IMG/VR virus record: IMGVR_UViG_3300028832_000009 | Length of the DNA stretch: 64,000 nt | Strand: one strand, 5' to 3' | Source of the DNA: an uncultured virus (IMG/VR IMGVR_UViG_3300028832_000009) | Taxonomy: Duplodnaviria; Heunggongvirae; Uroviricota; Caudoviricetes | In this document: piece by piece, positions 1 to 64,000 of the stretch | How positions within the stretch are numbered: the stretch's first letter is position 1 | Layout of the letters: each line of letters starts with the position of its first letter | Translations under genes and position numbers: made by a program | Notes under the pieces: model-generated | Databases searched by the model: none | Told to the model about the DNA's origin: nothing | The model's input: only the letters and a program-made list of their open reading frames with translations

Positions 1-50
1 CCTTCGGCCTCTGGTCAATATCAACCCTGTTTTGAATTGCACCGCGGCGT
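1..50. repeat. 50-bp terminal overlap identical to 63951-64000 (circular contig)
   Basis: ccttcggcct...accgcggcgt is identical at both ends, and the transposase reads in frame across the junction. Confidence 0.97.
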
Positions 51-481
51 TTTCGCTTGGATCCCCTTTTATGAAAACGACGACCTTTATGGCGCAAGTG
101 CGTATACAAATCTCCACCATGCTTTTTTTCCCACCAGATCCATTGATACAGCGTTTCATGGGAGACCATCTCCAATTTGTGACGCCGGCAATGCCCCACA
201 ATCTGCTCCGGACTGAAATCCTGCTCCAGCAATGCTCTGGCCCGGGCCTTGACTTCCTCACCGAACCGTCTCGGCAATCGACGATGATACCAGCGGTATT
301 CCGCCCGATACTGCGCTATCGCAGGTTTGTACACCCGAAATCGGGAGTAACCGTTGCGCTTGATCTCTCTCGAGATCGTTGATGGATGGACCTGCAGCCT
401 CGCTGCAATCCCTTTTTGGTTGAAACCGGCTTGAATTAAGCCATAGATTTCATACCTTTGTCTTTCGGACAAGTGTTTCAT
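1..481 (-). CDS. IS30 transposase, N-terminal part (joins 63451..63950; 326 aa in total)
   Basis: ATG at 481 gives MKHLSERQRYEIYGLIQAGFNQKGIAARLQVHPSTISREIKRN (IS30 HTH). Across the junction it reads RPKVVDHRKRFGDFEVDTIVG. 481+500=981 nt, in frame. Confidence 0.95.
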   Translation of the reverse strand, partial: MKHLSERQRYEIYGLIQAGFNQKGIAARLQVHPSTISREIKRNGYSRFRVYKPAIAQYRAEYRWYHRRLPRRFGEEVKARARALLEQDFSPEQIVGHCRRHKLEMVSHETLYQWIWWEKKHGGDLYTHLRHKGRRFHKRGSKRKRRGAIQNRVDIDQRPK

Positions 482-633
482 CTGTGACTGAGTTTTGGCG
501 AATGAGGCCACAAGATAGGCAGTTTTCCGCGGGTATCCTCCACTGGATACCCTTTTTTTGTCTTCTTAACTACCTTTCTCTCAGTCTTTCTCTAAAAAAT
601 TGCATTTAAAACTTGATACCTGCACAACTTATT

Positions 634-1542
634 ATGAGCACCAACACAAACAAAGGGCTTGTCTATACTGCCACGAAGAAGATAGGCAAGGACAAGGAAA
701 TCAATGTAAAAATCCGCCTTGATGATGACTGCAACAACAAGGTATGCGATTTTGCTATTACGGCAGAGATTTACGAGATTGCCAAGAATGGCAAAAGGGT
801 ATGGGTTGCAGGTGGATGCCTGCACGAAGAAATCCTTAAACACTTTCCCCAATTCGCCCCTTTCGTTAGGCTGCATCTTTCCAATCTCTATGGTCAGCCT
901 ATGTATGCAGTTGAAAACGGCATCTTTTGGCTGAAAGAGTCCACCGAAAAGGGTGCTGAATATCTCCGCATCCCCCTCGCCCTCGCCAAGATGTTGGTCA
1001 TTGACAAAGGCTATTTCAAATATCAGTTGTTCTCGCTCGGCATCGTGGACAAATGGAAAGAGGAAGCCGATGCAGCGATAGCGCAGTTGGAAGAACTCTG
1101 CGGAAAAAAGTTCGTAAATCCTTACACCCCCGAAGAAGAGAGATTTGTGCTCCGTCTCGGAGAGGAAGAGAGGGAGAAAATGAGGGGACTTGAAAGTCTC
1201 GGATATTTCACGCAGGCGGAAGTTGCCAAGCGCAAAAAGGCTGCGGATAAGCAGGCAAGGCAGGAAAAGCGCAGGAGCATCGCTGCAAGGTATGACAAGG
1301 ATATAGCGAAAGCAAGGCAGGAGAAGAAAGTGATGCTGGCAGTCTTTGACTGCCTCGGCTCGGTGGAGAATGTCATTCTCTATACCCACTATGAGAGACC
1401 GCGACTTTCGTTCAATGCCTTTGCATATCATCAAAGACAATGGACTGATGCCGAGATAGACAAGGTCTGCGCCCTGCCTGCCCTGCACAAGCTATCCCCC
1501 CTTGACATATACAATGACAAAACCCTGCGAGTGCAGCTATAA
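634..1542 (+). CDS. hypothetical early protein
   Basis: Long ORF; ATG at 634 follows an A/T-rich leader. The longer start at 613 lies inside the IS end. Confidence 0.8.
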   Translation: MSTNTNKGLVYTATKKIGKDKEINVKIRLDDDCNNKVCDFAITAEIYEIAKNGKRVWVAGGCLHEEILKHFPQFAPFVRLHLSNLYGQPMYAVENGIFWLKESTEKGAEYLRIPLALAKMLVIDKGYFKYQLFSLGIVDKWKEEADAAIAQLEELCGKKFVNPYTPEEERFVLRLGEEEREKMRGLESLGYFTQAEVAKRKKAADKQARQEKRRSIAARYDKDIAKARQEKKVMLAVFDCLGSVENVILYTHYERPRLSFNAFAYHQRQWTDAEIDKVCALPALHKLSPLDIYNDKTLRVQL

Positions 1543-1550
1543 CCCCTTGG

Positions 1551-1583
1551 GTGCGTGGTCTTGACCGACTGCGCACTCCCCAA
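1551..1583 (+). other. conserved intergenic hairpin, copy 1 (loop TTGACC, CCCAA tail)
   Basis: GTGCGTGGTC/GACTGCGCAC 10-bp stem. Confidence 0.7.
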
Positions 1584-1603
1584 TATCACTAAATCACAAA
1601 GTT

Positions 1604-1927
1604 ATGAAGAAGAAACAAATCATCCCCAATGAGCAGAACTTGCTCAAAGCATTGAGAGCCTGCGCCAAGGCGCACAAGGCACAATTCTTTTTCGTGGGCG
1701 AGGAACGCCAAGCGGTAGTCCTTTCCGCAGACATTCCTGCAACTTCCGACATCTGCGCGATTGTTCGCGCTTTTGCTGACTATCCGACTGATAGTGTTTG
1801 GATAGACAAGGGGTGGTTTACCACTACCATAGTGCTTTCCGCACTACAATATAGGGAAGAGGTGGACACTATCACTCTTTCCCTCGCTCTTCCCTACGGA
1901 AAGAGAGTAAGATACGCAACCGCTTAA
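1604..1927 (+). CDS. hypothetical protein
   Basis: Co-oriented ORF with an A-rich start context. Confidence 0.75.
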   Translation: MKKKQIIPNEQNLLKALRACAKAHKAQFFFVGEERQAVVLSADIPATSDICAIVRAFADYPTDSVWIDKGWFTTTIVLSALQYREEVDTITLSLALPYGKRVRYATA

Positions 1928-1939
1928 ACACTCGCAGAT

Positions 1940-2296
1940 ATGGCAGAAAATTACACACTTGACTTGAAAGTCTCGGAAATCGTGGCGCAGAATACTTCGA
2001 TATGCGCAAGGTGGGACACCAAGTATTGCCCTTACGGACACGAAGAGTTCGTGGATTGTTTCTCGCTTAAAGATTATGCGGATGATTGCAAGTATTTCAC
2101 GCATTGGCAGCGAGAGCAGGATAGGAAGAAGTTGCAGGCTATCCACAACGAAATCGGCAGCATCATTGACAATCTTGACCAATGCTGCAAGAAAGACGGA
2201 CTTCCCGACAAGTCGCACGAAGAGTTGCAGAAGATAATCCTCAACGGCTATGAGCGACTGAAAGAACTCCGCAGAACGATAGGCGCAGACCTCTGA
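1940..2296 (+). CDS. hypothetical protein
   Basis: Co-oriented, tightly packed ORF. Confidence 0.75.
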   Translation: MAENYTLDLKVSEIVAQNTSICARWDTKYCPYGHEEFVDCFSLKDYADDCKYFTHWQREQDRKKLQAIHNEIGSIIDNLDQCCKKDGLPDKSHEELQKIILNGYERLKELRRTIGADL

Positions 2297-2310
2297 ACTA
2301 TCAACCCTTT

Positions 2311-2344
2311 GGCTATGGGCGACTGACCTCTCCCATAGCCCCCA
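2311..2344 (+). other. conserved intergenic hairpin, copy 2 (loop CTGACC)
   Basis: GGCTATGGGCGA/TCTCCCATAGCC followed by CCCA. Confidence 0.7.
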
Positions 2345-2366
2345 CAACTTACAAACACCAATCAAG

Positions 2367-2639
2367 ATGCAGAACTTCGTACACCTCACGATTGACAACC
2401 GCTATCACGATGATATGCGGTTACGCAGGAGCGCGGACACCAAACTCTTCGGTTTCGTGGACTTCGCGCAGGCGAAAGCCAAGGCAATCGCTATGGGCAG
2501 GAACGCAATCAAGTGGGAGCAATCCCGATACAAGCAACTCGCTATCGCAACGAGGGAGACCGAGGGAGAGATTGTGATTGAGTTGTCCTACTTCCCCAAC
2601 GAGAAACCATTCAAAATCTATACAATCAACTATGCGTAA
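2367..2639 (+). CDS. hypothetical protein
   Basis: Co-oriented ORF with an A-rich leader. Confidence 0.7.
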   Translation: MQNFVHLTIDNRYHDDMRLRRSADTKLFGFVDFAQAKAKAIAMGRNAIKWEQSRYKQLAIATRETEGEIVIELSYFPNEKPFKIYTINYA

Positions 2640-2967
2640 AAGCATCATCATCCTTGCATTGCTTGTGGCAGCCATAAGCGCAGGGGCGCAAGAGCGCGAC
2701 ACCAAGAACTACACGCGAGAGGGCAATGTCTTTGTCCAGAGCGCAGCATCCCAAATCCTGCCCGATGACCGAGTTACCGCCTATGTGTGGCGAGACAACA
2801 AGGGCAGCGAGTACCCTATCATCCTGCACACCTACACCAAGGGAGAAAAGGCAGGAAAGACCACTTGCTATGTCATCCGCAGGAGCGCGAAGTCCGGTAA
2901 GGACTACCGGTACTTCATCCCCGACGGAGAACGCATCGCAGAAGAGATAATCAGGGAGGGCAAGTGA
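2632..2967 (+). CDS. hypothetical exported protein
   Basis: MRKSIIILALLVAAISAGA-Q is a typical Sec signal peptide with Gln at +1. Confidence 0.75.
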   Translation: MRKSIIILALLVAAISAGAQERDTKNYTREGNVFVQSAASQILPDDRVTAYVWRDNKGSEYPIILHTYTKGEKAGKTTCYVIRRSAKSGKDYRYFIPDGERIAEEIIREGK

Positions 2968-2968
2968 T

Positions 2969-3181
2969 ATGAAAGCGGTCATTCTCAACTACGCAGACGG
3001 AATTGTCTATATCGTGGATATTCCGCAGGAAATCGCAGCGACTACCGAGGAGCGAGGGGATACCTACAAGGTGGAAGAATACCTTGATGCACAAGGCTAC
3101 CCCCAAAGCGAGATAAGCTATATGCTCTGCGAGGGCAAGGTGCAGTTGCAGGTAAACGGCAGCGATGCCATTGTCCTATGA
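2969..3181 (+). CDS. hypothetical protein
   Basis: Abuts both neighbours. Confidence 0.7.
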   Translation: MKAVILNYADGIVYIVDIPQEIAATTEERGDTYKVEEYLDAQGYPQSEISYMLCEGKVQLQVNGSDAIVL

Positions 3182-3423
3182 GCAGGAGCAGGAAACCCAC
3201 CAACAAAGTCCTCTATGACTACTGCAAGAAGAACATAGAGGACTTCTCCGAGCGCGAGAGCATCGCGTGGGGGATAATGGACAGGCAGAGGTGCTCCCTT
3301 GAAATGGCAGAGCCCTCGCTCTACTACGAAATGTCCAACTGCATTGATGACTATTGCTCCGACAATGAACTCAACGCAGAGGACTACGACACCGAAGAGG
3401 TGTTCTTTCATCACGACAAGTAA
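3178..3423 (+). CDS. hypothetical acidic protein
   Basis: ATGA overlap with the previous gene; D/E-rich C-terminus. Confidence 0.7.
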   Translation: MSRSRKPTNKVLYDYCKKNIEDFSERESIAWGIMDRQRCSLEMAEPSLYYEMSNCIDDYCSDNELNAEDYDTEEVFFHHDK

Positions 3424-3449
3424 ACAATCAACCAATCATCACGACCAAT

Positions 3450-3761
3450 ATGGAACAACTCAACAAAGTGGAACTGCGTGGCATAGTCGGCAATGTCAGT
3501 TCCAACCTTGTAGCCGACAAGCATCACACGCGCTTTCAAGTGGCGACAAACCTCGCCTACAAGGACAAGCAGGGCAATGCGGTCGTAGAGACCACTTGGC
3601 TTTCCGTCTCCGCTTTCTCGGACAAGCCGAGCGAACTCCGATGCGGAGACAAGGTCTATGTCCTCGGCAGGCTGCGCAACAACCGCTACATAGACACCTA
3701 CGGAGTGGAGCGATGCTCCACCGAGGTGGTAGCCAACAAGGTAACAATCATCAAGGAGTAG
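3450..3761 (+). CDS. ssb: single-stranded DNA-binding protein, short form (OB fold only)
   Basis: LNKVELRGIVG...FQVATN...ETTWLSV...GDKVYVLGRLRNNRYID...TEVVA; no acidic tail. Confidence 0.9.
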   Translation: MEQLNKVELRGIVGNVSSNLVADKHHTRFQVATNLAYKDKQGNAVVETTWLSVSAFSDKPSELRCGDKVYVLGRLRNNRYIDTYGVERCSTEVVANKVTIIKE

Positions 3762-3766
3762 GGACT

Positions 3767-3979
3767 ATGAAACCATTCGCCAAAATCACACTCGTTCTCG
3801 GGGTGGAACACCACCGCGCAACGGATGAACGCGAGATTACGCCACTCAACGCCTACACACGCGAAGAAGATGCAGTCGCTTTCGGAGTTTTGTGGGCGAG
3901 GGAGCAAGGCGAACTCCATACGGAGCAGGGCAGGAATGTCAGTTGCTCCTACAAGCTACAAACGATAAACCTCTACTGA
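3767..3979 (+). CDS. hypothetical protein
   Basis: ATG at 3767 (MKPFAKIT...), packed between neighbours. Confidence 0.65.
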   Translation: MKPFAKITLVLGVEHHRATDEREITPLNAYTREEDAVAFGVLWAREQGELHTEQGRNVSCSYKLQTINLY

Positions 3980-3980
3980 T

Positions 3981-4211
3981 ATGATACACGAAACGCAAGT
4001 AACGCTCACGCAGACCGAACTGACAACCATTCAGATACTCTGCACCGAGTTCATCCGCAGGGATGCCCAAGGCATCCACTCCGACCTGCACAAGACCGAG
4101 AGGACAAGGCAGATATGGCTGACCTCTTGTGGCAGCATCGTAGCCAAGACCAACAACGCGCTCACTCATTGTCTCGTTACCAACGAGCAGGCTGCGCCAA
4201 TCAACTACTGA
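3981..4211 (+). CDS. hypothetical protein
   Basis: Tightly packed, co-oriented ORF. Confidence 0.65.
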   Translation: MIHETQVTLTQTELTTIQILCTEFIRRDAQGIHSDLHKTERTRQIWLTSCGSIVAKTNNALTHCLVTNEQAAPINY

Positions 4212-4217
4212 CACCTT

Positions 4218-4253
4218 GGTATGGGGAGACTGATACTTTCCCCATACCCCCAA
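4218..4253 (+). other. conserved intergenic hairpin, copy 3 (loop CTGATAC)
   Basis: GGTATGGGGAGA/TTTCCCCATACC followed by CCCAA. Confidence 0.7.
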
Positions 4254-4279
4254 TTATCAACAATCAAAACCAAGTCATT

Positions 4280-5032
4280 ATGGCAGAAGAAATCAATGAT
4301 TTGTTCGCTATCCAAGAGGAAAACGAGCAGAACGCCACGCCCACGCAGGCGGTGGTGGCAGAAGAGCCAATCAACGAGCAGACCGAAGAGGTGGTGGATG
4401 ATGAAGATACCACCGAAGAGGACTGCGGAGAGACCGAGCAGGCAACGGATGAAGAAAAGTCCGCTGGATCTGCCGAGCAGGAGACCAAGGAGAAGAAACT
4501 TTCTCCCTATGAGCAGATTGTCCTCAACGAAATGCAGCGCAGGGCAGCCGAGGGCGACCAAGCACTCGCAACCGCTTTGCAGTCCAAGGACAAGGACATT
4601 CATTCGTGTTGGTCATACATTACCGCACAAGCAAGGAAGAAGGCAAGTGGCAACTGCGCGATGATTGAGGATGCAGAGGTGTTCGGTTGGGCGGTGCATT
4701 ACTACACCGAGAGCAAGGAGACCATTGAGAAAGAGTGCCCCTCGCTGAAACCCTATGTGCCCAAGAAAGCCGAAAAGACCGCAGAGCAGAAGAAGAGGGA
4801 AGAGACCGAGAAGAAAGTCAAGGCAAACCCCCTACTTGATGCGCTGATGAAGAGAGGTGCGAAGATTACCGATAGCGGAGAGATTGCCGTTACCAAGACC
4901 ACCGAGAAGAAAGATGACAAGGGCAACATTCTATCCGCGAAGATAGTCAAGACCGATGCCGAGGGCACTCGCACGACCACTATCAAGAAAGACGGACAAA
5001 CCTACACTATGACCGAGTTCTCACTCTTCTAA
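4280..5032 (+). CDS. PcfK-like (AcrIIA9-family) protein with an acidic N-terminal extension
   Basis: KDIHSCWSYITAQARK...CAMIEDAEVFGWAVHYY motif and C-terminal FSLF; lies directly upstream of a PcfJ-like gene. Confidence 0.8.
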   Translation: MAEEINDLFAIQEENEQNATPTQAVVAEEPINEQTEEVVDDEDTTEEDCGETEQATDEEKSAGSAEQETKEKKLSPYEQIVLNEMQRRAAEGDQALATALQSKDKDIHSCWSYITAQARKKASGNCAMIEDAEVFGWAVHYYTESKETIEKECPSLKPYVPKKAEKTAEQKKREETEKKVKANPLLDALMKRGAKITDSGEIAVTKTTEKKDDKGNILSAKIVKTDAEGTRTTTIKKDGQTYTMTEFSLF

Positions 5033-5044
5033 ATCTATGATGCT

Positions 5045-6475
5045 ATGAAAAGGAATCAGAAACAACTTGACAAAGCCGAGATTATGTTCCTTGACAAGAT
5101 GCTCCCGAAGTTCGGGGAACTCGGCAAGCGCGTAATGTCTTTCGTGGCGCACCCCTACAAGCACTCTATGTGCGCTGCCAAGTATGGCAAGAGGGCGCAG
5201 GCGAAAGACATCTATTGGTGCAGCGAGTGCGGTGCGGAGTTTCCTTTATCCGAGGTTAAGGACTTCCGCAGAAATCCCGATATTCCTGCTGAAACGAAAT
5301 ACTACCACTATTGGTATAAGTACCTCGGCACTTGCCCTCATTGTGGCAGGCAGATGAAGATTGAGAAAGGTGGGGCGTATAAGCATCAAAGGTTTGAGGA
5401 TATTATCGCGGTTAATGCCACTATGGGAGAGTGGAAGATAACCCGATATTTCGTTAGGCACGCCTTCGGTGTCCCAGGCAAGCCTGCGCAGGTCAATATA
5501 GAGGACATTGGCGCGAGCTGGACAAAGGGTGGCAACACCTATCACTATATCGCTCGTTTGGGCGGTATGTACTACTCAAAGTTTTGGCGTTCGTACACAA
5601 GACACTTCGCGCAGGACGGAATAGGCAGCGATACGGAATGCAAGACCACCGAGAGATACCGCATCCCTGCAAGTTTCTCCCTTTCCGCAGAACTGACCAA
5701 GAGGGGCATAGACCCCGACAAGACGCACGGACTTAAACTTGATTGGATACTTGACACTATGGCAGAGTATCCTGCGTTTGAGACCTTGTGGAAGGCAGGG
5801 GAGTGGAAACTCGCCACATTCTTCAAGCGCAGAATCAATGCGTACTGGGCGCAGATAAAGATTGTCCGCAGGCACGGATATGAGATTGCCGACCTGCGCG
5901 AGTGGCGCGATATGGTGGATATGCTGCATTGTCTTGATATGGACACCCACAATCCCAAGTTCCTCTGCCCCGATAACCTGCACGATGCCCACAACGCACT
6001 CGTTGCCGAGAGACAACGCAGGCGGAGGATAGAGGAAGAGAGGTGGCGCAGGCAGCAGGATGAATGGGCGAGGGAGAGGGCAAGGCAGGCGATGCTCACG
6101 CGAGAGCAGACCAATAACGAGTTCATCAAGCGCAGGGGAAAATACTTCGGCATCAGCATCCCCTCCACCGCAGGCTTTACCATTGTCGCGCTCCAGAGTG
6201 TAGATGACTTTGAGCGCGAGGGCAACACCCTGCACCACTGCGTGTATGCTTGTGGCTACTACAAGAAAGAGGGGTCGCTGATACTATCCGCGAGGGATGC
6301 GGACAACAACCCCATAGAGACCTTGGAGATAGATTTAAGGAGTTACAAGATACTCCAATGCTATGGACCGCACGATAGCTTTACGCCCCTGCACAAAGAG
6401 ATTGTCAAGACTATGACCGACAATATGTGGCAGGTCAAGGCAGCCGCCAAGGGCGGTGCTGCGCAGGTCGCATAG
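5045..6475 (+). CDS. PcfJ-like protein
   Basis: CSEC/CPHC zinc motifs; WRDMVDML...NPKFLCPDNLHDAH; EGNTLHHCV...SLILSAR...ETLEI...ILQCYG. Confidence 0.88.
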   Translation: MKRNQKQLDKAEIMFLDKMLPKFGELGKRVMSFVAHPYKHSMCAAKYGKRAQAKDIYWCSECGAEFPLSEVKDFRRNPDIPAETKYYHYWYKYLGTCPHCGRQMKIEKGGAYKHQRFEDIIAVNATMGEWKITRYFVRHAFGVPGKPAQVNIEDIGASWTKGGNTYHYIARLGGMYYSKFWRSYTRHFAQDGIGSDTECKTTERYRIPASFSLSAELTKRGIDPDKTHGLKLDWILDTMAEYPAFETLWKAGEWKLATFFKRRINAYWAQIKIVRRHGYEIADLREWRDMVDMLHCLDMDTHNPKFLCPDNLHDAHNALVAERQRRRRIEEERWRRQQDEWARERARQAMLTREQTNNEFIKRRGKYFGISIPSTAGFTIVALQSVDDFEREGNTLHHCVYACGYYKKEGSLILSARDADNNPIETLEIDLRSYKILQCYGPHDSFTPLHKEIVKTMTDNMWQVKAAAKGGAAQVA

Positions 6476-6485
6476 AGTTCCCAAT

Positions 6486-6520
6486 GGCGGTAGGTGGCTG
6501 ATACCTGCCTACCGCTCCCA
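6486..6520 (+). other. conserved intergenic hairpin, copy 4 (loop CTGATA)
   Basis: GGCGGTAGGTGG/CCTGCCTACCGCT followed by CCCA. Confidence 0.7.
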
Positions 6521-6547
6521 TATATCAACCATTAAACAACAATCAAG

Positions 6548-6793
6548 ATGAAAAAGTACACAACCAACGATGTCTCCTTGAACGAGGAGCAAATCTACGA
6601 CCACGCAATCGCAGTCGTACACACAATCCACAGCAACTGCCCTATGGGTGCTATCGTCATCCTCTTCAACGAGTGGAGCGAGCTGGAGGAAGAGGGATTT
6701 GACGGAGAGGATATACTCGCCCTTGAAAACGCCACTTCCGTAGGGGATGCCCGAGAGGTGGGAATGGGTGCGGTAGTCGTAGTCCTCAAATAG
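6548..6793 (+). CDS. hypothetical acidic protein
   Basis: Leader caatcaagATG resembles those of other early genes. Confidence 0.7.
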   Translation: MKKYTTNDVSLNEEQIYDHAIAVVHTIHSNCPMGAIVILFNEWSELEEEGFDGEDILALENATSVGDAREVGMGAVVVVLK

Positions 6794-6814
6794 TATCAAT
6801 CAACCAATCAAGAT

Positions 6815-7030
6815 ATGGCGACAACAATCTACAAGACCACGGAGAGGGTAGGTCGGAGACCTATCTTCTCCTATCCGTTCAACAGCACTATTATGGCTTA
6901 TGACAAGCTGATTTCCGCAGCGCAGAGACTGCGCCTTGTGCCACGCAAACTCCGCGAGGGCGTGGAAATTCAGTATCATCACGGAGATACCATTGCGGTC
7001 TATACCGCAGAGGTGGAAGAAAATTGCTAA
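6815..7030 (+). CDS. hypothetical protein
   Basis: A-rich leader, co-oriented. Confidence 0.65.
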   Translation: MATTIYKTTERVGRRPIFSYPFNSTIMAYDKLISAAQRLRLVPRKLREGVEIQYHHGDTIAVYTAEVEENC

Positions 7031-7043
7031 CTTTGCCTGCGTG

Positions 7044-7334
7044 ATGAAACGGAAACGGACACTATCAGACCTGCGGTATCTCACACTCTTCCCCAAGGGC
7101 GTGGCGGTGCCGCAGGGATTGACAACCGAGCAATGGGCGGAAGTCTCCCGCAGGCGTGGGAGGATAGCCAAGGCGGTGTCCTGCACCGACAGGCATTGGC
7201 GCGTGGTTACTTTCCAGGACGGACACGAAGAACTCGCATACCTCACGGCAAGGAGGGGGTATGTGTATCGCGGTCTGCTCCTGCGCAGACTTCTCCCAGT
7301 GTGGGCGGTCAAGGGAACGAGAACGGCATTTTGA
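7044..7334 (+). CDS. hypothetical basic protein
   Basis: ATG at 7044 just downstream of TAACTTTG (7028-7035). Confidence 0.55.
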   Translation: MKRKRTLSDLRYLTLFPKGVAVPQGLTTEQWAEVSRRRGRIAKAVSCTDRHWRVVTFQDGHEELAYLTARRGYVYRGLLLRRLLPVWAVKGTRTAF

Positions 7335-7356
7335 CAACCAAGATTACATAGTTATT

Positions 7357-7617
7357 ATGGCAGCATCAACCAAGAAGAAAAAGGAGACCACCCCGTCTGA
7401 GAAGGGCTGGGGTGGCAGGCGCGAGGGCGCAGGCAGGAAGAAGGGCACGAAGATGGTGGAGAACCCCATAAGCGAGCACCTCTCGTTCCGAGTTACCGCA
7501 GATACCCTCCGCAGGGTAAAGGCTCTGCGCGAGATGACCAAGGAGGACGACCTCTCGTTCAACCGGCAGTTCGAGCTGTGGGTGAAAGACATAGCGCAGG
7601 ACTACGGCATAGAATAG
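7357..7617 (+). CDS. small DNA-binding protein (possibly ribbon-helix-helix)
   Basis: GWGGRREGAGRKKG motif followed by LSFRVT and two helices. Confidence 0.7.
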   Translation: MAASTKKKKETTPSEKGWGGRREGAGRKKGTKMVENPISEHLSFRVTADTLRRVKALREMTKEDDLSFNRQFELWVKDIAQDYGIE

Positions 7618-7670
7618 GCAATCAAGCAATCAAGCAATCAACCAAGCCTTGTCAGGTGTATGTGCAAAGA

Positions 7671-7705
7671 AGAAGGGCGGTCACGATATCGTGGCTGCCC
7701 TTTCT
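7671..7705. terminator. probable bidirectional terminator between the early operon and the integrase
   Basis: AGAAGGGCGGTCACG-ATAT-CGTGGCTGCCCTTTCT hairpin between convergent genes. Confidence 0.7.
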
Positions 7706-7709
7706 CGTT

Positions 7710-8999
7710 TCATTCCCCGCTGCCTTTCTTGCGGAGTTCCGCCAGATCCTTGTGCAGCCGGTCAATCAAGTCGCGGTTTGCCTTGTCAGCGAGGGCCGCA
7801 TCCCTCTTCACATAGAAGTTCGTCACGCGCAGTCCGCTCTTGTGCCCGAGCGCCTGGGAGACCACGTCCATCGGCTGACCGAGTATGTTGTAGGCGTAGG
7901 TGGACCAGCAGCGCCTTGCGTGGTACGCGGAAATGTAGGGGATGACGCCACTTTTCCTCTTCCGCCGCACCTCTTCCGTGTAAGCATCCGCCCCCGCGAT
8001 GGTGAGACCTGTGCCGACCATCCGCAGCGCCCTGTTCCACCGCTTGCCGAACGCCTTGTAGTCCGACCTGCCCTCCATGAAGTTGAGCATCAGCTCCTGC
8101 CCGGAGTATTTGTTGATGATTGCCTGGGCCTCCGGCTCTATCTTGACTGACAGCTTGGTCTTGCCGTTGAGTTTCTGCGGCCAGTAAACGAGCCGCCCCT
8201 CGCGTATCTGGTCCTTCTTCACGGTCAGGAGGTCTATCGGACGGATGCCGCAGAGATAGAACGCGAGCAGGAAGAGGTCGCGGAACGGAACGAGGGATTC
8301 GTCTATCGGGCAATCAACCCAGCGCAGGAACTTGTCATAAGGTGCCACCCGCTTGTCCGGATCGGTGGTCGCCATGTCGATGCTCTTGAACGGATAGTGC
8401 GCTGCGGTCAGCTCGTTTTCCAGGGCGTAGTTGAAGATGGTGCGGAGGTTACGCAGGTACACGTTCGCGCCGTTCACGGACATCCCGTTGGTCTCCGTGA
8501 GCCATTGCTGGTACCGGCGCAACCAAGCCACGGTGATGTCGCTGAAACGCAGGTTGTCTATGTCCGGCTCGTACTTTATCAGGTTGTTCAGCGAGGTGCG
8601 GTAGATACCCTTCGTGGTCGCTTTCTTCAGCAGGGATATGTAATCCCTGTAAACCGGCAGCACATAGTCCGCGTTGTCCTGCGCATCGTTCGTGTCCGTG
8701 CCCCTTATGAGCATCGTCATTATGTCCCTGGCGGAGAACGTGGCGAAGTCCCTGCGCAGCATGATCCGCTGGAGCGCCATCGTCGCGTCGGCAAGGCGCT
8801 TGCGGAGTATGACGTTCTGGAACTTCTTGTCGGGCCGCGTGACCACCTGGCACTTGCCGGCATCCCACTCGTCCGGCTTGACGCGGATGCCGAGGGATTC
8901 ATAGACGGTCTTGTGCCGGTGCGTCAGCGCGAGTTTCAGTGTCCCCGTCCCGTCCTTGCGCGGGGAGCGCTTGTCAAAGAAGATGTATAAGTTTGCCAT
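7710..8999 (-). CDS. int: tyrosine integrase (Bacteroidetes type: arm-binding, SAM-like and catalytic domains)
   Basis: FYLCGIRPIDL (R), YHARRCW (HxxR), SQALGH, TNFY (Y); N-terminal arm domain. Confidence 0.95.
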   Translation of the reverse strand: MANLYIFFDKRSPRKDGTGTLKLALTHRHKTVYESLGIRVKPDEWDAGKCQVVTRPDKKFQNVILRKRLADATMALQRIMLRRDFATFSARDIMTMLIRGTDTNDAQDNADYVLPVYRDYISLLKKATTKGIYRTSLNNLIKYEPDIDNLRFSDITVAWLRRYQQWLTETNGMSVNGANVYLRNLRTIFNYALENELTAAHYPFKSIDMATTDPDKRVAPYDKFLRWVDCPIDESLVPFRDLFLLAFYLCGIRPIDLLTVKKDQIREGRLVYWPQKLNGKTKLSVKIEPEAQAIINKYSGQELMLNFMEGRSDYKAFGKRWNRALRMVGTGLTIAGADAYTEEVRRKRKSGVIPYISAYHARRCWSTYAYNILGQPMDVVSQALGHKSGLRVTNFYVKRDAALADKANRDLIDRLHKDLAELRKKGSGE

Positions 9000-9050
9000 A
9001 TCTCGATTGGTTTTAAGTTGTTTCTTTCAGTCACTCCAAAGTTGCAACAT

Positions 9051-9327
9051 TTTTGCAAGCATTTTGCAAGCATCCCCTCACAGAATGTCCCACAATGTCC
9101 CACAATGTCCCACGTTTGGGACACAAAATAACCCCAAAAACCAGAGGGTGTCCGAGTTTTGAGGTTATCACAACTTATTGAGTACCAATCATTTGATTTG
9201 GCGTGGGCGCAGACGGATTCGAACCGCCGACCCCCTGCTTGTAAGGCAGGTTTGCACCCTTGCAAGTATTTAGTTGTCAATAAGTTGCGCTTGCCCTTCA
9301 AAAATGCTGCAAGCAAATTGCAAGCAA
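9051..9327. other. attP region with arm-type repeats
   Basis: TTTTGCAAGCA x2 (9051-9072) and TGCAAGCAA x2 (9308-9327) flank the tRNA-derived core; AATGTCCCAC x3 (9084-9113). Confidence 0.8.
9204..9250 (-). other. attP core: 3' half of tRNA-Val(TAC)
   Basis: Minus strand CCTGC-CTTACAA-GCAGG-GGGTC-GGCGGTTCGAATCCGTC-TGCGCCCA; D arm and 5' acceptor strand absent; next to the integrase. Confidence 0.9.
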
Positions 9328-9639
9328 TCAGGATTCCCCGAGCCTTTCTTTCAGTTCCCGGATGGTCTCTTCCAGCTCGGCTATCCTCTGCAGCAGGGGC
9401 GTTTCTCCCGGTGCGATCATCCCGCCCTTGCCGGTACGCAGCCAGGCGAGGTTGACCGGGTAGTGGTCGCACAGCGACACCATCAGCTGGAGGGAAGGTT
9501 CCCTGTAGCCGGTGATGGCCATGCTCAGGGCGGAGTTCGACACTCCCAGCACCTTCGCCACCTCCGTATAGCTCTTCGCCTGCCCGTTATATATAAGGAA
9601 GTCTATGCACTTGGAAAGTCTTTCGCTGATTTCGCTCAT
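9328..9639 (-). CDS. XRE/CI-like HTH repressor 2
   Basis: SYTEVAKVLGVSNSALSMAITG...VNLAWLRTGKGGM; ATGA-coupled to repressor 1. Confidence 0.88.
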   Translation of the reverse strand: MSEISERLSKCIDFLIYNGQAKSYTEVAKVLGVSNSALSMAITGYREPSLQLMVSLCDHYPVNLAWLRTGKGGMIAPGETPLLQRIAELEETIRELKERLGES

Positions 9640-9974
9640 CTCTGCATCGAATTTTGTAACAATGTCCAGTAGTTGTCCTTCTCCTTGGTAAGCTGCTCCA
9701 CCTGCCGCTCCAGCATCTCTATCTTCATCCTGTCCTGGGACACGGATGCGGGGCAGTCCTGGAGTATCATTTCGCCCTTGCCTCTCAACAGCCATTCCGC
9801 CGAAAGGTCGCCGTAGAATTGGAGTATTTTCATAACCTTGTCAGCGCCGATGGCACTGTCGTTTTTCACAGCCTTTGAAAGCGTTCCGGCACCAACCCCA
9901 ATGTCTCTCTCGAGTTGTGCAAGCGTTGTCCCCTTGAAAATTAAAAACGCTTTAAGTCTCTTATTCATAACCAT
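9636..9974 (-). CDS. XRE/CI-like HTH repressor 1
   Basis: TLAQLERDIGVGAGTLSK...LSAEWLLRGKGEM. Confidence 0.88.
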   Translation of the reverse strand: MVMNKRLKAFLIFKGTTLAQLERDIGVGAGTLSKAVKNDSAIGADKVMKILQFYGDLSAEWLLRGKGEMILQDCPASVSQDRMKIEMLERQVEQLTKEKDNYWTLLQNSMQR

Positions 9975-10092
9975 TTACACTAAAGTGTGGGACACAAAGT
10001 GGAAAAAAATCCAAAAAACCTGTTGGACAAATGGAAAATTTTCCGTTACTTTGTTCCGTACACTACAATAAACCGCTGCAAAGATAACCAAA
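9975..10092. promoter_or_regulatory. divergent lysis/lysogeny switch region
   Basis: AT-rich gap between repressors and lytic operon; leftward TATCTTTG (complement near 10079-10088); palindromic GGAAAATTTTCC; GTGGGACA at 9987. Confidence 0.65.
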
Positions 10093-10293
10093 ATGATTGA
10101 CAAAACAAGACTTTCAGTAGATGACATCCGGCAGATCCCCGTCGGAGCAACAATGAGCTGGCGGCTCGAAAACGGCGCAGCCATCATTTCCGCGAGGAAT
10201 CTTGTTACCTACCTCCAGCGCCACGACGGCAGGAAGTTCACCACCAAGGCGGACTTTGCCGGCAATGGCTTCGAGATAACGAGATTATCATAA
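10093..10293 (+). CDS. hypothetical protein, first lytic gene (Cro position)
   Basis: Divergent from the repressors. Confidence 0.65.
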   Translation: MIDKTRLSVDDIRQIPVGATMSWRLENGAAIISARNLVTYLQRHDGRKFTTKADFAGNGFEITRLS

Positions 10294-10305
10294 ACCCATA
10301 ATACA

Positions 10306-10503
10306 ATGACTAACAAAAGACCTTCGGTGTCCCTTGACGGGCGCTATTCAATGACAGAAACGGCGGGGTTCCTGGGAGTTGACCGCCGGACCATATTCCG
10401 CTGGAGACAGAGCGGATATGTGAAATCCAGGAAATTCAAGCATTGCAACCGGCCCTTCATACTCGGCCGGGACATCATTAGAATCTACAACACATGGAAC
10501 TGA
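10306..10503 (+). CDS. excisionase-like HTH protein
   Basis: YSMTETAGFLGVDRRTIFRWRQSG, a MerR/Xis-like winged HTH. Confidence 0.8.
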   Translation: MTNKRPSVSLDGRYSMTETAGFLGVDRRTIFRWRQSGYVKSRKFKHCNRPFILGRDIIRIYNTWN

Positions 10504-10739
10504 TCAACCAAAACTCCCTCTCTGCGGCATCGCAGAAAAAAATCATCCTCGACAAACTCATGAGGGGCGAGGAACTGACATCGGCCGGGATGCTGACCGA
10601 CAAGGACATCAGGGCTGTGGACGGACGCAAGCGCATCAGCGAACTCCGCGCAATGGGCTACCCCATCAAGGACAGGGTAGGCTACAACCCCGAAACCAAG
10701 AAGCGCTTCAACATATACTATATGGAGTGCAATTCATAG
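10494..10739 (+). CDS. winged-HTH protein
   Basis: SQKKIILDKLMRGEELTS...KRISELRAMGYPI. Confidence 0.75.
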   Translation: MELINQNSLSAASQKKIILDKLMRGEELTSAGMLTDKDIRAVDGRKRISELRAMGYPIKDRVGYNPETKKRFNIYYMECNS

Positions 10740-10773
10740 AGAGTTTATCACAACTTATTAAACCAATCATACC

Positions 10774-11103
10774 ATGAGCAAAGAGAAAAGCACAAAATCG
10801 GAACTCTATGACCTCGAGAAAATGGTCAAGGACATTACCACGAAAGTCAAGGAGAAAGGCGGCTCCATCGTCATTATGGCTGGCGTTCCTGACACCGTTG
10901 GCGAAGCAGAGGGGACATCGGCCTGCGCTGCGGTGGTCGGGAATAAGGGAGACCTTTTGAGGATGCTTGCCGAAGTAGCAGCCCGACCGGATTCAATAGA
11001 CCTCGTCTCGGTCGTGGGAAAGGGGTTTCTGATGGGGACGATGGTAAGGCACCTGAGAAATGAGAAATCCGAAAAGGAACCTACCGCAGCGCCTGCGGAA
11101 TAG
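10774..11103 (+). CDS. hypothetical protein
   Basis: Co-oriented ORF. Confidence 0.7.
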   Translation: MSKEKSTKSELYDLEKMVKDITTKVKEKGGSIVIMAGVPDTVGEAEGTSACAAVVGNKGDLLRMLAEVAARPDSIDLVSVVGKGFLMGTMVRHLRNEKSEKEPTAAPAE

Positions 11104-11122
11104 TGCCCATAGTTTTAACGCA

Positions 11123-11157
11123 GAGGGGTGTGGCCTGACCGCCTATCCCCTCACCAA
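11123..11157 (+). other. conserved intergenic hairpin, copy 5 (loop CTGACC)
   Basis: GAGGGGTGTGGC/GCCTATCCCCTC followed by ACCAA. Confidence 0.65.
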
Positions 11158-11176
11158 CATGACAATACTTGACATA

Positions 11177-11273
11177 TCCGGGATAGTGTAACGGTAACAA
11201 CGCCAGGGCGGGGCAATAGAGCAGTCAATAAAACGCGCCGCTGGAGAAGAGGGTTGAACTCCCTCGCCCGGAA
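11177..11273 (+). ncRNA. tRNA-like RNA 1 with an expanded anticodon arm
   Basis: Acceptor TCCGGG/CCCGGA; D region TAGTGTAACGGTAAC; T arm GAGGG-TTGAACT-CCCTC; anticodon arm CCAGGGCG/CGCCGCTGG around a 25-nt loop. Confidence 0.7.
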
Positions 11274-11351
11274 CAAAGCCACCGCAGCGATGCGTAGGCA
11301 GCTTTAGCAAATTTATCATTAGTCATCAGCCCCGGCTCGTCCGGGGTATTT

Positions 11352-11459
11352 GGAAGTTGCAGCTCATTTGGTCGAGCATAAGATGCGGAAAACACATAAT
11401 CCATAATTCAAAAGCGCGTTCCGCACTGAAGGATAGGGGTTCGAATCCTCCAACTTCCA
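11352..11459 (+). ncRNA. tRNA-like RNA 2 with an expanded anticodon arm
   Basis: Acceptor GGAAGTTG/CAACTTCC; D arm GCTC-ATTTGGTC-GAGC; T arm GGGG-TTCGAAT-CCTC; stem TGCGGAA/TTCCGCA around a 28-nt loop. Confidence 0.75.
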
Positions 11460-11486
11460 CAAGACAATACAAACACTATCATCATC

Positions 11487-12431
11487 ATGGAAAACAAAGA
11501 AATACTCGTCGCCCCGGTGACGCAGAGGGACGGCACTTCCAATCTGGCGAGGTTCAACCGCGCCATCATGAACTCCGATATGCAGAAGTATCTCGGCACC
11601 GTACTCGGCTCGCGCAAGGAGCAGTTCGTGAACAACCTCCTTGCCGTGGTCGGCAACGACGTGAAACTCCAGGCGTGCACCCCGACATCGCTCGTGTATG
11701 CCGCCACCAAGGCAACGGCCCTGGGGCTGCCCCTTGATCCCAACCTCGGTTTCGCGTACATCATCCCCTACAAGAACACCAAGAGGGCGAAGGAACTGCA
11801 GCACATAGCCGACCCCAAGGGCGGCGCTCCCATCGAGAAGGAGGTGGAGGTTGCCACGCAGGTGCAGGAGGCCCAGTTCCAGATCGGCTGGAAGGGATTC
11901 GTGCAGCTCGCCCAGCGCAGCGGCCTGTTCGAGCACATCAACGCCGGCCCCGTCTATGAGGGAGAGCTGACCGGCATCGACAAGAAGTCCGGAGAGCCCG
12001 ATTTCTCCGGCAAGAAGGTATCCGACAAGGTAATCGGGTACTTCGCCTACTTCAAGCTGCTCAACGGCTTCCAAAAGACGCACTATATGTCCGTGGACGA
12101 GGTGCGCGAACACGCGAAGCGCTACTCGCAGACCTTCTCGTCCTCCTACGACAAGGTCAGGGCATCTTCCAAGTGGAACACCGACTTCGACGCGATGGCC
12201 ACCAAGACCGTGGTGAAACTCCTCCTCTCCAAGTATGCGCCCCTCTCCGTGGAGCAGCCGGGTATCGCCCAGCTGAAGGACGCAATCCGCACCGACCAGG
12301 GCGTGATCGACGACCAGGGCAACCCCGAGTATGTCGATGGCACCACCGATGAGCAGCAGGCCGCGGTCATCGTGGACGCAAGGAAGGAAGAACTGCGGCA
12401 GAAAGGCAGCAAGGCACCCGAACTGATGTAA
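11487..12431 (+). CDS. recT: RecT/Redbeta-family single-strand annealing protein
   Basis: LQACTPTSLVYAA...LGLPLDPNLGFAYIIPY...AQFQIGWKGFVQLAQRSG...MATKTVVKLLL. Confidence 0.93.
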   Translation: MENKEILVAPVTQRDGTSNLARFNRAIMNSDMQKYLGTVLGSRKEQFVNNLLAVVGNDVKLQACTPTSLVYAATKATALGLPLDPNLGFAYIIPYKNTKRAKELQHIADPKGGAPIEKEVEVATQVQEAQFQIGWKGFVQLAQRSGLFEHINAGPVYEGELTGIDKKSGEPDFSGKKVSDKVIGYFAYFKLLNGFQKTHYMSVDEVREHAKRYSQTFSSSYDKVRASSKWNTDFDAMATKTVVKLLLSKYAPLSVEQPGIAQLKDAIRTDQGVIDDQGNPEYVDGTTDEQQAAVIVDARKEELRQKGSKAPELM

Positions 12432-12432
12432 T

Positions 12433-14466
12433 ATGAGCAAGTACGCGAAATACACGCCGGAAGAGCTGGAGGAACACTTCTCCAATTATCTCGTAGATAG
12501 TTGGTCTTTCTCCGGCGTGTCTTGCTTTGCCCGCAACGAGAAGGCTTTCGAGATGCAGTATGTCTATCGGGAGAAAGACACCCGCAGCATCGCATCCATC
12601 GCGGGAAACGCATACCACGAGGCGCTGAAGGAGTATTTCTCCGCTTATACGGAGGGCTCCGCCCCGGCGGTGGTGGACCTTACGAAGATCGCCTACGACT
12701 ATCTCGACGAGGTGCCGGCGAACGAGTGGCGGCTCTCCAACAAGTTTCCTTCCGTGGAGCAGGCGAGGGCCGAGGCCGACCGCGTCGTGAACAACCTCCT
12801 TGAATCGTTCTGCGCAGAGGTGAGCACCTATACCGATGACATCGCCAAGGTGCTGGACGTGGAGGTGCGCTACGACGCCTGGGTGACGGTCAACGGCGTG
12901 GACATTCCCCTGCCGCTGCATTGCGTCATAGACCTCGTGGTGGAACTCAAGGACGGGCGCATCGTAGTGATAGACCACAAGAGCAAGAGCGCGTACACCG
13001 AAGAGAAGGAGCTGGCCCTGGCACACGGACAGCAGGCCATAACCTACGTCCTCGGCTGGGAGGCGGCCCATAAGGGAGACTGCGTCTCGGAGGTGTGGTT
13101 CATAGAGAACAAGATTGCCAAGAACAAGGACGGAAGCGCCCAGATGCGCAAGCACGTTTTCACTATGGATGCCGACAACCGCAGGCTGTTCGAGGCCCTG
13201 CTCTACGAGCCGCTGCGACGGATGCTGGAGGCGGTATCCGACCCTGACTACATATATACTATCAACCCGAGCGATAACTTCACCGACATGGCCGTCCTCT
13301 ATGACTTCTGGGCAAGGACGCAGATCTCGGAGATAGACGACTTCGAGTTCGTGCCGGAAGAGAAGAGGGAGCTCATAGCCAAGCGGCAGCGCAAGATAAA
13401 GGATTCCTCCATAGGCTCCATCGCACCGAAGGCCATAACCACCTTCCGCAAGAACGCCGCCGCATTCATCACACTTGATTATTCACACTCCAATATGACA
13501 CCACAGGAAAAAATAGAACACGTTCTGCGTACTTTCAACATCAAGGTGCAGGTCGCCCACTTCATAGAGGGATTCTCCTGCAATACCTATCTCTGCGAGG
13601 TCGCTCCCGGCGTGGAGCTGCTCTCCATCTTCAGGCATTCGCTCGACATAGCCAACGCCCTTGACGTGCCGAGGGTGCGCATTCAGGGCGAACCGCTGGT
13701 AATGTACGAGGGTAAGTCCTACCTCGCCATAGAGGTGACGAAGAAGAAGGACTGCGAGCCCCTGCTCTGGGATGCCAAATACACCAAGGGCCACAAGCTC
13801 GCCCTGGGCATGGACAACTTCCGCAACGTGATCGTGTGGGACCTGGACAACAACACCACCCCTCATTTGCTCGTGTGCGGCGCTACCGGCTCGGGAAAGT
13901 CCGTCCAGCTGTTCACCATACTCTTTGATGCCATCCAAGCCGGCATTCAGGACATAACCATCCTCGACCCGAAATATGAGTTCGCCATGGCACAACTCCC
14001 GAAGAATGTCCGAGTCCTTTCCGACATCGAAGATATTGAGCGGGCCCTGGCAGACATGGTGGTTGATATGAACGAACGGGTAAGGATGCGCCTAAAACAC
14101 CTATCGCTTGTCATCTTTGACGAGTTTGCCGATGCCGCCGACCAGAGCCGTGGCCCGAAAGAGCTGGAGCCGGGCGAGAAGTCTCTTATGGAGAACTTCA
14201 AGATGCTGCTGCAGAAAGGGCGCTCGGCGGGGTTCCGCTTTGTCGCAGCCACGCAGAGGGCTTCGGTTAAAACCATTCCCGGCGACATCAAGGTAAACCT
14301 CCCGGTGCAGATCTGTTTCAGGGTGCCGAAAGGACTGGACTCCAAGGTAGTGCTCGACACCGAGGGCGCAGAGGCTCTCGCGGGACACGGAGACGGACTT
14401 ATCCACTCTCCGGAATACAATGACGGACTTGTCCGTTTCCAGGGATTCTATAAACCACAGGATTAA
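12433..14466 (+). CDS. fusion of a PD-(D/E)XK nuclease and an FtsK/SpoIIIE ATPase
   Basis: N-terminus: WSFS, GNAYHEAL, EV, IDLV...VIDHKS, QAITY. C-terminus: FtsK alpha-like segment, PHLLVCGATGSGKS, VIFDEFAD, AATQRAS, GAEALAGHGDGL. Confidence 0.9.
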   Translation: MSKYAKYTPEELEEHFSNYLVDSWSFSGVSCFARNEKAFEMQYVYREKDTRSIASIAGNAYHEALKEYFSAYTEGSAPAVVDLTKIAYDYLDEVPANEWRLSNKFPSVEQARAEADRVVNNLLESFCAEVSTYTDDIAKVLDVEVRYDAWVTVNGVDIPLPLHCVIDLVVELKDGRIVVIDHKSKSAYTEEKELALAHGQQAITYVLGWEAAHKGDCVSEVWFIENKIAKNKDGSAQMRKHVFTMDADNRRLFEALLYEPLRRMLEAVSDPDYIYTINPSDNFTDMAVLYDFWARTQISEIDDFEFVPEEKRELIAKRQRKIKDSSIGSIAPKAITTFRKNAAAFITLDYSHSNMTPQEKIEHVLRTFNIKVQVAHFIEGFSCNTYLCEVAPGVELLSIFRHSLDIANALDVPRVRIQGEPLVMYEGKSYLAIEVTKKKDCEPLLWDAKYTKGHKLALGMDNFRNVIVWDLDNNTTPHLLVCGATGSGKSVQLFTILFDAIQAGIQDITILDPKYEFAMAQLPKNVRVLSDIEDIERALADMVVDMNERVRMRLKHLSLVIFDEFADAADQSRGPKELEPGEKSLMENFKMLLQKGRSAGFRFVAATQRASVKTIPGDIKVNLPVQICFRVPKGLDSKVVLDTEGAEALAGHGDGLIHSPEYNDGLVRFQGFYKPQD

Positions 14467-14468
14467 CT

Positions 14469-15248
14469 ATGAGCAAAGCAATCTATAAGCCGAAGGGTAA
14501 GGCTGGCGAATACGCCGAATGGGCCTGCAACCTCTATGTGGGATGCAGCAACAACTGCTCCTACTGCTATTGCAAGAAGGGCGTCCTCTCCCACGCGATG
14601 GGTGGGCCTGTCGCCAAGCTGAAGTCGTGTTTCAAGGACGAGGAACACGCCTACGAGGTGTTCAAGAAAGAACTCCACGAGAATCTTGACGAACTCCGCA
14701 AGTCCAGCCTCTTCTTCACCTTCTCCAGCGATCCGATGATTCCGGAAACAAGGAATTTGAACGCGGCTTGCATTAGATATGCTATTCAAAACGGTGTGTG
14801 CGTCCAGGTGCTGACGAAGAATGCGGATTTTGCGTATAAGCCGTTCGTTGATTTGCTTTGCTTTAAGGACAAGAAGGATATGATTGCGTTCGGTTTCACC
14901 ATCACGGGCCGCGATGATATGGAGCCGGGAGCATCTACCACCGCGGAACGTATCGTCTCCATGCATATGCTTCATCGTTTAGGCTTCCGAACCTTCGTGT
15001 CCTTGGAGCCTGTGGTCAATCCAGCCCTCACGTTATCTATTGCATATAAGATTTACCCCTTCTGTGACTTGGTTAAGGTTGGCCTTATGAGCGGCGTTTC
15101 CCTCTCGTACTATAATAAGTCGGAAGTGCAGGAGATGACCGATACCATCAAGGCGTTGTGCAAGAATGTGTACCTCAAGCACAGCTTGACAGACTATCTC
15201 GGGCTGCCGGCAGAGAATCCTATCGACATCTTTGAAATTCAGAAATAG
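14469..15248 (+). CDS. radical SAM protein (spore-photoproduct-lyase-like)
   Basis: NLYVGCSNNCSYCYC (CxxxCxxC), SDP, VLTK, VSLEPV. Confidence 0.88.
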   Translation: MSKAIYKPKGKAGEYAEWACNLYVGCSNNCSYCYCKKGVLSHAMGGPVAKLKSCFKDEEHAYEVFKKELHENLDELRKSSLFFTFSSDPMIPETRNLNAACIRYAIQNGVCVQVLTKNADFAYKPFVDLLCFKDKKDMIAFGFTITGRDDMEPGASTTAERIVSMHMLHRLGFRTFVSLEPVVNPALTLSIAYKIYPFCDLVKVGLMSGVSLSYYNKSEVQEMTDTIKALCKNVYLKHSLTDYLGLPAENPIDIFEIQK

Positions 15249-15282
15249 TATCTACAGAATTAACCATAAATCCAAACGCATT

Positions 15283-15585
15283 ATGAAAGAGCACAACATC
15301 GGAAAGAAAGTTATCATCCGCGCAGACCGCGCTGGCGTATTCTTCGGCACCCTCGTCCGCAAGGAAGGCCAGGAGGTGGAGCTGAAGGACTGCCGCCGCA
15401 TCTGGTACTGGGACGGGGCCGCAAGCCTCTCCGAGCTGGCAGTGTCCGGCACCAACCGCCCGCACAACTGCAAGTTCACCGTAACGGTGCCGAGCATCGA
15501 GATCCTCGGAGTCATCGAGGTCATCCCCTGCACCGAGAAGGCCATCGAGAACATTGAAGGCGTAGAGGTATGGAAGAGGCAGTAA
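15283..15585 (+). CDS. conserved phage hypothetical protein
   Basis: KVIIRADRAGVFFG...RRIWYWDGAASLSELA, a pattern common in phage proteins. Confidence 0.8.
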   Translation: MKEHNIGKKVIIRADRAGVFFGTLVRKEGQEVELKDCRRIWYWDGAASLSELAVSGTNRPHNCKFTVTVPSIEILGVIEVIPCTEKAIENIEGVEVWKRQ

Positions 15586-15863
15586 AGCGGTTCCTTATGG
15601 TCGGCTCCACCCACGCCAAGCAGTCCGGCGAGCCCCGCGAACGGCACGCCTACATCAGCATCGTGTTCCCCGATCCGTCCGAGGCCCTGGGCATGATGAC
15701 CAAGAACAAGTTCGGGAATGTCACCTCGCTCTCCCTGTACGTTAAGGGGGAACAGCAGGCGGAGGGCATCGCCAACGCCCTGATGTTCGCCGCAAATGTC
15801 CTTGCCATCGGAGATACCGACGCGAAAGAAGAAGAACCGGTATCCCTCATTCCCATAGACTAA
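15570..15863 (+). CDS. hypothetical protein
   Basis: Overlapping, co-oriented ORF. Confidence 0.65.
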   Translation: MEEAVKRFLMVGSTHAKQSGEPRERHAYISIVFPDPSEALGMMTKNKFGNVTSLSLYVKGEQQAEGIANALMFAANVLAIGDTDAKEEEPVSLIPID

Positions 15864-15885
15864 CAACCTTAAAACACATATCATT

Positions 15886-16416
15886 ATGCCATTCTTAAAT
15901 CTATGCCAGTTCATTGGCAATGTAGGCGCCGACCCTACAATCCGTTCAAACTCCGGCAATCCCGAAAAGCCCGAAAAGATAGCGTTTTTCAATCTCGCCA
16001 CTACCGAGAGGTACAAAGGCAGGGACGGACAGTATCACGATAACACCGAGTGGATACCGGTCGTCGCCTTCGGCCCCACCGCGGAGTTCGTGGAGAAGTA
16101 TGTACGAAAAGGCTCGCCCCTTTTCGTGTCCGGCAAGTTCAGGACAAGATCCTGGAATGACCAGTCGGGGGCAAGACGTTTCCAGACTGAAATTCTCGCT
16201 CAGGACATCCAGCCCCTCGCAAGAAGGGAAGAAACCCAGCAGGCCGCACCCGCCCCTGTCGGCGTTCCGACACCCCCTCCTACCCCGGCACCGATACCCA
16301 CGCCCGTCCAGGCACAGGCTCCGGTAGCATACCCTGCACCTGCAGCACCTGCACCTGCGGTGAATCAGGCTTTCTCCCAGCAAGGGGGACAGATGGCAGA
16401 CGACCTTCCCTTTTGA
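15886..16416 (+). CDS. ssb: single-stranded DNA-binding protein
   Basis: OB fold (FIGNVGADP...NTEWIPVVAFG...KGSPLFVSGKFRTRSW), Pro/Ala linker and DDLPF tail. Confidence 0.95.
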   Translation: MPFLNLCQFIGNVGADPTIRSNSGNPEKPEKIAFFNLATTERYKGRDGQYHDNTEWIPVVAFGPTAEFVEKYVRKGSPLFVSGKFRTRSWNDQSGARRFQTEILAQDIQPLARREETQQAAPAPVGVPTPPPTPAPIPTPVQAQAPVAYPAPAAPAPAVNQAFSQQGGQMADDLPF

Positions 16417-16425
16417 TGACACGCC

Positions 16426-16734
16426 ATGAACAAGCCCGCAACAAGCACCAGCGCCTTTGAAGAATGCTGGTTGGCCTACAACCGCAAGGGCGTCAAGAAG
16501 GTAGCCAAGGCCCAATGGGACAGGCTGTCAGAAGAAGAGAGGGAGCAAGCCTCCCGGCACATACCTTTCTATGTATCAAGCAGGGAAAGGGTCTATTGCA
16601 AGGACTTTGAGCGGTATCTCCGCGACAGAGTTTTCCAGAATCCGATTTTCAACCGACAGGGCGAGGTGGTTTACGACCCCGACGCAACGCAACCGGAAGC
16701 GAAGGTCAACGCAGCACCCGCAGGCTTCCAATGA
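16426..16734 (+). CDS. putative replication accessory protein
   Basis: FEECWLAYNRKGVKKVAKAQW...FERYL resembles C-terminal domains of phage replication proteins; sits just before the primase-helicase. Confidence 0.6.
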   Translation: MNKPATSTSAFEECWLAYNRKGVKKVAKAQWDRLSEEEREQASRHIPFYVSSRERVYCKDFERYLRDRVFQNPIFNRQGEVVYDPDATQPEAKVNAAPAGFQ

Positions 16735-16753
16735 TTAGACAAGCGGCAAAGAT

Positions 16754-18826
16754 ATGACCGGCCTTAACGAACAGACAATACTCAAGTGGTGGGAGATATT
16801 CAAGGGAGAACATCCCCTGACCGAAGTGCGTATCCTGGATGGTGCCAACAGCTATTCCGGATACTTCAACGATGTGCATAAGATGATAGATGCCCTGCGT
16901 CCCTACGCGGACAAGGCCATCTACGGCATCATCAACATAGTGAACGACGATTGCCTTGGACGGAAACAGGCCGGCCGTATTATCCGCATCTCAAAGGACG
17001 AGGCTACCGGGGACAACATCATCACCGGCAGGACGATGATCCTGATTGACCTCGACCCGGTACGCATCAGCGGCGTGAACGCCACCGACGAGGAAAAGGG
17101 CTACGCACGCAAGACGATGTGCGCCATAGGCTCCTTCCTCAAGGCGCAGGGGTTCTCGACCCCGGTGGTAGCGGACAGCGGGAACGGATACCATATGTAC
17201 TATCGGGTGAAGCTGCAGAACACCCCGGAGAACACCCAGCTCGTCAAGGACTTCCTCGGAGTGATAAGCGACCAGTTTTCCAGCGACAAGTGCGACGTGG
17301 ACACTTCCGTGTTCAACGCGGCGAGGATTACCAAGCTGATCGGCACCACTTCCAGGAAAGGCACCGACACGTCCGAAAGGCCGCAGAGGGAGTCGCGTTT
17401 CGTGAAGGTCCCCGAGAGGTGGGAGTTCACCGACATCTCCTATATCCGCAAGGTCGCGGCGATGAAACCGCAGCCCGAGGCGCAGACCGCCCAGAACGAC
17501 TTCGGCAGGAAGAAGTTCGACATAGAGGCGTTCTTCACCGAGCATAACATCAAGGTCAAGTCAAGGGAGCCCTACAACGGGGGTATCCGCTATATTCTCG
17601 ACGAGTGCCCCTGGGATTCCACGCACAAGGACGCGGCGGTCATCCAGCGCACCGACGGAACTCTCTGCTACCATTGTTTCCACAACAGCTGCTCGCAGTA
17701 CGGATGGAAGGAATACAGGCTTTTCTACGAGCCTAACGCCTACTCCCAGGCAGACTTGTCAGCCTATGAGTTCAAGCGCGACTACAACGACCGCAGGCGG
17801 GGTAGAGGGAATCTCTCGGACCTTTTCAAGCACGAGGTTACATCCGACCTTGGCCCCGTGTGGATGAAGGCGTCGGAAGTGAAGTGGGAGGACCCGCGCA
17901 ATGCCATCTATGTACCGACCGGGATAACCCGGCTGGACAACAAGATAAGGGGACTTGGCGTTCCCGGCGTGACCGTCCTTTCGGGGCTGAGCGGATGCGG
18001 GAAGTCCACCCTTATCGACGAGCTAATCCTCTCGGCCCTGCAGGCGGGATTCCCTACCGCGGCCTTCTCCGGGGAGCTGCCCGGCGCACTCTTCATGCAG
18101 TGGCTCCGGCAGATTGCCGCAGGCCCTGCGGTGACGAAGGTATGGAGGGGAGAGGAACTGGCATACTGCTACGCGGACAGGGAGGTGAGCGAGAAGATTG
18201 ACCGCTGGTTGGATTCCAAGTATTTCTTCCTCTACAACAACGACTACGGAAGCAAGTGGAGCAAACTCTTCCCCAGCATCCGCGATGCTGTCGAGAAGAA
18301 AGGAGCGAAGATAATCTTTGTGGATAACCTGATGATCATGGATCTCGACTTCGAGGGAGAGAAGAACGACCTGCAGGGGCAGCTCATCAAGCAAATGATG
18401 GATTACGCCAAGGCGAAGCGCGTCCATATACTCCTCGTGGCGCATCCGCGTAAGGAGACGCAGGCAAAACTTCTGCGTATGCAGGACATATCCGGCACGG
18501 CAGACCTCTACAATGTGCCGGACAATGTGTTCCTCCTGCACCGCGTGAATACGGACTTCGAGAAGAGGGCCATAGACTTCTGGGGAAGGAAGAGGCTTGA
18601 CGACATACAGCTCGCCGGGTATTCCACCATCCTGGAAGTCGCCAAATGCAGGAGCAACGGCACGGCGAACGAGATGCTATGCGGCCTCTTCTTCAACGAG
18701 GTTGACCGCAGGCTGGAGAACGAGCGCAACGAAGACCACGACTACGGCTGGCAGGAATACTCCGAGCCGCAGGTGCCGTTCAACAACGAGTTTGACCCGG
18801 GAGATGACGGCGATTTACCCTATTAG
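16754..18826 (+). CDS. primase (AEP-like) fused to an SF4/DnaB-like helicase
   Basis: LIDLDP, DSGNGYH, CPW...CFHNSC zinc finger; GLSGCGKST, IFVDNLM, VAHPRK, DISGT. Confidence 0.9.
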   Translation: MTGLNEQTILKWWEIFKGEHPLTEVRILDGANSYSGYFNDVHKMIDALRPYADKAIYGIINIVNDDCLGRKQAGRIIRISKDEATGDNIITGRTMILIDLDPVRISGVNATDEEKGYARKTMCAIGSFLKAQGFSTPVVADSGNGYHMYYRVKLQNTPENTQLVKDFLGVISDQFSSDKCDVDTSVFNAARITKLIGTTSRKGTDTSERPQRESRFVKVPERWEFTDISYIRKVAAMKPQPEAQTAQNDFGRKKFDIEAFFTEHNIKVKSREPYNGGIRYILDECPWDSTHKDAAVIQRTDGTLCYHCFHNSCSQYGWKEYRLFYEPNAYSQADLSAYEFKRDYNDRRRGRGNLSDLFKHEVTSDLGPVWMKASEVKWEDPRNAIYVPTGITRLDNKIRGLGVPGVTVLSGLSGCGKSTLIDELILSALQAGFPTAAFSGELPGALFMQWLRQIAAGPAVTKVWRGEELAYCYADREVSEKIDRWLDSKYFFLYNNDYGSKWSKLFPSIRDAVEKKGAKIIFVDNLMIMDLDFEGEKNDLQGQLIKQMMDYAKAKRVHILLVAHPRKETQAKLLRMQDISGTADLYNVPDNVFLLHRVNTDFEKRAIDFWGRKRLDDIQLAGYSTILEVAKCRSNGTANEMLCGLFFNEVDRRLENERNEDHDYGWQEYSEPQVPFNNEFDPGDDGDLPY

Positions 18827-18834
18827 CGAGAGTT

Positions 18835-19035
18835 ATGGCAAAGCGTTATGATGAATTTGCGAACAACTGCCAAGGTTGCGGTTGGCTGCGAGAGGGGAGA
18901 TACCTCGACGGAACGCCGTATCTCTGCTGCATATGGTTCGGAACCATTATGCATAACCAATCCGAAGAAGAATGCAAGTCCTGGCGCTCGCCTGAATATG
19001 TGTTGAAGTACATGAACAAGCAAAGAAAGAAATAA
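18835..19035 (+). CDS. hypothetical Cys-containing protein
   Basis: Co-oriented; CxxC...CC...C. Confidence 0.6.
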   Translation: MAKRYDEFANNCQGCGWLREGRYLDGTPYLCCIWFGTIMHNQSEEECKSWRSPEYVLKYMNKQRKK

Positions 19036-19041
19036 AACGAT

Positions 19042-19227
19042 ATGATTATGGCACTGACACCAAAAGATGAAACCTTGCTTATCCAGGCCCGGGAGTTCTC
19101 GAAGAACGATTGGCACAAGATCGGGGAGCTGCGCGAGCAGGCCGAGAGCGAAGAGGCGAAAGAGCGACCCCGCCGGCTGGAGTTGTTCAGGTATCACCAA
19201 GAGGAAGCAGATGCCGGGATTATATAA
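19042..19227 (+). CDS. hypothetical protein
   Basis: Co-oriented small ORF. Confidence 0.6.
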   Translation: MIMALTPKDETLLIQAREFSKNDWHKIGELREQAESEEAKERPRRLELFRYHQEEADAGII

Positions 19228-19285
19228 ACCGATACAAACTTATAGATTTTTACAATTTCTATTGATTTCTATAAATAATCAAGAT

Positions 19286-19546
19286 ATGACACAAGAAAAA
19301 ATCACAAAGAAAGCCCTTGCCAAAGTCCCGAAGATAAGGGGCTATGTGGCGAGGGATGAAGATGGAACACTGCACTTCTTCTCCTCCGAGTGCGGTGATG
19401 GCGAGCCAATCTTTGACACAGAGTCAGGCACTTGGGGTATCGCTACGATGGAGATGTTGGAGATTGTTCATCCTAATGGGGAGTTCGGCGAGCTGTCCTT
19501 CAGGGATGACCCGATTGAAGTTGAACTCTCAATACAAAAGATATGA
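19286..19546 (+). CDS. hypothetical protein
   Basis: ATG at 19286; YVARDEDGTLHFF is typical of small phage proteins. Confidence 0.7.
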   Translation: MTQEKITKKALAKVPKIRGYVARDEDGTLHFFSSECGDGEPIFDTESGTWGIATMEMLEIVHPNGEFGELSFRDDPIEVELSIQKI

Positions 19547-19704
19547 CACTCAACGAACTAATCCGCCAAGCCCAAGAGCTGGCGAGCCACCTTTCTTCGG
19601 GAGGCATTCCACTCCGCAGAAATGGTTGGGATGTAGATGTCTGCCTGCAATTAGAACGCGACAAACACGGACAAGATTATGTGGATGTTAAAATCAAAGT
19701 ATAG
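19543..19704 (+). CDS. hypothetical protein (53 aa, not in the ORF track)
   Basis: ATGA-coupled; MTLNELIRQAQELASHLSSGGIPL...VKIKV*; fills the gap exactly. Confidence 0.65.
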   Translation: MTLNELIRQAQELASHLSSGGIPLRRNGWDVDVCLQLERDKHGQDYVDVKIKV

Positions 19705-19706
19705 TT

Positions 19707-20057
19707 ATGCTGAACAAATATTATATAGGGGGTGATACTACAAATGTAAAATGCGAAGTAAATCTAAATCAACCCTCCACAGGATTTATCCAAAAGTCAA
19801 ACCCAATAAGCAGATTCATTCGCTTCCAGCGCGGGTCGGAGATTGAAAGACTCTTGTTCCCTACGGAATCAAATGTCAATCCTCGCTTATACTATACGAA
19901 AGTAGACCATGTTAAATCTCCCGGACGCCCTTGGGCTGTGGATCGGATAGAAAACAAAGTTTACGAAGATGTAACTGTTCTACAAGTTTGTATTTTCGGT
20001 AACGATTATATGCTTGCAGAATATGTGTTCAACAAAGATATGAAAGAACAATTATGA
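19707..20057 (+). CDS. hypothetical protein
   Basis: Co-oriented, low GC. Confidence 0.65.
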   Translation: MLNKYYIGGDTTNVKCEVNLNQPSTGFIQKSNPISRFIRFQRGSEIERLLFPTESNVNPRLYYTKVDHVKSPGRPWAVDRIENKVYEDVTVLQVCIFGNDYMLAEYVFNKDMKEQL

Positions 20058-20431
20058 CACGAGAAGAAAAAAGGCTTTTGCTTAAAGACCTCTGCGCACG
20101 GTTGCCTTATGGGGTAATCGTGAAGGATAGGAACGCCACACACGAACTATCAATAGGAAACACCGAGTTTGTCGATTTGTTTAATGGTAAGTGCCATATC
20201 AAGCCTTACCTTCGCCCAATGTCAAGTATGACGGAGGAAGAGAGGGAAAAGTGGGCGAGCATCATTAACTATACTCTCAATAAGGAGAAGGGAGAAATGT
20301 CAGTATCCGTATTAGTTGATGATGTATCTGAATACAATGATTGGCTCGATAAAAATATGTTTGACTATCGAGGACTTATCCCTATGGGACTTGCCCTTGA
20401 AGCACCAAAGGATATGTATAAAATCAGATAG
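20054..20431 (+). CDS. conserved Bacteroidales phage hypothetical protein
   Basis: LLLKDLCARLPYGV...IKPYLRPMSSMTEEE...FDYRGLIPMGLALEAP. Confidence 0.8.
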   Translation: MTREEKRLLLKDLCARLPYGVIVKDRNATHELSIGNTEFVDLFNGKCHIKPYLRPMSSMTEEEREKWASIINYTLNKEKGEMSVSVLVDDVSEYNDWLDKNMFDYRGLIPMGLALEAPKDMYKIR

Positions 20432-20434
20432 AAT

Positions 20435-20698
20435 ATGATTTGTGCAGATTGCAAACATTGGACAATGGGTGACACTTGGGGTTCTCCTATGGGGAAAGAA
20501 CACGGAGTTTTAGTCGAGTGTAAGGGTTGGTGCTTAGCCAAGTCGAATAAGCGAAAAAGGTGGAATTATCAACCCTGCAACAATTGTCCGCTCTTTGAGA
20601 AAAGAAAAAGAAACACCCTTATAATGTTTGGCACTGGAATGCCTACGAGGGAGCAATTGCAAGAGATCAAAGATTTTATAGAAGAAAAACTAAAATAG
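20435..20698 (+). CDS. hypothetical Cys-rich protein
   Basis: CADCKHW...C...CNNC. Confidence 0.65.
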   Translation: MICADCKHWTMGDTWGSPMGKEHGVLVECKGWCLAKSNKRKRWNYQPCNNCPLFEKRKRNTLIMFGTGMPTREQLQEIKDFIEEKLK

Positions 20699-20700
20699 TT

Positions 20701-21951
20701 ATGGAAAAAGAAATAATAATTCCCGAAGGCCAAGAAGTCAGGATAGAAGGTAACAAGGTTGTTTTCATCGAGAAGGAGAGCGAAGATGAGAGGATAAGGA
20801 AATGGCTTTTTGATTTTATCGAAGCAAATGGTTGGTCCGCACAATTTAGTGTAACAAAAGAACAAGTCCTTGCCTACCTCGAAAAGCAGAAAGCTAAAGA
20901 ACAGTATGATAGGTTGGCACCTATCTACGCGGATCAAGAATCCTTTGAATCCGCATTAGACAAGGCGTGGAAATTCTACAACGACAGCGGCTCTTCTACG
21001 GTTGATGGCTGTGAGGATAATGCCGTCGAACTCGCCTTCGCTAAAGGGTTCCGCGAAGGATTTCTTTACAAGGAAAGCCAGAAAGAGCAGAAGTCCACTC
21101 TTAGCAAATCCGAAATAGATTTTGCCGACACCTATTCAAAAGGTGTATGGGAGAAACTTATGTCCAAATTCAAGAATACTAAAGGATATCGTATTGGATG
21201 CAATGATGTTTCAGACATTGTTCTGAATGCGATTCTTGATGCGTTTAAGTGGGCAAAGAGTCGTTGGAACGCAGCAGAAGAGAGGAAGCCTAAAATGATT
21301 CAATGGACAGGGAAAAACCTAAAAGAAGTCATTGACTTTACAGGTAAATCTCTAAGGTTTGATGAGTGGTTTAAGTCTTGGGAGGATTTCGAGAATTATG
21401 TACACAGCCATGGAGATATTCTCAAACTGTTCTGCGAGGATGGTAGTCACTATGAAGTTCCAGTAGGTGCTTGGATAATCAAGACTCCAGATGGCTTTAA
21501 TACACCTTCTCATTTTAGATTCATACAGAAGCCCGCAGAGTGGAACGAGGAAGATGAAATACGGTTAAAAGAAGCGCTTGAAGTTCTTGATGAATCAATA
21601 AAACATCTTCCCATTGGATACGGATATACAAAGGATGTGAGGTATGTCAAGGACTGGCTCAAATCCCTCCGTCCCCAGCCAAAACAAGAATGGAATTGGG
21701 GTGATGAAGATTTTGAAAAGTTTAGGAAGGTTCTTGCAAAAAAAGCTTTTCTTGATGAAATAACATCAGTTCAAGTTGCAAAAGAACTATTGAATTTTCT
21801 TAAACATTATCGTCCCCAGCCTCATTGGAAGCCCAGCAAGGAACAAATGGAAGCGCTGAAGAAAGCATATGAGGATGCTTTTGAATGTCCTGAAGGTTGT
21901 GTCCCCCACCTCCCTCTCGAATCTCTTTACAACGACCTTAAAGAGTTATAA
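20701..21951 (+). CDS. modular hypothetical protein with repeated segments
   Basis: ESEDERIRK, EWNEEDE, RPQP x2, WKPSKEQMEAL. Confidence 0.8.
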   Translation: MEKEIIIPEGQEVRIEGNKVVFIEKESEDERIRKWLFDFIEANGWSAQFSVTKEQVLAYLEKQKAKEQYDRLAPIYADQESFESALDKAWKFYNDSGSSTVDGCEDNAVELAFAKGFREGFLYKESQKEQKSTLSKSEIDFADTYSKGVWEKLMSKFKNTKGYRIGCNDVSDIVLNAILDAFKWAKSRWNAAEERKPKMIQWTGKNLKEVIDFTGKSLRFDEWFKSWEDFENYVHSHGDILKLFCEDGSHYEVPVGAWIIKTPDGFNTPSHFRFIQKPAEWNEEDEIRLKEALEVLDESIKHLPIGYGYTKDVRYVKDWLKSLRPQPKQEWNWGDEDFEKFRKVLAKKAFLDEITSVQVAKELLNFLKHYRPQPHWKPSKEQMEALKKAYEDAFECPEGCVPHLPLESLYNDLKEL

Positions 21952-21978
21952 CTTAACGGCACACTCTCTCTACTGATT

Positions 21979-22017
21979 GTCCCTCCCGGCACATCTCTGC
22001 GGCAGGAGGGACTTTTT
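21979..22017 (+). terminator. intrinsic terminator between convergent operons
   Basis: GTCCCTCC...GGAGGGAC followed by TTTTT. Confidence 0.7.
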
Positions 22018-22042
22018 ATATTGGGTTGGAACGGGAGAGAGT

Positions 22043-22540
22043 CTATTTCGCGTGGAGATAGTCCCAGGTCTTGCTGTCCCCATAGGGGTTGTCCGGGTCA
22101 TCGAGCCAGGCGACCGCAAGATCAACCGCCTTCTCCGTTTTCGCCTGCTCATCAGCTCCGGGGAACCACTTCTGGATGACGGGCCAGTTGTCGCTGGCAA
22201 TCATATTGAGCGTCACATAGAAGTCCCAGAAGGTGTATGCTCCCGGAATGCGCTTGGCGACCTTCTCATAGACCGCACGCACCTGCGGCTCCGACCAATA
22301 CGGGGCGGAGTGCTTGTTTCCGTTCTCGTCGCGGTAATACATCTTGCTCACGCAGGCCACGGCGTAGTTTTCGTCATAGTGCCCGCCGGACATGATTCCG
22401 TAAATCTCGGACAGGAGTTCGTTCTTCGATGTCTCGTCAAGGTAAGTCTCGACCGCATCAGATATGGCGGAGATGGATTTCCACATAGCATCTTCGCCCT
22501 TGCCCGTACCACGGGTTTTCATAAGTTCATAGAGTGTCAT
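22043..22540 (-). CDS. conserved phage hypothetical protein (Cys-rich operon, gene 7)
   Basis: HYDENYA...WDFYVTLNMIASD...WLDDPD...KTWDY. Confidence 0.8.
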   Translation of the reverse strand: MTLYELMKTRGTGKGEDAMWKSISAISDAVETYLDETSKNELLSEIYGIMSGGHYDENYAVACVSKMYYRDENGNKHSAPYWSEPQVRAVYEKVAKRIPGAYTFWDFYVTLNMIASDNWPVIQKWFPGADEQAKTEKAVDLAVAWLDDPDNPYGDSKTWDYLHAK

Positions 22541-22944
22541 AATGTTTCTTGTTTTCGGTTTATTTTCTTCCCCTTCCGCACTTCGGGCAAGCCATCGGCA
22601 TCGGGGGTCGCACGATTATCGCCGGGGGCTCCGGCTTGAAGGTTATCGGCAGTGGCATCGGTTTGGGAAATACTTTCATAAGCCTTGTTGTAGATGATTG
22701 CCAGATAGTCGTAGATAAGAGCGAGCCACAGGGCCGCATAAGAGAAAAGGAAAGATGTCGCCAGCGCAGCCAGTGCCGGCTGTCCGTGGAAGATCTGCCA
22801 CAGCAGAGTGCTCCAGAAAGTCAGGCACTTCGGGCAGGAAAGGAGACCGGCCTTCAGGCGCAGCTCCTCCAGGATTGCATCAGCAAGCCCCATCTGCACG
22901 AACAGGACGCAGCATACCGTCAGCGATGCGACATCTTTCCACAT
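22537..22944 (-). CDS. hypothetical membrane protein with CPKC (gene 6)
   Basis: Hydrophobic segments; LSCPKCLTFW. Confidence 0.75.
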   Translation of the reverse strand: MWKDVASLTVCCVLFVQMGLADAILEELRLKAGLLSCPKCLTFWSTLLWQIFHGQPALAALATSFLFSYAALWLALIYDYLAIIYNKAYESISQTDATADNLQAGAPGDNRATPDADGLPEVRKGKKINRKQETL

Positions 22945-22948
22945 AATC

Positions 22949-23410
22949 CTATGCTCCCGCGGCTACATTGAAGGAAGTGGTGATGCTGAGTGCGTTGGTA
23001 ACATTGCAGCAATCCCTTACGTCGGTGGGGGTGCACTGGCAGATGCCGGCGGTTATAGTGGGTGTGTCTGCGGAGGACACGGGAACGGAGAGTACCGTCC
23101 ACACATTGTCCGTTATCGGGCAAGGAGCGCAGGCGCAGCCTCCGTAGTTGCTGCCCGAGCGGTGGGGCATATAGGTGACCGTTCCGCTTACAAGGATGTC
23201 CGCATTGAACACGTTGTTGCCAACACTGTAGATGCGAAGGACCTGGTAAGCAAGGTTAGCGGAGATGGGAAAGGCTCCGGATACGCAGACCTTGCGGTTC
23301 CCACAGGTGTAGTGGGTAAGATTGAGAACATAGGAGGCATTCGTCGCGGTACCTCCGGCGACAGGCACGAGAGAGTTGAGGTATGTCTGTCCGTTGATGT
23401 AATCAGCCAT
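22949..23410 (-). CDS. Cys-rich beta-type hypothetical protein (gene 5)
   Basis: CACAPC, CQC and CC motifs. Confidence 0.75.
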   Translation of the reverse strand: MADYINGQTYLNSLVPVAGGTATNASYVLNLTHYTCGNRKVCVSGAFPISANLAYQVLRIYSVGNNVFNADILVSGTVTYMPHRSGSNYGGCACAPCPITDNVWTVLSVPVSSADTPTITAGICQCTPTDVRDCCNVTNALSITTSFNVAAGA

Positions 23411-23412
23411 AG

Positions 23413-23694
23413 CTAAGATTCTTTTTGTGAGTTAGTTTTCTTCGGCGACCTATTGTCTGCACCGTCGCCACCTTGTGCTATCGGGGTTATGACTTCCTGC
23501 GGTGGGCTCAGCTTGCGCATCGCACCTTCTATCCTCGCTATCGCTTCGGACATATTGTCCAGTCTGGAGAAGATCGCGCCGCGCTGCTCCATTATGTTAT
23601 ACAGCCTTACCGCAGAGCAATATGTCTGCTGGATGAACGGACACTTCTGGCACTGCCCGTCGCATACTCTCGGTGTGTTCTCCCTATTTTCCAT
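23413..23694 (-). CDS. hypothetical protein with CxxxCxxC-x6-C (gene 4)
   Basis: CDGQCQKCPFIQQTYC followed by a coiled coil. Confidence 0.72.
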   Translation of the reverse strand: MENRENTPRVCDGQCQKCPFIQQTYCSAVRLYNIMEQRGAIFSRLDNMSEAIARIEGAMRKLSPPQEVITPIAQGGDGADNRSPKKTNSQKES

Positions 23695-23893
23695 TCCTAA
23701 GATAGTTTATGAGCCGGGCCTGCAAGAAAGGGCTCGTCTCTATTTGTCTCAGCAGCGGGAGGATTCTGCCGGCGCTTACCGCCACGCCCTTCGCTGCGCA
23801 TCCGTCCACGAAAGCACCCAGCTGCCGGGAGGTCTCGTCGGCCTGCTCCTGGCTTTCGGCGAATATGTTGAACGATACTTTATATCCTTCCAT
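23684..23893 (-). CDS. hypothetical protein (gene 3)
   Basis: Tight operon packing. Confidence 0.65.
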   Translation of the reverse strand: MEGYKVSFNIFAESQEQADETSRQLGAFVDGCAAKGVAVSAGRILPLLRQIETSPFLQARLINYLRNGK

Positions 23894-23899
23894 GGCTCA

Positions 23900-24238
23900 T
23901 TATGGGTTGATTGGTGGAATAGGTTCAGCCGGCACCCTCTTGCCCAGGATTCCCCGGATGAGGGACACGCCCTGCGAAATCATATCCTCGTTCTCCCTTA
24001 TCCACGAGAACACCCCGCTTGCCTGCTCTCCCAGGTTACGGATGAACGGCTTGGATGCCGCCTCCACCGAAGGGATGCCGTCGAGATCTTTGACGAGGAA
24101 GTCGTACATCTTCTGCGCCTTCTCCACATCAAGGTTGGAGAGGAAGAGGCACTGCTGTTTCAGCGCTGCTTTGCTCGTAGGTCGTATCATGGCTATCTGC
24201 TCCTGAAGTCTCTGCTTCCGTTTCTTTCCGTTGAACAT
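23900..24238 (-). CDS. hypothetical protein (gene 2)
   Basis: Tight operon packing. Confidence 0.7.
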   Translation of the reverse strand: MFNGKKRKQRLQEQIAMIRPTSKAALKQQCLFLSNLDVEKAQKMYDFLVKDLDGIPSVEAASKPFIRNLGEQASGVFSWIRENEDMISQGVSLIRGILGKRVPAEPIPPINP

Positions 24239-24296
24239 CGTCTTGATAGTTATAATGGTAGGGCAGGGAGAGTCCCCACCCTACCAGGTCCGTGGA

Positions 24297-24803
24297 TTAG
24301 GCGCCACAGGAGCCGGGGCAGCCGCAAGGCTGAGGGGCAGAATATATCTGAACCTTCTGAGGATTCTCGGAGAGGTTCCCGAGGATGGCCTGGTTCAAGA
24401 GGTTATTCTGCACACTCTGCATCGCGGAGAGTTCTGCGGCCTGCTGTGCGGTGAGGGTTCCCTGCTGGGAGCCGGACACAGTGTCGTTGATGGTTTGCGT
24501 CATGGTCACGCCCTGTGCCACGCGCTCCGCACGTTCTGCTCCGAGAAGTCCGGCGAGCGAGTTGATCTGTGCGTTGTTTGCGGCAAACTGGGCATTGGCG
24601 AGGTCGCGGATGCCGTTGGCCTTGGCGTTGGAGAAGATGGGCGCGAAAATCCACGCACCGATGCCGAGGGCTGCGCCCACGGAACCGAGAACGAGACCTG
24701 CGACCGCAGTACCCGAAGGACGGCGGGAGGTCTTTTCGTTCATCATGAATGACTCAAAGGGGGTAAGGCCCCAGTGAACAGCTTCTTCAGTCATGGTTGT
24801 CAA
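24297..24803 (-). CDS. membrane-anchored Q/N-rich protein with a Cys tail (gene 1)
   Basis: TM segment AVAGLVLGSVGAALGIGAWIF, coiled coil, and PCGCPGSCGA. Confidence 0.78.
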   Translation of the reverse strand: MTTMTEEAVHWGLTPFESFMMNEKTSRRPSGTAVAGLVLGSVGAALGIGAWIFAPIFSNAKANGIRDLANAQFAANNAQINSLAGLLGAERAERVAQGVTMTQTINDTVSGSQQGTLTAQQAAELSAMQSVQNNLLNQAILGNLSENPQKVQIYSAPQPCGCPGSCGA

Positions 24804-24938
24804 TGATTATTCGTTGTTAAACAAAATCCTCTGACACGATTGTCATTGACACAAAGTTCGTTAGAAGGTGCGGGACTGGGAAATAAATCACATATTTGCG
24901 CTATCGTATTGAGATATAGAGGCTTAGCTGTGAATTCC

Positions 24939-25232
24939 TCACTTCTTCCAGCTATCCGGTATCGCTTTCCTGAAGAGTGCGAAGGGATATGCCACATACC
25001 GCCGGGGCTTAGGCAGCATACGCCTGTCTATGACCGTGGTCACATTGGTCTTGGTCTTGCCGTAGAAGCGGGCGAAGTCATCTGCAGTCCCCTGCAGGGG
25101 GAGACACCCCTCAAACATCTTCGACAATGATTCATATTCGGACATTGATAGGGAGTCGTTCTCTACCTTAAACCGAACAAAATCAAGAAATTCTAATAAA
25201 ATTTTCTTCCCAATGTTCTCAATGTCAGACAT
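24939..25232 (-). CDS. hypothetical protein, possible HTH regulator
   Basis: TADDFARFYGKTKTNVTTVIDRR looks HTH-like. Confidence 0.6.
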   Translation of the reverse strand: MSDIENIGKKILLEFLDFVRFKVENDSLSMSEYESLSKMFEGCLPLQGTADDFARFYGKTKTNVTTVIDRRMLPKPRRYVAYPFALFRKAIPDSWKK

Positions 25233-25250
25233 TTTTGTTACATTTGCAGT

Positions 25251-25364
25251 GCATCACAATAAATACAACTTTACGCCACATTGCTGACGACTCTTAAAGT
25301 CCCCGGCGCAATATGGCGCAATTTTGTATTTGGTGATGCTTTTACAAATCCGGGGGCTTTTTTT
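25251..25364 (+). ncRNA. candidate structured RNA or attenuator (hairpin plus pseudoknot/terminator)
   Basis: TACATTTG at 25239-25246; long interrupted stem; AAAGTCCCCGG pairs with CCGGGGGCTTT followed by a T run. Confidence 0.6.
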
Positions 25365-25383
25365 ATTCTATGCCCCCGCAATG

Positions 25384-25653
25384 TCAAATGATGACGAAGA
25401 GCTGGATTACCAGGCCGCCGATCACGGTCGCCAGGAAGTCATACCAGTCTGCCTTATCGGTAGTCCACATATCGAAGAACTCCTTAATGAATCCTGCGAA
25501 TATGACGGGGACTATCGCTGCTTTCATCCCGAGGGTAATGCAGAAGAAAGCGCCGATGATGAGACCGGCGATGAAATGCAGCCACTTGTCGAATGGAACC
25601 TTGTAAAGCTGCTTCACAATCCAGTTCCAGATTTTACGAATCCAATTTCCCAT
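25384..25653 (-). CDS. small membrane protein (lysis cassette)
   Basis: DKWLHFIAG...KEFFD...DWYDFLATVIGG; several TM helices. Confidence 0.75.
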   Translation of the reverse strand: MGNWIRKIWNWIVKQLYKVPFDKWLHFIAGLIIGAFFCITLGMKAAIVPVIFAGFIKEFFDMWTTDKADWYDFLATVIGGLVIQLFVII

Positions 25654-25669
25654 AATGATAGATTTATGA

Positions 25670-26194
25670 TTAAAACTTGAACACTACGAATACGATTATG
25701 GCGAGGCTTGCCACGAGGACCCAGAACGCCTTGAGCCGAAATTCCTGCCACCACGTCAGGGGTTTGTCCCTGTACTCGGTGACATAGACCGTCTCCTGTG
25801 CCTTCTCTATATAGGTCGTGTCGTGGACTTCGACCTCCACCGGCACCTCGATAGTCTGGGGAATACTCTCCAGGGAGTGCCACAGGAACCCCTCGCTCAC
25901 CACGGCATCGCTCTTGGCATAGGGATTCTCAAGGTGTGACGAGGTGTCACGGGTTACGTTCTTCTCCACAATGACGGGAATCTCGAAGGTGGCGGTATCA
26001 TGGATGATGCGGTCGCGGTATTCCACGCGGACCGAATCCCTGTAAACTATCTGCGGCTCCGCAGGCTTGCATATCCCGCAGGATGCTATCCCCGGCATCA
26101 TAAGAAGCGTTAGCATGAACAGCCGGGAATCGTAGCCTATCACATTGAAGATTAACGGCCCAGGCTGGACCTTCACTCGTTTCTTTTCTTCCAT
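25670..26194 (-). CDS. putative spanin-like lipoprotein
   Basis: Lipobox-like IASC, RDSV/HDT repeats and a C-terminal TM helix. Confidence 0.65.
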   Translation of the reverse strand: MEEKKRVKVQPGPLIFNVIGYDSRLFMLTLLMMPGIASCGICKPAEPQIVYRDSVRVEYRDRIIHDTATFEIPVIVEKNVTRDTSSHLENPYAKSDAVVSEGFLWHSLESIPQTIEVPVEVEVHDTTYIEKAQETVYVTEYRDKPLTWWQEFRLKAFWVLVASLAIIVFVVFKF

Positions 26195-26208
26195 AATAAC
26201 ACAAATAC

Positions 26209-26373
26209 TTATTTCATATCCCTCTTGATCACCAGCTCCACGCCCTTGACCGTCTCGGGGTCGAGGTCATCGTCGCAGCCGAGCAATCCCATCATCTGAT
26301 ACACATAGTCCTCGCAGGACCGCGGAAGCCCCAGGTCGGACAATATCTTGCTTACGGCATCTTCTCTTGTCAT
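26209..26373 (-). CDS. hypothetical protein (54 aa, not in the ORF track)
   Basis: ATGA-coupled to the endolysin; MTREDAVSKILSDLGL...KRDMK*. Confidence 0.6.
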   Translation of the reverse strand: MTREDAVSKILSDLGLPRSCEDYVYQMMGLLGCDDDLDPETVKGVELVIKRDMK

Positions 26374-26840
26374 ATGATTTCAAGGATTACGTCATCGCCG
26401 CGATTCCAGGCCGGAATCCAATAATTGTTAAGGATATGGTAATACCACTTGGTAGCATTGATTACCTGCCCCTTGACCTTGTTCTCGCCGAAACTGATGC
26501 AGCCGAGGGATTCTTCCGGTCTGTTGAACGGATGCACCCGGACACCCGAGAACCCCTTCACGCCCAGAAGCTCGGGCACCCTGCCATCGTACTTCTTCGC
26601 CCAGGGCCTGTTCTTGAACTTCTCGGATACGGTGAACACGACCTTGTAAGTACCTTTCGGGATGGCGGTCTGTCCATATACCTTGTGTTCCAGGATGTAA
26701 GCGAGGTCGTCGGACTGCTTCAGCCCCCGGTCTTTATCCTCAAGGCTGTTGCACACTATGCGCCCCCGGAGGTAGAACCTGCCCACCGTGTAGGAGTCCT
26801 TTTTCCAGAGGCGCTCCAATATGCTCAGTTCCTTTCCCAT
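26370..26840 (-). CDS. putative endolysin (DUF5675-like)
   Basis: YTVGRFY...CNSLEDKDR...TAIPKGTYKV...VKGFSGVRVHP.N...SLGCI. Confidence 0.85.
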   Translation of the reverse strand: MGKELSILERLWKKDSYTVGRFYLRGRIVCNSLEDKDRGLKQSDDLAYILEHKVYGQTAIPKGTYKVVFTVSEKFKNRPWAKKYDGRVPELLGVKGFSGVRVHPFNRPEESLGCISFGENKVKGQVINATKWYYHILNNYWIPAWNRGDDVILEII

Positions 26841-26841
26841 G

Positions 26842-27210
26842 TCAGTCGTCCTTCTTGGTGAACTGGCCCTTGGAGTTGCGGATATGCTCCGTAGCGCTCA
26901 TGCCAAGGGCCTTCGTGATTTCGATGATCTGCTTTTGCAGCTTGGCGATCTCCTTCTGATGCTCGTCGCGCAGACGGACTCGTTCTTCCCGGAGTTCTCT
27001 CACCTCCAGTTCCAGTTCCTTAATCCGTTTGTTCTGCTGGTCGATAAGCGGCTGATAGACGGAGTCAACAATCTCTTTGATGTTGTCTATCTCCATGGCG
27101 TTAACTTCTTGTTTCCCCTTTTTCCTGTTGATGCCCCAGTTAGCCAACTGGGTGACGAGTCCACCACCCAGGGCACCGAGGATTGCATCGAGATGTTCTA
27201 CGAAAGCCAT
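26842..27210 (-). CDS. putative holin
   Basis: N-terminal TM (AILGALGGGLVTQL) plus coiled coil, upstream of the endolysin. Confidence 0.65.
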   Translation of the reverse strand: MAFVEHLDAILGALGGGLVTQLANWGINRKKGKQEVNAMEIDNIKEIVDSVYQPLIDQQNKRIKELELEVRELREERVRLRDEHQKEIAKLQKQIIEITKALGMSATEHIRNSKGQFTKKDD

Positions 27211-27212
27211 AC

Positions 27213-27371
27213 TTAATCCTCCGCTATTGCCTTAAAGTCGTTGATACTGTCCCGGGTTACCACCGCTTCCGATACGACCCGGTTGAGTCGTATCGAAAAC
27301 AGCGAATATCCCTGGTTTGCCCGGAGCAAGACATAGTCGTTGCCAAAGGGCGTGATAGTGATATTGTCCAT
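27213..27371 (-). CDS. hypothetical protein (52 aa, not in the ORF track)
   Basis: MDNITITPFGNDYVLL...KAIAED*; fills the gap after the fibre gene. Confidence 0.6.
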   Translation of the reverse strand: MDNITITPFGNDYVLLRANQGYSLFSIRLNRVVSEAVVTRDSINDFKAIAED

Positions 27372-27375
27372 ATGC

Positions 27376-29616
27376 CTAATCGGTTTGTTCCTCCGTGTCA
27401 GTTATGCTTATCGAGTAGTCATACTCCATCGTTTCGGCATCGTAGGTTGCCTCGATGGAAATGGTCTTGCCCATTGCCGCTCCCAGCTTGGTAGCCAGCT
27501 CGGTGCAGAAGTTGTCGAAAGAGTCCTTGGAGACATAGTTCTGAGGGAGCCTGCGGATGGTATCCACCGCGTTCATCGCATACTGCACATCGTAGTAGAT
27601 GGGAGCCTGCACCTCGCTTGCGGTGTCTGCGGGGAGTCTTTCCTCCGTGCCGAAGTCATCGACACGATAGCCCATGTAGATAGGCTCGTCGAGGGTATAT
27701 TCAACAGGAGTAGCGAGTTCATAGAGGAGTTCTACGCCATCCATCGCGGCCTCAAAAGTGTCGGCATCAGAGTAACCTTCATCACAGGCAAAGATGTAAT
27801 CTGAGCCATTCGCAGCAGCAACACCAGTTACACCAGAATAAGTGTTACTTGGAGTGACGGGCGAATACTTGGTACACAAGAGGTTAGCGACGGTACTTGA
27901 ACTGGCTGACTGCTTCATGTTATCCACAGTCGTACGGAAACACCAATGCTCATCTGCGGTACTCGCTTTAGTCCATTCGCAGTCGCCCATATCCACACTG
28001 CCAATCCTCTTGATTGCCCTTCTTGCATAGCCATCGGCATCTACAATCAGGGAGTCGTGGGCAGTTCCGGCACGCCTCATTCCTTCGGGGAAGATGGTTT
28101 CACTCTCGCCCTCTCCACCAACCTTTCCGGTGATGGTCTTGGTGTTCAGGACAAGTTCGCTTTCCCAGTAAGGCTCATAAGTGCCATTCTTGTAACCACT
28201 CCAGGAGAGATTGATGCAGATATTGTTTTGGTAGGAAGTACCCTCGGTTGCGAAACGCAGGTACACTGCGCCCTCCGGAGGTGTGAAGGTTGCATTGTTA
28301 ATGCTATTGCCATAGCCGATGTAGTTCTTGCCAGCATCGTAGTAGCGAGGGTAGATTTTGCCGGAGGCATAGTAGGTCTGTCCAGGAACGATGCGAATGT
28401 AGTTCTTGCTGCGGATGTAACTGTCACTTGGCGAGTTCTCGCCAGTGTCGGAGGAAATCGTACCACTTTCCGCTACCTCGTCCCATTGGTTGAAGCCAAC
28501 GGTCTTGATTTTGGCGGCCCCGTTGTTCACGATAACACCAGATGTGTAGGCGTAATAGAGCAGAGGATAGAGAGCCTTGAACTCCTCAACGGTAGAAGGT
28601 TCCTTGCCCTCACCGAACATCTGGGTGAGGTCGAAGCACATTACATTCTTTACGGAAAACTCTACATCTGAGTCAGGATTTCCTGTATTGTCACCGCGAA
28701 GAACCAAAACGGTAGTTGTACCAGTTTTTGTCCAAATCAAACTAACCAAAGTCCAATCATTAAAAACAGCACGACCAGAACCGCCATCAGCTGAAACTCC
28801 TGTAGGAATAAGATTGAAATAGGTTTTATCGTTATCACTCTTAGCTGCAGCCAAGAATAAATACTTGTGCCCTGCTATATACTGTATTTGATTTGCAGCA
28901 GCTAAAGTCACGTTAAGGGACTGTGCGGTTCCTGTTGCGGTTAATTTCACAGAAATAACTCCATTGGCAACAGTTTTAGTTGCACCACTCGTGACTATCC
29001 ACCCCTCAGCATTGTTAGCAAATGTTCCATTCTTTATGAGCTGGTTCCACACGATACTGTTACCCTTCATTTCCTTAATCTGGGCAACGCCAGTACCGAG
29101 GTCGGCATCACCACCCGAAGTACGGAAGGTGTACTCTGCCGGAACGCTGCCGTGGCCCACAAGGTTCTCCGCTGCACCAGAAACGAGACTGGCGTAGTAG
29201 CCGTCGATATTGGCCTTCTCGGCTGCGATATCGTCCACATATTTCTTCACCACCTTGTTCTGGATGGCGTTGGTGGAGTCATCCGACATTACGGAGTCGG
29301 GGGTAGTGCCGGCAGTGGGCGTAACCCAGTCGGGGTCGCCGTTGGCATCCAGCTGGAGTACCTGCCCCGGCTCTCCGGTGCTTTCAGGGGTGTCCACCTT
29401 CGCGTCCACCAGAGTCTTGAGGACCTTGCCCTGGTTTGCGGACAGGGCCTTGGTCTTGCTGTTCGAGATAAGAGAGTCAACCACTTCCGGGCCCTCGGCG
29501 TCCTCGATCAGCTCGAGGAGGTCATCTACCAACGGGGGCATCTCCTGGGAGAACTCCCTGTTAGCCCCGCGGAAGTTATGGGCTCGTTTGCGAACTTGAT
29601 CCTTTGTTGTTGCCAT
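27376..29616 (-). CDS. tail fibre / receptor-binding protein
   Basis: ALSANQGKVLK repeat, KGNSIVWNQL, FDLTQMFG, YELATP; beta-rich, in the structural block. Confidence 0.8.
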   Translation of the reverse strand: MATTKDQVRKRAHNFRGANREFSQEMPPLVDDLLELIEDAEGPEVVDSLISNSKTKALSANQGKVLKTLVDAKVDTPESTGEPGQVLQLDANGDPDWVTPTAGTTPDSVMSDDSTNAIQNKVVKKYVDDIAAEKANIDGYYASLVSGAAENLVGHGSVPAEYTFRTSGGDADLGTGVAQIKEMKGNSIVWNQLIKNGTFANNAEGWIVTSGATKTVANGVISVKLTATGTAQSLNVTLAAANQIQYIAGHKYLFLAAAKSDNDKTYFNLIPTGVSADGGSGRAVFNDWTLVSLIWTKTGTTTVLVLRGDNTGNPDSDVEFSVKNVMCFDLTQMFGEGKEPSTVEEFKALYPLLYYAYTSGVIVNNGAAKIKTVGFNQWDEVAESGTISSDTGENSPSDSYIRSKNYIRIVPGQTYYASGKIYPRYYDAGKNYIGYGNSINNATFTPPEGAVYLRFATEGTSYQNNICINLSWSGYKNGTYEPYWESELVLNTKTITGKVGGEGESETIFPEGMRRAGTAHDSLIVDADGYARRAIKRIGSVDMGDCEWTKASTADEHWCFRTTVDNMKQSASSSTVANLLCTKYSPVTPSNTYSGVTGVAAANGSDYIFACDEGYSDADTFEAAMDGVELLYELATPVEYTLDEPIYMGYRVDDFGTEERLPADTASEVQAPIYYDVQYAMNAVDTIRRLPQNYVSKDSFDNFCTELATKLGAAMGKTISIEATYDAETMEYDYSISITDTEEQTD

Positions 29617-29629
29617 GATATTGTCTGTT

Positions 29630-30478
29630 TTAATAGTTCCACTTCCAGCCGCTGAGGGTGAGGAGGGCCTCTCCGCTGTCGGCAATTATTTCTTCCCTCT
29701 TCCCGCCGGGGATGGTCAGGTGCACCCTGTATCCCTGCTGGAAGAGCTGACGGGCCTCACCCGGGGTGTCGTGCTCGTCATCTGATATGAATACCTTTTC
29801 GTCGGTCGTGATGTCTATCAACACGACCCCAGGCACTACGCGCGGGGCGAAAAGGGTTCTGATGTATTCTTCCCTGCTTGCTTTCTCGGCCGCGAAGGCA
29901 ATGGCCCTGTCGGTCTGCTCCTGCGAGAACGCAGCTGCCCTCTGCTCCTGCGATTCGGCGAACGCCAGATTGCGGGAAGCCTCGCCCCGCTGCCTTGCCT
30001 CCTCGTTCGACTCCCTCGTTCCTTCCGCAAGCACGCGCCCTTCCTCTGCCGATACCCTGCCGTTCTCCGATTCGGTCATCACGCGGGAGAGGTTCACCAG
30101 CTCCGAGTACACGCCCAGCACCGACATCTCCATCCTCGTGCAACCGGTGCAGTCGTATTCGAGACCGGACGGATCTGCGGTCTGGGAGACCGAGCCGATT
30201 ATGTAGAAATTCCGCTTGAAGAAGATGATGTCGGAGGGCTTGGGAATGACATCCCCGGACGAGAGCATAATCTTGAACGAATACGGATATTCATCCGAAG
30301 TGCAGGTTATGACTTCCTCGTACCACACCGTCACGTCGGGAATGAGCCCCTCGGTCTCAAGACCTATCGGAGCCTCCACGAAGAGGGTGTTGCAGATAAG
30401 GTCCCACACCGAGCGGTATAGGCCGGGAGGATAAGGGAATCCCGGATTGAATCCGATGCTTGTTTCGACGGCCTTCAT
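29630..30478 (-). CDS. putative tail/structural protein
   Basis: E.GRV.AE repeats like fibre-base proteins. Confidence 0.65.
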   Translation of the reverse strand: MKAVETSIGFNPGFPYPPGLYRSVWDLICNTLFVEAPIGLETEGLIPDVTVWYEEVITCTSDEYPYSFKIMLSSGDVIPKPSDIIFFKRNFYIIGSVSQTADPSGLEYDCTGCTRMEMSVLGVYSELVNLSRVMTESENGRVSAEEGRVLAEGTRESNEEARQRGEASRNLAFAESQEQRAAAFSQEQTDRAIAFAAEKASREEYIRTLFAPRVVPGVVLIDITTDEKVFISDDEHDTPGEARQLFQQGYRVHLTIPGGKREEIIADSGEALLTLSGWKWNY

Positions 30479-30484
30479 TGCGTG

Positions 30485-31150
30485 CTATATCAAAAGGTTG
30501 TTGGCATTCTGCTGGCAGACTGCCGCATGGTTTACATCCCCCCTCGCACCGAACGCCTTGGCAGCGACTATCCACTCCAGGGCGGGTATGAGTATCTCGG
30601 GGACGATATCTTCTATGGTCACCAAACCCGTGATTTCCGCAGGCTTGGCGATGTATGACGCGACCACATCGCTTGCCGTGGTCGTGGAGCCGGAAGGGAG
30701 CGAATAGCAGTCTATCTCCCGGCACTGCGCTCCGTTCCAGGTCCCGTGGGACAGCACCCCCACCGGCTTTGCCTCCTTGCCCATGAGGAAAGGATTGTGC
30801 TGGCGCTTGCCTTCAGGGGTCTGTTCGGGGAACACCTCGGTCACGGGGCGCTTGAAGTCAGGGCAGGATATCTCGGCCACCCGGAGAAAGTCATCGCCGA
30901 GTTTCAGGCGAAGGACCTTCCTTGCTCCGACGGTCTCGAAACCGATTGCGGAGACGGCGAACGCGGTCTGCGGGAGACGCCAGTACTGGGCGGTGGAGAA
31001 CAACTCCAGAGCCCCGTCATCCAACAATCCCCCCACGAGTTCGTACAAGGGGTTTCCGTCGGCTCCGTCCACGGCGACACTAAGCCCGGCGTCGGGCGTG
31101 ATTTCGTCCATCCGGAGCACTACGGCCTGTATGAGTTTTGCCCTGTTCAT
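30485..31150 (-). CDS. putative head-tail adaptor
   Basis: Position after the capsid genes; DFLRV motif; about 220 aa. Confidence 0.55.
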   Translation of the reverse strand: MNRAKLIQAVVLRMDEITPDAGLSVAVDGADGNPLYELVGGLLDDGALELFSTAQYWRLPQTAFAVSAIGFETVGARKVLRLKLGDDFLRVAEISCPDFKRPVTEVFPEQTPEGKRQHNPFLMGKEAKPVGVLSHGTWNGAQCREIDCYSLPSGSTTTASDVVASYIAKPAEITGLVTIEDIVPEILIPALEWIVAAKAFGARGDVNHAAVCQQNANNLLI

Positions 31151-31597
31151 TTACTTTGATTTCTGGATCTGATAGTCAAGTCCGACCTTGAGCGCTGCGG
31201 CCTTGGCTGCAGGATAGTTCCATTCATCCTTGACCTCCACGCCCTTCTCCCTGAGCGCATCCTTCATCTCTATGAGGTTGCGGAAACGGCGGGAGTCCAC
31301 GATGTCTGCGGGGGGAGTCTCCACGGGAGCTTGCTTGGCAGGAGCCTTTGCCGGCTCGGCTGCGGGAGCCTCCGGCTTCACCTCCTTCTCCACGGTGGAT
31401 TCGAGATAGAAGTCCCTGTTGAACCCCCGGGATTTCTCCAGGGCCTCCTGCACTTTCTTGTCGGAGGTGGTGAACTTGGCGGTAGCGCCCAGCTGGACCC
31501 CTCCGCGGAAGATGGCTTCTATGCTGCGACCTGCAGCATCCTGCGTCCTGATGCAGAGCCCTTTAAGGGTGTATGTCCTGTATGTTTTCTTTGACAT
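31151..31597 (-). CDS. hypothetical structural protein
   Basis: Immediately downstream of the capsid gene. Confidence 0.65.
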   Translation of the reverse strand: MSKKTYRTYTLKGLCIRTQDAAGRSIEAIFRGGVQLGATAKFTTSDKKVQEALEKSRGFNRDFYLESTVEKEVKPEAPAAEPAKAPAKQAPVETPPADIVDSRRFRNLIEMKDALREKGVEVKDEWNYPAAKAAALKVGLDYQIQKSK

Positions 31598-31611
31598 ATT
31601 CTTCGGTTTTT

Positions 31612-31651
31612 AAGAAAGAAAGGCGGCGGTCCTGTGCGCCACCGCCTTTCT
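31612..31651 (-). terminator. intrinsic terminator after the major capsid gene
   Basis: Minus strand GAAAGGCGGTGGC...GACCGCCGCCTTTCTTTCTT. Confidence 0.75.
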
Positions 31652-31671
31652 CGTTTATAGTGTTAATGGCA

Positions 31672-33093
31672 TTAAGCCGGGACGATCCTGCGATGGCAGG
31701 GCAGATTCTCCAGGAAGAGACTGTAGGTCTCGTGGATACGCACTGCGTTGTCAACGCGGCGCTGGCCGGTCTTGTCCAGTTCGAGGTTGGTGGTCTGGAG
31801 AGGCTCCATGATGTACTTGAGTACGAAGTTGGGGTCTATGACCATACCGCACTTGCTGAAGTAGCCATTGAACAGGCTGCCCATAGGCTTGACGAGCAGC
31901 TCCCCGAAAGGAGTCTCGATCTTGTAAACGCGGAGACCGAGGACGAGCTCGGTGTTCTTTGCCTCCAGCTGCTTCTGGTAGGACTTGGCGTTGGCGATCT
32001 GTGCGAGGAGGTCGTTGCCGGCGAACAGGAACCTGCGGTCGGCGCCGTTGTTACCCTCGAAGATGTCCTTGCCGATGGCGTTCCAGTCCTGGTCGGACAT
32101 GGCTGCGGAGAAGTCCACCGAGGACTGCTGGTCCATCTGCCACCAAAGACCGGTGGAGTGGTGGACGGGCTCGCTCTTGGCGTTCTTGGAGATGCCGCCG
32201 ATGCCGAAGAGGTTGGTGAACTCCATGCCGCGCTTGAAGTCCCAGAGGGTCTGCTCCTTATACACGGAGAAGTCCATTGCGACCTTCTTCTTCAGGAGGC
32301 CGTGGATGACGGACTCTTCCACCTGTGTCATGTGAGTCTGGTTGTAGTAGTGGCGGGACGAAGGCTGGATGGCGTAGCCCTCCACGGATGCCTCAAGCTC
32401 GCTGACTGCAGGGGAGAGACGGGCGAGGATGTAGTCCTCGGAGATGGCGGGAAGGGCGGCAGTGTAGTCCGCACCTACGCGCTGGACGGTGAGAGTATCA
32501 CCGCTGATGCTCTTGATGATGCAGGCGACGGGATTGCTGCTGCCGTCGAGCATAGGGCCCGCGTCGTTGCCGCTGCCGTCGATCGCGTGGACGACGAACA
32601 CGTCGGTGGGCTTCCACATATCAGGGTTGTCAACCTTGATGGCGGTTGCGGATGCGAGCGCGTCTGCCTTCACGGTATCGCGGGTCTCGCGGGTACCGAT
32701 CTCCCAACCGCCGGCCTCCCAGCTCTCGCTCTTCTGGTTGTTGGCGATGGAGCGGGTGAAAGTGTCTATAGGTGTATCCTGCGGGCGGATGTAAACGAGT
32801 TTCTTGTTCAGGTCATCATCCAGGTATCCGTTCCCTTGGATGCCGTTGCCATCGACTACGCCGCTGACTACGGTAGTGCCGGTAGGCTCGCCTGTCTGTG
32901 TTTCAGTCACCTCGGCGCTACCCGCTCCGACAACTGCGATAGAGAATCCACCGATTCCACCGATGGAGAAGAAGTTGATGAGAGCATCTACCAATGGCAC
33001 GCTCTCTACGCTAACGCCTGCGACGTTAAGCACGGATGCCACTGCCACTACGCAGAACAGCACCGACATGATTGAATGGATAAACTTTTTCAT
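31672..33093 (-). CDS. major capsid protein with an N-terminal hydrophobic leader
   Basis: Follows an acidic scaffold and precedes a terminator; TPID, NQTHM.QVE, DFKRGME...LFG, TGL and ETPFGEL fit an HK97-fold capsid. Confidence 0.8.
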   Translation of the reverse strand: MKKFIHSIMSVLFCVVAVASVLNVAGVSVESVPLVDALINFFSIGGIGGFSIAVVGAGSAEVTETQTGEPTGTTVVSGVVDGNGIQGNGYLDDDLNKKLVYIRPQDTPIDTFTRSIANNQKSESWEAGGWEIGTRETRDTVKADALASATAIKVDNPDMWKPTDVFVVHAIDGSGNDAGPMLDGSSNPVACIIKSISGDTLTVQRVGADYTAALPAISEDYILARLSPAVSELEASVEGYAIQPSSRHYYNQTHMTQVEESVIHGLLKKKVAMDFSVYKEQTLWDFKRGMEFTNLFGIGGISKNAKSEPVHHSTGLWWQMDQQSSVDFSAAMSDQDWNAIGKDIFEGNNGADRRFLFAGNDLLAQIANAKSYQKQLEAKNTELVLGLRVYKIETPFGELLVKPMGSLFNGYFSKCGMVIDPNFVLKYIMEPLQTTNLELDKTGQRRVDNAVRIHETYSLFLENLPCHRRIVPA

Positions 33094-33113
33094 ACTGCTT
33101 GTTGAATGTAGAT

Positions 33114-33881
33114 TTAGAATTTTCTTTTAGGTAGGTCGTCAAAGATGGTCTTGGGAGCCGGCTCCTTGTCGCGGGCGGGCGAACTGCCACCCTTGGGAGT
33201 GGGGATGCCGTCACCGGCGGCGCTGTCCGCGGCCTTCACGCGCTTCGCCTCGATGGCCTGGTTCTTCCCCTCTATCTCGCCGGTAGCCGCTGCAGCCGCC
33301 ACGTCCTTGTCGTAGTTCATGGCCTTATACAGCTTGTCCAGCATCTCGGGGGAGAGCTTGAGCATCGAGAGGTCGTTGTAGAAGTCGTTGATATAATCGA
33401 GGAATCCCTTCTTCTGCTCGGGAGTCATGCCGTTCTTCTCCGCGAAGGCGTCGATGTTGTCGTACGCGCTCTGGGAGTTGTTCCGCCTTTCGGCAGCGCG
33501 GGCACGGAACTCCTGCCCTGCCTTCTTCCTGTCCTCGACGGACTTCTGGTAATACTCGTAATCTTCGTCACCTTCCTTGGCGACGAGGGACTCGGGGTCG
33601 TAGTACTTCGCGACCGCAGCACGGAACGGGGTGCCGTTGACAATCATCTCGGAGACCACGGCGGCAAGGTCCTTGTCGGAATCAAGCAGATCCTGGACGA
33701 CCTTGTCGTTCTTCTCGAAGTTCCCTATCTTGTCGGCGTCCTCGGCGAAGGCCCTCTCCGCCAGGTCGTCCCATTCCTCGTCCGACTGGGGAGCGCTGTC
33801 CGGGTAGCGGGCTTTCAGTCTCTCCCTGTACTTCGGCGTTGCCGGAGCGGGGGGAATAATCTTTTCTTTTTCTTCGGCCAT
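33114..33881 (-). CDS. putative capsid scaffolding protein
   Basis: Acidic and helical; directly upstream of the capsid gene. Confidence 0.7.
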   Translation of the reverse strand: MAEEKEKIIPPAPATPKYRERLKARYPDSAPQSDEEWDDLAERAFAEDADKIGNFEKNDKVVQDLLDSDKDLAAVVSEMIVNGTPFRAAVAKYYDPESLVAKEGDEDYEYYQKSVEDRKKAGQEFRARAAERRNNSQSAYDNIDAFAEKNGMTPEQKKGFLDYINDFYNDLSMLKLSPEMLDKLYKAMNYDKDVAAAAATGEIEGKNQAIEAKRVKAADSAAGDGIPTPKGGSSPARDKEPAPKTIFDDLPKRKF

Positions 33882-33933
33882 AGCAAAAAAAACTTTTTGT
33901 TTGCGTAAAAATACTGCATTAAAGCCAAATAAC

Positions 33934-33951
33934 TTTCACAAAATGTGAAAA
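33934..33951. promoter_or_regulatory. palindromic operator TTTCACA-AAA-TGTGAAA, copy 1
   Basis: In a divergent gap; TACATTTG at 33969-33976; identical 17-mer at 56599. Confidence 0.7.
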
Positions 33952-33996
33952 TCTGAACTTTTTTTTCGTACATTTGCATAAGACGTTATATGTCCT

Positions 33997-34329
33997 ATGG
34001 AGAAAAACGCCAGAGATACTGAAAGGAACGGTGAGATAACCACCTTCTTCTACCTGATATTCGGGAACAGGTTGCGGCAGGGCTTGTCCCAGGCCGACGC
34101 ACGCAGCGAGGCTTGCGAAGCAGTCACCCTCAGATACGGAATCAGCCGGGGGCGGATGCTGAACATCCTCTCGGAATATAAGGGTTCACGGCAGGTGAAC
34201 CTGCCCGAATTGCAGAAGAAAGCGCTGGACCTCCTTGACGAGCTCCGTATCGCCAACGAGGAAATCGAGGCCATGAAGGGACGCAACGAGAAACTGATTT
34301 CATATCTTGAGGAGTGTGTGCAGCAATGA
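33997..34329 (+). CDS. hypothetical protein (possible regulator or small terminase subunit)
   Basis: ATGA-coupled to TerL; HTH-like segment plus coiled coil. Confidence 0.65.
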   Translation: MEKNARDTERNGEITTFFYLIFGNRLRQGLSQADARSEACEAVTLRYGISRGRMLNILSEYKGSRQVNLPELQKKALDLLDELRIANEEIEAMKGRNEKLISYLEECVQQ

Positions 34330-36401
34330 GGAACGGGCCGGTTGACATAAAGGCGATGCTCGCCTTGAACAAGGAAAGGAAGAACAAATACTTCCGCACC
34401 TACGATCCCGTCCGCGGCGACCCCGACGGAGAGGTGGTGCCGAGGTGCCGGCTCGTCATAGAGGGCGAGACCTTCTTCGTGCCGCTGCAGATGCTCGCGG
34501 ATGATTTCGTCAAGGCTTATCTCAAGTACCGCGGAGCGAAAGGGCTCCTGGAAGCGACGGGACAGCCGGTGACGGAATCCAACATCACCGCCGTGACGGA
34601 GCACCTCTACAAGCTGCGCCTGAAGTACGACTTCGAGTTCTGCGCAGCAACCACGATAAAAATACAGGACAAGGAGACCAAGCGGTACATACCCCTCTAT
34701 CTCAACGAGGGGCAGCGCATCCTCATAGGGGAATACGAGCGGCAGCGGCTTGAAGGAGTGCCCATCCGCGTCCTTCTCGTCAAGGCAAGGCAGTGGGGCG
34801 GCTCCACCGCAACACAGTGCTATATGTTCTGGCTGCAGAGGTATTGGTTCGAGAACTGGCACTCCTGCATCGTTGCACTCAACCAGACGCAGGCCGTCAA
34901 TATCCGCACGATGTATAAGAACCTCGTCGCAAAGCTGCCCGATTGGAGCGAGCCCGTGACGTTCAAGAGGTTCGAGGGGACGGAACTGATAAGGATCATA
35001 CCGGAGAGGGGATGCCGTGTGCAGATAGGCTCCGCGACCAAGCCGGATGCGCTCCGCTCCTTCGACTTCTCCCTCGTGCATATGTCCGAGGTGGGCTTGT
35101 GGAAGGATACGAAGGAGGCGAAGGGCGATGACGTGGCAATGGCGCTCTACTCCACCGTCCCCGACGTGCCCGGCACGATGATAGTGATGGAGTCCACCGC
35201 GAAGGGCGTGGGGAACTATTTCCACCGCCAGTACCTCGCGGCCCTGGACAACAAGAAGAAAGGGGTGACGGGAATACGCCCGGTATTCGTGGCGTGGTAT
35301 GTCGATGCGCGGTACACCACCCCGTACTTCAACAGATACGGCAGCACGGAAGAGTTCGTGGCGACCTGGTCGGAATACAACTGGTGGCAATGGGAGCAGG
35401 GCGCGACACTTGACGGCATCTACTGGTACAATCAGTACAAGCAGTCACGGCACTGGACGGACTTCCAGATGAAGTCGGAGTACCCCACCACGGCGGAAGA
35501 GGCGTTCCAGACCAAGAGCGGAAGGTACTTCACCGACGAGATGCTCTCCTGGCTGAAGAAGAGCGTGAGGGCCCCGAAGTTCGTCGGGGACATCCGCGGC
35601 GACGCCACGATAGGGGAGAAGGCCCTGCAGAACGTGAAACTCTATCCGAACGATTCCCTGGAGACCGAAGTCCTCAAGATATGGATAATGCCGACGGACG
35701 GAGCGCCTGCCGGGAAGAAGGTGAAGAACCGCTTCATCGTGACGGTGGACGTGGGCGGCAGGGGCTACCGGTCCGACTGGTCCGTCATCTCGGTGTGCGA
35801 CCGCATCTCCCTCGCGGGGGATTTCGGGGCGCTGGAGAGGGCCGCACTCTGGAGGGGGCACGTCGATCCCGACATCCTCGCGTACAAGGCCGCGCAGATA
35901 GCGACCTTCTATGACGATGCGCTGCTCGTGATAGAATCCAACACCTACGATACCAAGAACAAGAAGTCCGATGACGCGGACAAGTCCGAGGGCGACCACA
36001 CCTACACCGTCCTCGACACACTCGGCGGCCTGTACGAGAACCTCTACCGCAGGCGCACCGCACCGGACAACACGCGGGACAGGGAGACACGGCACATCGG
36101 CTGGCATATGAACAAGCAGTCCAAGTACCAGGCGTACGACGATTACTCCATCCGCATCAGGGAGGGGGACTATATGGAATACTCGCAGGATGCTGCGGAC
36201 GAGGCGATGTGGCTGATGAACGTCCCGGGAGGAAAGATAGAGGCGATGGAAGGGACGCACGACGACATCCAGGACACCACGGCCGTGGCGAACTACATCT
36301 CCTTCGGGAGTATGCCCCCGGTAAAGATAGTGGAGGAAACCCCCACGAGGGCCTCCTCCACGGTCCGTTCCCGCACCGGCGGCGGGGAATCCTCTTTCTA
36401 A
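34326..36401 (+). CDS. terL: terminase large subunit
   Basis: LNEGQ, LLVKARQWGGST, VHMSEVG, MESTAKG, VTVDVGG..DWS, LVIESN, HDD. Confidence 0.93.
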   Translation: MRNGPVDIKAMLALNKERKNKYFRTYDPVRGDPDGEVVPRCRLVIEGETFFVPLQMLADDFVKAYLKYRGAKGLLEATGQPVTESNITAVTEHLYKLRLKYDFEFCAATTIKIQDKETKRYIPLYLNEGQRILIGEYERQRLEGVPIRVLLVKARQWGGSTATQCYMFWLQRYWFENWHSCIVALNQTQAVNIRTMYKNLVAKLPDWSEPVTFKRFEGTELIRIIPERGCRVQIGSATKPDALRSFDFSLVHMSEVGLWKDTKEAKGDDVAMALYSTVPDVPGTMIVMESTAKGVGNYFHRQYLAALDNKKKGVTGIRPVFVAWYVDARYTTPYFNRYGSTEEFVATWSEYNWWQWEQGATLDGIYWYNQYKQSRHWTDFQMKSEYPTTAEEAFQTKSGRYFTDEMLSWLKKSVRAPKFVGDIRGDATIGEKALQNVKLYPNDSLETEVLKIWIMPTDGAPAGKKVKNRFIVTVDVGGRGYRSDWSVISVCDRISLAGDFGALERAALWRGHVDPDILAYKAAQIATFYDDALLVIESNTYDTKNKKSDDADKSEGDHTYTVLDTLGGLYENLYRRRTAPDNTRDRETRHIGWHMNKQSKYQAYDDYSIRIREGDYMEYSQDAADEAMWLMNVPGGKIEAMEGTHDDIQDTTAVANYISFGSMPPVKIVEETPTRASSTVRSRTGGGESSF

Positions 36402-36958
36402 AGCGACGACTTCTTCCTCAACCCGAGCAACCGCTGCGAGAGTGCGGCAAGCTGCCTGCCGAACTGCTCGGCACAGACCTTCGTTACGGCAGGATGCGTC
36501 ACCTTGGCATAATACTCCGCCAGCACTCCCTGCTCTATCGCCGAGAGGAAAGCGGAATCCGCCAGGGCGGGATCGTTTGGGTTGTACGCGCCGTTGTCCA
36601 TCAGCCTTATCACCACATAGTTCTTCGCGTCGTCCACGCCGAGGGCGGCTATCTCTTCCTGCGTTGCATCCGGGAAGAGCTGCTTGAACGCCGATCCGGT
36701 CATCTGCTCCTGCGTGGCGTCGGGTATGCCGTAGGTAAGCCCCCTCGCCACCTCGAATACGGCAGGCAGCTGTTCGCGCAGGCAGAGCGCAACCGTGTCG
36801 GTCTCGTCCTCGGTAATGAGAAATGCCTCCGATATATCCTCTCCCTCCTTCGATGTGATGTTCTTGCAAAGGAAAGCGGACTGATGCCGCACATCGTGGA
36901 AAATATCGTCATGGGCGTAATAGAAGATTATCTGTCCTTCGTACAATTTCGTTTTCAT
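36398..36958 (-). CDS. hypothetical virion protein
   Basis: ATG at 36958; downstream of the portal gene. Confidence 0.65.
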   Translation of the reverse strand: MKTKLYEGQIIFYYAHDDIFHDVRHQSAFLCKNITSKEGEDISEAFLITEDETDTVALCLREQLPAVFEVARGLTYGIPDATQEQMTGSAFKQLFPDATQEEIAALGVDDAKNYVVIRLMDNGAYNPNDPALADSAFLSAIEQGVLAEYYAKVTHPAVTKVCAEQFGRQLAALSQRLLGLRKKSSL

Positions 36959-36972
36959 CTTGCTTCGGATTA

Positions 36973-37455
36973 TTAAAGTGGTCTGAATGGTCTCTCTATC
37001 GGCACCCTCCTGAAATGCAGGATATGCCGTATCTCGTCCTTCTCTCCCTCGGAGCCGAAGTCGCTGCCGTGTCCGAACCATTTCTCCATCAGCTTGGCTA
37101 TGAGGAACTCAAGGCAGTGCGACGCGAGAGGGGAAAGGAGTTCCGATTCGTGGTTGTCCGTCATCGGAAGGGTAAATACGGTGGTGAGCATCTTCGTGGT
37201 CTCGTCCGTGGTGTTGATGATCGAGCCTCCGACACGGGTGGTGCGCCTTGCCAGCACGGCTGACAGCTCCGCGAGGGCATCCCTGTAATAGCGGTGCAGT
37301 ATGGCCCTGTCGTCATCGCTGGCCACAAGGGACGGCGCATTGCCGAGCGAGCGCCGCTTGCTCTCCTGGATCGTCTCGTCGATGAATCGGTTGAACACCT
37401 CGTTCTCGACGATGGTGACTTTCCATACATTCGTGATAGTCCTGTCTATTTCCAT
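36973..37455 (-). CDS. hypothetical virion protein (adaptor-like)
   Basis: Directly downstream of the portal gene. Confidence 0.65.
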   Translation of the reverse strand: MEIDRTITNVWKVTIVENEVFNRFIDETIQESKRRSLGNAPSLVASDDDRAILHRYYRDALAELSAVLARRTTRVGGSIINTTDETTKMLTTVFTLPMTDNHESELLSPLASHCLEFLIAKLMEKWFGHGSDFGSEGEKDEIRHILHFRRVPIERPFRPL

Positions 37456-37468
37456 ATCCGTATCGTTT

Positions 37469-39490
37469 TTATCTGTTCATGAACTGGGCTGCCGCTGCCA
37501 TCCTTTCGGGACTGACCTGGGGGAGCGACGCCTGGATGTCGGCTAACTGCTGCTGGCTCACGCCCTGCCCGGCCTGGAGCTGCGAGGATGCCTGCTGCAG
37601 CTTGGCGAGAAGGTCGTCCCCGAAGGGCTTGGCACCGCTCGCCTGATACTGCTCGATGGTTGCCGCTCCGTTCATCAGGAGGTTGGCCATGAGCCGCTCG
37701 TTGTAGAGTCTCACTACGGCGGTATCCACGCTCTTGCGTATCTGGTTGCGGAGTTTGTATTTCCGCACCTCGGCCGCGACATAGTGCTTCGCCTCCTCGC
37801 TCGCCCCTTCGGGAGCGGGGGAGTAGCCGTCGGGGCAGAACTGCTGGATTATCTGTATGAGTTTGTAGTCCCTCTGCTCAAGGAACCACCCGTACGCCTC
37901 CACATAGTCCAGCACGTTTATCTGCGAGTTGTTCACCTCCTGGTTGTAGAGGGATGCGGGAGTGCCTGCGGTGGGAGCCTTGCCCTGCATCGCTCCCTGA
38001 ACGCCGGAGATGTCCATCATCATCTTCATCATCAGGTTGATCATCTCGAACTGGCCGATGTTCACCTGATGCCCGGCGAGCTGCTGGGGTATCATCGCTC
38101 CGTCCTTCATCTTTATCTTGATGACGCCGCGGTACTTGGTCCACTCTTCGGCGATGTCCTCAAGGTCGAAGTCATCGGATATCGAGTTCTCGTCCACGAG
38201 GAGCACGCCCTGCTGCGAAGCGGCCATGGCGAAGTCAAGGTTGATGACCATACGGTTGACCATCCTCTGCTGGTCTATGAGGTCGTAGGTCATGCCATAG
38301 ACCTGGCCCTGGAAGAGAGGATAGAACTTCGCCACATAGCAGTGGCTGTTGTGCTGGAAGGGATTCTCGGCCTGCCACAGAATATGCCCCCAGGGGGAGA
38401 GGTGGTAGTACATCCAGCGACGGACATACTTCCTCTCATAGACTATCTTCAGGTGGTTGGCAGGATCTTCGTAATCCACGCCTATCTCTTCCGCAATCTT
38501 CTTCCTGCGTTCCACCTCGTTCCGCACCTCGGCCTCCTTGCCGGGGAACTCGCGGGATGAATACACCTCGAAGGACGCATCGGAGTAGTCGTGCACGGCG
38601 AGGTCCCACGCACCCTCCAGGCGGCACACGCGGATAACCCTGCACCTGCCGTCCGACGCGGAGCCGATGATGCTATCCGCAGCGGGGTCGCGTACCACGA
38701 ACGCCCTGTACCCGGTGGGCATGGTGTGCGTCTCGTGCGTATAGATGTTCTCCAGCGCCTGCTCCTGTGCGGGATTGTGTGCGTACAGGCTCTTGACCTC
38801 GCCCAAGGGCAGGTCAACGAAATCGCCGCAGAAGGACACGTCCTTCCCCGCCACGTCCGTGGCATCGGGGTTCTGGAAGTAGCGGTGGTAGTCGATGTGC
38901 CTGAAGAAAGGTATGGGCTGGCCCAGCTCCGGATCGTACGAGTAGCCGGTATAGGCTATCACCGCACCGGTATTGAGGAATCCCTCATATCCCCTCGCAT
39001 CCCTCTCCGTGGCATCGTTGTACCTCAATATGTCGTTCAGCTTCACGCTTGTCATGTCCGCTGCCCGCTGCCCGCCCTCGTCGGACGAATAGACCACCGA
39101 CTGATAGGGGGTGGTGCGGAACTGCCCCACCACGTTCCTCACGATGGGACGGATGAGGTTCTGCTTGAGCGCCGGACGGCCCTGCCGCTTGATGTATTCC
39201 TCTTCGGTGATTACCTCCCTGCGACCGAACCTGTCCTTCAGCTCTATCTTGTCACCCCACTGGTTCCCCTTGTAGTAGTCGGCGCTGCGGTCCGCCTGCT
39301 TGCGGAAATCGGCGTACGCATCGTGGCATCGTCCCGCCTCCGTGATGATGTCCAACGATGCTTTCGTGACCACGAAGTTGCTGCCGGTCAACTGCTGCGT
39401 ACCGTCGATGCCGACCTTGCTCTTCGGCCTGGGGGTCCTGTCGGCCCTCGCCCGCAAGGCGGCTATGTCAGTATCTGTTATTTTTCTCAT
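37469..39490 (-). CDS. portal protein (P22-like)
   Basis: DYYKGNQW, RPALKQNLIRPIV..VVG, DLIDQQRMVN, ISGV..AMQG; Q-rich tail. Confidence 0.88.
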   Translation of the reverse strand: MRKITDTDIAALRARADRTPRPKSKVGIDGTQQLTGSNFVVTKASLDIITEAGRCHDAYADFRKQADRSADYYKGNQWGDKIELKDRFGRREVITEEEYIKRQGRPALKQNLIRPIVRNVVGQFRTTPYQSVVYSSDEGGQRAADMTSVKLNDILRYNDATERDARGYEGFLNTGAVIAYTGYSYDPELGQPIPFFRHIDYHRYFQNPDATDVAGKDVSFCGDFVDLPLGEVKSLYAHNPAQEQALENIYTHETHTMPTGYRAFVVRDPAADSIIGSASDGRCRVIRVCRLEGAWDLAVHDYSDASFEVYSSREFPGKEAEVRNEVERRKKIAEEIGVDYEDPANHLKIVYERKYVRRWMYYHLSPWGHILWQAENPFQHNSHCYVAKFYPLFQGQVYGMTYDLIDQQRMVNRMVINLDFAMAASQQGVLLVDENSISDDFDLEDIAEEWTKYRGVIKIKMKDGAMIPQQLAGHQVNIGQFEMINLMMKMMMDISGVQGAMQGKAPTAGTPASLYNQEVNNSQINVLDYVEAYGWFLEQRDYKLIQIIQQFCPDGYSPAPEGASEEAKHYVAAEVRKYKLRNQIRKSVDTAVVRLYNERLMANLLMNGAATIEQYQASGAKPFGDDLLAKLQQASSQLQAGQGVSQQQLADIQASLPQVSPERMAAAAQFMNR

Positions 39491-39499
39491 ATGGCATGA

Positions 39500-42400
39500 T
39501 TATTTGTTTTTTACTATTTCCCTTGCCCTTTCGTACACCTTTTCCGTGGCAGGCTGCTTCGGCTCGTATGGGATTCCGTTCCTGCGTTTCTCCTGGACGT
39601 GGTTGTATTCCTCTTCCATGAGCGCGTCCACGAGGTCGGATTCGGCGCTGTGGTACTTGTGCCAGGCATCCTGCACCTCCAGGGAGAACGCGGCCTTCGC
39701 ATCCTTCTCTTCCTGCGTCTTGCCGGGCATCGCCACGAGCTGCTCAAGGAGTTCCTTCCAGTCCTTCTTCAGCTGCTCGACGCCCTTGCGCTCTATCTCG
39801 CGGGACTTGTAGAGGTCGCCCTTGGAGTAGGAGCCGTCCTTGGCATCCCGCTGGCGCACCTTCATCTTGTACTCGTTGTTCATTCCGTCGCGGAACATCT
39901 TGCCGAGCACATAGTCCTCACCTTCGAGGATCTTCTGCACCCTCGCCTCCTTGGGGAGATTCTCCGGGTGGTCATAGGCCATCGACGAGGTGATGTCCTT
40001 AGTGCCGGCGGCTATGTTCAACCGCTTGACCACATCTTCGGACAGCCTCTGATAGTCGTACAGCGCGGAGGTCTCGAAGGAGCTGCTGCGGTCCTTGTCG
40101 ATATGCCCCGTGAATCCGCTGAGGAAAGGAATGTCATCCCACCTTCTCGGGCGCTCCTCGTCCGCTGCAACCAGTTTCGCCACATCTTCCGCGACCCTGT
40201 AGAATCCGCCCCCGAGGTTGCGGAACACATCCCTCAGCACGCCGGGAGCTATGTCGATGCCCGTCGTCTGGGCGAGGCGCTGACAAGCCTCCACGAGTGC
40301 TTTCGGTGTGCTGGCATATGCGGACTGCGACTGAGGCACCGTACCGCTGAACGGATTGACCTTCTTCAGCGGCCTGCCGGTGTAGTCCCTGTTGGTGGCG
40401 ATGTCCACTATGAACATCGTCGCATCGGGAGTGACCGTACGGAGGACGGCGTCGCTTATGTTGCCGTTGGGGGTATATCCCTCTATCGGGTTGACGGGGA
40501 GTATCCCGGCTGCGGTGTTGATCGCATCAAGCCCTATGGTGAATCCGTTGCGGGCGGGATGCTTGTGGTACAGCAGCGATGCCGCTATGTCTCCCAGGCC
40601 ATAGAACGCACGGAGTTCCACCGCCAGGGGTATGGCGAGATAACCCGTGCCGGTACCGAGCACGATGCTGTTGCGCCTTACCCATTCGGGAAGGTTCCAA
40701 TACCAGTCGTGCTTCTTCCTCTCGTCTCCGTCTCCGTCATCGTCGCCCATGCCTGCCGCGAGCCCTGCGAGAGCCGCATTGAGCATCGGGGTGAGGACGC
40801 CGAGAAGGACGAGACCCCCGGCAGCGGCCGACACTTTCACGGGATTGACCTTGAACAGATGCAGGAAGTTGTCAAAGCCCTGCACGCCCGCATTGTAGAA
40901 GTAGTGCGTGGCACCCAGGTAGGCCGCGGTACCTCCGAGGAAGTCCTTGCCGGACTGCAGCCCCTTGCGGTTGAAGTTCACCGAAATCTCCTTCGCATCC
41001 GCTGCCGAGCGCTGTCCGCTGCGGCCCATATTGCGGGAAGTCTCGTATGCCGTGAACCTCGTCAGCAGCTCGAATCCCTCGTTCAGTGTCTTGACGAACT
41101 TCGCATAGTGCCCGAGGATAGGTATGCGCACCTTGCCCACATCTTCTCCGGCACGGCGCATCGAGCGCTCTATGCTCTTCTTTATCTCGGAGACGGAGTT
41201 GATGATGGTGTAACCGGTCTGCCCTCCGTCACGCATGAAGTCCATGAACATCTGCTCCTTGGGGGTGGGGTTGGGCTTGGTCTGGAGTTTGCCGCTCTCC
41301 CACTCTGCCATCAGCTTCACCATAGGATAGGCGAAAGTGCCGTAGCCGAAGTTGGCTATCCAGTTCTTCCTGTACTGATGACGGTACGGCCTGTCCTCCT
41401 TCGTTATGAGAGCAAGCTGCGAATAGATGGTATCCCTTATGAGGTTCCTCGCGGTGAAGTCAAGGGAATAGGTGGTGAAGAGGTTGGAGAGGGCGCGTGA
41501 TGCCCTGCGTATGAGCCGCATCGTCTTTGCACGCCCCAGCCCTGCCACGGCCTTGGCTATGGCGGGGTCTCCGTTCACCCATATCATCTTGTCCATTCCT
41601 CCGACCTTCAGCCGTATGAGGTGTTCGTTCGCGTGTGCCTTGTTGGCCATGATCCTGTCGAGTCTCAGTCCCCTGCGCCCTTTCTTCGCGAGGGGAGTAC
41701 CGCTGGTGCCGTCGGGCTGTATGTTCTCACGCATCGCCCTCATCCTCGCCTCGAACTTCTCAAGGGTTTCATCCGGGCGGGGCTGCGCGAGCGCCCATTG
41801 GCCGGTAGCGGGGTCCTTCTCGTACCAGGCATCGGTCTGCGTGAGCAGGGAGTTCTCCCCGGCGTTCAGCACGAAACGGTAGAGAGCCTGACGGGCCCAG
41901 TTGTCGTTGCCCTGGACTATCTCCGACTCCGCTATGTTGAGTATGTTCGCTATGGGGTTGTCCGCTTTCGTCCAGCGGCCGTTCATCTTCTTCACCACGA
42001 CGGACCCGATATTGGGATGCACCATGCTGTCATAGCCGTACACGTCCTCGGCGGTCTCTTCATCGAAGCCCCTCAAGGGGAGGTAATACTCCCACATCCT
42101 CGGCTCCGATTCCGTGCCGTGCAGGCGCTCGTATTCCTCCCTCGTCAGGAGTCCGTGCCTGTATGCGTGTTCAAGGCTGTAGTCGGTGCAGGCGCGTATG
42201 CGCTCCCACAGCTCCTCAAGGGCGGCATCGTCACCCACCTCGCTGCGGAACCGGGCAATGAGCGCCTTTGCGTCATCCTCTGCCTCGCGCCACTCGTCGG
42301 ACGGACGGCCTACCAGCGAAGTGAGACCGGACCAGTCCCTCTTCATTCCCTCGTAGCGGGATTCTATCTCGGCCTTCTTCTCCGCAAGGGCCTGCTCGAA

Positions 42401-45400
42401 CTTCGCAAGCTGCGCTTCCGTCCCGTTCTTCATCAGCTCAAGGCGTTCTTTCGCTGCCGCCTCTCCCAGAAGGTCAAGGGCCTCCTGCTTGCGCTGCTCT
42501 ATCTCGTTGTTCTTGTAGTCGTTTCGTTCGATGCCGGATACCGCATAGAGGTAGTCGAGGATCTTCTCGTATGATTCCTCCCTGCCGGCTGCTCCGCGTG
42601 TCTCCACGGGCACCTTGGCCTGCACCTTGCGCAGCTGCTCCAGGAGGGGAGTGAAACGGAACAGCTCGAACTCGTGGGCCTGGCTCTCCGCCCGGCTGCT
42701 GGCGAGGTTGTGCCGTGTCAGGTAGTCCTCGTTCTCTTCAATCTTGTCCTTGCCTACCTCCTGCATTATCTTCTCCATCCCTATCTTGACGGGGAGGTCT
42801 GCGTTCTGGTGCTCCATCACGAGGGTGTTGCGCCAGTCGCGCATCTCCGATTCATAGTCCACCTTCGCCACTCCCGAATCTCCGTCGCGGAAGAGCCTCC
42901 CGGTCCCGGGCCCATCGGGATCGGTGGGCCTGTTCGGGTCGGTTTCGTTGATTCCGAGTTCGCGCTTGAGGTGCGTATCCCAGGCCCAGCCCTCCATGGT
43001 GGAGAGGTAGTCGGGATTCTTCAGTTGCTCATAGGATGCGCGGAGGATATAGTTCAGTTCCCTGTCGGTGAAGAGGAATCCGTCCGTGCCGAAGATGGCA
43101 TCCACTATCCTGCCGATGGCTCTCTTTATGTCATCCCAGACACTGGTCCTGAAGTCTCCGCTCTCGGCGAGGGATGCGAGGTATTCCTCCATTCCCCGGA
43201 CGATGCCTGCGTCTCCTGGCTGCAGTCCGTGATTGAGCATATAGGATGATACCCACGCCCTGCCCTTGCTGTCAAGCGCGGAATAGATGCCAACCATTGC
43301 CTCGTTGAACTTGTCCCCGAAGAGCCTGCGCAGCCCAAGGTGTCCTACGGTCTCGTGGAACACCGTTGCCATTGCGTCGCGGAGGTCGGACACGTTATCC
43401 ATGCAGATTGCCACTTCGCCGGTTGCGGTGTCGTAATAACCCTTGTCCCTCTTGTGGCCTGCGGGCATCTCGTCGCGGCTTATCTGCCTGATGGGGACTC
43501 CGAGGATCTCGGACATACTGTCCAGCCTTCTATCCACGCCCCTGCGTTCCCCGTCAGTGATACGGCTGGCGGCGGCATTTTCTTCCGGAGCGGGGCTGGC
43601 CGCTTCCTCGGTCGCTCCCGCTTCTCCGTCACGCATACGCATTTCAGGATGAGGGTCGAGGTTGCGTTTTCTTATCTCGGCCTCAAGGTCCTTGTTTCCT
43701 GGCAGGAGATAATTGGTGCGGAGCAGCTCCGTGTCGGTCATGTCGTCGATGAAGGTATGCAGGCTGAGGACCATCTCCGCTTTCTTCCCTATCTTCTTCG
43801 CCCTATGGAGCGCCTCCTTCCTGTCCTTGAACTCCTGTGCCTTGTTGTCGGCCTCGTTGATCTCGCTGTATGACCTCGCACCGAAGCCGGTACCGCGGAA
43901 ATACTCCGTGAAGGCGTGCTGGTTGAACCCCTCGATGAGTGCATCCAACCTCTCCAGCACGGCTTCCTCCGCATTCTGTGTCTTGCCGGTGTAATCATCC
44001 CTGTCAGTGACGTTCGTGAAGGACATCACGCCCGAAAGCACCTTTATGCCGAGAGTCATCTTCCGCAGATCGGCGCGGAACTCTTCGTTACTGCCGGCCT
44101 CGGCCATCATCTCATACCAATCCGTAGTACCATAGTCGGTATAGGCATTGCCATCTCCGGTACTGTGCTGGAAGAGCTGATTGTACTTTATGAGCCTCCA
44201 GATGCCGTCCAGCTGGTTGACTATGTCGAGCATCTCCTCGGATATGAGGTGCTCGTACCCATATTCCACGCAGCCTTTCGCATAGGCGGTCACAGTATGG
44301 ATTACTTCGTGAAGGAACGTGTCCGCTTTCATCTGGTCGGTAATCCAATCGGAGTTCATGTACTTCCAGTTGTAAGTCAGCTCCTGTCCCGCAGTATGTC
44401 CCCCGACATTGTTAGGGGTTTTCTCGTTGAAAATGGTGGTAAGACCGAGTTTCTTGACAAGAGGGAACACCTTCTTCGCTATCTCGGCATTGCCCTTGTC
44501 CTTGTTCAGCTTGTTGAAGTTCTCTTCGACGACATCGAACGGGACTTCGCCTGCCTCAAAGTGCAAGAGGTTTCCGTGAACCCCTCGCACCGCGAGTTCC
44601 TCCTTCTCGGCCTCGCGCTTTGCATACAGGGAGTCCCTGCGCTCCTTGCTTGTCGCCTGGGCGATTTCCTCATCTTTTATGAGGACATCCCAGGCCATCC
44701 TTATGGAGTCATTCTTCGCGGCTTTCTTGCGCAGGTATGCCTGACGGGCCTGGACAAAATCGCGGATCTGCTTCTTGAGGTCCTCGTTGTTCACGTCCAT
44801 CTTGTACTGGTCAAGCATCTGCTTGAGCTGGCGCTCTATATCCCATTGGTCAAGGTTATTTCCATACTTGTCGTGGAACTCTTTCAGAACCTCCTCGTAT
44901 GGCTTGTCGGTATAGACTATGGCGTCCACCCTTTCCGTGCTGTCAGGCATGATGAAGAGCGTCTCCTTGGTGAATCCGTAGTTGCGGTAGAGGTGGTCGA
45001 GTACGGCCTCGACATTCTCTTCCGTCACGGTAGCCCTTATCGTATCCTTTGTCCAGGCGATGAAGGTATTGTCCACCAACAGGGGCTTCAGGTCCTCGTC
45101 GAGCATGAGAGGGTTCTTGGCGAGATTCTCCCTGCTCCTCAAGGGGCGCAGATATTGCACTACCATCACGTCTCCATCACGGCGGACCTCTATGTTCGTC
45201 TTGTCATCATAGATGCCGTTGTATCCGTTCCACACATCATCCTTGGTGACTGCGCTGCGTATCTTGAAGTTCTCCGGGTCGAAGTCCTCGGCGAGCAACA
45301 TACCCCTGTCCACGGTCACCTCCCCGGTATCCGTGTCTTTACGGGTGAAGGTGGTGATGGTGCCCTTGTACTCTCCGAGCTTTCCGCAAGCCTGGAGGAT

Positions 45401-48400
45401 GTTCCCGGTAATCATATACCGGATCTGCCTCGTCGTCTGCTTGGGGACCTTCTTGTCCCACCACTCATCCCTTGCCGTGCGGCGGGTTTCATCGGTGATG
45501 TTCTTGTCGTATGTCGGACCGCCTATCTCCCTCAAGTCAGAGCCGAGGCCGATGGTTCCATAGACATTGTTCACTATCCAAGTGATGATGTCATATTTTG
45601 AGACCACGGGAATCTCGATGACGGCGCGGGCGTCGGTCACGGCGAATACCGCCCTGACACTCTTCGGCTTGCCATCCTTCGCGGTCTTGAAAGCGATGAA
45701 ACGGCCATAGCGCTTCTGCCCGTTGAGGTCATCGGTAAGGGGAACGAGAACCGGCATACCGGGCTTGAGGTACTCTCCAGCCCTCTCGACACGGCCCACC
45801 TGCGTTGACAAGTCCATATCAAGACGGTTGTACTCGTCCATATTCGTACTAACGAGCTCCCTGTAGCTGGGATCGTTCCTGATGGCCCTGTCGTAATCTT
45901 CTTCGGTCTGGTCATCGGTCTTGGGCGTGGCAACTTTAAGGGCCTCCACCAATTGCTCCTGAGCCTCGAAGTTCTTCTTCTCCTTGTCGCGCAACACTTC
46001 ATCCCGGTATTTGGAAGATGCCTCATATATGTTGGTGCCATAGAGAGGGTCAATCTTCCCATCTTCCGTGAGCGCACCGAGTTTCCTCATCCTTGCGTAG
46101 ATTTCGGGGGAGCGGAGGGGCTTCTTGAGCACATCCACCTCAACCCTTTCCATATTGGTATCGTGGGCGAACACCGACATTGACTCGTTGTCCTTGCCCT
46201 TGATGAATATGGCCTGGTCCACGGTGGTCGCGTTGAGGTTCATCGTGGTGGTGGCGAGGTCGTTGATGCCGTTCTGGTTGAGGTAGTCTATCTGCTCGAC
46301 ATACGCGCTCTCCAGCTCCGTGAGGATCAGCTCCTGCCTCTTGCAAGACATTCGCTGCGCCCCCTTGAGCAACTCATAGAGCAAGCCGTCGCGATGCTCA
46401 TACTCACCACTCTTCTTCTCGATGGGGTCATCGAGATTCTGGTTGACTTCGGGGTGGTCGATAAGGAACTGACGGGCTACCTCATCGCCGTACTTGTTGT
46501 CCATATCGTTCGCATCCACCTTGTTGGACGACACCTTCTCCGTACCGACGGCATTGGCATCCAGGGATGCGAGTTTCTGCTTGAGCATCATTATTATCTT
46601 CTTCTCCGCAGGGATAGGGCTCATAATGTAGAAGTATTCGCATCGTGCCACCTGTCCGGTACGGTCTCCGCGGCCTCGTATCTGAACTTCTACATTGACG
46701 TCCTTTGCCGGCTGGAGGATAATCATCGTCCTCTTGCGCTGGTCGCCGAAACGCCGGCTGGCGTGAAGGGATATACCCGTAGCACCCGCCGTGTTGAGGA
46801 TGACGGCGTTATTAACCTCGCTCTCGTCGAGAGGGGCTGCTGCGCTGCCGCCGTTGAAATGGGTGATTTCCGAAGTCTTGTCTATCTTCATCGGCACCCG
46901 CTCCCAATTGCCGTCCGCTTTCTGCCTGAGCGACCAGCTGCGCCCGGTTATCTCGCCGCACCTGTAGCCGGCCTTCTCTATCTCCGACTTGATGTAGTCG
47001 ATAGGGGAGAGCATCAGGGGCAGGACCTCCTTGTCCTGGCTGTAGTTCTGGATGCTCTGGCGTATGATATTGGAATATCCGTTGCCCATTATCTTCTCGA
47101 ATGAACCGAGTTCGGAAACGGAACTGTCCTCCTTGACGGTCTCTTCCGTATGCGTCTCCGGGTTAATCCACTTGACGGTGCTCTTGAGCCGGTACTTCAG
47201 GCTCTTCTCCAGACCGCGGTTGAGGATGAAGGCAAAGTCTGCGGAAGGCACTTCTCCCTCGATGTCCTTGATATAGCTTTCAAGAGTGTTGTCCACCGCA
47301 ATGATGGGCTTCTTGCCCTCCTTGATCTGGTTGATGGCCATCTCCGCAGCCTTGCGGGCCTTTATCGCATAGAACATAAGGCTCGCCACGTTCGATACCT
47401 GGCTGGCATAGGGGGTGTAGGTGTACTCGCGGATGGTTACTTTCGTTCCCTCGTTTGAGGTTTCAAGCCTCTTCCGCGCTGCCTTGTTGGCCTCCTCGAA
47501 CTGCTCCTTGTTCATCTTCTTGATGACAGGGTCCATCATCTGCCTCTGCATCGAGATGATTGAGTTGACGATGTCCGTCGTCTTGTCGTAGGTATCCCTG
47601 GACTGCTTGATTTCCTCTTCGGTGAATACATCCTTGGGTTCATCCCAGTGTATCTTCACGTCCGAGAAGTCCCTCTCGCGACGCACCATCTCTCCGGTCC
47701 TGAACAGACCTTCGGCGAGGATTTCCTGCATGGGAACGCCGTACTTCTGGATGCTCTCGATCATATCCTCCTGCGTCATCTGCGCATCTCGCAGGGATGA
47801 GCGGAGGGCATAGAGCACCATATTGTCCGGGCGCTTGGCGAAGGTCGCGGACATAAATGTCACGCCCTGCGCGTTCTGCACTATGTCGCGGAAATAACCT
47901 CCGCGCCGGGATTCGCCGCTGGCGTTGTGGGATTCGTCGCAGATGACTATGGCATCCTTCGCGTACTGCTTCACCCAGTCGAGTTTCTTCTTCGCGCTGG
48001 GAGAGGTGGACTGGGCCTGGCTGTAGGTCATCATCACGACATTGTACTGCTTGCCCTTGAATGCCCCGCTCCACTTGACCTTCGGCAAGGCATCGGATTC
48101 GGAGCCATAGAGAGCGCTCGCTACGGATTTGCCCGGGGCTTTCAGTATGACGTTCCCCTCTTCCTCGCTCTTGCCCTTGTCAACGATGGGGACGTTGTTC
48201 ACTACGAAAGGAACGTGGTCGGTGCTGCCGATATCCACGAGATCCTGATACATATCGCTGAACAGGTCGGGTTTCTCCGTGACGAAGAGAATCTTCTTCT
48301 TCTCCCTCAAAGCCCAGCGGATGATAGCCGCACCCTGGCGGCCCTTACCCACGCCGGTCATATCTCCGACGATGAACATACGCCCGCCCAGCATCTGATG

Positions 48401-51400
48401 GAGCGCGAGAGCGACGGAATCCACCTGCTCGGAGGAGAGACCAATGTCCTTTCCGTCACCGGTGAACATCTCGTCGAGGGACTTGTATCCCTCCAGCCCC
48501 CTTACGAAGTCAGCCGCACCCTCCTTCTCTTCCGTCTCCATACGGAGGATTGCGTTGCGCATGGCGTCCGCCGACCCCGAAGGGACCACACTGCCAATTG
48601 CGTGTTCGCCCGAAGGGTCGGATACGGATTCGTATGGTACTTTCTCCTGGGTGAGCCTCTCGGATTTGTCGGCGCTCTTGGAGAACAGGTCGCGCAACTT
48701 CTCAAGGACGGCCCTGAGCTGGCCGCTCATCCTGGCTTTGGAGAGATCGTGCTTGTCGGTGATTGCGGATATGCCGGCTTTCAGCTCGTCCTTGCGGGCC
48801 TTCAGCTTTTCAGCATCCGTCTCGTTCTGGATGGCTTTCTTTTCCTGCTCGTAGGCTTTCTGCTCGGCCTCGGTAGCAGCGGCTTCGGGGTCTATTGCAT
48901 CTGTGCGTCCACCGGTGTCTCGTCCCACACCGACGGGTCCTTCGGATACCACTCCGGTGCCAGTATTTCCAGACCTTCCTCCTTTACCTGTCGGAGTCTT
49001 TCGTCCAGATCCTTCTCCGACATCGGTTCTTCCTCCGTGTCCTTCACGATTTCCTGAAGTTCCACTCGGTTCTCCGTCGTCCCAAAGAGTGCCCTGTTCG
49101 CCTCCAGCTCCTTCTTCGGCGTCACTTCCTTGATTCCCGCCCGGCGCTGCATTTCCTGAATTATCTCCGGCGTTATCCCCGTCGGTGCCAGGAGTTCCGG
49201 TCTCTCCTCCAGCTCCTTCTGAGGTATCACCAGGTACAGCTCCAGGTCGCTGCCCTCCCTGCTGTAAATCAGTAGTGTCTTCTTTTCCATTATCGTTGTC
49301 GTTTATGTTGATATCTGCTACTTCGATTCCGCTGACGGTCTCGGCGCTGTCCATCTCTTCCTTGAACTCTTCCATTCCGGGAAGGTCACGCGCTCCGTTG
49401 TAGATGGCCTTGAGGTAGGGGCGGATCGCGTCGCCGAGGTCGTTTATCATCCTCTTGGCGAAGTCAATGAACTTCCTTGCGCCAGCCTCTATGTGATAGG
49501 CGGCCATCTGCACGCCGATGGAGAATACCTCCGGGTCGAATCCCGCGTTGAGCTGTCCGAGTTTCTCGCGCATCCTGCGCTTCAGTTCCTCGTACTGGTC
49601 TTTCGTTACGACGGTGTTGGATTCTCCGTAACCGCCCTCCGTGGCGGGAGCCGCAGGCTCTGCAGGTTCCGTGGTCTCGGGGACCTCTTCGGTCGCCGCA
49701 GGCTCGGATTCCTCCGCACCGGCGGCTACTGCGCCTTCTTCTGCGCTTTCAGCTCCTTCAGCTGCCTGTCCGCTATCTCCTGCGTTTTCTGCAGGTGATT
49801 CGACTCCGCTTGCAGGACTTCCTTCGCCCACTTGTCCCCCTCGCTGGACATCTTCTCCAGCGACTGAGTCAGAGCCTCGTTCAGTGTTACCTTCTTGTCC
49901 ATTTTGTATAGTGTTTGCTTCCTGTTCGGAAATTACATTGGTCTGCGTGTATGCGCCGATGCGGTCAACGGCCTCGGGGTTCTCCCCGAACAGCCCGCCC
50001 TCTCCGTTCATTGCGGCGGCTATGTTGCGGAAGAGGTCGGTCAGGGCCTTGGCTTTCTTCGCGCCCTTGAAGATGGCTGCGAAACGCCTTGCCACGATGT
50101 TCGGATGCAGGTCGCCCTCGGTCTTGTCGCTGCCGAGTGGGACATTGTTCATCCAGTCCTCGATCGCTTTCCACGCCTCTTCGGTGGTCTTGGCTTTCTG
50201 GAATGCCGGGTCCGCGGTCTCGAAGTCGTGGTAGTAGGACAGTGCTGCCTGGATGTCAGGTATCACTCCCTCAAGGTTCGACAGCAGCGCGACATTCCTT
50301 TGCAGCGCCAATTTAACAATATTCGGCAACTTTTCATAGCCTGCCCTCACTTTTTCTGTCCCACTTTGGAACAAAGGTTCAAGGCTCAGCTCGCGGAAAG
50401 CGGCCACTGACGCATCTGTAAAGCGGACTTCTCCGCTCCTTGTGGTCTCCAGAGCATTTTGCAGCTCGGTATCGTTTATGTATCCGTTGCGGTTCAGCCA
50501 GTTGAGTGCGAGCTGGCCGTTCGCGTTGATGTAGTCCGAGAGCGTGGCATCCTCGCCGAGATCGCCCCCGTAGAGGATATTCAGGAACTCTTCCAGCCTG
50601 TCGCCTATCTTCTTCGCGAGGCCCTTGCCGGAGAAGGTCTGGTCGCCGCCCGACTCAAGGTCTTTCTGCTCCCTCTTCCCGAGTTCCTCCGCGCGTGCGT
50701 CGTCCACCGAGAGGACGCGGACAAGGATAGGGCTGTCCATTCCCTCGACCTGCTCCTTGGTGAGACCGAAGTCCTCCGCGTGCTCCGCGAGCCACTGCTT
50801 GTATCCGGCTGCGGTGTCCTGGGCGTATGCCCTGCGCAGCGCCTCGCTGCGTCCGTTGCCCTGGATGACCTCTCCACGGCTGTTCACGATAGGCGCACCG
50901 CCGTATGCGGTGGCACCCACGGTTATCTCTTCCGGACGGATGCCGTTCGCCATCTGCTGTATGGCCACGGCGCTGTCCGTGCGGTTGCGGTTCTTCGGCT
51001 GCCAGTTCTTCGCGAAGAAATGCAGGGGATTCTCCTGATCCGCCACGTGGGAAGGGATGATGCGCTTGGCATCCACCAACCCGTACTTGGCATCCACCAC
51101 CTCGGTCTTGGTGAAAGATATCTTCGTGTCCGCACCGGTGGCCGCCACGGCATCCTCCGCTGCGCGGTCCACGCGGTTTCCGTTCTGTATGAAGTATCCG
51201 CGCTCCTGCGCTGCCTCCGGAGTGTCGTCGGAGATGTCGGGCACGTTCCCCTCCACAGGTGCCTCGGGAGCCTGGGGCTCTGCCGCTGCTGTCGCTGCCG
51301 GTCGTGCCTGCCCCCTCTCCGGGCGCATCGCAAGGATGAGCGCACCGTAATTCTCCTTCTTCTGCTTTTCCTCCGCGAGTTCCTTGTAGAGCTTGGGGGC

Positions 51401-54400
51401 TTTCGCAAGGTCGGAGTTCTTGTCTATCCTCTCCTGTATCTTCTTCACCGCCTCCCCTGTTGCGGTGTATGCTTTCTGCACTTCCTTCAGCGCGTATTCT
51501 CCCAGCACGGAGTTCATATAATCCACGAGTTCGGGAATCCTCTGCGCGAAGGTCTCCTTGTCCACGTTGAACATATTAGCCATGTCCACCTCTCCGTCCT
51601 TCGTCCTGGGGAGGACGCCCTGCTGCGCCTCTTCCGCCGGAGCCTGCGGCTGGGCCTCCTGCCCCTCCTGCTGTCCGCCCTGCGCACCCTGAAGGGCTGC
51701 AAGGAAAGCCTGCTCCGTCATCGAGCTGGCCCTGCCGTTGCCGTCCGCATCCTCGTACTCGAAGTACACGCGCCCGTCACCCACCTCCGTCACATACGCC
51801 TGTACCGGCGATTTATTGACAAGTAGTGACAATTCCGTACCGACATAATCCCCGAGGTCAGTCGTGGGCTGCTGCTCCGCAGGTGCGGGTGCTTCCGCAG
51901 GCTGAGGCTGTTCCTCCTGTGCGGGCTGCTCCGCTCTCTGGGGGGAGTAGATCTGGACGTTTCCGTCCTGGTCTTTCTGCGCCATGTCGTAGAGAGTCTC
52001 CGCGGACACGACATTCATACTGCCGCCCTTGCCCTCGTCCCTGACGGTCACTCCGCCACGTCCGTCGGTGTTCACTATGGTCACGGGAGAGACACTGCCG
52101 GTCTCGTCCTGGATGAGTATGGTCTGGCCTGCGAGTCCGTTGATGACTGCCGCCTTCCCCGAGGGGCTGATGGTACCCACCGCCTGCTCGAAGGCTACCT
52201 GCCGCTGGTCCGCGAACGATGCGGCGGACTGCGCGATGAAGTTCTCCGGGTTCACCGAATCGCCGTTCCGCAGGGTGCCGGACTTCACTATGAGTTCGTC
52301 TGCGGAGGGAGACGCCGGAGCGATGCGCACGAGGCCGTCCGCACCGCCTGCCGACACGGAGCCGTCAGCATCCACCGACGCATCGTCCGTGAGCACTATA
52401 ACCGGAGTGCCCTCGTACTCGGCGACGATGACCGCGCCGTTCTTGAGGGAAGCATCCCACACCGTCCGGGAGAATCCGTCTATCATGTCCTCCGTCTCCT
52501 TGCGGTATCCGTCACGCAAGCCCTGGGCCGCAGCCTTGACCTGCGCGTATTCCGTAAGGACTTCCGCTGCCTCGGCGTTGCCCTGTCGTTCGATCACGGC
52601 AGCTTCCTGCGCGAGACGGAACGGATCTTTCTCAAGGTCATCCTCGTCCAGCCCCGCCTCAAGTGCGGCCTGCCTGGCGGCATCCTCCGCGGAGACGATG
52701 TCCCACGCGCTGCCGAGGTCGGGGAAGGAGTAGGTGCCGGAATAGGCATCCACCACCCTTCTCTTCTCCGAGGACTGGTCCCAGAGGTCGGATTCCATGT
52801 TCATCGAGAGGTTGCCCTCGACATAACCCAGCAGCGACTGCGCGAAGTTGTCCGGCAGCTTTCCTCCGGCTGCCTTCCTCGCCTTGTCCGCTATCTCCAC
52901 GACGCGGTCCTTGATATGTTCGGGAGTGCTGTTGCGGATGTCGCCCACGAGGGAATCGAGGTCCTCCTGGGACACGGCTCCGCTCTCCACCATCGGCTTG
53001 AGGGTCTCCACCGCCTTGTCGTAGCGGTTGACCATTGCGTTATACGCCTTTATGTTCGTCCTTGCGCTGAGCGCCGACATGGGCAGGAACGAGAGGAAGA
53101 GCGTCGCGAGGTTGTCCCCTGCGAAGAACTCCTTCATCGCCTCCTTGTCGCCGAGGCGGTCTCCGGAGAGCCAGCCTGCGGTGGAGTTGAACACCGACCC
53201 CACGACCTCTTCCAGCATTTCGTTGAACATACCGTTGAACTTGCCTTGGTCGAGGAACCTGCCTATGCTGCCCCGGTAGTCCGAGAGTGTCTTGCCTATG
53301 GCACTTGCGGGTGCGTTCTTCGTCACGGACTTGAACAGGGCTTTCTCCCCGGCTCCGAAATACTCGCCGAATCCCTCGGACCAGTATTCTATGTACTGCG
53401 TGAGCGCGGTGTTGAGGGCCGCGTTGGCACGGCTCCTGTCGAACTTCAGCCGCCCGTGTTCGTCCTTGTATTCCCCTGTCGTCAGGATGAGGTTGTCTGC
53501 GTATGCCTCCGCGGTGCGGGGGAAGAGCAGCGCGGTGCGCTCCGCAGCCACGCCCGCATCCGCGAGCATCTTCGCAGCGAGGTTGGGCTTGATGCCCCTT
53601 GCCGTGAGTTTCGCCATGGCACCGGGCAAGTCTGCCGCTATGTTCGAGGCGCCCCTTGCCGCAGCGCCTTTGCTCAGCCACTGCCTCGTGGCCTTGGTGG
53701 CGATATTCCTGGCTGCGCGGGCACCCATCTTCTCCAATCCTCCCGTGAGTATGAATCCCAGCATGAACTCGGCGCTCTGCTCCGCTGCCTGTCCGGCCTT
53801 TGCGTAGGTGGATGCGGACGCGGCTTTCACGCCGTTTATGTAGGAGTATCTGTCAAATGCCTTGAGGACTTCCTTCTCTCCGTCGGTGAGTCCGTTCTGC
53901 AGGGCCTCCGCTATCGCGGCGGACACTTCCTCCTGCCTGTCCTCCGGGACGGCTCCGTCCTTCACTCCGAAGGAATCCAGCACGTCGGTGATGATCGCGC
54001 CGGCCTTGTCGCCCACTTCGCGGACATTGCTCTTGGCGAGAGCGTTGACCAGGCCGAAGGTGAGGGAGTTCTCGTCCACCATCCTTCCGGCTGCGCCTGC
54101 GAACTGCCTGACCGCCACGGCTATGTCCTCGGGCACGCCCTTCAGCTCCGCCTTATCACCCAGCTTGGATTCCCTCTCGGTGATGTTGGAGAGGCGGCGT
54201 ACGGTCTCCCAGTTCTTCAGTTCCCTGTCGTTATAGACGGTGCGTCCGCCTGCGGTGGCGGGAGCGCTGAGGCGTTCGCGTGCGGCGTTGCCCGCATCCT
54301 TCGCCCCTGCGAGTGCGCCCTGGAACTCCGAGGTCTGCGTGAGGGCGTTCGCTATGAGCGCCTTTTTATCCTTATAGGCTTTATATCGCCCTTCATTTTC

Positions 54401-54988
54401 CTTGAGCCAGGCGACATCCTCCGCGTTGAGGGTGGGTGACATCTCGTCGATATCGGTAGTCAGCGATGCGTTGCGTGCCTCGTATTCCTTGGCGAACTCC
54501 GCATCCTGCCTGTCCACCTCTCCGGCCATGGCGGCGAGAGTGGCGGCATCCCTACCCACATAGGGGTTGCGTTCCGCGGCTTCGAGGTAGTCCTTCGTGC
54601 TCTCGGGAGCCTGCGCGAACGAGCTGGTCTCGGGTGCTGCGGGTTCCTGCGGCTCGGGCTCCGGCTCCTGCGCCTGTGCCTGCGCCTTCCTCTCTTCTCC
54701 GCGCATCCACCTGCGCGTGCTGCGCGGTGCCTGGGAGAAGGAACTCGTGGCGAGCGGATCGGGGGCTTCCCCTGCAGGGACCTCGGGGGCGTACAGCTTG
54801 GAGGCGAACTCCTCGTAGTCCTTGCCCAAGTCGGAATACCCCGCCTTGGAGAGAAGGTCGTATGCTATCCTGCTGTTCTCCCTGTCCCTGAACAAATCCT
54901 CGGCGCTGTCGCCTATGTCGGTATAGCCCTCCCTCTTGAGAAGGTCATACGCGAGCTGCCGGTTCTGCAAATATCTGTCGTCTGCCAT
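39500..54988 (-). CDS. giant polyvalent virion protein (5162 aa): DdrB-like ParB domain, strawberry-notch SF2 helicase, two zincin motifs, LPD38-like C-terminus
   Basis: WQPKNR...GAPIV...VIQGNGRS; GDMTGVGKGRQ, CDESHN, SATFAK, GATGISLHAS, QIRGRGDRTGQ; HEVIH; HETVGH; VNFNRKG, ATNRDYTGRP. Confidence 0.9.
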   Translation of the reverse strand: MADDRYLQNRQLAYDLLKREGYTDIGDSAEDLFRDRENSRIAYDLLSKAGYSDLGKDYEEFASKLYAPEVPAGEAPDPLATSSFSQAPRSTRRWMRGEERKAQAQAQEPEPEPQEPAAPETSSFAQAPESTKDYLEAAERNPYVGRDAATLAAMAGEVDRQDAEFAKEYEARNASLTTDIDEMSPTLNAEDVAWLKENEGRYKAYKDKKALIANALTQTSEFQGALAGAKDAGNAARERLSAPATAGGRTVYNDRELKNWETVRRLSNITERESKLGDKAELKGVPEDIAVAVRQFAGAAGRMVDENSLTFGLVNALAKSNVREVGDKAGAIITDVLDSFGVKDGAVPEDRQEEVSAAIAEALQNGLTDGEKEVLKAFDRYSYINGVKAASASTYAKAGQAAEQSAEFMLGFILTGGLEKMGARAARNIATKATRQWLSKGAAARGASNIAADLPGAMAKLTARGIKPNLAAKMLADAGVAAERTALLFPRTAEAYADNLILTTGEYKDEHGRLKFDRSRANAALNTALTQYIEYWSEGFGEYFGAGEKALFKSVTKNAPASAIGKTLSDYRGSIGRFLDQGKFNGMFNEMLEEVVGSVFNSTAGWLSGDRLGDKEAMKEFFAGDNLATLFLSFLPMSALSARTNIKAYNAMVNRYDKAVETLKPMVESGAVSQEDLDSLVGDIRNSTPEHIKDRVVEIADKARKAAGGKLPDNFAQSLLGYVEGNLSMNMESDLWDQSSEKRRVVDAYSGTYSFPDLGSAWDIVSAEDAARQAALEAGLDEDDLEKDPFRLAQEAAVIERQGNAEAAEVLTEYAQVKAAAQGLRDGYRKETEDMIDGFSRTVWDASLKNGAVIVAEYEGTPVIVLTDDASVDADGSVSAGGADGLVRIAPASPSADELIVKSGTLRNGDSVNPENFIAQSAASFADQRQVAFEQAVGTISPSGKAAVINGLAGQTILIQDETGSVSPVTIVNTDGRGGVTVRDEGKGGSMNVVSAETLYDMAQKDQDGNVQIYSPQRAEQPAQEEQPQPAEAPAPAEQQPTTDLGDYVGTELSLLVNKSPVQAYVTEVGDGRVYFEYEDADGNGRASSMTEQAFLAALQGAQGGQQEGQEAQPQAPAEEAQQGVLPRTKDGEVDMANMFNVDKETFAQRIPELVDYMNSVLGEYALKEVQKAYTATGEAVKKIQERIDKNSDLAKAPKLYKELAEEKQKKENYGALILAMRPERGQARPAATAAAEPQAPEAPVEGNVPDISDDTPEAAQERGYFIQNGNRVDRAAEDAVAATGADTKISFTKTEVVDAKYGLVDAKRIIPSHVADQENPLHFFAKNWQPKNRNRTDSAVAIQQMANGIRPEEITVGATAYGGAPIVNSRGEVIQGNGRSEALRRAYAQDTAAGYKQWLAEHAEDFGLTKEQVEGMDSPILVRVLSVDDARAEELGKREQKDLESGGDQTFSGKGLAKKIGDRLEEFLNILYGGDLGEDATLSDYINANGQLALNWLNRNGYINDTELQNALETTRSGEVRFTDASVAAFRELSLEPLFQSGTEKVRAGYEKLPNIVKLALQRNVALLSNLEGVIPDIQAALSYYHDFETADPAFQKAKTTEEAWKAIEDWMNNVPLGSDKTEGDLHPNIVARRFAAIFKGAKKAKALTDLFRNIAAAMNGEGGLFGENPEAVDRIGAYTQTNVISEQEANTIQNGQEGNTERGSDSVAGEDVQRGGQVGEGSPASGVESPAENAGDSGQAAEGAESAEEGAVAAGAEESEPAATEEVPETTEPAEPAAPATEGGYGESNTVVTKDQYEELKRRMREKLGQLNAGFDPEVFSIGVQMAAYHIEAGARKFIDFAKRMINDLGDAIRPYLKAIYNGARDLPGMEEFKEEMDSAETVSGIEVADININDNDNGKEDTTDLQQGGQRPGAVPGDTSEGAGGETGTPGTDGDNAGDNSGNAAPGGNQGSDAEEGAGGEQGTLWDDGEPSGTSGNREGHGGRTDVGEGSGRKTPTGKGGRSGNTGTGVVSEGPVGVGRDTGGRTDAIDPEAAATEAEQKAYEQEKKAIQNETDAEKLKARKDELKAGISAITDKHDLSKARMSGQLRAVLEKLRDLFSKSADKSERLTQEKVPYESVSDPSGEHAIGSVVPSGSADAMRNAILRMETEEKEGAADFVRGLEGYKSLDEMFTGDGKDIGLSSEQVDSVALALHQMLGGRMFIVGDMTGVGKGRQGAAIIRWALREKKKILFVTEKPDLFSDMYQDLVDIGSTDHVPFVVNNVPIVDKGKSEEEGNVILKAPGKSVASALYGSESDALPKVKWSGAFKGKQYNVVMMTYSQAQSTSPSAKKKLDWVKQYAKDAIVICDESHNASGESRRGGYFRDIVQNAQGVTFMSATFAKRPDNMVLYALRSSLRDAQMTQEDMIESIQKYGVPMQEILAEGLFRTGEMVRRERDFSDVKIHWDEPKDVFTEEEIKQSRDTYDKTTDIVNSIISMQRQMMDPVIKKMNKEQFEEANKAARKRLETSNEGTKVTIREYTYTPYASQVSNVASLMFYAIKARKAAEMAINQIKEGKKPIIAVDNTLESYIKDIEGEVPSADFAFILNRGLEKSLKYRLKSTVKWINPETHTEETVKEDSSVSELGSFEKIMGNGYSNIIRQSIQNYSQDKEVLPLMLSPIDYIKSEIEKAGYRCGEITGRSWSLRQKADGNWERVPMKIDKTSEITHFNGGSAAAPLDESEVNNAVILNTAGATGISLHASRRFGDQRKRTMIILQPAKDVNVEVQIRGRGDRTGQVARCEYFYIMSPIPAEKKIIMMLKQKLASLDANAVGTEKVSSNKVDANDMDNKYGDEVARQFLIDHPEVNQNLDDPIEKKSGEYEHRDGLLYELLKGAQRMSCKRQELILTELESAYVEQIDYLNQNGINDLATTTMNLNATTVDQAIFIKGKDNESMSVFAHDTNMERVEVDVLKKPLRSPEIYARMRKLGALTEDGKIDPLYGTNIYEASSKYRDEVLRDKEKKNFEAQEQLVEALKVATPKTDDQTEEDYDRAIRNDPSYRELVSTNMDEYNRLDMDLSTQVGRVERAGEYLKPGMPVLVPLTDDLNGQKRYGRFIAFKTAKDGKPKSVRAVFAVTDARAVIEIPVVSKYDIITWIVNNVYGTIGLGSDLREIGGPTYDKNITDETRRTARDEWWDKKVPKQTTRQIRYMITGNILQACGKLGEYKGTITTFTRKDTDTGEVTVDRGMLLAEDFDPENFKIRSAVTKDDVWNGYNGIYDDKTNIEVRRDGDVMVVQYLRPLRSRENLAKNPLMLDEDLKPLLVDNTFIAWTKDTIRATVTEENVEAVLDHLYRNYGFTKETLFIMPDSTERVDAIVYTDKPYEEVLKEFHDKYGNNLDQWDIERQLKQMLDQYKMDVNNEDLKKQIRDFVQARQAYLRKKAAKNDSIRMAWDVLIKDEEIAQATSKERRDSLYAKREAEKEELAVRGVHGNLLHFEAGEVPFDVVEENFNKLNKDKGNAEIAKKVFPLVKKLGLTTIFNEKTPNNVGGHTAGQELTYNWKYMNSDWITDQMKADTFLHEVIHTVTAYAKGCVEYGYEHLISEEMLDIVNQLDGIWRLIKYNQLFQHSTGDGNAYTDYGTTDWYEMMAEAGSNEEFRADLRKMTLGIKVLSGVMSFTNVTDRDDYTGKTQNAEEAVLERLDALIEGFNQHAFTEYFRGTGFGARSYSEINEADNKAQEFKDRKEALHRAKKIGKKAEMVLSLHTFIDDMTDTELLRTNYLLPGNKDLEAEIRKRNLDPHPEMRMRDGEAGATEEAASPAPEENAAASRITDGERRGVDRRLDSMSEILGVPIRQISRDEMPAGHKRDKGYYDTATGEVAICMDNVSDLRDAMATVFHETVGHLGLRRLFGDKFNEAMVGIYSALDSKGRAWVSSYMLNHGLQPGDAGIVRGMEEYLASLAESGDFRTSVWDDIKRAIGRIVDAIFGTDGFLFTDRELNYILRASYEQLKNPDYLSTMEGWAWDTHLKRELGINETDPNRPTDPDGPGTGRLFRDGDSGVAKVDYESEMRDWRNTLVMEHQNADLPVKIGMEKIMQEVGKDKIEENEDYLTRHNLASSRAESQAHEFELFRFTPLLEQLRKVQAKVPVETRGAAGREESYEKILDYLYAVSGIERNDYKNNEIEQRKQEALDLLGEAAAKERLELMKNGTEAQLAKFEQALAEKKAEIESRYEGMKRDWSGLTSLVGRPSDEWREAEDDAKALIARFRSEVGDDAALEELWERIRACTDYSLEHAYRHGLLTREEYERLHGTESEPRMWEYYLPLRGFDEETAEDVYGYDSMVHPNIGSVVVKKMNGRWTKADNPIANILNIAESEIVQGNDNWARQALYRFVLNAGENSLLTQTDAWYEKDPATGQWALAQPRPDETLEKFEARMRAMRENIQPDGTSGTPLAKKGRRGLRLDRIMANKAHANEHLIRLKVGGMDKMIWVNGDPAIAKAVAGLGRAKTMRLIRRASRALSNLFTTYSLDFTARNLIRDTIYSQLALITKEDRPYRHQYRKNWIANFGYGTFAYPMVKLMAEWESGKLQTKPNPTPKEQMFMDFMRDGGQTGYTIINSVSEIKKSIERSMRRAGEDVGKVRIPILGHYAKFVKTLNEGFELLTRFTAYETSRNMGRSGQRSAADAKEISVNFNRKGLQSGKDFLGGTAAYLGATHYFYNAGVQGFDNFLHLFKVNPVKVSAAAGGLVLLGVLTPMLNAALAGLAAGMGDDDGDGDERKKHDWYWNLPEWVRRNSIVLGTGTGYLAIPLAVELRAFYGLGDIAASLLYHKHPARNGFTIGLDAINTAAGILPVNPIEGYTPNGNISDAVLRTVTPDATMFIVDIATNRDYTGRPLKKVNPFSGTVPQSQSAYASTPKALVEACQRLAQTTGIDIAPGVLRDVFRNLGGGFYRVAEDVAKLVAADEERPRRWDDIPFLSGFTGHIDKDRSSSFETSALYDYQRLSEDVVKRLNIAAGTKDITSSMAYDHPENLPKEARVQKILEGEDYVLGKMFRDGMNNEYKMKVRQRDAKDGSYSKGDLYKSREIERKGVEQLKKDWKELLEQLVAMPGKTQEEKDAKAAFSLEVQDAWHKYHSAESDLVDALMEEEYNHVQEKRRNGIPYEPKQPATEKVYERAREIVKNK
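48892..49290 (-). CDS. candidate nested (+1 frame) gene inside the giant gene, 132 aa
   Basis: A-rich leader before ATG; natural-looking acidic protein, while the host frame is a Gly-rich linker. Confidence 0.55.
   Translation of the reverse strand: MEKKTLLIYSREGSDLELYLVIPQKELEERPELLAPTGITPEIIQEMQRRAGIKEVTPKKELEANRALFGTTENRVELQEIVKDTEEEPMSEKDLDERLRQVKEEGLEILAPEWYPKDPSVWDETPVDAQMQ
49726..49902 (-). CDS. candidate nested (+1 frame) gene inside the giant gene, 58 aa
   Basis: cactatacaaaATG; MDKKVTLNEALTQSLEKMSSEGDKWAKEVLQAESNHLQKTQEIADRQLKELKAQKKAQ*. Confidence 0.55.
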   Translation of the reverse strand: MDKKVTLNEALTQSLEKMSSEGDKWAKEVLQAESNHLQKTQEIADRQLKELKAQKKAQ

Positions 54989-54996
54989 TGTCTCTG

Positions 54997-55977
54997 TTAT
55001 TTGAATCCTCCAACCTTAGTGTTCTTGAATCCGCCCACCTTGCCCTTGGTCTCCGCGGGCTTGTCGGACTTGCCTTTCCCCGAGGACTTCGCCGGGGCTT
55101 TCCTCTCGGGGCGTCCCGCGATTATGCTGTCCTCTCCGCCGAGGGATTCGACTATCGCCTTCACCTCATCGTCCGTGGGGTTCCATCCGTCCCCGAAGAG
55201 GTCGTTGCCGAACCCTCCGAGGGTCACGAAACTGCGGAACGAGGGGTATCCGCCCTTGTGGATGCTGTCGCTCTTGATGAGGTCGTAGTAGGCGCGGAGC
55301 GCTATGGTCTTGCGCTTCTCCTTCTCGTCATCGCCTTTCCGGGCGATGTTCTCCGCCACCCTGCGTCCGTAGTCCTGGAGCCGTTCGCTCCTGCGGCGCT
55401 CGTAGTCAGCCACGTTCTCCGCGTGACGGACGTCGCGGTCCATCCGGCGTATGTCGAACGCTGCCTCCTCGCGGCCGAGGTTCCGTATGTCGTTGTCGGC
55501 CTGGAGCACCCTGCTGAACGCGGACAGGTACTGCCTGTCGTCGTTGGGCTGCACTCCCGCGGTCGATCCCCCGGCGGCCCAGCCGAGAGGCTGGACAATG
55601 GCGCGGAGTGCATTCCCGAGAGCATTGAACTGAGCCATACGCACGTCGGACGTGCGCTGCTTCTCAATGTCGCCCCTGCGTTTCGCGAGCATATCCTGGA
55701 ATGCCAGGCGCTCGTTCTCCTTCGCGTCCTGCACCTGCTGGCGCAGCCTGCCGATGTACCCGGCCTGCTGCTCCGCCACGGTGGTTCTTCTGGCAGGGAT
55801 GTTGGTACTCGTGTCCAGTACGGGCAACTTCTCGCTTTCGGGAATGGTTATTTCCTCGTCAGGAATGGTCACTCCCGCGTCGGCGTCGGGCTCCACGCCC
55901 CCGAACACGGAATCCGCGAGAGCGGCCTGCTGTTCGGGAGTGAGGTACCCTGCTATTGATTTGGTGATGCTTCTCAT
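54997..55977 (-). CDS. putative internal virion/ejection protein
   Basis: Helical and R/Q-rich; upstream of the giant gene. Confidence 0.65.
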   Translation of the reverse strand: MRSITKSIAGYLTPEQQAALADSVFGGVEPDADAGVTIPDEEITIPESEKLPVLDTSTNIPARRTTVAEQQAGYIGRLRQQVQDAKENERLAFQDMLAKRRGDIEKQRTSDVRMAQFNALGNALRAIVQPLGWAAGGSTAGVQPNDDRQYLSAFSRVLQADNDIRNLGREEAAFDIRRMDRDVRHAENVADYERRRSERLQDYGRRVAENIARKGDDEKEKRKTIALRAYYDLIKSDSIHKGGYPSFRSFVTLGGFGNDLFGDGWNPTDDEVKAIVESLGGEDSIIAGRPERKAPAKSSGKGKSDKPAETKGKVGGFKNTKVGGFK

Positions 55978-55988
55978 AATTGTCGAGC

Positions 55989-56546
55989 TTATTCTTGTTT
56001 GGCCAGCAAACCTGCCGAGCCGAGCTGCATACCGGCGTTGCCGAGGGCCGTGCCCCACGCCTGCCAGTCCTGTGCCGCCTGGAGGTACTGCCCCTGGATG
56101 TTCGCGGAGTGCTGGAGGTCGAGCTGCATCCGCTGCCTCGCCACCCTGTCCCTGCGCTCGTCCTCTCCTTGAAGGAGTCTGGCATAGGTGCCGCTCATGG
56201 TCTCGTTGCTTGCCTGGCGTGCCGCAAGGCGGTTCTCCGTAGTGGCACCGCCCGCCTCTGCGCGGTTGTCTATAGCCTCGTTGTCCTTCCGCAGCCTCTC
56301 GTCCATCGTCTTGAGCAACGCCCTGTTGCCGGGAGTGGTCGTAGGATCGCGGTAGTATTGTGAATCAAGGAACTCCTTCGCCTCGCCGTATGCCCGGCTT
56401 TCCTCTTTCTTCGCCTTCCTGCGGTTCGCGGCCGCACCTATGGCACCGCCGGCTGCTCCGCCCGCGGCAAGCGCCGTACCCGCTATCAGCAGGGGTATTA
56501 ACGGTACTATGAGGGGCGTGAACATTAACATAATCGCTGTCAGCAT
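55989..56546 (-). CDS. putative ejection (pilot) protein
   Basis: Hydrophobic Gly/Ala N-terminus, coiled coil and Gly-rich C-terminus. Confidence 0.7.
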   Translation of the reverse strand: MLTAIMLMFTPLIVPLIPLLIAGTALAAGGAAGGAIGAAANRRKAKKEESRAYGEAKEFLDSQYYRDPTTTPGNRALLKTMDERLRKDNEAIDNRAEAGGATTENRLAARQASNETMSGTYARLLQGEDERRDRVARQRMQLDLQHSANIQGQYLQAAQDWQAWGTALGNAGMQLGSAGLLAKQE

Positions 56547-56598
56547 ATTCGTTCAATTTTTTTATGGGACCAAGTTACCTATACTTATTTGAAAAATA

Positions 56599-56615
56599 TT
56601 CACAAAATGTGAAAA
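56599..56615. promoter_or_regulatory. palindromic operator TTCACAAAATGTGAAAA, copy 2
   Basis: Identical to 33935-33951; in the second divergent late gap. Confidence 0.7.
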
Positions 56616-56669
56616 AATTCCAAAAAGTTATAGTTAAACTTGCTATCGGATACTGAAATAGCGACTGAT

Positions 56670-57191
56670 ATGGACAAGAATGTAAAGGACAGGATTGCCA
56701 AGCGCAAGATAGCCTACATCTATCTGCTCCACCGGATGTTCGAGAGCAACCCGGCGAAGATGCTGAAGATCCTCGGCATACCCAACACCACGGTCGCGGA
56801 CATCAAGGACTGGGACCTGGATTACCGCGAGGCCGTGTTCGAGACCATCCGCGAGGAAGATTCACACGGGGTGAACGTGGAGGACCCCCAGGACGCCGCG
56901 CCCACCATCAAGAGCATCAAGGACAAGGTGCTGAAGAGGTGCTACGAGCTGATAGAGCAGACCACCGACCCGGCCAAGCTGGCGATGGTATATAAGACGC
57001 TCTCCGAGTTCGAGTCCAGCGACACGGTCAAGGCGAAGAGCGTGATCGACATAATCAGCGAGACCGTCAAGCCCCTCACGCCGAAGAAGAAGGAGAAGCT
57101 GACGATGCTGGAGAGGATGAAGAAGGAGAATCACATCAGCGACTCCGACGACACCTGCTACAGCGATTCTAACGAAGAAAACGAAGATTAG
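56670..57191 (+). CDS. hypothetical protein (possible small terminase subunit or HTH protein)
   Basis: N-terminal HTH-like PAKMLKILGIPNTTVADIKDW; helical. Confidence 0.6.
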   Translation: MDKNVKDRIAKRKIAYIYLLHRMFESNPAKMLKILGIPNTTVADIKDWDLDYREAVFETIREEDSHGVNVEDPQDAAPTIKSIKDKVLKRCYELIEQTTDPAKLAMVYKTLSEFESSDTVKAKSVIDIISETVKPLTPKKKEKLTMLERMKKENHISDSDDTCYSDSNEENED

Positions 57192-57193
57192 CC

Positions 57194-60127
57194 ATGCCTG
57201 TAAGCGAACTGAATTTCAAGGGAATCAACAGGGCCGTTTCCGACTATTCCTCGGACGGATCCTGCGAGGAGCTGACGAACCTGCGCCCCACCACGGGCGG
57301 GCTCGTCCCTGTAAAGCCTTTCGGACGGATGATGGAAACCGTCTATGACAAGATATACGAGCACCGCGTGAGCGACGGCACGAACTACCTTGCCGTGAGG
57401 TACGCCAACGGCACCCTCTCGTGTCACCAGATAGACGACGAGGGGCAGGCCATAGGCGCGGCGCTGTTCATCATAGAGGACCCGCACATCATCTCGATGA
57501 AGTACAGCTTCGCGGCGGTGAGCAACCTCGCGCTGTTCAGCTGCATCGTGGAAGCCTATCCGAGAAACCTCAGCCAGAACATCACCCTCCGCTGGACGGG
57601 GGACGGATACGTCAAGATGGACAGCTGGATGCCGGCCATATCCGCGTCGTTCTCCGTGGATGATTCGTACCTCGGGAACTTCAAGGTTCCGAACTTCACC
57701 CAATCCACGCCGATGACGGAGATCCAGGACATCATCGCCACGGGGTACAACGGACTGCAGGAGAAATACAAGGACTACTGTTTCGGCCAGGCGGTCATCG
57801 CCATAGCGCTCAAGACCGCGGACGGAAAGACCTTCTGGACGGGGCAGTGGATACCCATCAACCCCATACCCGTGTATAAGGACAGCTTCGGCCCGCTGAG
57901 TTCCGCACACTATTTCGTGGACGAGACCTGGTCGGGCGCACAGTACTTCCCCGACTTCGAGAGGGACTTCCCCGACGGAGGCTACTATATAGCGAGGGGT
58001 ACGGCATCGAACAGCTACGTGTACGGAGCGGCCCTGAAAATCCGCATGACCCTGGGGCGCGTCTATGGCTGGTCGGAGGACACTTCCATAGTGAGGAGCG
58101 CGGAGATCTATGTGTCGCGTCCGCAGTTCGTGGCGGACATAAGCAAGAAGGGCGGGCAGATATCGAGCGTGGGGGACGTGGTCGCTCCGGAACTCACTCC
58201 CGACCTGATAGACCTCGGGGGGCAGCTCCTGTACCATCAGAAGAGTATCCCCATGAAGGACCTCGTCCTGGCGGACCAGTCGTTCATCCTGCATTTCGGC
58301 GGGAACATACAGACCACCTCGGAGACACTGCGCGTGGATTCGGGAGCCGTGGCGCACTTCGGTGAGGTTCTGGCATACAACTCGCGCTTCCACATCTACG
58401 GCGGCATCCGCAGGGAGTGGCTGTCCAAGCCGAACTTCTCGGGCATCTATCCCGGTTCGGGAAACGCCTGCAAGATATTCCTGATATACAACGACGGGGA
58501 GAGGAACGTGCCGGTCTATGTAGGCACGGGCATCCACCACACCGACGGACTCATCCTCATAGCCCCTTCCATCCGAGTGAGGGAGGTCTGGGTGACATTC
58601 GCCATCCAGGGGGGCACCGCGACCTACTATAACCTCTACAAGTACGCGATGACCGATTCGGCGAGGTACAACTACACCATAAACACCGAGGGCGCGTACT
58701 ATGCCGAGGCTCCTTCATCCCCTTCGGACGAATACACGGAGCTGGAGACGCTCGCGGAGGACGGCGCGAAGAGTTTCGTGGAGGTGGCCGAGCCGTCCGC
58801 GATCAACGTCAGCGAGCAGTACAACCCGTTCGTGTTCGACGTGAACCACTCCTACCTCGCTCCGGGAAAGATACTGGACATCCTGCCGCAGATGGTGGCG
58901 GTGAGGGACGTGTCCTTCGGGGACTACCCGCTGGACATCTTCACCGACCGTGGCGTGTACGCGCTGCTGCAGGGCACGGGGACGGTGCTCTACGGCGCGT
59001 TCCGTCCGATATCGAACCTCGTGGCGCAGTCCAACGGGGTAGCCACGGAGAACGGCACTTTCTTCCTCGCTGCCGGCGGGCTCTGGCTCGTGGCCGGCGG
59101 GAACTCCGTGCTGGTGAGCGACGCGCTCTCCCTGGGGCCGCACAAGTACATAAGGAACTGTACGGGGTACATAGCCATCTGCCGCGGGCACTACGACACG
59201 TCCGGCACCGAATCGCAGGTGTCCTTCGAGGACTTCGCCGCTGGTGCGTCGCTGTCGTACAACCGCTTCCGGGACGAGCTGATCATAAGCAACCCCACCT
59301 ATTCCTACTCCTACGTCCTCTCGCTGAAGTACCGGCAGTGGTTCAAGATACCCGTGGCCTTGACGCAGGACTCGGTGGGAGACCACATCGCATCCGATCC
59401 GGTCATCACCACGAGGGTATGGGCGTACAAGACCTTCCAGGCTCCCTTCCTCCCGGAAGGTTCCGTCCTGACACTTACCCTGGCCATAGGGGAGGATGCG
59501 TACATCTTCTCCCACACCGTGACCGCGGAAGAGGCGGCGGCGGGCACGGACGCCATATTCGAGCAGTTCCGCCTGGAGTGGCAGGCCCACATCATAGGGA
59601 GTATGCTGCAGGGGTCCGTGATGACCTTCACCAAGGAGGAGCACCAGACATTAGGCACCCTATACACGATCCGCATCGACATAGACGGCCACGACTCCGC
59701 GGGGGACTGCAACGGCACCTTCTCCTACAGGACCACCACCAACAACCTCACCTTCGATTCCGAGTCGGGCAGGGTGACGTACGACCTCTCGGACGAGACG
59801 GAGGGGACGGACATAGCGGTGCACCTGCAGTCGCGTCCCTTCTCCATGGGCGGCGGCCAGTACGGGCACATACACAGGGTGCTGCAGATGGTGCGGGCCT
59901 CGTCGGGAGACCTGACCGTCGCGCTCTACGGCAGCGACAACCTGCAGGACTGGGCGCTGCTCTCCTACGCGAACAGGAGCGGCAAGAAGATAAGCCAGAT
60001 ACGCACCGGCCCTGCGGCGAGGTCGTGGCGGTACTACACGATAACCATCGGCGGGGCAGTGCCCGACGACACGGACTTCGGTCCCACGATGATAGACTTC
60101 GAGCCCGTGAGGAGGCGGATAGGATAG
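57194..60127 (+). CDS. putative tail stabilization/nozzle protein
   Basis: 977 aa, beta-rich; FKGINR..SD...G.CEELTNL, SEQYNPFVF, FGDYPLDIFTDRGVYAL. Confidence 0.7.
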   Translation: MPVSELNFKGINRAVSDYSSDGSCEELTNLRPTTGGLVPVKPFGRMMETVYDKIYEHRVSDGTNYLAVRYANGTLSCHQIDDEGQAIGAALFIIEDPHIISMKYSFAAVSNLALFSCIVEAYPRNLSQNITLRWTGDGYVKMDSWMPAISASFSVDDSYLGNFKVPNFTQSTPMTEIQDIIATGYNGLQEKYKDYCFGQAVIAIALKTADGKTFWTGQWIPINPIPVYKDSFGPLSSAHYFVDETWSGAQYFPDFERDFPDGGYYIARGTASNSYVYGAALKIRMTLGRVYGWSEDTSIVRSAEIYVSRPQFVADISKKGGQISSVGDVVAPELTPDLIDLGGQLLYHQKSIPMKDLVLADQSFILHFGGNIQTTSETLRVDSGAVAHFGEVLAYNSRFHIYGGIRREWLSKPNFSGIYPGSGNACKIFLIYNDGERNVPVYVGTGIHHTDGLILIAPSIRVREVWVTFAIQGGTATYYNLYKYAMTDSARYNYTINTEGAYYAEAPSSPSDEYTELETLAEDGAKSFVEVAEPSAINVSEQYNPFVFDVNHSYLAPGKILDILPQMVAVRDVSFGDYPLDIFTDRGVYALLQGTGTVLYGAFRPISNLVAQSNGVATENGTFFLAAGGLWLVAGGNSVLVSDALSLGPHKYIRNCTGYIAICRGHYDTSGTESQVSFEDFAAGASLSYNRFRDELIISNPTYSYSYVLSLKYRQWFKIPVALTQDSVGDHIASDPVITTRVWAYKTFQAPFLPEGSVLTLTLAIGEDAYIFSHTVTAEEAAAGTDAIFEQFRLEWQAHIIGSMLQGSVMTFTKEEHQTLGTLYTIRIDIDGHDSAGDCNGTFSYRTTTNNLTFDSESGRVTYDLSDETEGTDIAVHLQSRPFSMGGGQYGHIHRVLQMVRASSGDLTVALYGSDNLQDWALLSYANRSGKKISQIRTGPAARSWRYYTITIGGAVPDDTDFGPTMIDFEPVRRRIG

Positions 60128-60130
60128 GAT

Positions 60131-60541
60131 ATGCTCTGCATAGGTATCGACACGGGAGTGCATACGGGGTTCGCCGTATGGGACACGGAGAGGAAGAGGC
60201 TCACGGAGCTGGCCACCCTGAAGATCCACATAGCGATGGAGCGGGTGCAGCGGCTCTCCGTCTCGGACGACATAGTAGTCTATTTCGAGGACGCGAGGCA
60301 GCGGACGTGGTTCGGCAGCGCCGGCAGGGAGCAGCTCCAGGGTGCGGGTTCCGTGAAGAGGGACTGCGGCATCTGGGACGACTTCCTGAAGGACCTGGAG
60401 GTGGAGTATCACGCCATACCCCCGAGGCGCAACGCCACGAAGATGAACGCGGATTTCTTCGCGAAGGTGACCGGCTGGACCGGCAAGACCTCGGAGCACG
60501 CGAGGGATGCGGCGATGCTGGTGTTCAACAGGAAAGGATAG
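60131..60541 (+). CDS. RuvC-like Holliday junction resolvase
   Basis: IGIDTGVHTGFAVWD, VYFED, EHARDAA. Confidence 0.8.
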   Translation: MLCIGIDTGVHTGFAVWDTERKRLTELATLKIHIAMERVQRLSVSDDIVVYFEDARQRTWFGSAGREQLQGAGSVKRDCGIWDDFLKDLEVEYHAIPPRRNATKMNADFFAKVTGWTGKTSEHARDAAMLVFNRKG

Positions 60542-60564
60542 TCACAGTCAAAATCAGTTCAGTC

Positions 60565-61251
60565 ATGGCAAGCATAGAAGAAGAAAGGCGGCAGTCCCTG
60601 AAAGCCGCGGAGGACATAGCGAAGGGGCCCCTCTACGATCCGGAGGGGCTTCTGGGCCTGGGCGGGAATTTCAAGGGAGAGGGCGAGCCCTCCGCCGCGG
60701 ACAAGCGCAGGCTGGCGCTGAAGGACATGGCCCGCCGCATAATGAAGGTGGAGAACAAGAAGGGCCTCGGGGGTAGGGGATGGGACCCGCTCCTGCAGAG
60801 ATGGTATCCCCACGAATCCCATGAAGGGGGAGCGAAGACCATAGCCTACGGCATCAAGCTGTCCAACGGCGGTCCCTGGGCGGACACGGCGCTCCGGCAG
60901 GGATACCTCACGGACGAGCAGGCGGTGCAGGCGGTGGAGGACGAGGCTCCGAGGTACTACGACAATGCCCGGAGGACCTTCGACAAGCGTTACGGCGATG
61001 GAGCCTGGGACGGCCTGGGGTTCAGGCAGCAGTCCATCCTCGCGGACTACGAGTACGGGGTGAGGGGCGGTCTCGCATCCTTCCCCAAGCTGATGCAGGC
61101 GGCATACGAGGGCGACATAGACGCCATGCTCAGGGAGAGTCCCCGCTATGACGCGAAGAAACGCCCCCTGGGGAGGAACAAGGTGCTGGCCGAGGACATA
61201 GAGTCACTGCGTCCTTCCGTCCCTTCCACGGCCCCGGAGAAGGGCGAATAG
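60565..61251 (+). CDS. phage lysozyme-like protein (T4 lysozyme/GH24-like)
   Basis: IMKVEN...HEGGAKTIAYGIKL...LTDEQA...ILADYEY...FPKLMQA. Confidence 0.75.
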   Translation: MASIEEERRQSLKAAEDIAKGPLYDPEGLLGLGGNFKGEGEPSAADKRRLALKDMARRIMKVENKKGLGGRGWDPLLQRWYPHESHEGGAKTIAYGIKLSNGGPWADTALRQGYLTDEQAVQAVEDEAPRYYDNARRTFDKRYGDGAWDGLGFRQQSILADYEYGVRGGLASFPKLMQAAYEGDIDAMLRESPRYDAKKRPLGRNKVLAEDIESLRPSVPSTAPEKGE

Positions 61252-61572
61252 GCACAATCCCAAGGACAAGACGCACAGCAGCGCCGGATACCAGTCCGGA
61301 TGCAGCCATTTCGCGCCCCTGCAGCCCCTTATGAGGGAGTAGGCGGGGATTCCCTCCGCATAGTACCCACGGGGCAGCCACAGGTCTCCGCAATCGGCAT
61401 TAGAGGGGAAAACAGACGCAAGGGCAAACCTTATCGTTGGAAACGCCTCACAGGCGCAGAGAAACAGCAGGACGACGGATGCGCACAACCATAAGATGCG
61501 CTTATGCCTGACACGGCGGATGACGAGAAGGAGGGCCGTCAGCCCCAGTAGAAGCGGAACCAATCTGAACAT
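61204..61572 (-). CDS. hypothetical membrane protein
   Basis: Three hydrophobic segments; CATCTTTG-like promoter just upstream. Confidence 0.5.
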   Translation of the reverse strand: MFRLVPLLLGLTALLLVIRRVRHKRILWLCASVVLLFLCACEAFPTIRFALASVFPSNADCGDLWLPRGYYAEGIPAYSLIRGCRGAKWLHPDWYPALLCVLSLGLCLFALLRGRGRDGRTQ

Positions 61573-61965
61573 ACCGCAAAGATGCGAATTTCCGGGGAAA
61601 ATTTGACGAAAATCGGGAAATATATTATTATCTATTCTCTGAAAGAATAAACCCCTCTATGGTGAAGTCTCCGAGTATAGAGAGCACAATAACCCCTAAC
61701 CCGCCGAAACGGCGGATCAGGGAGTGCGCTCTCTCATCCAAGGTCCCTCTACGGAGCCAGTACCTCGCACGTCGAGCCTCGTTCGCCACTACGAATGGAA
61801 CGAGTTATCCCGCCTTCAACCCTCGTATGGGCTAACAGCACCCGGCAGGAATTATACCCCAGGCTGGAGCTGCGCTGTCATTCTTCTGCTCCTTTCTACG
61901 GAAGGCCGAACGTAAGTTTCCCCGATAGGTCCTTCCTGATCCCCGACCGCTCTCTCATGCACAAT

Positions 61966-62086
61966 AAAAAAAACGCCTGCAGTAGAGGTGGTGTTGTCTC
62001 GGGATGGGGCGATGCAGACGTTTCTATAGTGTCCCCTCACAGGGATAACTATCGTATGTTCACACCCCTTTCCCACCCAACACCAC
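61966..62086 (-). ncRNA. candidate structured leader RNA or attenuator
   Basis: TACCTTTG (complement 62089-62096); stem GTGGTGTTG/CAACACCAC; AAACGTCTGCA pairs with TGCAGGCGTTT followed by a T run. Confidence 0.6.
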
Positions 62087-62263
62087 TACAAAGGTATAAA
62101 CATTTCCACGAAAATTTCACCACCCGTGAACAACTTGTGTCCCACAATGTCCCACTTACCCCACATAAACTCCTGATATACACACCCATACGCCACACAA
62201 AAAAATTTTGCACTCCAAACCGCCACCACGGCTCAACTTTCACATTTCTTTACTACCTTTGTA

Positions 62264-62412
62264 TCGGCACCGGTTCTCTTTGGAATGCTTATCTACTTGG
62301 TTTTTAGTGCTCAGGGTTCTTTCTGTCTTGACAACACCGGTGCTGAGGTCTTTCATAACAAGAATCTACCCCTCCCCTCGGCTGCGACAGTCCAGGAGAG
62401 GGTTTCTTCTTT
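62264..62412 (+). ncRNA. candidate small RNA
   Basis: TACCTTTG at 62254-62261; stem TCGGCACCGGT/ACCGGTGCTGA; terminator-like hairpin ending GGGTTTCTTCTTT. Confidence 0.45.
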
Positions 62413-63075
62413 AATGACCATCCTTATGGGACCCATACACTCTCCACACGCTACATACACCACATACACCCACTATTCACACCACACCACAGATCCATAC
62501 CCAACCGCCACGCAAGAATCATTAAGCATTCTTTCCGGGGCCCCAGGAAACTATTTCGGGTTTTATCCATATTGAGCGATTGATACTATAAATGGGGGCA
62601 ATATGGAGTTCCTTTTCAATCTTGCCCATACCCACGAAAACACACCCCAGAGCGCACACTTTTCTGCCGATGCTTGCTCAAATGCTTGCAAGGTTTCCCA
62701 CAAATCCCCCTTGCAGATGCCTGCTATGCCCTTTTGCCCCTGCCTATTAGGAAAGTTCCGCACCTTTCGCCCTGCGGATTTTGCCACCTCGGTACACGAT
62801 ATGCGCAAAATGGGGTGCGAGAGACCTTTTTGGGGGAGTCTTTCCACCCCCTTGAATATCAACGACTTACGCCCTAAAATGGCAGATGCCTGCGGAATGC
62901 TGCTTGAATTATTAAGGATGCTCGGGATAGTGTCAAGTTTTGACAAAAACAAATGGAGTAAAAACGCATTTTGTAACATACTGAATATCAGCACATTACA
63001 AGCCCTCTAAAACAAAATGAGAGAAAAAGTCAAAAAAATTTGATTAAAAGTGTTACAACAAATCAAAATTATTTA

Positions 63076-63083
63076 TACCTTTG
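63076..63083 (+). promoter_or_regulatory. Bacteroidetes -7 promoter element for the early operon
   Basis: TACCTTTG after an AT-rich tract, followed by hairpin AAAGCC/GGCTTT and boxA-like GTTCCTTGACATA. Confidence 0.7.
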
Positions 63084-63366
63084 CAGTAGCAAAGCCAATG
63101 GAAACGGCTTTCGGGCAGTTCCTTGACATACACTAACTCGCTGAAATGCAACGGATTAAGCTATGCCTTTGGGGTGGTATCCAAGGGGCAGAAACTGCAA
63201 GGCTTGTACTTGTGTGTCCATAGTGAAAAGGTGCGAAGATGCGAGATAGACAAGGCGATAATGATTGCGACAACTAAAAAGACGGATTTGCTCAATGCTT
63301 TACTCTTATGGTGCAGGGGGTTTGAATGTACGCCCTGCACTCCCAATTATTAACCCATTAAACACA

Positions 63367-63950
63367 TCTAAGCTCAAGTACGAAATGCAATTCTAGACAT
63401 TCGCCTTGTTAAACATACAAATATAAAAAACTTTCGGGGGCCTTCCTTGTTTAAACATACATCATTCCATCCAGGCCGGTCAGTTTTCGGAACATCTCAT
63501 CAGGACTCCTGAAACCGAAACGACGCCGCGGTCTACTGTTGAGCATGTTCTCAACATATTCCAAATAGTCATCGGTAATGTGCTCGAAATCAGACCCCTT
63601 CGGAAGATACTGGCGTGCGAGTCCATTTGTGTTTTCATTCGAACCACGCTCCCAGGAATGATACGGATGAGCAAAGTAAAACCCAACACCAAGCTCCCGT
63701 GACACGACATCGTGGCGGGCAAACTGCAGTCCGTTGTCTGATGTGATGGTTTTCACAAGGCCCACCGCAGCAAGATCATTCAGGATGTCGATAATCTCAC
63801 CTGCAGCTTCCGCTGCCGTCGGCTTCTTCAATTTGCGCAACCAGTACTTGCCGGTGGCTCTGTCGTTCAATGTAAGAATGTGTTGGGAAGACCTGGCTCC
63901 CACAATAGTATCTACCTCGAAATCCCCAAAACGCTTCCTGTGGTCGACTA
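63367..63950 (-). mobile_element. IS30-family element, part 2 (continues at 1..623)
   Basis: IR TCTAAGCTCAAGTACGAAATGCAATT preceded by the ACA duplication. Confidence 0.9.
63451..63950 (-). CDS. IS30 transposase, C-terminal DDE part
   Basis: EVDTIVG, TITSDNGLQF, YFAHPYHSWERGSNENTNGLARQYLPKG, LNSRPRRRFGFRSP. Confidence 0.95.
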
Positions 63951-64000
63951 CCTTCGGCCTCTGGTCAATATCAACCCTGTTTTGAATTGCACCGCGGCGT

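What the first reader, a model, noticed from the sequence alone, without database searches (positions are those of the whole stretch)
48892..49290. Hidden gene 2: 132-aa ORF overprinted in the +1 frame of the giant gene, just before the helicase
Seen: a same-strand +1-frame ORF starting at caacataaacgacaacgataATG. The host frame over exactly this span is a low-complexity Gly/Thr/Asp linker (NGKEDTTDLQQGGQRPGAVPGD...), while the nested frame reads like a normal acidic protein (MEKKTLLIYSREGSDLELYLVIP...EWYPKDPSVWDETPVDAQMQ). Base composition also shifts here. Inference: the linker is a by-product of an embedded gene, which may encode a cognate inhibitor or chaperone of the adjacent helicase domain.
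Basis: partly seen in the sequence, partly recalled or inferred. Interest (0 to 1): 0.78.

Follow-up and report, generated by a model that had tools for sequence, protein, structure and literature searches.

The report
Real small gene nested inside giant phage gene
A 132-codon gene for a small acidic protein is written one base out of frame inside the floppy linker of a 5,162-codon phage gene, so one stretch of DNA very probably makes two proteins and standard annotation misses one.

Summary
Window 48892..49290 (-) is a 132-codon ATG ORF in the +1 frame of a 5162-codon phage polyvalent-protein gene (39500..54988, -). It coincides with a Gly/Asp/Thr-rich linker between an LPD-like domain and a Strawberry-notch-type helicase.

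An open +1 frame alone is not remarkable, because a hydrophilic linker has few NTN codons (P about 0.5). Other evidence shows a real overlapping gene:
- The ORF has the same frame and start, and almost the same stop, in 4 diverged lineages.
- Among the three closer relatives, substitutions spare the +1 product (z 3.5 to 6.4) but not the linker (z 1.0 to 2.4). In 31 of 32 control blocks elsewhere in the gene the pattern is reversed; the 32nd is barely alignable and shows neither.
- Codon usage flips to +1.
- The frame-0 read-through is itself improbable by chance (P 0.0002 to 0.016).
- The start lies in the most AT-rich, least structured spot of the gene.
- A profile search found a family of about 120-aa acidic proteins, plus about 300-aa forms.
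- AlphaFold gives a confident alpha/beta fold (pLDDT 84) with no known match.

Evidence for the window's own lineage is indirect. Translation is not shown and function is unknown. The helicase-inhibitor or chaperone idea remains untested.

The parts
48892..49290 (-). Nested gene: ATG, 132 codons and TAG, in the +1 frame of the giant gene. The product is acidic (pI 4.5). The model has three strands, several helices and a disordered tail.
   Evidence: ORF and frame; conservation and selection in relatives; protein family; AlphaFold pLDDT 84.4, pTM 0.74; pI
49291..49320 (-). Probable translation-initiation region of the nested gene: 30 nt at 67% A+T with no Shine-Dalgarno motif. In frame 0 it encodes an Ile/Asn/Asp-rich stretch.
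   Evidence: A+T 0.63-0.77 in 4 lineages, the top 0.2-0.5% of 30-nt windows of each giant gene.: MFE of -30..+30 is -1.0 kcal/mol here (0 of 276 windows as weak) and in the weakest 2.5-5.5% in the other 3 lineages.: other genes of the window also lack SD and have A-rich leaders.
49303..49305 (-). Last +1-frame stop before the nested ATG, 4 codons upstream. This leaves almost no room for entry into +1 by frameshifting.
   Evidence: 1, 4, 4 and 1 codons between stop and ATG in the four lineages
48910..48927 (-). Codons for the conserved C-terminal motif W-D-E-T-P-V of the nested product, in its disordered tail.
   Evidence: alignments; pLDDT falls below 60 after residue 110
48893..49291 (-). Frame-0 reading of the same DNA: low-complexity linker, residues 1900-2032 of the giant protein.
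   Evidence: Codon score is -0.30, against 0.49 +/- 0.11 elsewhere. Third positions are A/T-rich (.41/.27) against .13/.11 for the gene. It stays open although P(open | +1 protein) = 0.016.
39500..54988 (-). Host gene: a 5162-aa phage large polyvalent protein.
50711..51109 (-). ddrB-like ParB domain of the giant protein (residues about 1294-1426).
   Evidence: PF18763, E 7e-31
49334..49729 (-). LPD-like helical domain just upstream of the linker (residues about 1754-1885).
   Evidence: phrog_938 region; phrog_10089 DarB-like spans residues 1724-2081; 80% identical in L002; shared at 54-70% identity with 52 metagenome and 9 viral loci
46463..48442 (-). Strawberry-notch-type SF2 helicase (AAA_34 at residues 2183-2450; Helicase_C_4 at 2678-2842).
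40121..40711 (-). LPD38 domain near the C-terminus of the giant protein.
   Evidence: PF18857, E 2e-22
37469..39490 (-). Portal protein gene directly downstream of the giant gene, placing it in the head-module context.
   Evidence: phrog_156, E 5e-49

Best explanation
Window 48892..49290 (-) is a real protein-coding gene that lies wholly inside another gene, one base out of frame (dual coding).

Shown:
- The ORF is kept in four diverged phage lineages, with its start codon and almost its stop.
- In the three closer lineages the DNA evolves as expected if the +1 product, not the frame-0 linker, is under purifying selection.
- Frame 0 is nevertheless kept open against the odds.
- The product belongs to a family of about 120-aa acidic proteins.

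Inferred:
- It is translated from the giant gene's mRNA by internal initiation at the conserved ATG. That ATG sits in an unusually AT-rich, unstructured patch, the kind of leader the other SD-less genes of this phage have.
- The small gene is the older partner. The giant gene arose or was kept by reading through it in another frame, and the Gly/Asp/Thr 'linker' is that read-through (about 60%).
- The product is a small alpha/beta domain with a disordered acidic tail ending in W-D-E-T-P-V. It most likely works with the giant, probably capsid-packaged, polyvalent protein as an assembly, packaging or regulatory partner that docks through the tail (about 35%). Alternatively it is an independent early or anti-defence factor (about 25%). 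The remaining odds are open.
For: 1. Conservation of the ORF. It is intact in L001 (97% relative), L002, L068 and L072. The frame is always +1. The ATG is at the same aligned codon, 1-4 codons after a +1 stop. The stop is within a few codons of the same place.

2. Selection.
- L068 vs L072 aligns without gaps over 366 nt with 114 differences: 48/33/33 at frame-0 positions 1/2/3, so the +1 wobble varies most.
- In that pair +1 identity is 74/122 against 51.4 +/- 3.5 under random placement (0 of 3000 trials reach it). Frame-0 identity is 59/122 against 54.9 +/- 3.7 (P = 0.16).
- L002-L072 and L002-L068 give +1 z 3.5-4.3 (0 of 600) and frame-0 z 1.0-2.4, whichever frame guided the alignment.
- NG86 dN/dS is 0.52/0.59/0.72 for +1 against 1.23/1.06/0.82 for frame 0.
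- Controls: in 31 of 32 blocks elsewhere in the giant gene, frame-0 z is 6.1-12.6 and +1 z is 0.0 or less.

3. Codon usage. The score of the linker flips (frame 0 -0.30, +1 +0.23, against 0.49 +/- 0.11 and -1.05 +/- 0.19 elsewhere). The same flip occurs in L002, L068 and L072.

4. Frame 0 is held open. Given the +1 protein and gene codon usage, P(frame 0 open) is 0.016, 0.0002, 0.008 and 0.0002.

5. Start site. It has AT-rich leaders and weak folding in all 4 lineages.

6. Family.
- A profile search over 1.84 billion representatives gave 18 hits at E <= 1e-3.
- Of these, 14 form one family (E 1e-55 to 5e-8) with shared hydrophobic positions and motifs.
- A second search added five about-300-aa forms and a 53%-identical 131-aa member.

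7. Fold. AlphaFold2 on 18 sequences gave pLDDT 84.4 and pTM 0.74.

8. Own lineage. In contigs of 4 runs, the nested region has 3 differences in about 1270 covered run-bases, against 79 in about 5051 in the flanks. Only 1 of those 3 is a frame-0 third-position change, against 17 of 19 in the downstream flank.
Against: - No evidence of translation exists.
- An open +1 frame is expected by chance: P = 0.51, 0.23 and 0.60.
- Window versus the three distant relatives (25-27% identity) gives no signal. The random-placement test follows whichever frame guided the alignment. NG86 dN/dS is about 1.05 for +1 against 0.33-0.79 for frame 0. These comparisons are saturated, so they are uninformative rather than contrary.
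- Window vs L001 shows 7 differences, of which 5 change the +1 product and 4 change frame 0. The nested region is 98.2% identical, no more conserved than the flanks.
- The same codon-usage flip occurs in a second G-rich linker, where evidence for a gene is weak. The flip alone therefore does not prove a gene.
- There is no Pfam or PHROG family and no known fold.
- The Atlas recognition score of 1882 is below the 2300 that most known families reach.
- The about-300-aa form folded poorly with 6 sequences, at pLDDT 46.7.
- The polymorphism counts come from contigs, and 7 variants were not shown by the tool.
Confidence: 0.83

Rival explanations
1. Compositional by-product. A hydrophilic, purine-rich, rare-codon linker is automatically free of +1 stops and reads as a Glu/Lys/Leu-rich pseudo-protein. 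Nothing is translated from +1.
For: - +1 stops need a T at frame-0 codon position 2, and the linker has 9 such codons in the 134 examined.
- P(open) is 0.51/0.23/0.60.
- Four longer out-of-frame ORFs exist in the same gene.
- A second G-rich linker shows the same A/T-ending codon shift.
- Distant-pair dN/dS does not favour +1.
Against: - This reading cannot explain why substitutions spare the +1 product and not frame 0 in three pairs, while 31 of 32 control blocks do the opposite.
- It cannot explain the conserved ATG in an AT-rich, unstructured patch.
- It cannot explain the family of homologues, including about-300-aa forms with a normal N-terminal domain.
- It cannot explain the confident fold.
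Confidence: 0.07
2. The +1 sequence is made, but not as a separate protein. Ribosomes translating the giant gene shift into +1 at the start of the linker. The result is a truncated N-terminal polyprotein ending in this domain.
For: - The ORF lies on the same strand and mRNA.
- No Shine-Dalgarno motif precedes the ATG.
- Frameshift-made alternative C-termini are common in phage structural genes (general knowledge).
Against: - Only 1-4 codons lie between the last +1 stop and the ATG, and I saw no shared slippery motif there by eye in the four sequences.
- The ATG is conserved in all 4 DNA lineages. Full-length family members start within a few residues of it, although gene callers begin proteins at a start codon by construction.
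- SD-less, A-rich leaders are the norm in this phage.
Confidence: 0.05
3. The family is real in relatives, but the window's copy is no longer under selection and is a decaying remnant.
For: Against L001, 5 of 7 differences change the +1 product, one of them Asp to Val. The nested region is not more conserved than the flanks in that pair.
Against: - The copy is intact.
- It keeps every family motif and the start context.
- 53-55%-identical members conserve 48 invariant columns with it.
- Contigs from 4 other runs show a six-fold lower difference density here than in the flanks.
Confidence: 0.04

Closest known systems
Embedded spanin genes Rz/Rz1 of phage lambda (PMC5295617 and PMC6139136: search listing and abstracts only; the '+1, wholly embedded' detail is recalled)
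   Same: A complete small gene lies inside a larger gene of a tailed phage, on the same strand and out of frame, and each makes its own protein.
   Different: Rz and Rz1 are the two subunits of one lysis complex, and Rz1 is a lipoprotein. Here the host gene is a 5162-aa polyvalent protein. The overlap coincides exactly with a low-complexity linker whose sequence is unconstrained. The nested product is a soluble acidic protein of a new family, and no partnership is shown.
Hepatitis B virus polymerase spacer over PreS1 (PMC9093120, passages read)
   Same: A disordered spacer between enzymatic domains of a multidomain protein shares its DNA with another gene shifted by one base, so position 1 of one frame is the wobble of the other. 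In HBV the spacer is thought to have arisen by overprinting on the older PreS1, and the spacer is the more variable partner.
   Different: HBV is an animal virus with a 3.2-kb genome under extreme size pressure. This is a dsDNA phage of more than 64 kb. The overlapped product here is a small folded cytoplasmic-type protein, not an envelope domain. The resemblance is one of analogy only, with no homology.
Polyomavirus ALTO / large-T overlap (PMC4446436, listing and abstract only)
   Same: A second ORF overlaps an intrinsically disordered region of a multidomain viral protein.
   Different: There the overlapping ORF is the de novo partner and the disordered region belongs to the ancestral gene. 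Here codon usage and fold suggest the reverse.
Phage large polyvalent proteins (Iyer et al. 2017, PMC5512222, passages read), e.g. P1 DarB/DdrB
   Same: [quoted passage not shown] It also sits beside the portal gene.
   Different: The main text of that paper has no occurrence of 'overlapping', 'frameshift', 'linker' or 'alternative reading frame'. Nested genes are not part of the published picture.
Earlier notes of this scan on small +1 genes in linkers of giant phage genes (e1-6176953, e1-8117409, e1-5901425, e1-3778229 and others; unchecked AI notes)
   Same: They describe the same arrangement: a small conserved gene in a shifted frame inside a linker of a giant virion or polyvalent gene.
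   Different: Those ORFs are 55-71 codons and mostly helical. This one is 132 codons with a predicted alpha/beta fold. Its sequence found no look-alike among the scan's notes.

Membership tests
Same-strand embedded (nested) overlapping gene pair | One complete ORF lies inside another gene, on the same strand and in a different frame. | tested here: met
   offset 5698 (mod 3 = 1), residues 1900-2032 of the host
Same-strand embedded (nested) overlapping gene pair | Both frames are kept open beyond chance. | tested here: met
   Frame 0: P = 0.016/0.0002/0.008/0.0002 given the +1 protein. The +1 frame alone is not beyond chance from the frame-0 side (P = 0.51/0.23/0.60). Under random substitution between L068 and L072 it stays open in only 3.3% of trials.
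Same-strand embedded (nested) overlapping gene pair | Purifying selection acts on the nested frame. | tested here: met
   Three pairs of relatives meet it, with 32 control blocks. For the window's own lineage the evidence is indirect only or uninformative.
Same-strand embedded (nested) overlapping gene pair | The nested product is translated. | not testable with these tools
   No ribosome profiling or proteomics was available. Only the start context is favourable.
Phage large polyvalent protein (host gene) | Several unrelated effector domains sit in one polypeptide, including phage-type markers DdrB-ParB and LPD38. | tested here: met
   PF18763, PF13872, PF13871, PF18857; phrog_10089 DarB-like, E 4e-42
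Phage large polyvalent protein (host gene) | The gene lies in a late or head-module context. | tested here: met
   The portal gene lies directly downstream.
Any curated protein family for the nested product (Pfam, PHROGs) | A match above threshold. | tested here: not met
   P0001 had 0 families in Pfam and PHROGs at E <= 0.01. None of 9 relatives had a hit above the Pfam cut-off.
Acidic DNA-mimic anti-restriction proteins (Ocr / ArdA type) | A strongly acidic small protein. | tested here: met
   pI is 4.05-4.52 in the 12 members computed.
Acidic DNA-mimic anti-restriction proteins (Ocr / ArdA type) | Fold or sequence relationship to a known mimic. | tested here: inconclusive
   No such chain was listed among the Foldseek or VIA matches. 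Best Foldseek E was 0.78 (PDB) and 0.064 (BFVD); best VIA Z was 2.8.

The most novel reading that the evidence does not exclude
The giant polyvalent gene was built, or is held together, by reading through a pre-existing small gene in another frame. The 'linker' is then only the shadow of that gene. The small protein is an obligatory partner of the giant protein, for example a packaging adaptor, folding helper or brake on one of its enzymes, docking through its W-D-E-T-P-V tail. Nesting would enforce co-inheritance and coupled expression. A second candidate in the neighbouring linker, and similar notes from other genomes of this scan, suggest that linkers of giant phage proteins may be a general, unannotated habitat for small genes.
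Probability: 0.3. Interest if true: 0.85.

Novelty: new variant of a known kind. Interest (0 to 1): 0.7.

Why it matters
- Gene finders do not call a gene wholly inside a longer same-strand gene, so proteins like this are systematically absent from phage annotations.
- This case is unusually clear. The selection signal switches frame exactly at the linker, the product has a predicted fold of its own, and it has a family in metagenomes.
- It offers a concrete route by which giant multidomain phage proteins can be fused: read-through across an intervening gene, with the spacer as a by-product. The closest parallel is the hepatitis B virus polymerase spacer, but here it occurs in a large dsDNA phage that is not short of genome space.
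- It also points to a possible unknown accessory of the DarB-like proteins that phages inject against host defences.

Tried and rejected
- Complex prediction of the nested product with the helicase core (alignments A7 and A8) gave 'no answer' (score 0.00). This is no evidence either way.
- Fold searches found no match. Foldseek against PDB gave best E 0.78 and against BFVD best E 0.064; VIA-align against 48,161 chains gave best Z 2.8.
- ESM Atlas gave best scores of 0.76 for P0001 and 0.89 for P0005, with nothing usable.
- AlphaFold of the about-300-aa form with 6 sequences gave pLDDT 46.7, too poor to search with.
- More DNA relatives were sought.
  - Genome contigs found none.
  - GenBank phages found none by DNA or protein, and plasmids found none.
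  - Viral contigs searched with the long forms found none, and with the window's own subfamily only the 97% relative.
  - The single metagenome scan returned 52 loci that share only the upstream LPD domain. tblastn with the nested product hit only L001 and L055, two loci cut from the same contig, out of 65 loci.
- Openness of the +1 frame was rejected as evidence.
- Comparisons of the window with the three distant lineages were set aside as saturated and dependent on the guiding alignment.
- Four profile hits (P0010, P0017-P0019) are VCBS/cadherin-like repeat proteins and were judged spurious.
- Literature: searches, and a term search in PMC5512222, found no description of a gene nested in a polyvalent-protein linker.
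Full report
THE OBSERVATION

The window comes from a virus record. On its minus strand lies one uninterrupted ORF of 5162 codons, 39500..54988. The reported ORF is there exactly as described. It runs 48892..49290 (-), starts with ATG, and has 132 codons plus TAG. It begins at offset 5698 of the giant ORF, so it is in the +1 frame and covers giant-protein residues 1900-2032. Over the same bases frame 0 reads a Gly/Asp/Thr/Glu/Ser-rich low-complexity stretch.

Pfam and PHROGs identify the giant protein as a phage 'large polyvalent protein':
- a DdrB-like ParB domain at residues about 1294-1426;
- an LPD-like helical domain at about 1754-1885;
- the linker;
- a coiled stretch;
- a Strawberry-notch-type helicase (AAA_34 at 2183-2450; Helicase_C_4 at 2678-2842);
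- LPD38 near the C-terminus;
- a DarB-like PHROG match across residues 1724-2081.

The portal gene lies directly downstream. Iyer et al. 2017 (PMC5512222, passages) describe such proteins. They are often next to virion genes and are probably packaged and injected with the DNA. DdrB-ParB and LPD38 are restricted to the phage type.

WHAT CHANCE EXPLAINS

A +1 stop needs a T at frame-0 codon position 2, which means a Val/Leu/Ile/Met/Phe codon. The linker has 9 of these among the 134 codons examined. Resampling synonymous codons with gene-wide usage leaves +1 stop-free in 51% of trials for the window, 23% for L002 and 60% for L068. Four other same-strand out-of-frame ORFs in this gene are longer. 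Length and openness are therefore not evidence. This is the strongest point for the rival 'by-product' reading.

RELATIVES

Scans of viral contigs gave four relatives with DNA:
- L001, 97% identical in the giant protein;
- L002, 51%;
- L068, 55%;
- L072.

In every one the giant frame is open and a +1 ORF lies in the same linker. Its lengths are 132, 116, 122 and 122 codons. The ATG is at the same aligned codon, 1-4 codons after a +1 stop, and the stop is within a few codons of the same place.

Other searches added no further DNA relatives:
- The one metagenome scan returned 52 loci that share only the LPD domain and continue differently.
- Genome contigs, GenBank phages and plasmids gave nothing.

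WHICH FRAME IS UNDER SELECTION

L068 and L072 align over the nested region without any gap, 366 nt with 114 differences.
- The differences fall 48/33/33 on frame-0 codon positions 1/2/3. The most variable position is the wobble of +1, not of frame 0.
- The +1 products are identical at 74 of 122 residues. Placing 114 differences at random while keeping frame 0 open gives 51.4 +/- 3.5, and 0 of 3000 trials reach 74.
- The frame-0 peptides are identical at 59 of 122, against 54.9 +/- 3.7 expected (P = 0.16).
- +1 stays open in only 3.3% of these trials.

The other two pairs agree, whichever frame guided the alignment. The +1 z is 3.5-4.3 (0 of 600 trials) and the frame-0 z is 1.0-2.4. Nei-Gojobori dN/dS is 0.52, 0.59 and 0.72 in +1, against 1.23, 1.06 and 0.82 in frame 0.

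The same test was run on 32 other ungapped blocks of the giant gene in the three pairs. In 31 blocks, frame-0 z was 6.1-12.6, +1 z was 0.0 or below, and position 3 was the most variable. The remaining block is only 15% identical and shows nothing. The selection signal therefore changes frame at the linker and nowhere else.

RESULTS THAT DO NOT AGREE

Comparisons of the window itself with the three distant lineages (25-27% identity in +1, 24-33% in frame 0) are saturated. The random-placement result simply follows the guiding alignment. dN/dS is about 1.05 for +1 and 0.33-0.79 for frame 0.

Against L001 there are 7 differences, of which 5 change the +1 product and 4 change frame 0. The nested region is 98.2% identical, like its flanks. 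Direct selection evidence thus comes from the sister lineages, not from the window's own.

CODON USAGE AND THE OTHER FRAME

A codon model was trained on the rest of each giant gene.

| Region and frame | Score |
|---|---|
| Window linker, frame 0 | -0.30 |
| Window linker, +1 | +0.23 |
| Other windows, frame 0 | 0.49 +/- 0.11 (minimum 0.10) |
| Other windows, +1 | -1.05 +/- 0.19 (maximum -0.46) |

The same flip is seen in L002, L068 and L072. Every amino acid with enough counts in the window's linker shifts to A/T-ending codons there. Only two places in the 5162 codons show an alternative frame outscoring frame 0: this linker and a second G-rich linker at residues about 1690-1760.

Conversely, I back-translated the +1 protein with gene-wide codon usage. 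Frame 0 was then free of stops in 1.6%, 0.02%, 0.8% and 0.02% of trials for the four lineages. The read-through is therefore maintained by selection too, and this is dual coding, not a mis-called giant ORF.

THE START

Genes of this window with clear ATG starts lack a Shine-Dalgarno motif and have A-rich leaders. From this I infer a host with SD-independent initiation, such as Bacteroidota. Sequencing runs place the phage in bovine and goat gut samples, with 20 rows from 11 studies.

The 30 nt before the nested ATG are 63-77% A+T, which is the top 0.2-0.5% of 30-nt windows of each giant gene. The 60 nt around the ATG fold more weakly than all 276 sampled windows in the window's gene. In the other three lineages they are among the weakest 2.5-5.5%. 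In frame 0 this patch encodes an Ile/Asn/Asp-rich run. I saw no shared slippery motif in the 1-4 codons between the last +1 stop and the ATG. That makes entry by frameshifting the less economical reading.

THE PRODUCT

A profile of the four products was searched against 1.84 billion representative proteins and gave 18 hits at E <= 1e-3.
- 14 hits form one family, with E from 1e-55 to 5e-8. Most are 119-132 aa; four are fragments of 54-77 aa and one is a 303-aa form (P0005, counted below). They share hydrophobic positions and motifs, including a near-invariant W-D-E-T-P-(V/I)-G at the C-terminus.
- 4 hits are repeat proteins that I judged spurious.

A second search added five forms of about 300 aa, with P0005 and P0027 making seven. 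In these a conserved, ordinary-looking N-terminal domain of about 180 aa precedes this domain. It also added a 131-aa member that is 53% identical to the window's product. Within the window's own subfamily, 48 columns are invariant at 52-55% identity.

Most members were called on short contigs, but some on contigs of 16-47 kb. I could not fetch those contigs, so I do not know whether any copy stands free.

All 12 members computed have pI 4.05-4.52. AlphaFold2 with 18 sequences gives pLDDT 84.4 and pTM 0.74. The model has three strands (4-10, 17-23, 77-83), short helices, a long helix at 92-110 and a disordered tail carrying the conserved motif.

No Pfam or PHROG family matches, and no solved or predicted viral structure does. 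Foldseek gave best E 0.78 and 0.064, and VIA gave best Z 2.8. A missing match does not prove a new fold.

THE WINDOW'S OWN POPULATION

Contigs of four runs from four studies were laid on 47900..50300. From the tool's piece table I counted differences per covered run-base.

| Region | Differences | Covered run-bases (approx.) | Density |
|---|---|---|---|
| Nested ORF | 3 | 1270 | 0.24% |
| Flanks | 79 | 5051 | 1.6% |

In the downstream flank, 17 of 19 listed variant sites are frame-0 third positions and silent. In the nested ORF the three sites fall one on each position. One is silent in +1, one is Lys to Arg and one is Gly to Ser. This fits constraint on frame-0 'silent' sites. However, the runs share variants, depth is low, and 7 variants were not shown.

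MECHANISM AND ORIGIN

Shown:
- There are two maintained reading frames.
- Selection acts on the +1 product in sister lineages.
- The start context is conserved.
- The product has a protein family.

Inferred:
- Internal initiation on the giant gene's mRNA.
- The small gene is the older partner. Its codon usage is nearer the genome's, it has a predicted fold, and it occurs fused to another domain elsewhere.
- The linker is the read-through of that gene.

The published model for the hepatitis B virus polymerase spacer over PreS1 has the same geometry (PMC9093120).

Function is open. A disordered acidic tail with an invariant aromatic/acidic/proline motif looks like a docking peptide. Strict linkage to the giant gene makes a partner role the best guess (about 35%). 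An independent acidic early protein is the main alternative.

KNOWN OR NEW

Embedded same-strand genes are known in phages, lambda Rz1 in Rz being the classic case. I found nothing in print on genes nested in polyvalent-protein linkers (searches; term search). Unchecked notes of this scan report similar but smaller +1 genes in linkers of other giant phage genes. None shares this sequence. I therefore rate this a new variant of a known kind, with a new protein family.

Noticed in passing
window 49726..49902 (-): There is a second +1-frame ORF of 58 codons (ATG start) in the other G-rich linker, giant-protein residues about 1696-1754. It shows the same codon-usage flip. L002 has a 58-codon counterpart that is 55% identical by alignment (27 of 58 ungapped). 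Differences fall 18/24/14 on frame-0 positions 1/2/3. +1 identity is 27/58 against 23.8 +/- 2.5 expected (P = 0.14), so it is not significant. A protein search found only 2 relatives, at 98% and 49% identity. It is a candidate and is unproven.
   Followed up: partly
proteins P0005, P0027, P0029, P0031, P0032, P0034, P0036: Forms of 291-335 aa carry a conserved N-terminal domain of about 180 aa in front of the nested-gene domain. Their C-terminal domains are close to those of the short forms (for example P0029 to L072), so the extension is gained or lost among near relatives. No Pfam match was found for the two forms scanned (P0005, P0027). No DNA could be fetched, and AlphaFold with 6 sequences was poor.
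   Followed up: partly
protein P0020 (cluster of P0001): A member at least 90% identical to the window's product, called on a 41-kb contig, has 16 extra N-terminal residues. These do not match the window's +1 frame upstream, where a stop lies 4 codons before the ATG. This suggests a different upstream context in that contig.
   Followed up: no
loci L003-L054, L057-L065: 52 metagenome loci, several named as human gut in their record titles, and 9 viral loci share the LPD-like domain at 54-70% identity. They continue into a different architecture with no homologue of the nested gene. Three of them (L025, L042, L048) run into stops or change sequence in the main frame partway.
   Followed up: partly
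window 39599..54439 (+), opposite the giant gene: There are very long antisense ORFs (633, 561, 507 and 455 aa, among others) opposite the giant gene. This is as expected for a gene whose sense strand has only 15.5% T. I did not treat them as genes.
   Followed up: no
window 12433..14466 (+), 16754..18826 (+): An FtsK/SpoIIIE-like protein with an exonuclease-like N-terminus, and a DnaB-like primase/helicase, lie elsewhere in the window.
   Followed up: no
window 49291..49330 (-): The Ile/Asn/Asp-rich end of the LPD domain in frame 0 is conserved in kind in all four lineages. It coincides with the AT-rich leader of the nested gene. The giant protein's sequence here may be shaped by the nested gene's need for an open start site.
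   Followed up: partly

Follow-up and report, generated by a model that had tools for sequence, protein, structure and literature searches.

Does the linker between two domains of a giant phage protein also encode a second, smaller protein? This question is raised by a stretch of 64,000 nucleotides from an uncultured virus of the Caudoviricetes (IMG/VR record IMGVR_UViG_3300028832_000009; the window), where a 58-codon open reading frame (ORF) lies out of frame within a gene for a polyvalent protein. The original prediction held that this ORF and a second one like it are small partner genes carried inside the linkers of polyvalent-protein domains. In this report, we estimate a probability of roughly 0.78 that positions 49726..49902 on the minus strand are a true protein-coding gene that occupies the +1 frame within an interdomain linker of the giant gene. 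The flexible spacer of the giant protein gene is, very probably, overprinted with a gene of 58 codons for a small helical protein.

Location and Reading Frame of the Probable Nested Gene

The features needed to place the ORF are as follows.

39500..54988, minus strand: host gene, encoding a 5162-aa polyvalent protein with ddrB-ParB, AAA_34/Helicase_C_4, and LPD38 domains; adjoins the portal gene
50711..51109, minus strand: ddrB-like ParB domain, host residues 1294–1426 (Pfam PF18763, E 4.8e-32)
49726..49902, minus strand: nested gene 1, 58 codons plus TAG, +1 frame of the giant gene, helix-loop-helix peptide

The ATG of nested gene 1 is found at 49902 and the TAG at 49726–49728, and translation returns exactly the 58-aa peptide (P0001) that had been predicted. 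The ORF lies wholly within 39500..54988, on the same strand and in the +1 frame, and overlaps host residues 1696–1754. Across this interval the host frame reads NGQEGNTERGSDSVAGEDVQRGG..., a linker rich in G, E, A, and S, and the nested ATG arises from a host AAT-GGA (Asn-Gly) junction. The ORF had been placed right after the ParB-like region. It does lie where the conserved module with the ParB domain ends; the distance from the domain itself is approximately 270 residues, since the Pfam ddrB-ParB match spans host residues 1294–1426. A search for relatives of the host protein, confined to proteins of 2839–9034 aa, scored 1047 candidates and returned 918 proteins at E ≤ 0.001.

The peptide is roughly neutral by residue count. 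An AF2 model of it has a pLDDT of 89.8, with helices at residues 7–20 and 24–57; high AF2 confidence for a helical peptide is little proof. The K/E/Q/L-rich helical look is partly due to the GNN-rich host frame being read as NNG.

Codon Usage and Start Context

Two further features enter the comparison with chance.

49903..49927, minus strand: leader of nested gene 1, A-rich and G+C-poor, 64% A+T over 25 bases
48892..49290, minus strand: nested gene 2, 132 codons (132 aa), +1 frame, in the linker ahead of the Sno-like helicase module, AAT-GGA start

An ORF of this kind could be a by-product of chance. A GNN-rich linker read one base on gives NNG codons that are nearly free of stops and rich in K, E, Q, L, and A, with an ATG at an Asn-Gly pair, and no function is needed. 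The number and length of the ORFs are as this explanation would have them. The comparison with codon-shuffled linkers that accompanied the original prediction yielded no excess: the host gene has 8 +1-frame ATG ORFs of at least 58 aa against 7.0 ± 2.1 in 1000 synonymous shuffles, and in local shuffles 58 aa or more was reached in 31% of the trials (local P 0.31–0.52). Ten +1-frame ORFs of at least 50 aa are found in the host gene, as compared to two in the +2 frame. The shuffle test is without power, however, because reading a GNN-rich linker in the +1 frame meets hardly any stops in any case. The features that exceed chance are codon choice, start context, and conservation, and not length.

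The codon usage was examined by a phase scan of the 15.5-kb host gene, in which the host phase gave the best codon-usage likelihood in 495 of the 511 windows scanned. The 16 exceptions cover host residues 1671–1711 and 1891–1991, precisely the two nested ORFs, and there the +1 phase is the better one. With the host protein held fixed, the observed +1-frame likelihood of nested gene 1 exceeded that of all 5000 synonymous resamples (z +6.7), and the +1 phase outscored the host phase in just 0.5% of them. The codons of the host frame over the same interval are unusually poor (z about −7). The resampling z for nested gene 2, where the +1 phase is best in the windows at 1891–1991, was determined to be +7.9. 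Expressed in bits per codon, the two nested ORFs fit at +0.93 and +0.72, whereas the other eight +1-frame ORFs and both +2-frame ORFs look off-frame, at −0.63 to −1.20.

The start contexts point the same way. The 20 bases 5′ of the ATG of nested gene 1 are ggaagcaaacactatacaaa, without a Shine-Dalgarno motif, as at other gene starts of the phage. Using a position weight matrix derived from 27 gene starts, this leader scored 4.82 and ranked second among 130 out-of-frame ATGs on the same strand (null −5.06 ± 4.29); the best of the 130, at 6.22, is that of nested gene 2. The shared +1 frame, the shared AAT-GGA start, and the A-rich leaders of the two ORFs were thus all recovered as described, the leaders being the two best of the 130. 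Chance alone would have to account for the codon fit and for start contexts of rank 1 and 2 together, and we regard it as improbable.

The Bacteroides-type −7 promoter consensus TAnnTTTG has 20 matches in the window, about the number expected by chance, and none within 39500..54988. The motif thus gives no hint of a promoter inside the giant gene, a result that weighs little in either direction. A search of Rfam gave no match within 48700..50400.

Conservation in the Clade of the Window

The DNA comparison within the clade of the window covers three diverged lineages, all of which retain the ATG and an uninterrupted reading frame. The relative L003 has a 58-aa ORF whose start and stop are in the same places as those of nested gene 1; the equivalent ORF of L004 is 53 aa, and additional copies are found as P0123 (62 aa) and P0122. 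Two segments of the host gene flanking this comparison are given below.

49622..49725, minus strand: remainder of the host linker past the nested stop, approximately residues 1755–1789, indel-rich and poorly conserved
49319..49621, minus strand: highly conserved domain of the host protein, residues 1790–1890, encoded between nested genes 1 and 2, no Pfam family

Between the window and L003 there is no indel within the nested ORF; past its stop, the linker shows a length difference of about 19 codons to L003 and a 9-nt indel to an L002-type strain. The host synonymous divergence (pS) over the ORF is 0.26, as compared to 0.62–0.76 in the flanks, with a host dN/dS of 1.37, and the host third-position identity is 0.76 in the windows of the ORF as compared to 0.26–0.67 in all others. 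The host domain at residues 1790–1890 is 91–97% identical in amino acid sequence to the L003/L006 relative, while its pS is 0.685; it is present in 8 IMG/VR loci with varying upstream architecture.

The peptide itself is identical at 27 of 58 positions, as compared to 9.6 ± 2.5 when the codons of the relative were resampled. When the observed substitutions were placed at random, the conservation of the alternative frame was only modestly unusual (BLOSUM P 0.035), and the retention of the ATG, the open frame, and the same stop had a P of 0.034. The dN/dS of the alternative frame against the L002-type strain is 0.25 (host 2.3), based on 8 changes only. The Nei-Gojobori ratios for the alternative frame were determined to be 0.92 for the window and L003, and 1.9 for L003 and L004 over 21 codons. 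In contigs from four sequencing runs (X20, X18, X12, and X5), the ORF was covered only by the known L002-type variant, and no new variation was found.

These values leave room within this clade for conservation at the level of the nucleic acid, such as a structured RNA, a site bound by a protein, or a recombination joint, or for a recent exchange of the segment, in place of selection on a protein. The differences between the window and L003 at the three codon positions (24, 14, and 18) are similar and, by hand arithmetic, not significantly nonuniform. The nucleotide identity of 68% exceeds what the identity of the host protein predicts, and the genes of this phage are mosaic. However, an RNA or DNA element is not expected to fit the codon usage of the +1 frame, there is no Rfam match, and the indels begin directly past the nested stop. 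The substitution pattern of a second clade, given below, also follows the coding frame, and we therefore consider this explanation highly improbable.

L006 retains nested gene 2 as a 116-aa ORF that is 25% identical to it across 55 aa (E 0.003). The AF2 model of nested gene 2 has a pLDDT of 46, and a fold is not supported.

Recurrence in Bacteroides Phages

Look-alike hidden genes occupy the same spot in cultured Bacteroides phages of the human gut, where annotation has missed them. The two-ORF design, with starts again at Asn-Gly codons, was found in Bacteroides phage BS-TP4. In gp3 of this phage the +1 phase outscores the others only at residues 1661–1681 and 2841–2911 (10 of 534 windows), and the two best start contexts of 282 fall in those two regions, that of the equivalent of nested gene 1 ranking second. 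Resampling of these ORFs gave z values of 4.6 and 4.1, as compared to 0.8–1.9 for 5 control ORFs. Among related IMG/VR loci, 53 of 53 have the ATG exactly where it is expected, at the same module end, followed by an open +1-frame ORF of 54–74 aa; 32 of 33 related loci show the design as well, and selection on the +1 frame is purifying. The proposal of a repeated design is thereby supported beyond the window.

The selection can be read from 34 haplotypes. The differences per site, numbered in the alternative frame, are 0.198 at position 3, 0.137 at position 1, and 0.099 at position 2, and pN/pS was determined to be 0.30 for the alternative frame, 1.40 for the host frame, and 0.21 for the upstream domain. 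This order of positions and the ratio of 0.30 are those of a coding +1 frame; they argue against a nucleic acid element and against a chance ORF alike. Purifying selection on the alternative frame is clear in the Bacteroides clade, and the corresponding ratios in the clade of the window are mixed, at 0.92 and 0.25 (8 changes). That nested gene 1 is real and under selection is, in our judgment, highly likely.

The same loci bear on the mode of entry into the frame. Alternatively, a programmed frameshift (+1 or −2) where the ParB module ends could yield a shortened giant protein with the peptide as its C-terminal tail, which would fold back on the helical subdomain; the predicted contact with a subdomain encoded directly upstream (see below) would also fit such intramolecular packing. 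Entry by frameshifting is disfavored because a +1-frame stop precedes the ATG by one or two codons in most lineages: one codon in L003 and two in BS-TP4, BKO1-TP3, and all 53 of the loci. In the window and in L004 this stop is 10 codons ahead of the nested ATG. The junction shares only AAT-G, that is, the ATG itself, and no slippery motif was evident on inspection of the junction sequences. The leader resembles a gene start, and no Rfam element was found. A C-terminal extension of the type known from the tail chaperones G/GT was considered and set aside, the alternative frame being closed just before the ATG in most lineages. We give very little credence to a frameshifted tail, and favor an independent start.

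Relationship between the Two Clades and Homologue Searches

The ORF of the window and that of the BS-TP4 type agree in position (the ParB module end), the Asn-Gly start, the +1 frame, the size, and the helix-G-helix layout. The similarity between the peptides of the two clades is weak, with a profile-profile E of 0.0024 and an E of 0.02 for the L003 peptide, and BLASTP of P0001 against the BS-TP4 peptide gave no alignment. For nested gene 2, hhalign against the family of 103–144-aa ORFs ahead of the helicase in Bacteroides phages gave an E of 0.042 over 12 columns, which does not show homology.

A profile search of 1.84 billion representatives returned copies of the nested ORF only, with no free-standing or in-frame homologue; a repeat protein (P0125) matched in the exhaustive profile search was rejected as spurious. 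Pfam gave no family for any nested peptide. PHROGs likewise gave none, weak matches at E 0.036 (the L003 copy) and 0.094 being disregarded. Foldseek found nothing in the PDB for the hairpin model at E ≤ 0.001. No match to the region was obtained by blastn against phage and plasmid collections, and no relative by profile searches of genome contigs using either the host-module alignment or the peptide alignment. A metagenome scan returned one locus, which ends 185 bases past the match.

Predicted Binding to the Host Protein

Co-folding of the peptide with the ParB-bearing part of the host protein had been suggested as a check on the partner idea, and it was carried out with host segment 1255–1715. 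The model places the peptide on the following subdomain.

50003..50275, minus strand: host helical subdomain, residues 1572–1662, predicted contact site of the nested peptide in the co-fold model only

The interface corresponds to residues 318–408 of chain 1. The ipSAE was 0.71–0.72 in three runs, a pass, and the best of three controls was 0.00; the runs agreed in at least 72% of contacts, with a partner pLDDT of at least 84. Among solved complexes, 116 of 157 reached this mark, as did 2 of 215 mismatched pairs; these counts are only a rough guide because our runs used their own alignments and the calibration did not. The co-fold supports binding of the peptide to the host protein rather than demonstrating it. 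The idea of a partner for the neighboring domain passed this check, with a model as its support, and we rate binding to residues 1572–1662 as tentative, at somewhat below even odds.

A real gene need not serve the ParB module. Its product could act on a target in the host cell or elsewhere in the phage cycle, the linker merely tolerating the overprinting. Such a role is compatible with the fallibility of the co-fold mark and with the promiscuity of small helical hairpins in models. Against it, all three controls gave 0.00, and the ORF stays where the ParB module ends, whatever module comes next: a KDQYEEL-type domain in the window and in L003, a different domain in L004/P0007, and InPase in BS-TP4. 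We consider a role apart from the ParB module unlikely, though considerably less so than the explanations that deny the gene.

In the mechanism that we propose, ribosomes would start independently at the nested ATG on the giant late mRNA and produce a helical hairpin of 58 aa, while the host frame would read the same bases merely as a tolerant G/E/A/S spacer. The peptide would most likely dock on the helical subdomain just upstream, at host residues 1572–1662. It would serve the ParB-containing module as a partner specific to that module, perhaps as a stabilizer, a chaperone, or a regulator.

Discussion

Phage genes with their own starts that are fully embedded, out of frame and on the same strand, are known from phiX174 (B in A, E in D) and from lambda, where Rz1 occupies the +1 frame of Rz. 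The product of Rz1 belongs to the lysis cassette and is a lipoprotein carrying a signal sequence and a lipobox Cys. A spanin of the Rz/Rz1 type was ruled out for the nested gene, as P0001 is without Cys and has a polar N-terminus (MDKKVTLNE) with no signal-like hydrophobic stretch. The host gene differs from these examples as well, in that it encodes a multidomain protein of 5162 aa and the overlap is limited to a linker; with the overlap so confined, the host frame carries almost no constraint.

Closest to a nested partner gene, as described in PMC7314908, is traH, which is nested in traI of the IncP plasmid RP4 and whose product stabilizes the TraI-TraJ relaxosome. The likeness is one of working mode and not of membership: TraI is a relaxase and TraH is acidic, whereas the present host is a polyvalent protein of the virion type without a relaxase Pfam domain, the peptide is approximately neutral, the overlap is with a disordered linker, and the binding is modeled only. 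In Bacillus subtilis, the giant multimodule gene srfAB contains comS, an out-of-frame gene for a very small peptide with a regulatory role (PMC8160284). The bacterial comS is placed in a catalytic NRPS module and acts in an unrelated pathway (ComK protection); the gene described here comes from a phage and occupies a linker, and the predicted target of its product is its own host protein.

The giant polyvalent proteins of phages and conjugative elements are regarded as cargo for counter-defence. The host gene shares with those described by Iyer et al. (2017, PMC5512222) the hallmark ddrB-ParB, LPD38, and Sno-like helicase domains. A term search of that paper gave no occurrence of "linker", "overlapping", or "frameshift", and nested genes are, to that extent, not part of the published description. 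The literature searched contained no paper describing such genes in polyvalent proteins, and the claim of novelty holds within it. The proposal that polyvalent-protein linkers hold real small genes in their +1 frame is now backed by codon fit, leaders, recurrence, and selection in the +1 frame.

It is conceivable, although we regard it as doubtful, that the linkers of giant phage polyvalent proteins are more than spacers, being small and older genes through which the giant protein is read in a different frame. Each would encode a module-specific partner that travels with its module in domain shuffling, and the giant genes would have grown by fusing neighbors across these genes while leaving them intact. 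One nested family would then follow the ParB module and another would precede the Sno-like helicase module. The codon usage fits this possibility because the +1 frame looks normal for the phage and the host frame looks off-frame. The presence of a working gene in the linker is directly testable, since cultured Bacteroides phages carry the design and the nested start is lost through a change that is synonymous in the host gene.

Phage BS-TP4 was reported in 31.3% of 930 viromes (PMC12694917). A conserved linker gene would add unannotated proteins to very common gut phages, and the nested peptide is a concrete candidate partner for the ParB-type module. Such a gene would show that the DNA of a "disordered linker" can serve chiefly to encode a different protein, and would warn that genes of this kind are systematically missed by gene finders. 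If the linkers are indeed older genes, then hundreds of abundant gut-phage genomes would hide unannotated regulators or chaperones of injected counter-defence proteins.

The Phage and Its Giant Gene

The phage of the window appears to be temperate and tailed, and it is found in the gut metagenomes of cattle and goat. The relevant features are the following.

7710..8999, integrase
31672..33093, SU10-type capsid protein
37469..39490, P22-like portal
39500..54988, minus strand, giant ORF of 5162 aa (15.5 kb), adjoining the portal gene
49902 down to 49726, minus strand, nested gene 1 (58 aa), +1 frame, over host residues 1696-1754
48892..49290, nested gene 2 (132 aa), +1 frame

The giant protein is a typical phage polyvalent protein: residues 1294-1426 form a ddrB-like ParB domain, and a Strawberry-notch-like helicase (AAA_34/Helicase_C_4) and LPD38 are also present. 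When residues 1290-1900 were searched against proteins of 2839-9034 aa, 918 of the 1047 scored candidates reached E ≤ 0.001, and the eight nearest were 51-61% identical. Host residues 1790-1890 (window 49319-49621) form a domain of about 100 aa with no Pfam family; it is 91-97% identical to that of the relative L003/L006 despite saturated synonymous sites (pS 0.685) and is present in 8 IMG/VR loci with quite different upstream modules. Antisense (plus-strand) ORFs of 455-561 aa lie opposite the giant gene at 43916-45601, 50459-51826, and 52916-54439, and these probably just arise from the G+C-rich codon pattern.

Position and Length of the Nested Reading Frames

The 58-aa ORF at 49726..49902 was found exactly as it had been described in the original prediction, and the host frame over it is indeed a G/E/A/S-rich linker. 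Its ATG is formed by the Asn-Gly codon pair AAT-GGA, and nested gene 2 shares both the +1 frame and this kind of start, as had also been claimed. The length of nested gene 1 is not beyond chance. The giant gene contains 8 +1 ORFs of at least 58 aa with an ATG, compared with 7.0 ± 2.1 in 1000 synonymous shuffles, and shuffling of the linker alone gave an ORF of at least 58 aa in 31% of the trials. The excess over codon-shuffled linkers on which the original prediction had been staked was therefore not observed, but this test is without power, since the +1 frame of a GNN-rich host frame consists of NNG codons, in which a stop is possible only as TAG. Such NNG codons are translated as K/E/Q/L/A-rich, helical-looking peptides.

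Codon Usage and Start Context

After codon frequencies had been trained on 26 further phage genes, each of the three phases was scored in 58-codon windows (511 in all) along the giant gene. In 495 of these the host phase was best, and the 16 exceptions fall exactly at residues 1671-1711 and 1891-1991, the positions of the two nested ORFs. The nested ORFs score +0.93 and +0.72 bits per codon; of the remaining ORFs of at least 50 aa, the eight in the +1 frame and the two in the +2 frame score from -0.63 to -1.20, as off-frame sequence does. When the amino acids of the host linker were kept and the synonymous codons were redrawn from the usage of the phage, the +1-frame likelihood of nested gene 1 exceeded all 5000 redraws (z = +6.7; +7.9 for nested gene 2), and the host-frame codons over the two ORFs were unusually poor (z of about -7 and -8). 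The +1 phase outscored the host phase in just 0.5% of the redraws. Because redraws with a fixed linker protein do not reach the observed +1 fit, linker composition does not account for the effect.

A position weight matrix was constructed from the 20 bases preceding 27 gene starts of the phage. These leaders are A-rich, G+C-poor, and without a Shine-Dalgarno motif, as is expected for Bacteroidota. The A-rich leaders attributed to the nested ORFs were borne out: their ATGs score 6.22 (nested gene 2) and 4.82 (nested gene 1), ranking first and second of the 130 out-of-frame, same-strand ATGs in the giant gene (null, -5.06 ± 4.29).

Relatives within the Clade of the Window

The DNA relatives in this clade are few and comprise a near-identical strain (L001/L002/L005/L013, also in sequencing run X5), one IMG/VR contig (L003/L006/L014; 56% identity in the ParB module), and a metagenome contig (L004; 64% identity) that matches protein P0007. 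All of them have a +1 ATG ORF at the equivalent place. The L003 copy has 58 aa and starts and stops at the same codons; the L004 copy has 53 aa, of which approximately 40 residues can be aligned before it diverges, where the downstream module differs as well. Copies called by chance on short contigs are present in the protein database (P0122, 98% identical; P0123, 62 aa; and P0124), and no free-standing or in-frame homologue was found among 1.84 billion representatives.

In a codon-threaded alignment of the window with the L003/L006 contig (1683 codons), host third-position identity is 0.76 in two windows over nested gene 1 versus 0.26-0.67 everywhere else, and host amino acid identity in the same two windows is merely 0.36-0.38. 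The usual order of conservation (position 2 > 1 > 3) is inverted there. Host-frame synonymous divergence is 0.26 in nested gene 1 versus 0.62-0.76 in four flanking stretches, and the host dN/dS in nested gene 1 is 1.37. The alternative-frame peptides of the window and L003 are identical at 27 of 58 residues, compared with 9.6 ± 2.5 (maximum of 21 in 20,000) when the synonymous codons of the relative were redrawn. Among 178 windows scored with BLOSUM, nested gene 1 is the only place where conservation is clearly higher in the +1 frame than in the host frame (128-131 versus 90-101). Nested gene 1 itself is free of indels; immediately after its stop, the remaining linker shows a difference of about 19 codons with L003 and of 9 nt with the near-identical strain.

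Other measures count against the reading of this ORF as a gene. The alternative-frame Nei-Gojobori ratio is 0.92 for the window and L003 and 1.9 for L003 and L004 (21 codons). With random placement of the observed substitutions, the P value is only 0.035 for the alternative-frame BLOSUM score and 0.034 for retention of the ATG, the open frame, and the same stop. Differences are not significantly unequal among codon positions (24, 14, and 18). The support for nested gene 1 from this clade by itself is good but not conclusive. Relative to the 98%-identical strain (L002, X5), 7 of the 8 differences in nested gene 1 lie within 26 bases (49842-49867, nested codons 12-21), the rest being identical save for one change near the stop; this cluster may have arisen by recombination of a small patch, or it may mark a peptide surface that varies.

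L006 retains nested gene 2, at 25% identity over 55 residues (E = 0.003). In the codon alignment of the window with L003/L006, nested gene 2 shows no peak of synonymous constraint, and the AlphaFold2 model of its product is of low confidence. A short motif, G-(T/S)-L-(W/F)-(D/G), is conserved in the host-frame linker before the helicase module (48892-49290; proteins P0003, P0004, and P0006), and part of the linker overlapping nested gene 2 is thus constrained in the host frame too. In a G/S-rich linker of another virus, a 122-aa +1 ORF starts at the same place as nested gene 2, directly after the conserved KDQYEEL-type domain (L011:2341-2709, IMGVR_UViG_3300016484_000532); no similarity of this ORF to nested gene 2 was found (E = 0.41).

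Nested Reading Frames in Bacteroides Phages

A tblastn search with the ParB module identified BS-TP4 and BKO1-TP3, two temperate phages in culture with genomes of 64-65 kb; identity is 33% over 78% of the query, and a giant gene adjoins the portal gene in each. In BS-TP4 gp3 (5391 aa; 43% G+C), a phase other than the host phase is best in just 10 of 534 windows, which cluster at residues 1661-1681 and 2841-2911, and the host phase leads in the remaining 524. Of 282 out-of-frame ATGs, those with the two best start contexts open a 54-aa +1 ORF (residue 1665) and a 115-aa +1 ORF (residue 2845), both of which begin at Asn-Gly. Codon resampling gave z values of 4.6 and 4.1 versus 0.8-1.9 for five control ORFs. 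With ParB at residues 1275-1399 and InPase at 1832-1969, the 54-aa ORF is situated where the ParB module ends; the 115-aa ORF is directly before the helicase module, and the two places match those in the window.

When IMG/VR was scanned with the host sequence preceding the 54-aa ORF, 53 loci were returned (71-100% identity). The ATG is at the exact expected base in all 53, followed by an open +1 ORF of 54-74 aa (15 distinct peptides), and the host frame is open in every locus. Selection was analyzed with 34 haplotypes from 52 loci (the incomplete L070 was omitted). In the nested part, the mean differences per site at host positions 1, 2, and 3 are 0.198, 0.137, and 0.099, which in the alternative frame is the order 3 > 1 > 2; for the upstream domain they are 0.085, 0.074, and 0.295. 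Between two subgroups, pN/pS is 0.30 in the alternative frame, 1.40 in the host frame, and 0.21 in the upstream domain. In this clade the peptide has an amino acid identity of 0.68, the linker 0.53, and the upstream domain 0.72. In these alignments, the 54-74-aa ORF carries the classical signature of a protein-coding +1 frame.

A second family of +1 ORFs behaves in a similar way. An ORF of 103-144 aa that ends where the helicase module begins is present in 33 of 33 loci; one of the 33, L103, is dissimilar and was omitted from the counts. In 21 haplotypes, the differences at alternative-frame positions 1, 2, and 3 are 0.343, 0.273, and 0.442, with a pN/pS of 0.53 in the alternative frame and 1.18 in the host frame. 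No homology of this family to nested gene 2 of the window was shown. The recurrence of the two-place design in BS-TP4 and related IMG/VR loci supports the proposal that nested ORFs in polyvalent-protein linkers are a repeated arrangement.

BKO1-TP3 gp55 contains a third kind of +1 ORF (L017:12856-13116, residues 2518-2604), of 87 aa, with an A-rich leader, a protein-like sequence beginning MDEYTKKVLRLQGHSEK, and no Pfam family, in a part of the giant gene unlike BS-TP4. The giant gene stands immediately before the portal gene both in the rumen phage (window 37469-39490 and 39500-54988) and in BS-TP4 (L015 1511-19725), and the genome sizes are similar at about 64 kb, which suggests one widespread phage group spanning the rumen and the human gut.

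The window peptide and the Bacteroides 54-74-aa peptide agree in place, frame, size, Asn-Gly start, and helix-Gly-helix layout. The sequence matches are weak: E = 0.0024 over 38 columns for profile against profile, 0.0058 for the profile against the BS-TP4 peptide, and 0.02 for the peptides of L003 and BS-TP4 (34% identity over 47 residues). BLASTP of the window peptide (P0001) against the BS-TP4 peptide gave no alignment. Homology of nested gene 1 to the BS-TP4-type ORF is likely but unproven.

Probable Translation and Predicted Role of the Peptide

The +1 frame is closed by a stop 1 codon upstream of the ATG in L003, 2 codons upstream in BS-TP4, BKO1-TP3, and all 53 loci, and 10 codons upstream in the window and L004, and the ATG itself is the only junction sequence common to the lineages. 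Entry by ribosomal frameshifting is therefore unlikely, and the simplest reading is that ribosomes would initiate independently at the nested ATG. A search of the giant gene for Bacteroides-type promoter motifs found none, and no match to Rfam was obtained in 48700..50400; the peptide would presumably be translated from the giant late mRNA.

AlphaFold2 predicts a hairpin with helices at residues 7-20 and 24-57 (pLDDT 89.8), which for a helical peptide is weak evidence. When the peptide and host residues 1255-1715 were co-folded (alignments A4 and A2, respectively), the ipSAE values were 0.71, 0.72, and 0.72, compared with 0.00 for the best of 3 controls; the runs share at least 72% of contacts, and the partner pLDDT is at least 84. 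These values pass a mark that 116 of 157 solved complexes and 2 of 215 mismatched pairs also attain; because our own alignments were used, these counts hold only roughly here. The predicted interface joins peptide residues 4-54 to segment residues 318-408, which correspond to host residues 1572-1662, and the model supports, as a prediction, binding of the peptide there. Nested gene 1 stays with the ParB module while the following module varies, which fits a module-specific partner.

Relation to Known Nested Genes

Nested out-of-frame genes are of a known kind: Rz1 of phage lambda lies within Rz, and phiX174 has several. The traI gene of RP4 contains, in a different frame, the coding sequence of TraH, which stabilizes the relaxosome (PMC7314908), and comS is out of frame within srfAB (PMC8160284). 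The original prediction knew of no description of such genes in polyvalent-protein linkers, and none was found in full-text searches of main texts. A term search of the founding polyvalent-protein paper gave 0 occurrences of "linker", "overlapping", and "frameshift" (PMC5512222); by the same kind of search, the BS-TP4 isolation paper lacks "polyvalent" and "DarB", and its sole "overlapping" is in a reference title (PMC12694917). The GenBank records of BS-TP4 and BKO1-TP3 annotate the giant gene alone.

The sequence analyses support nested gene 1 as a genuine gene and as part of a repeated design. The further idea that it encodes a partner of its host protein has support at the level of the co-fold model; on that model, the peptide may act as a partner of the polyvalent protein within which it is encoded.
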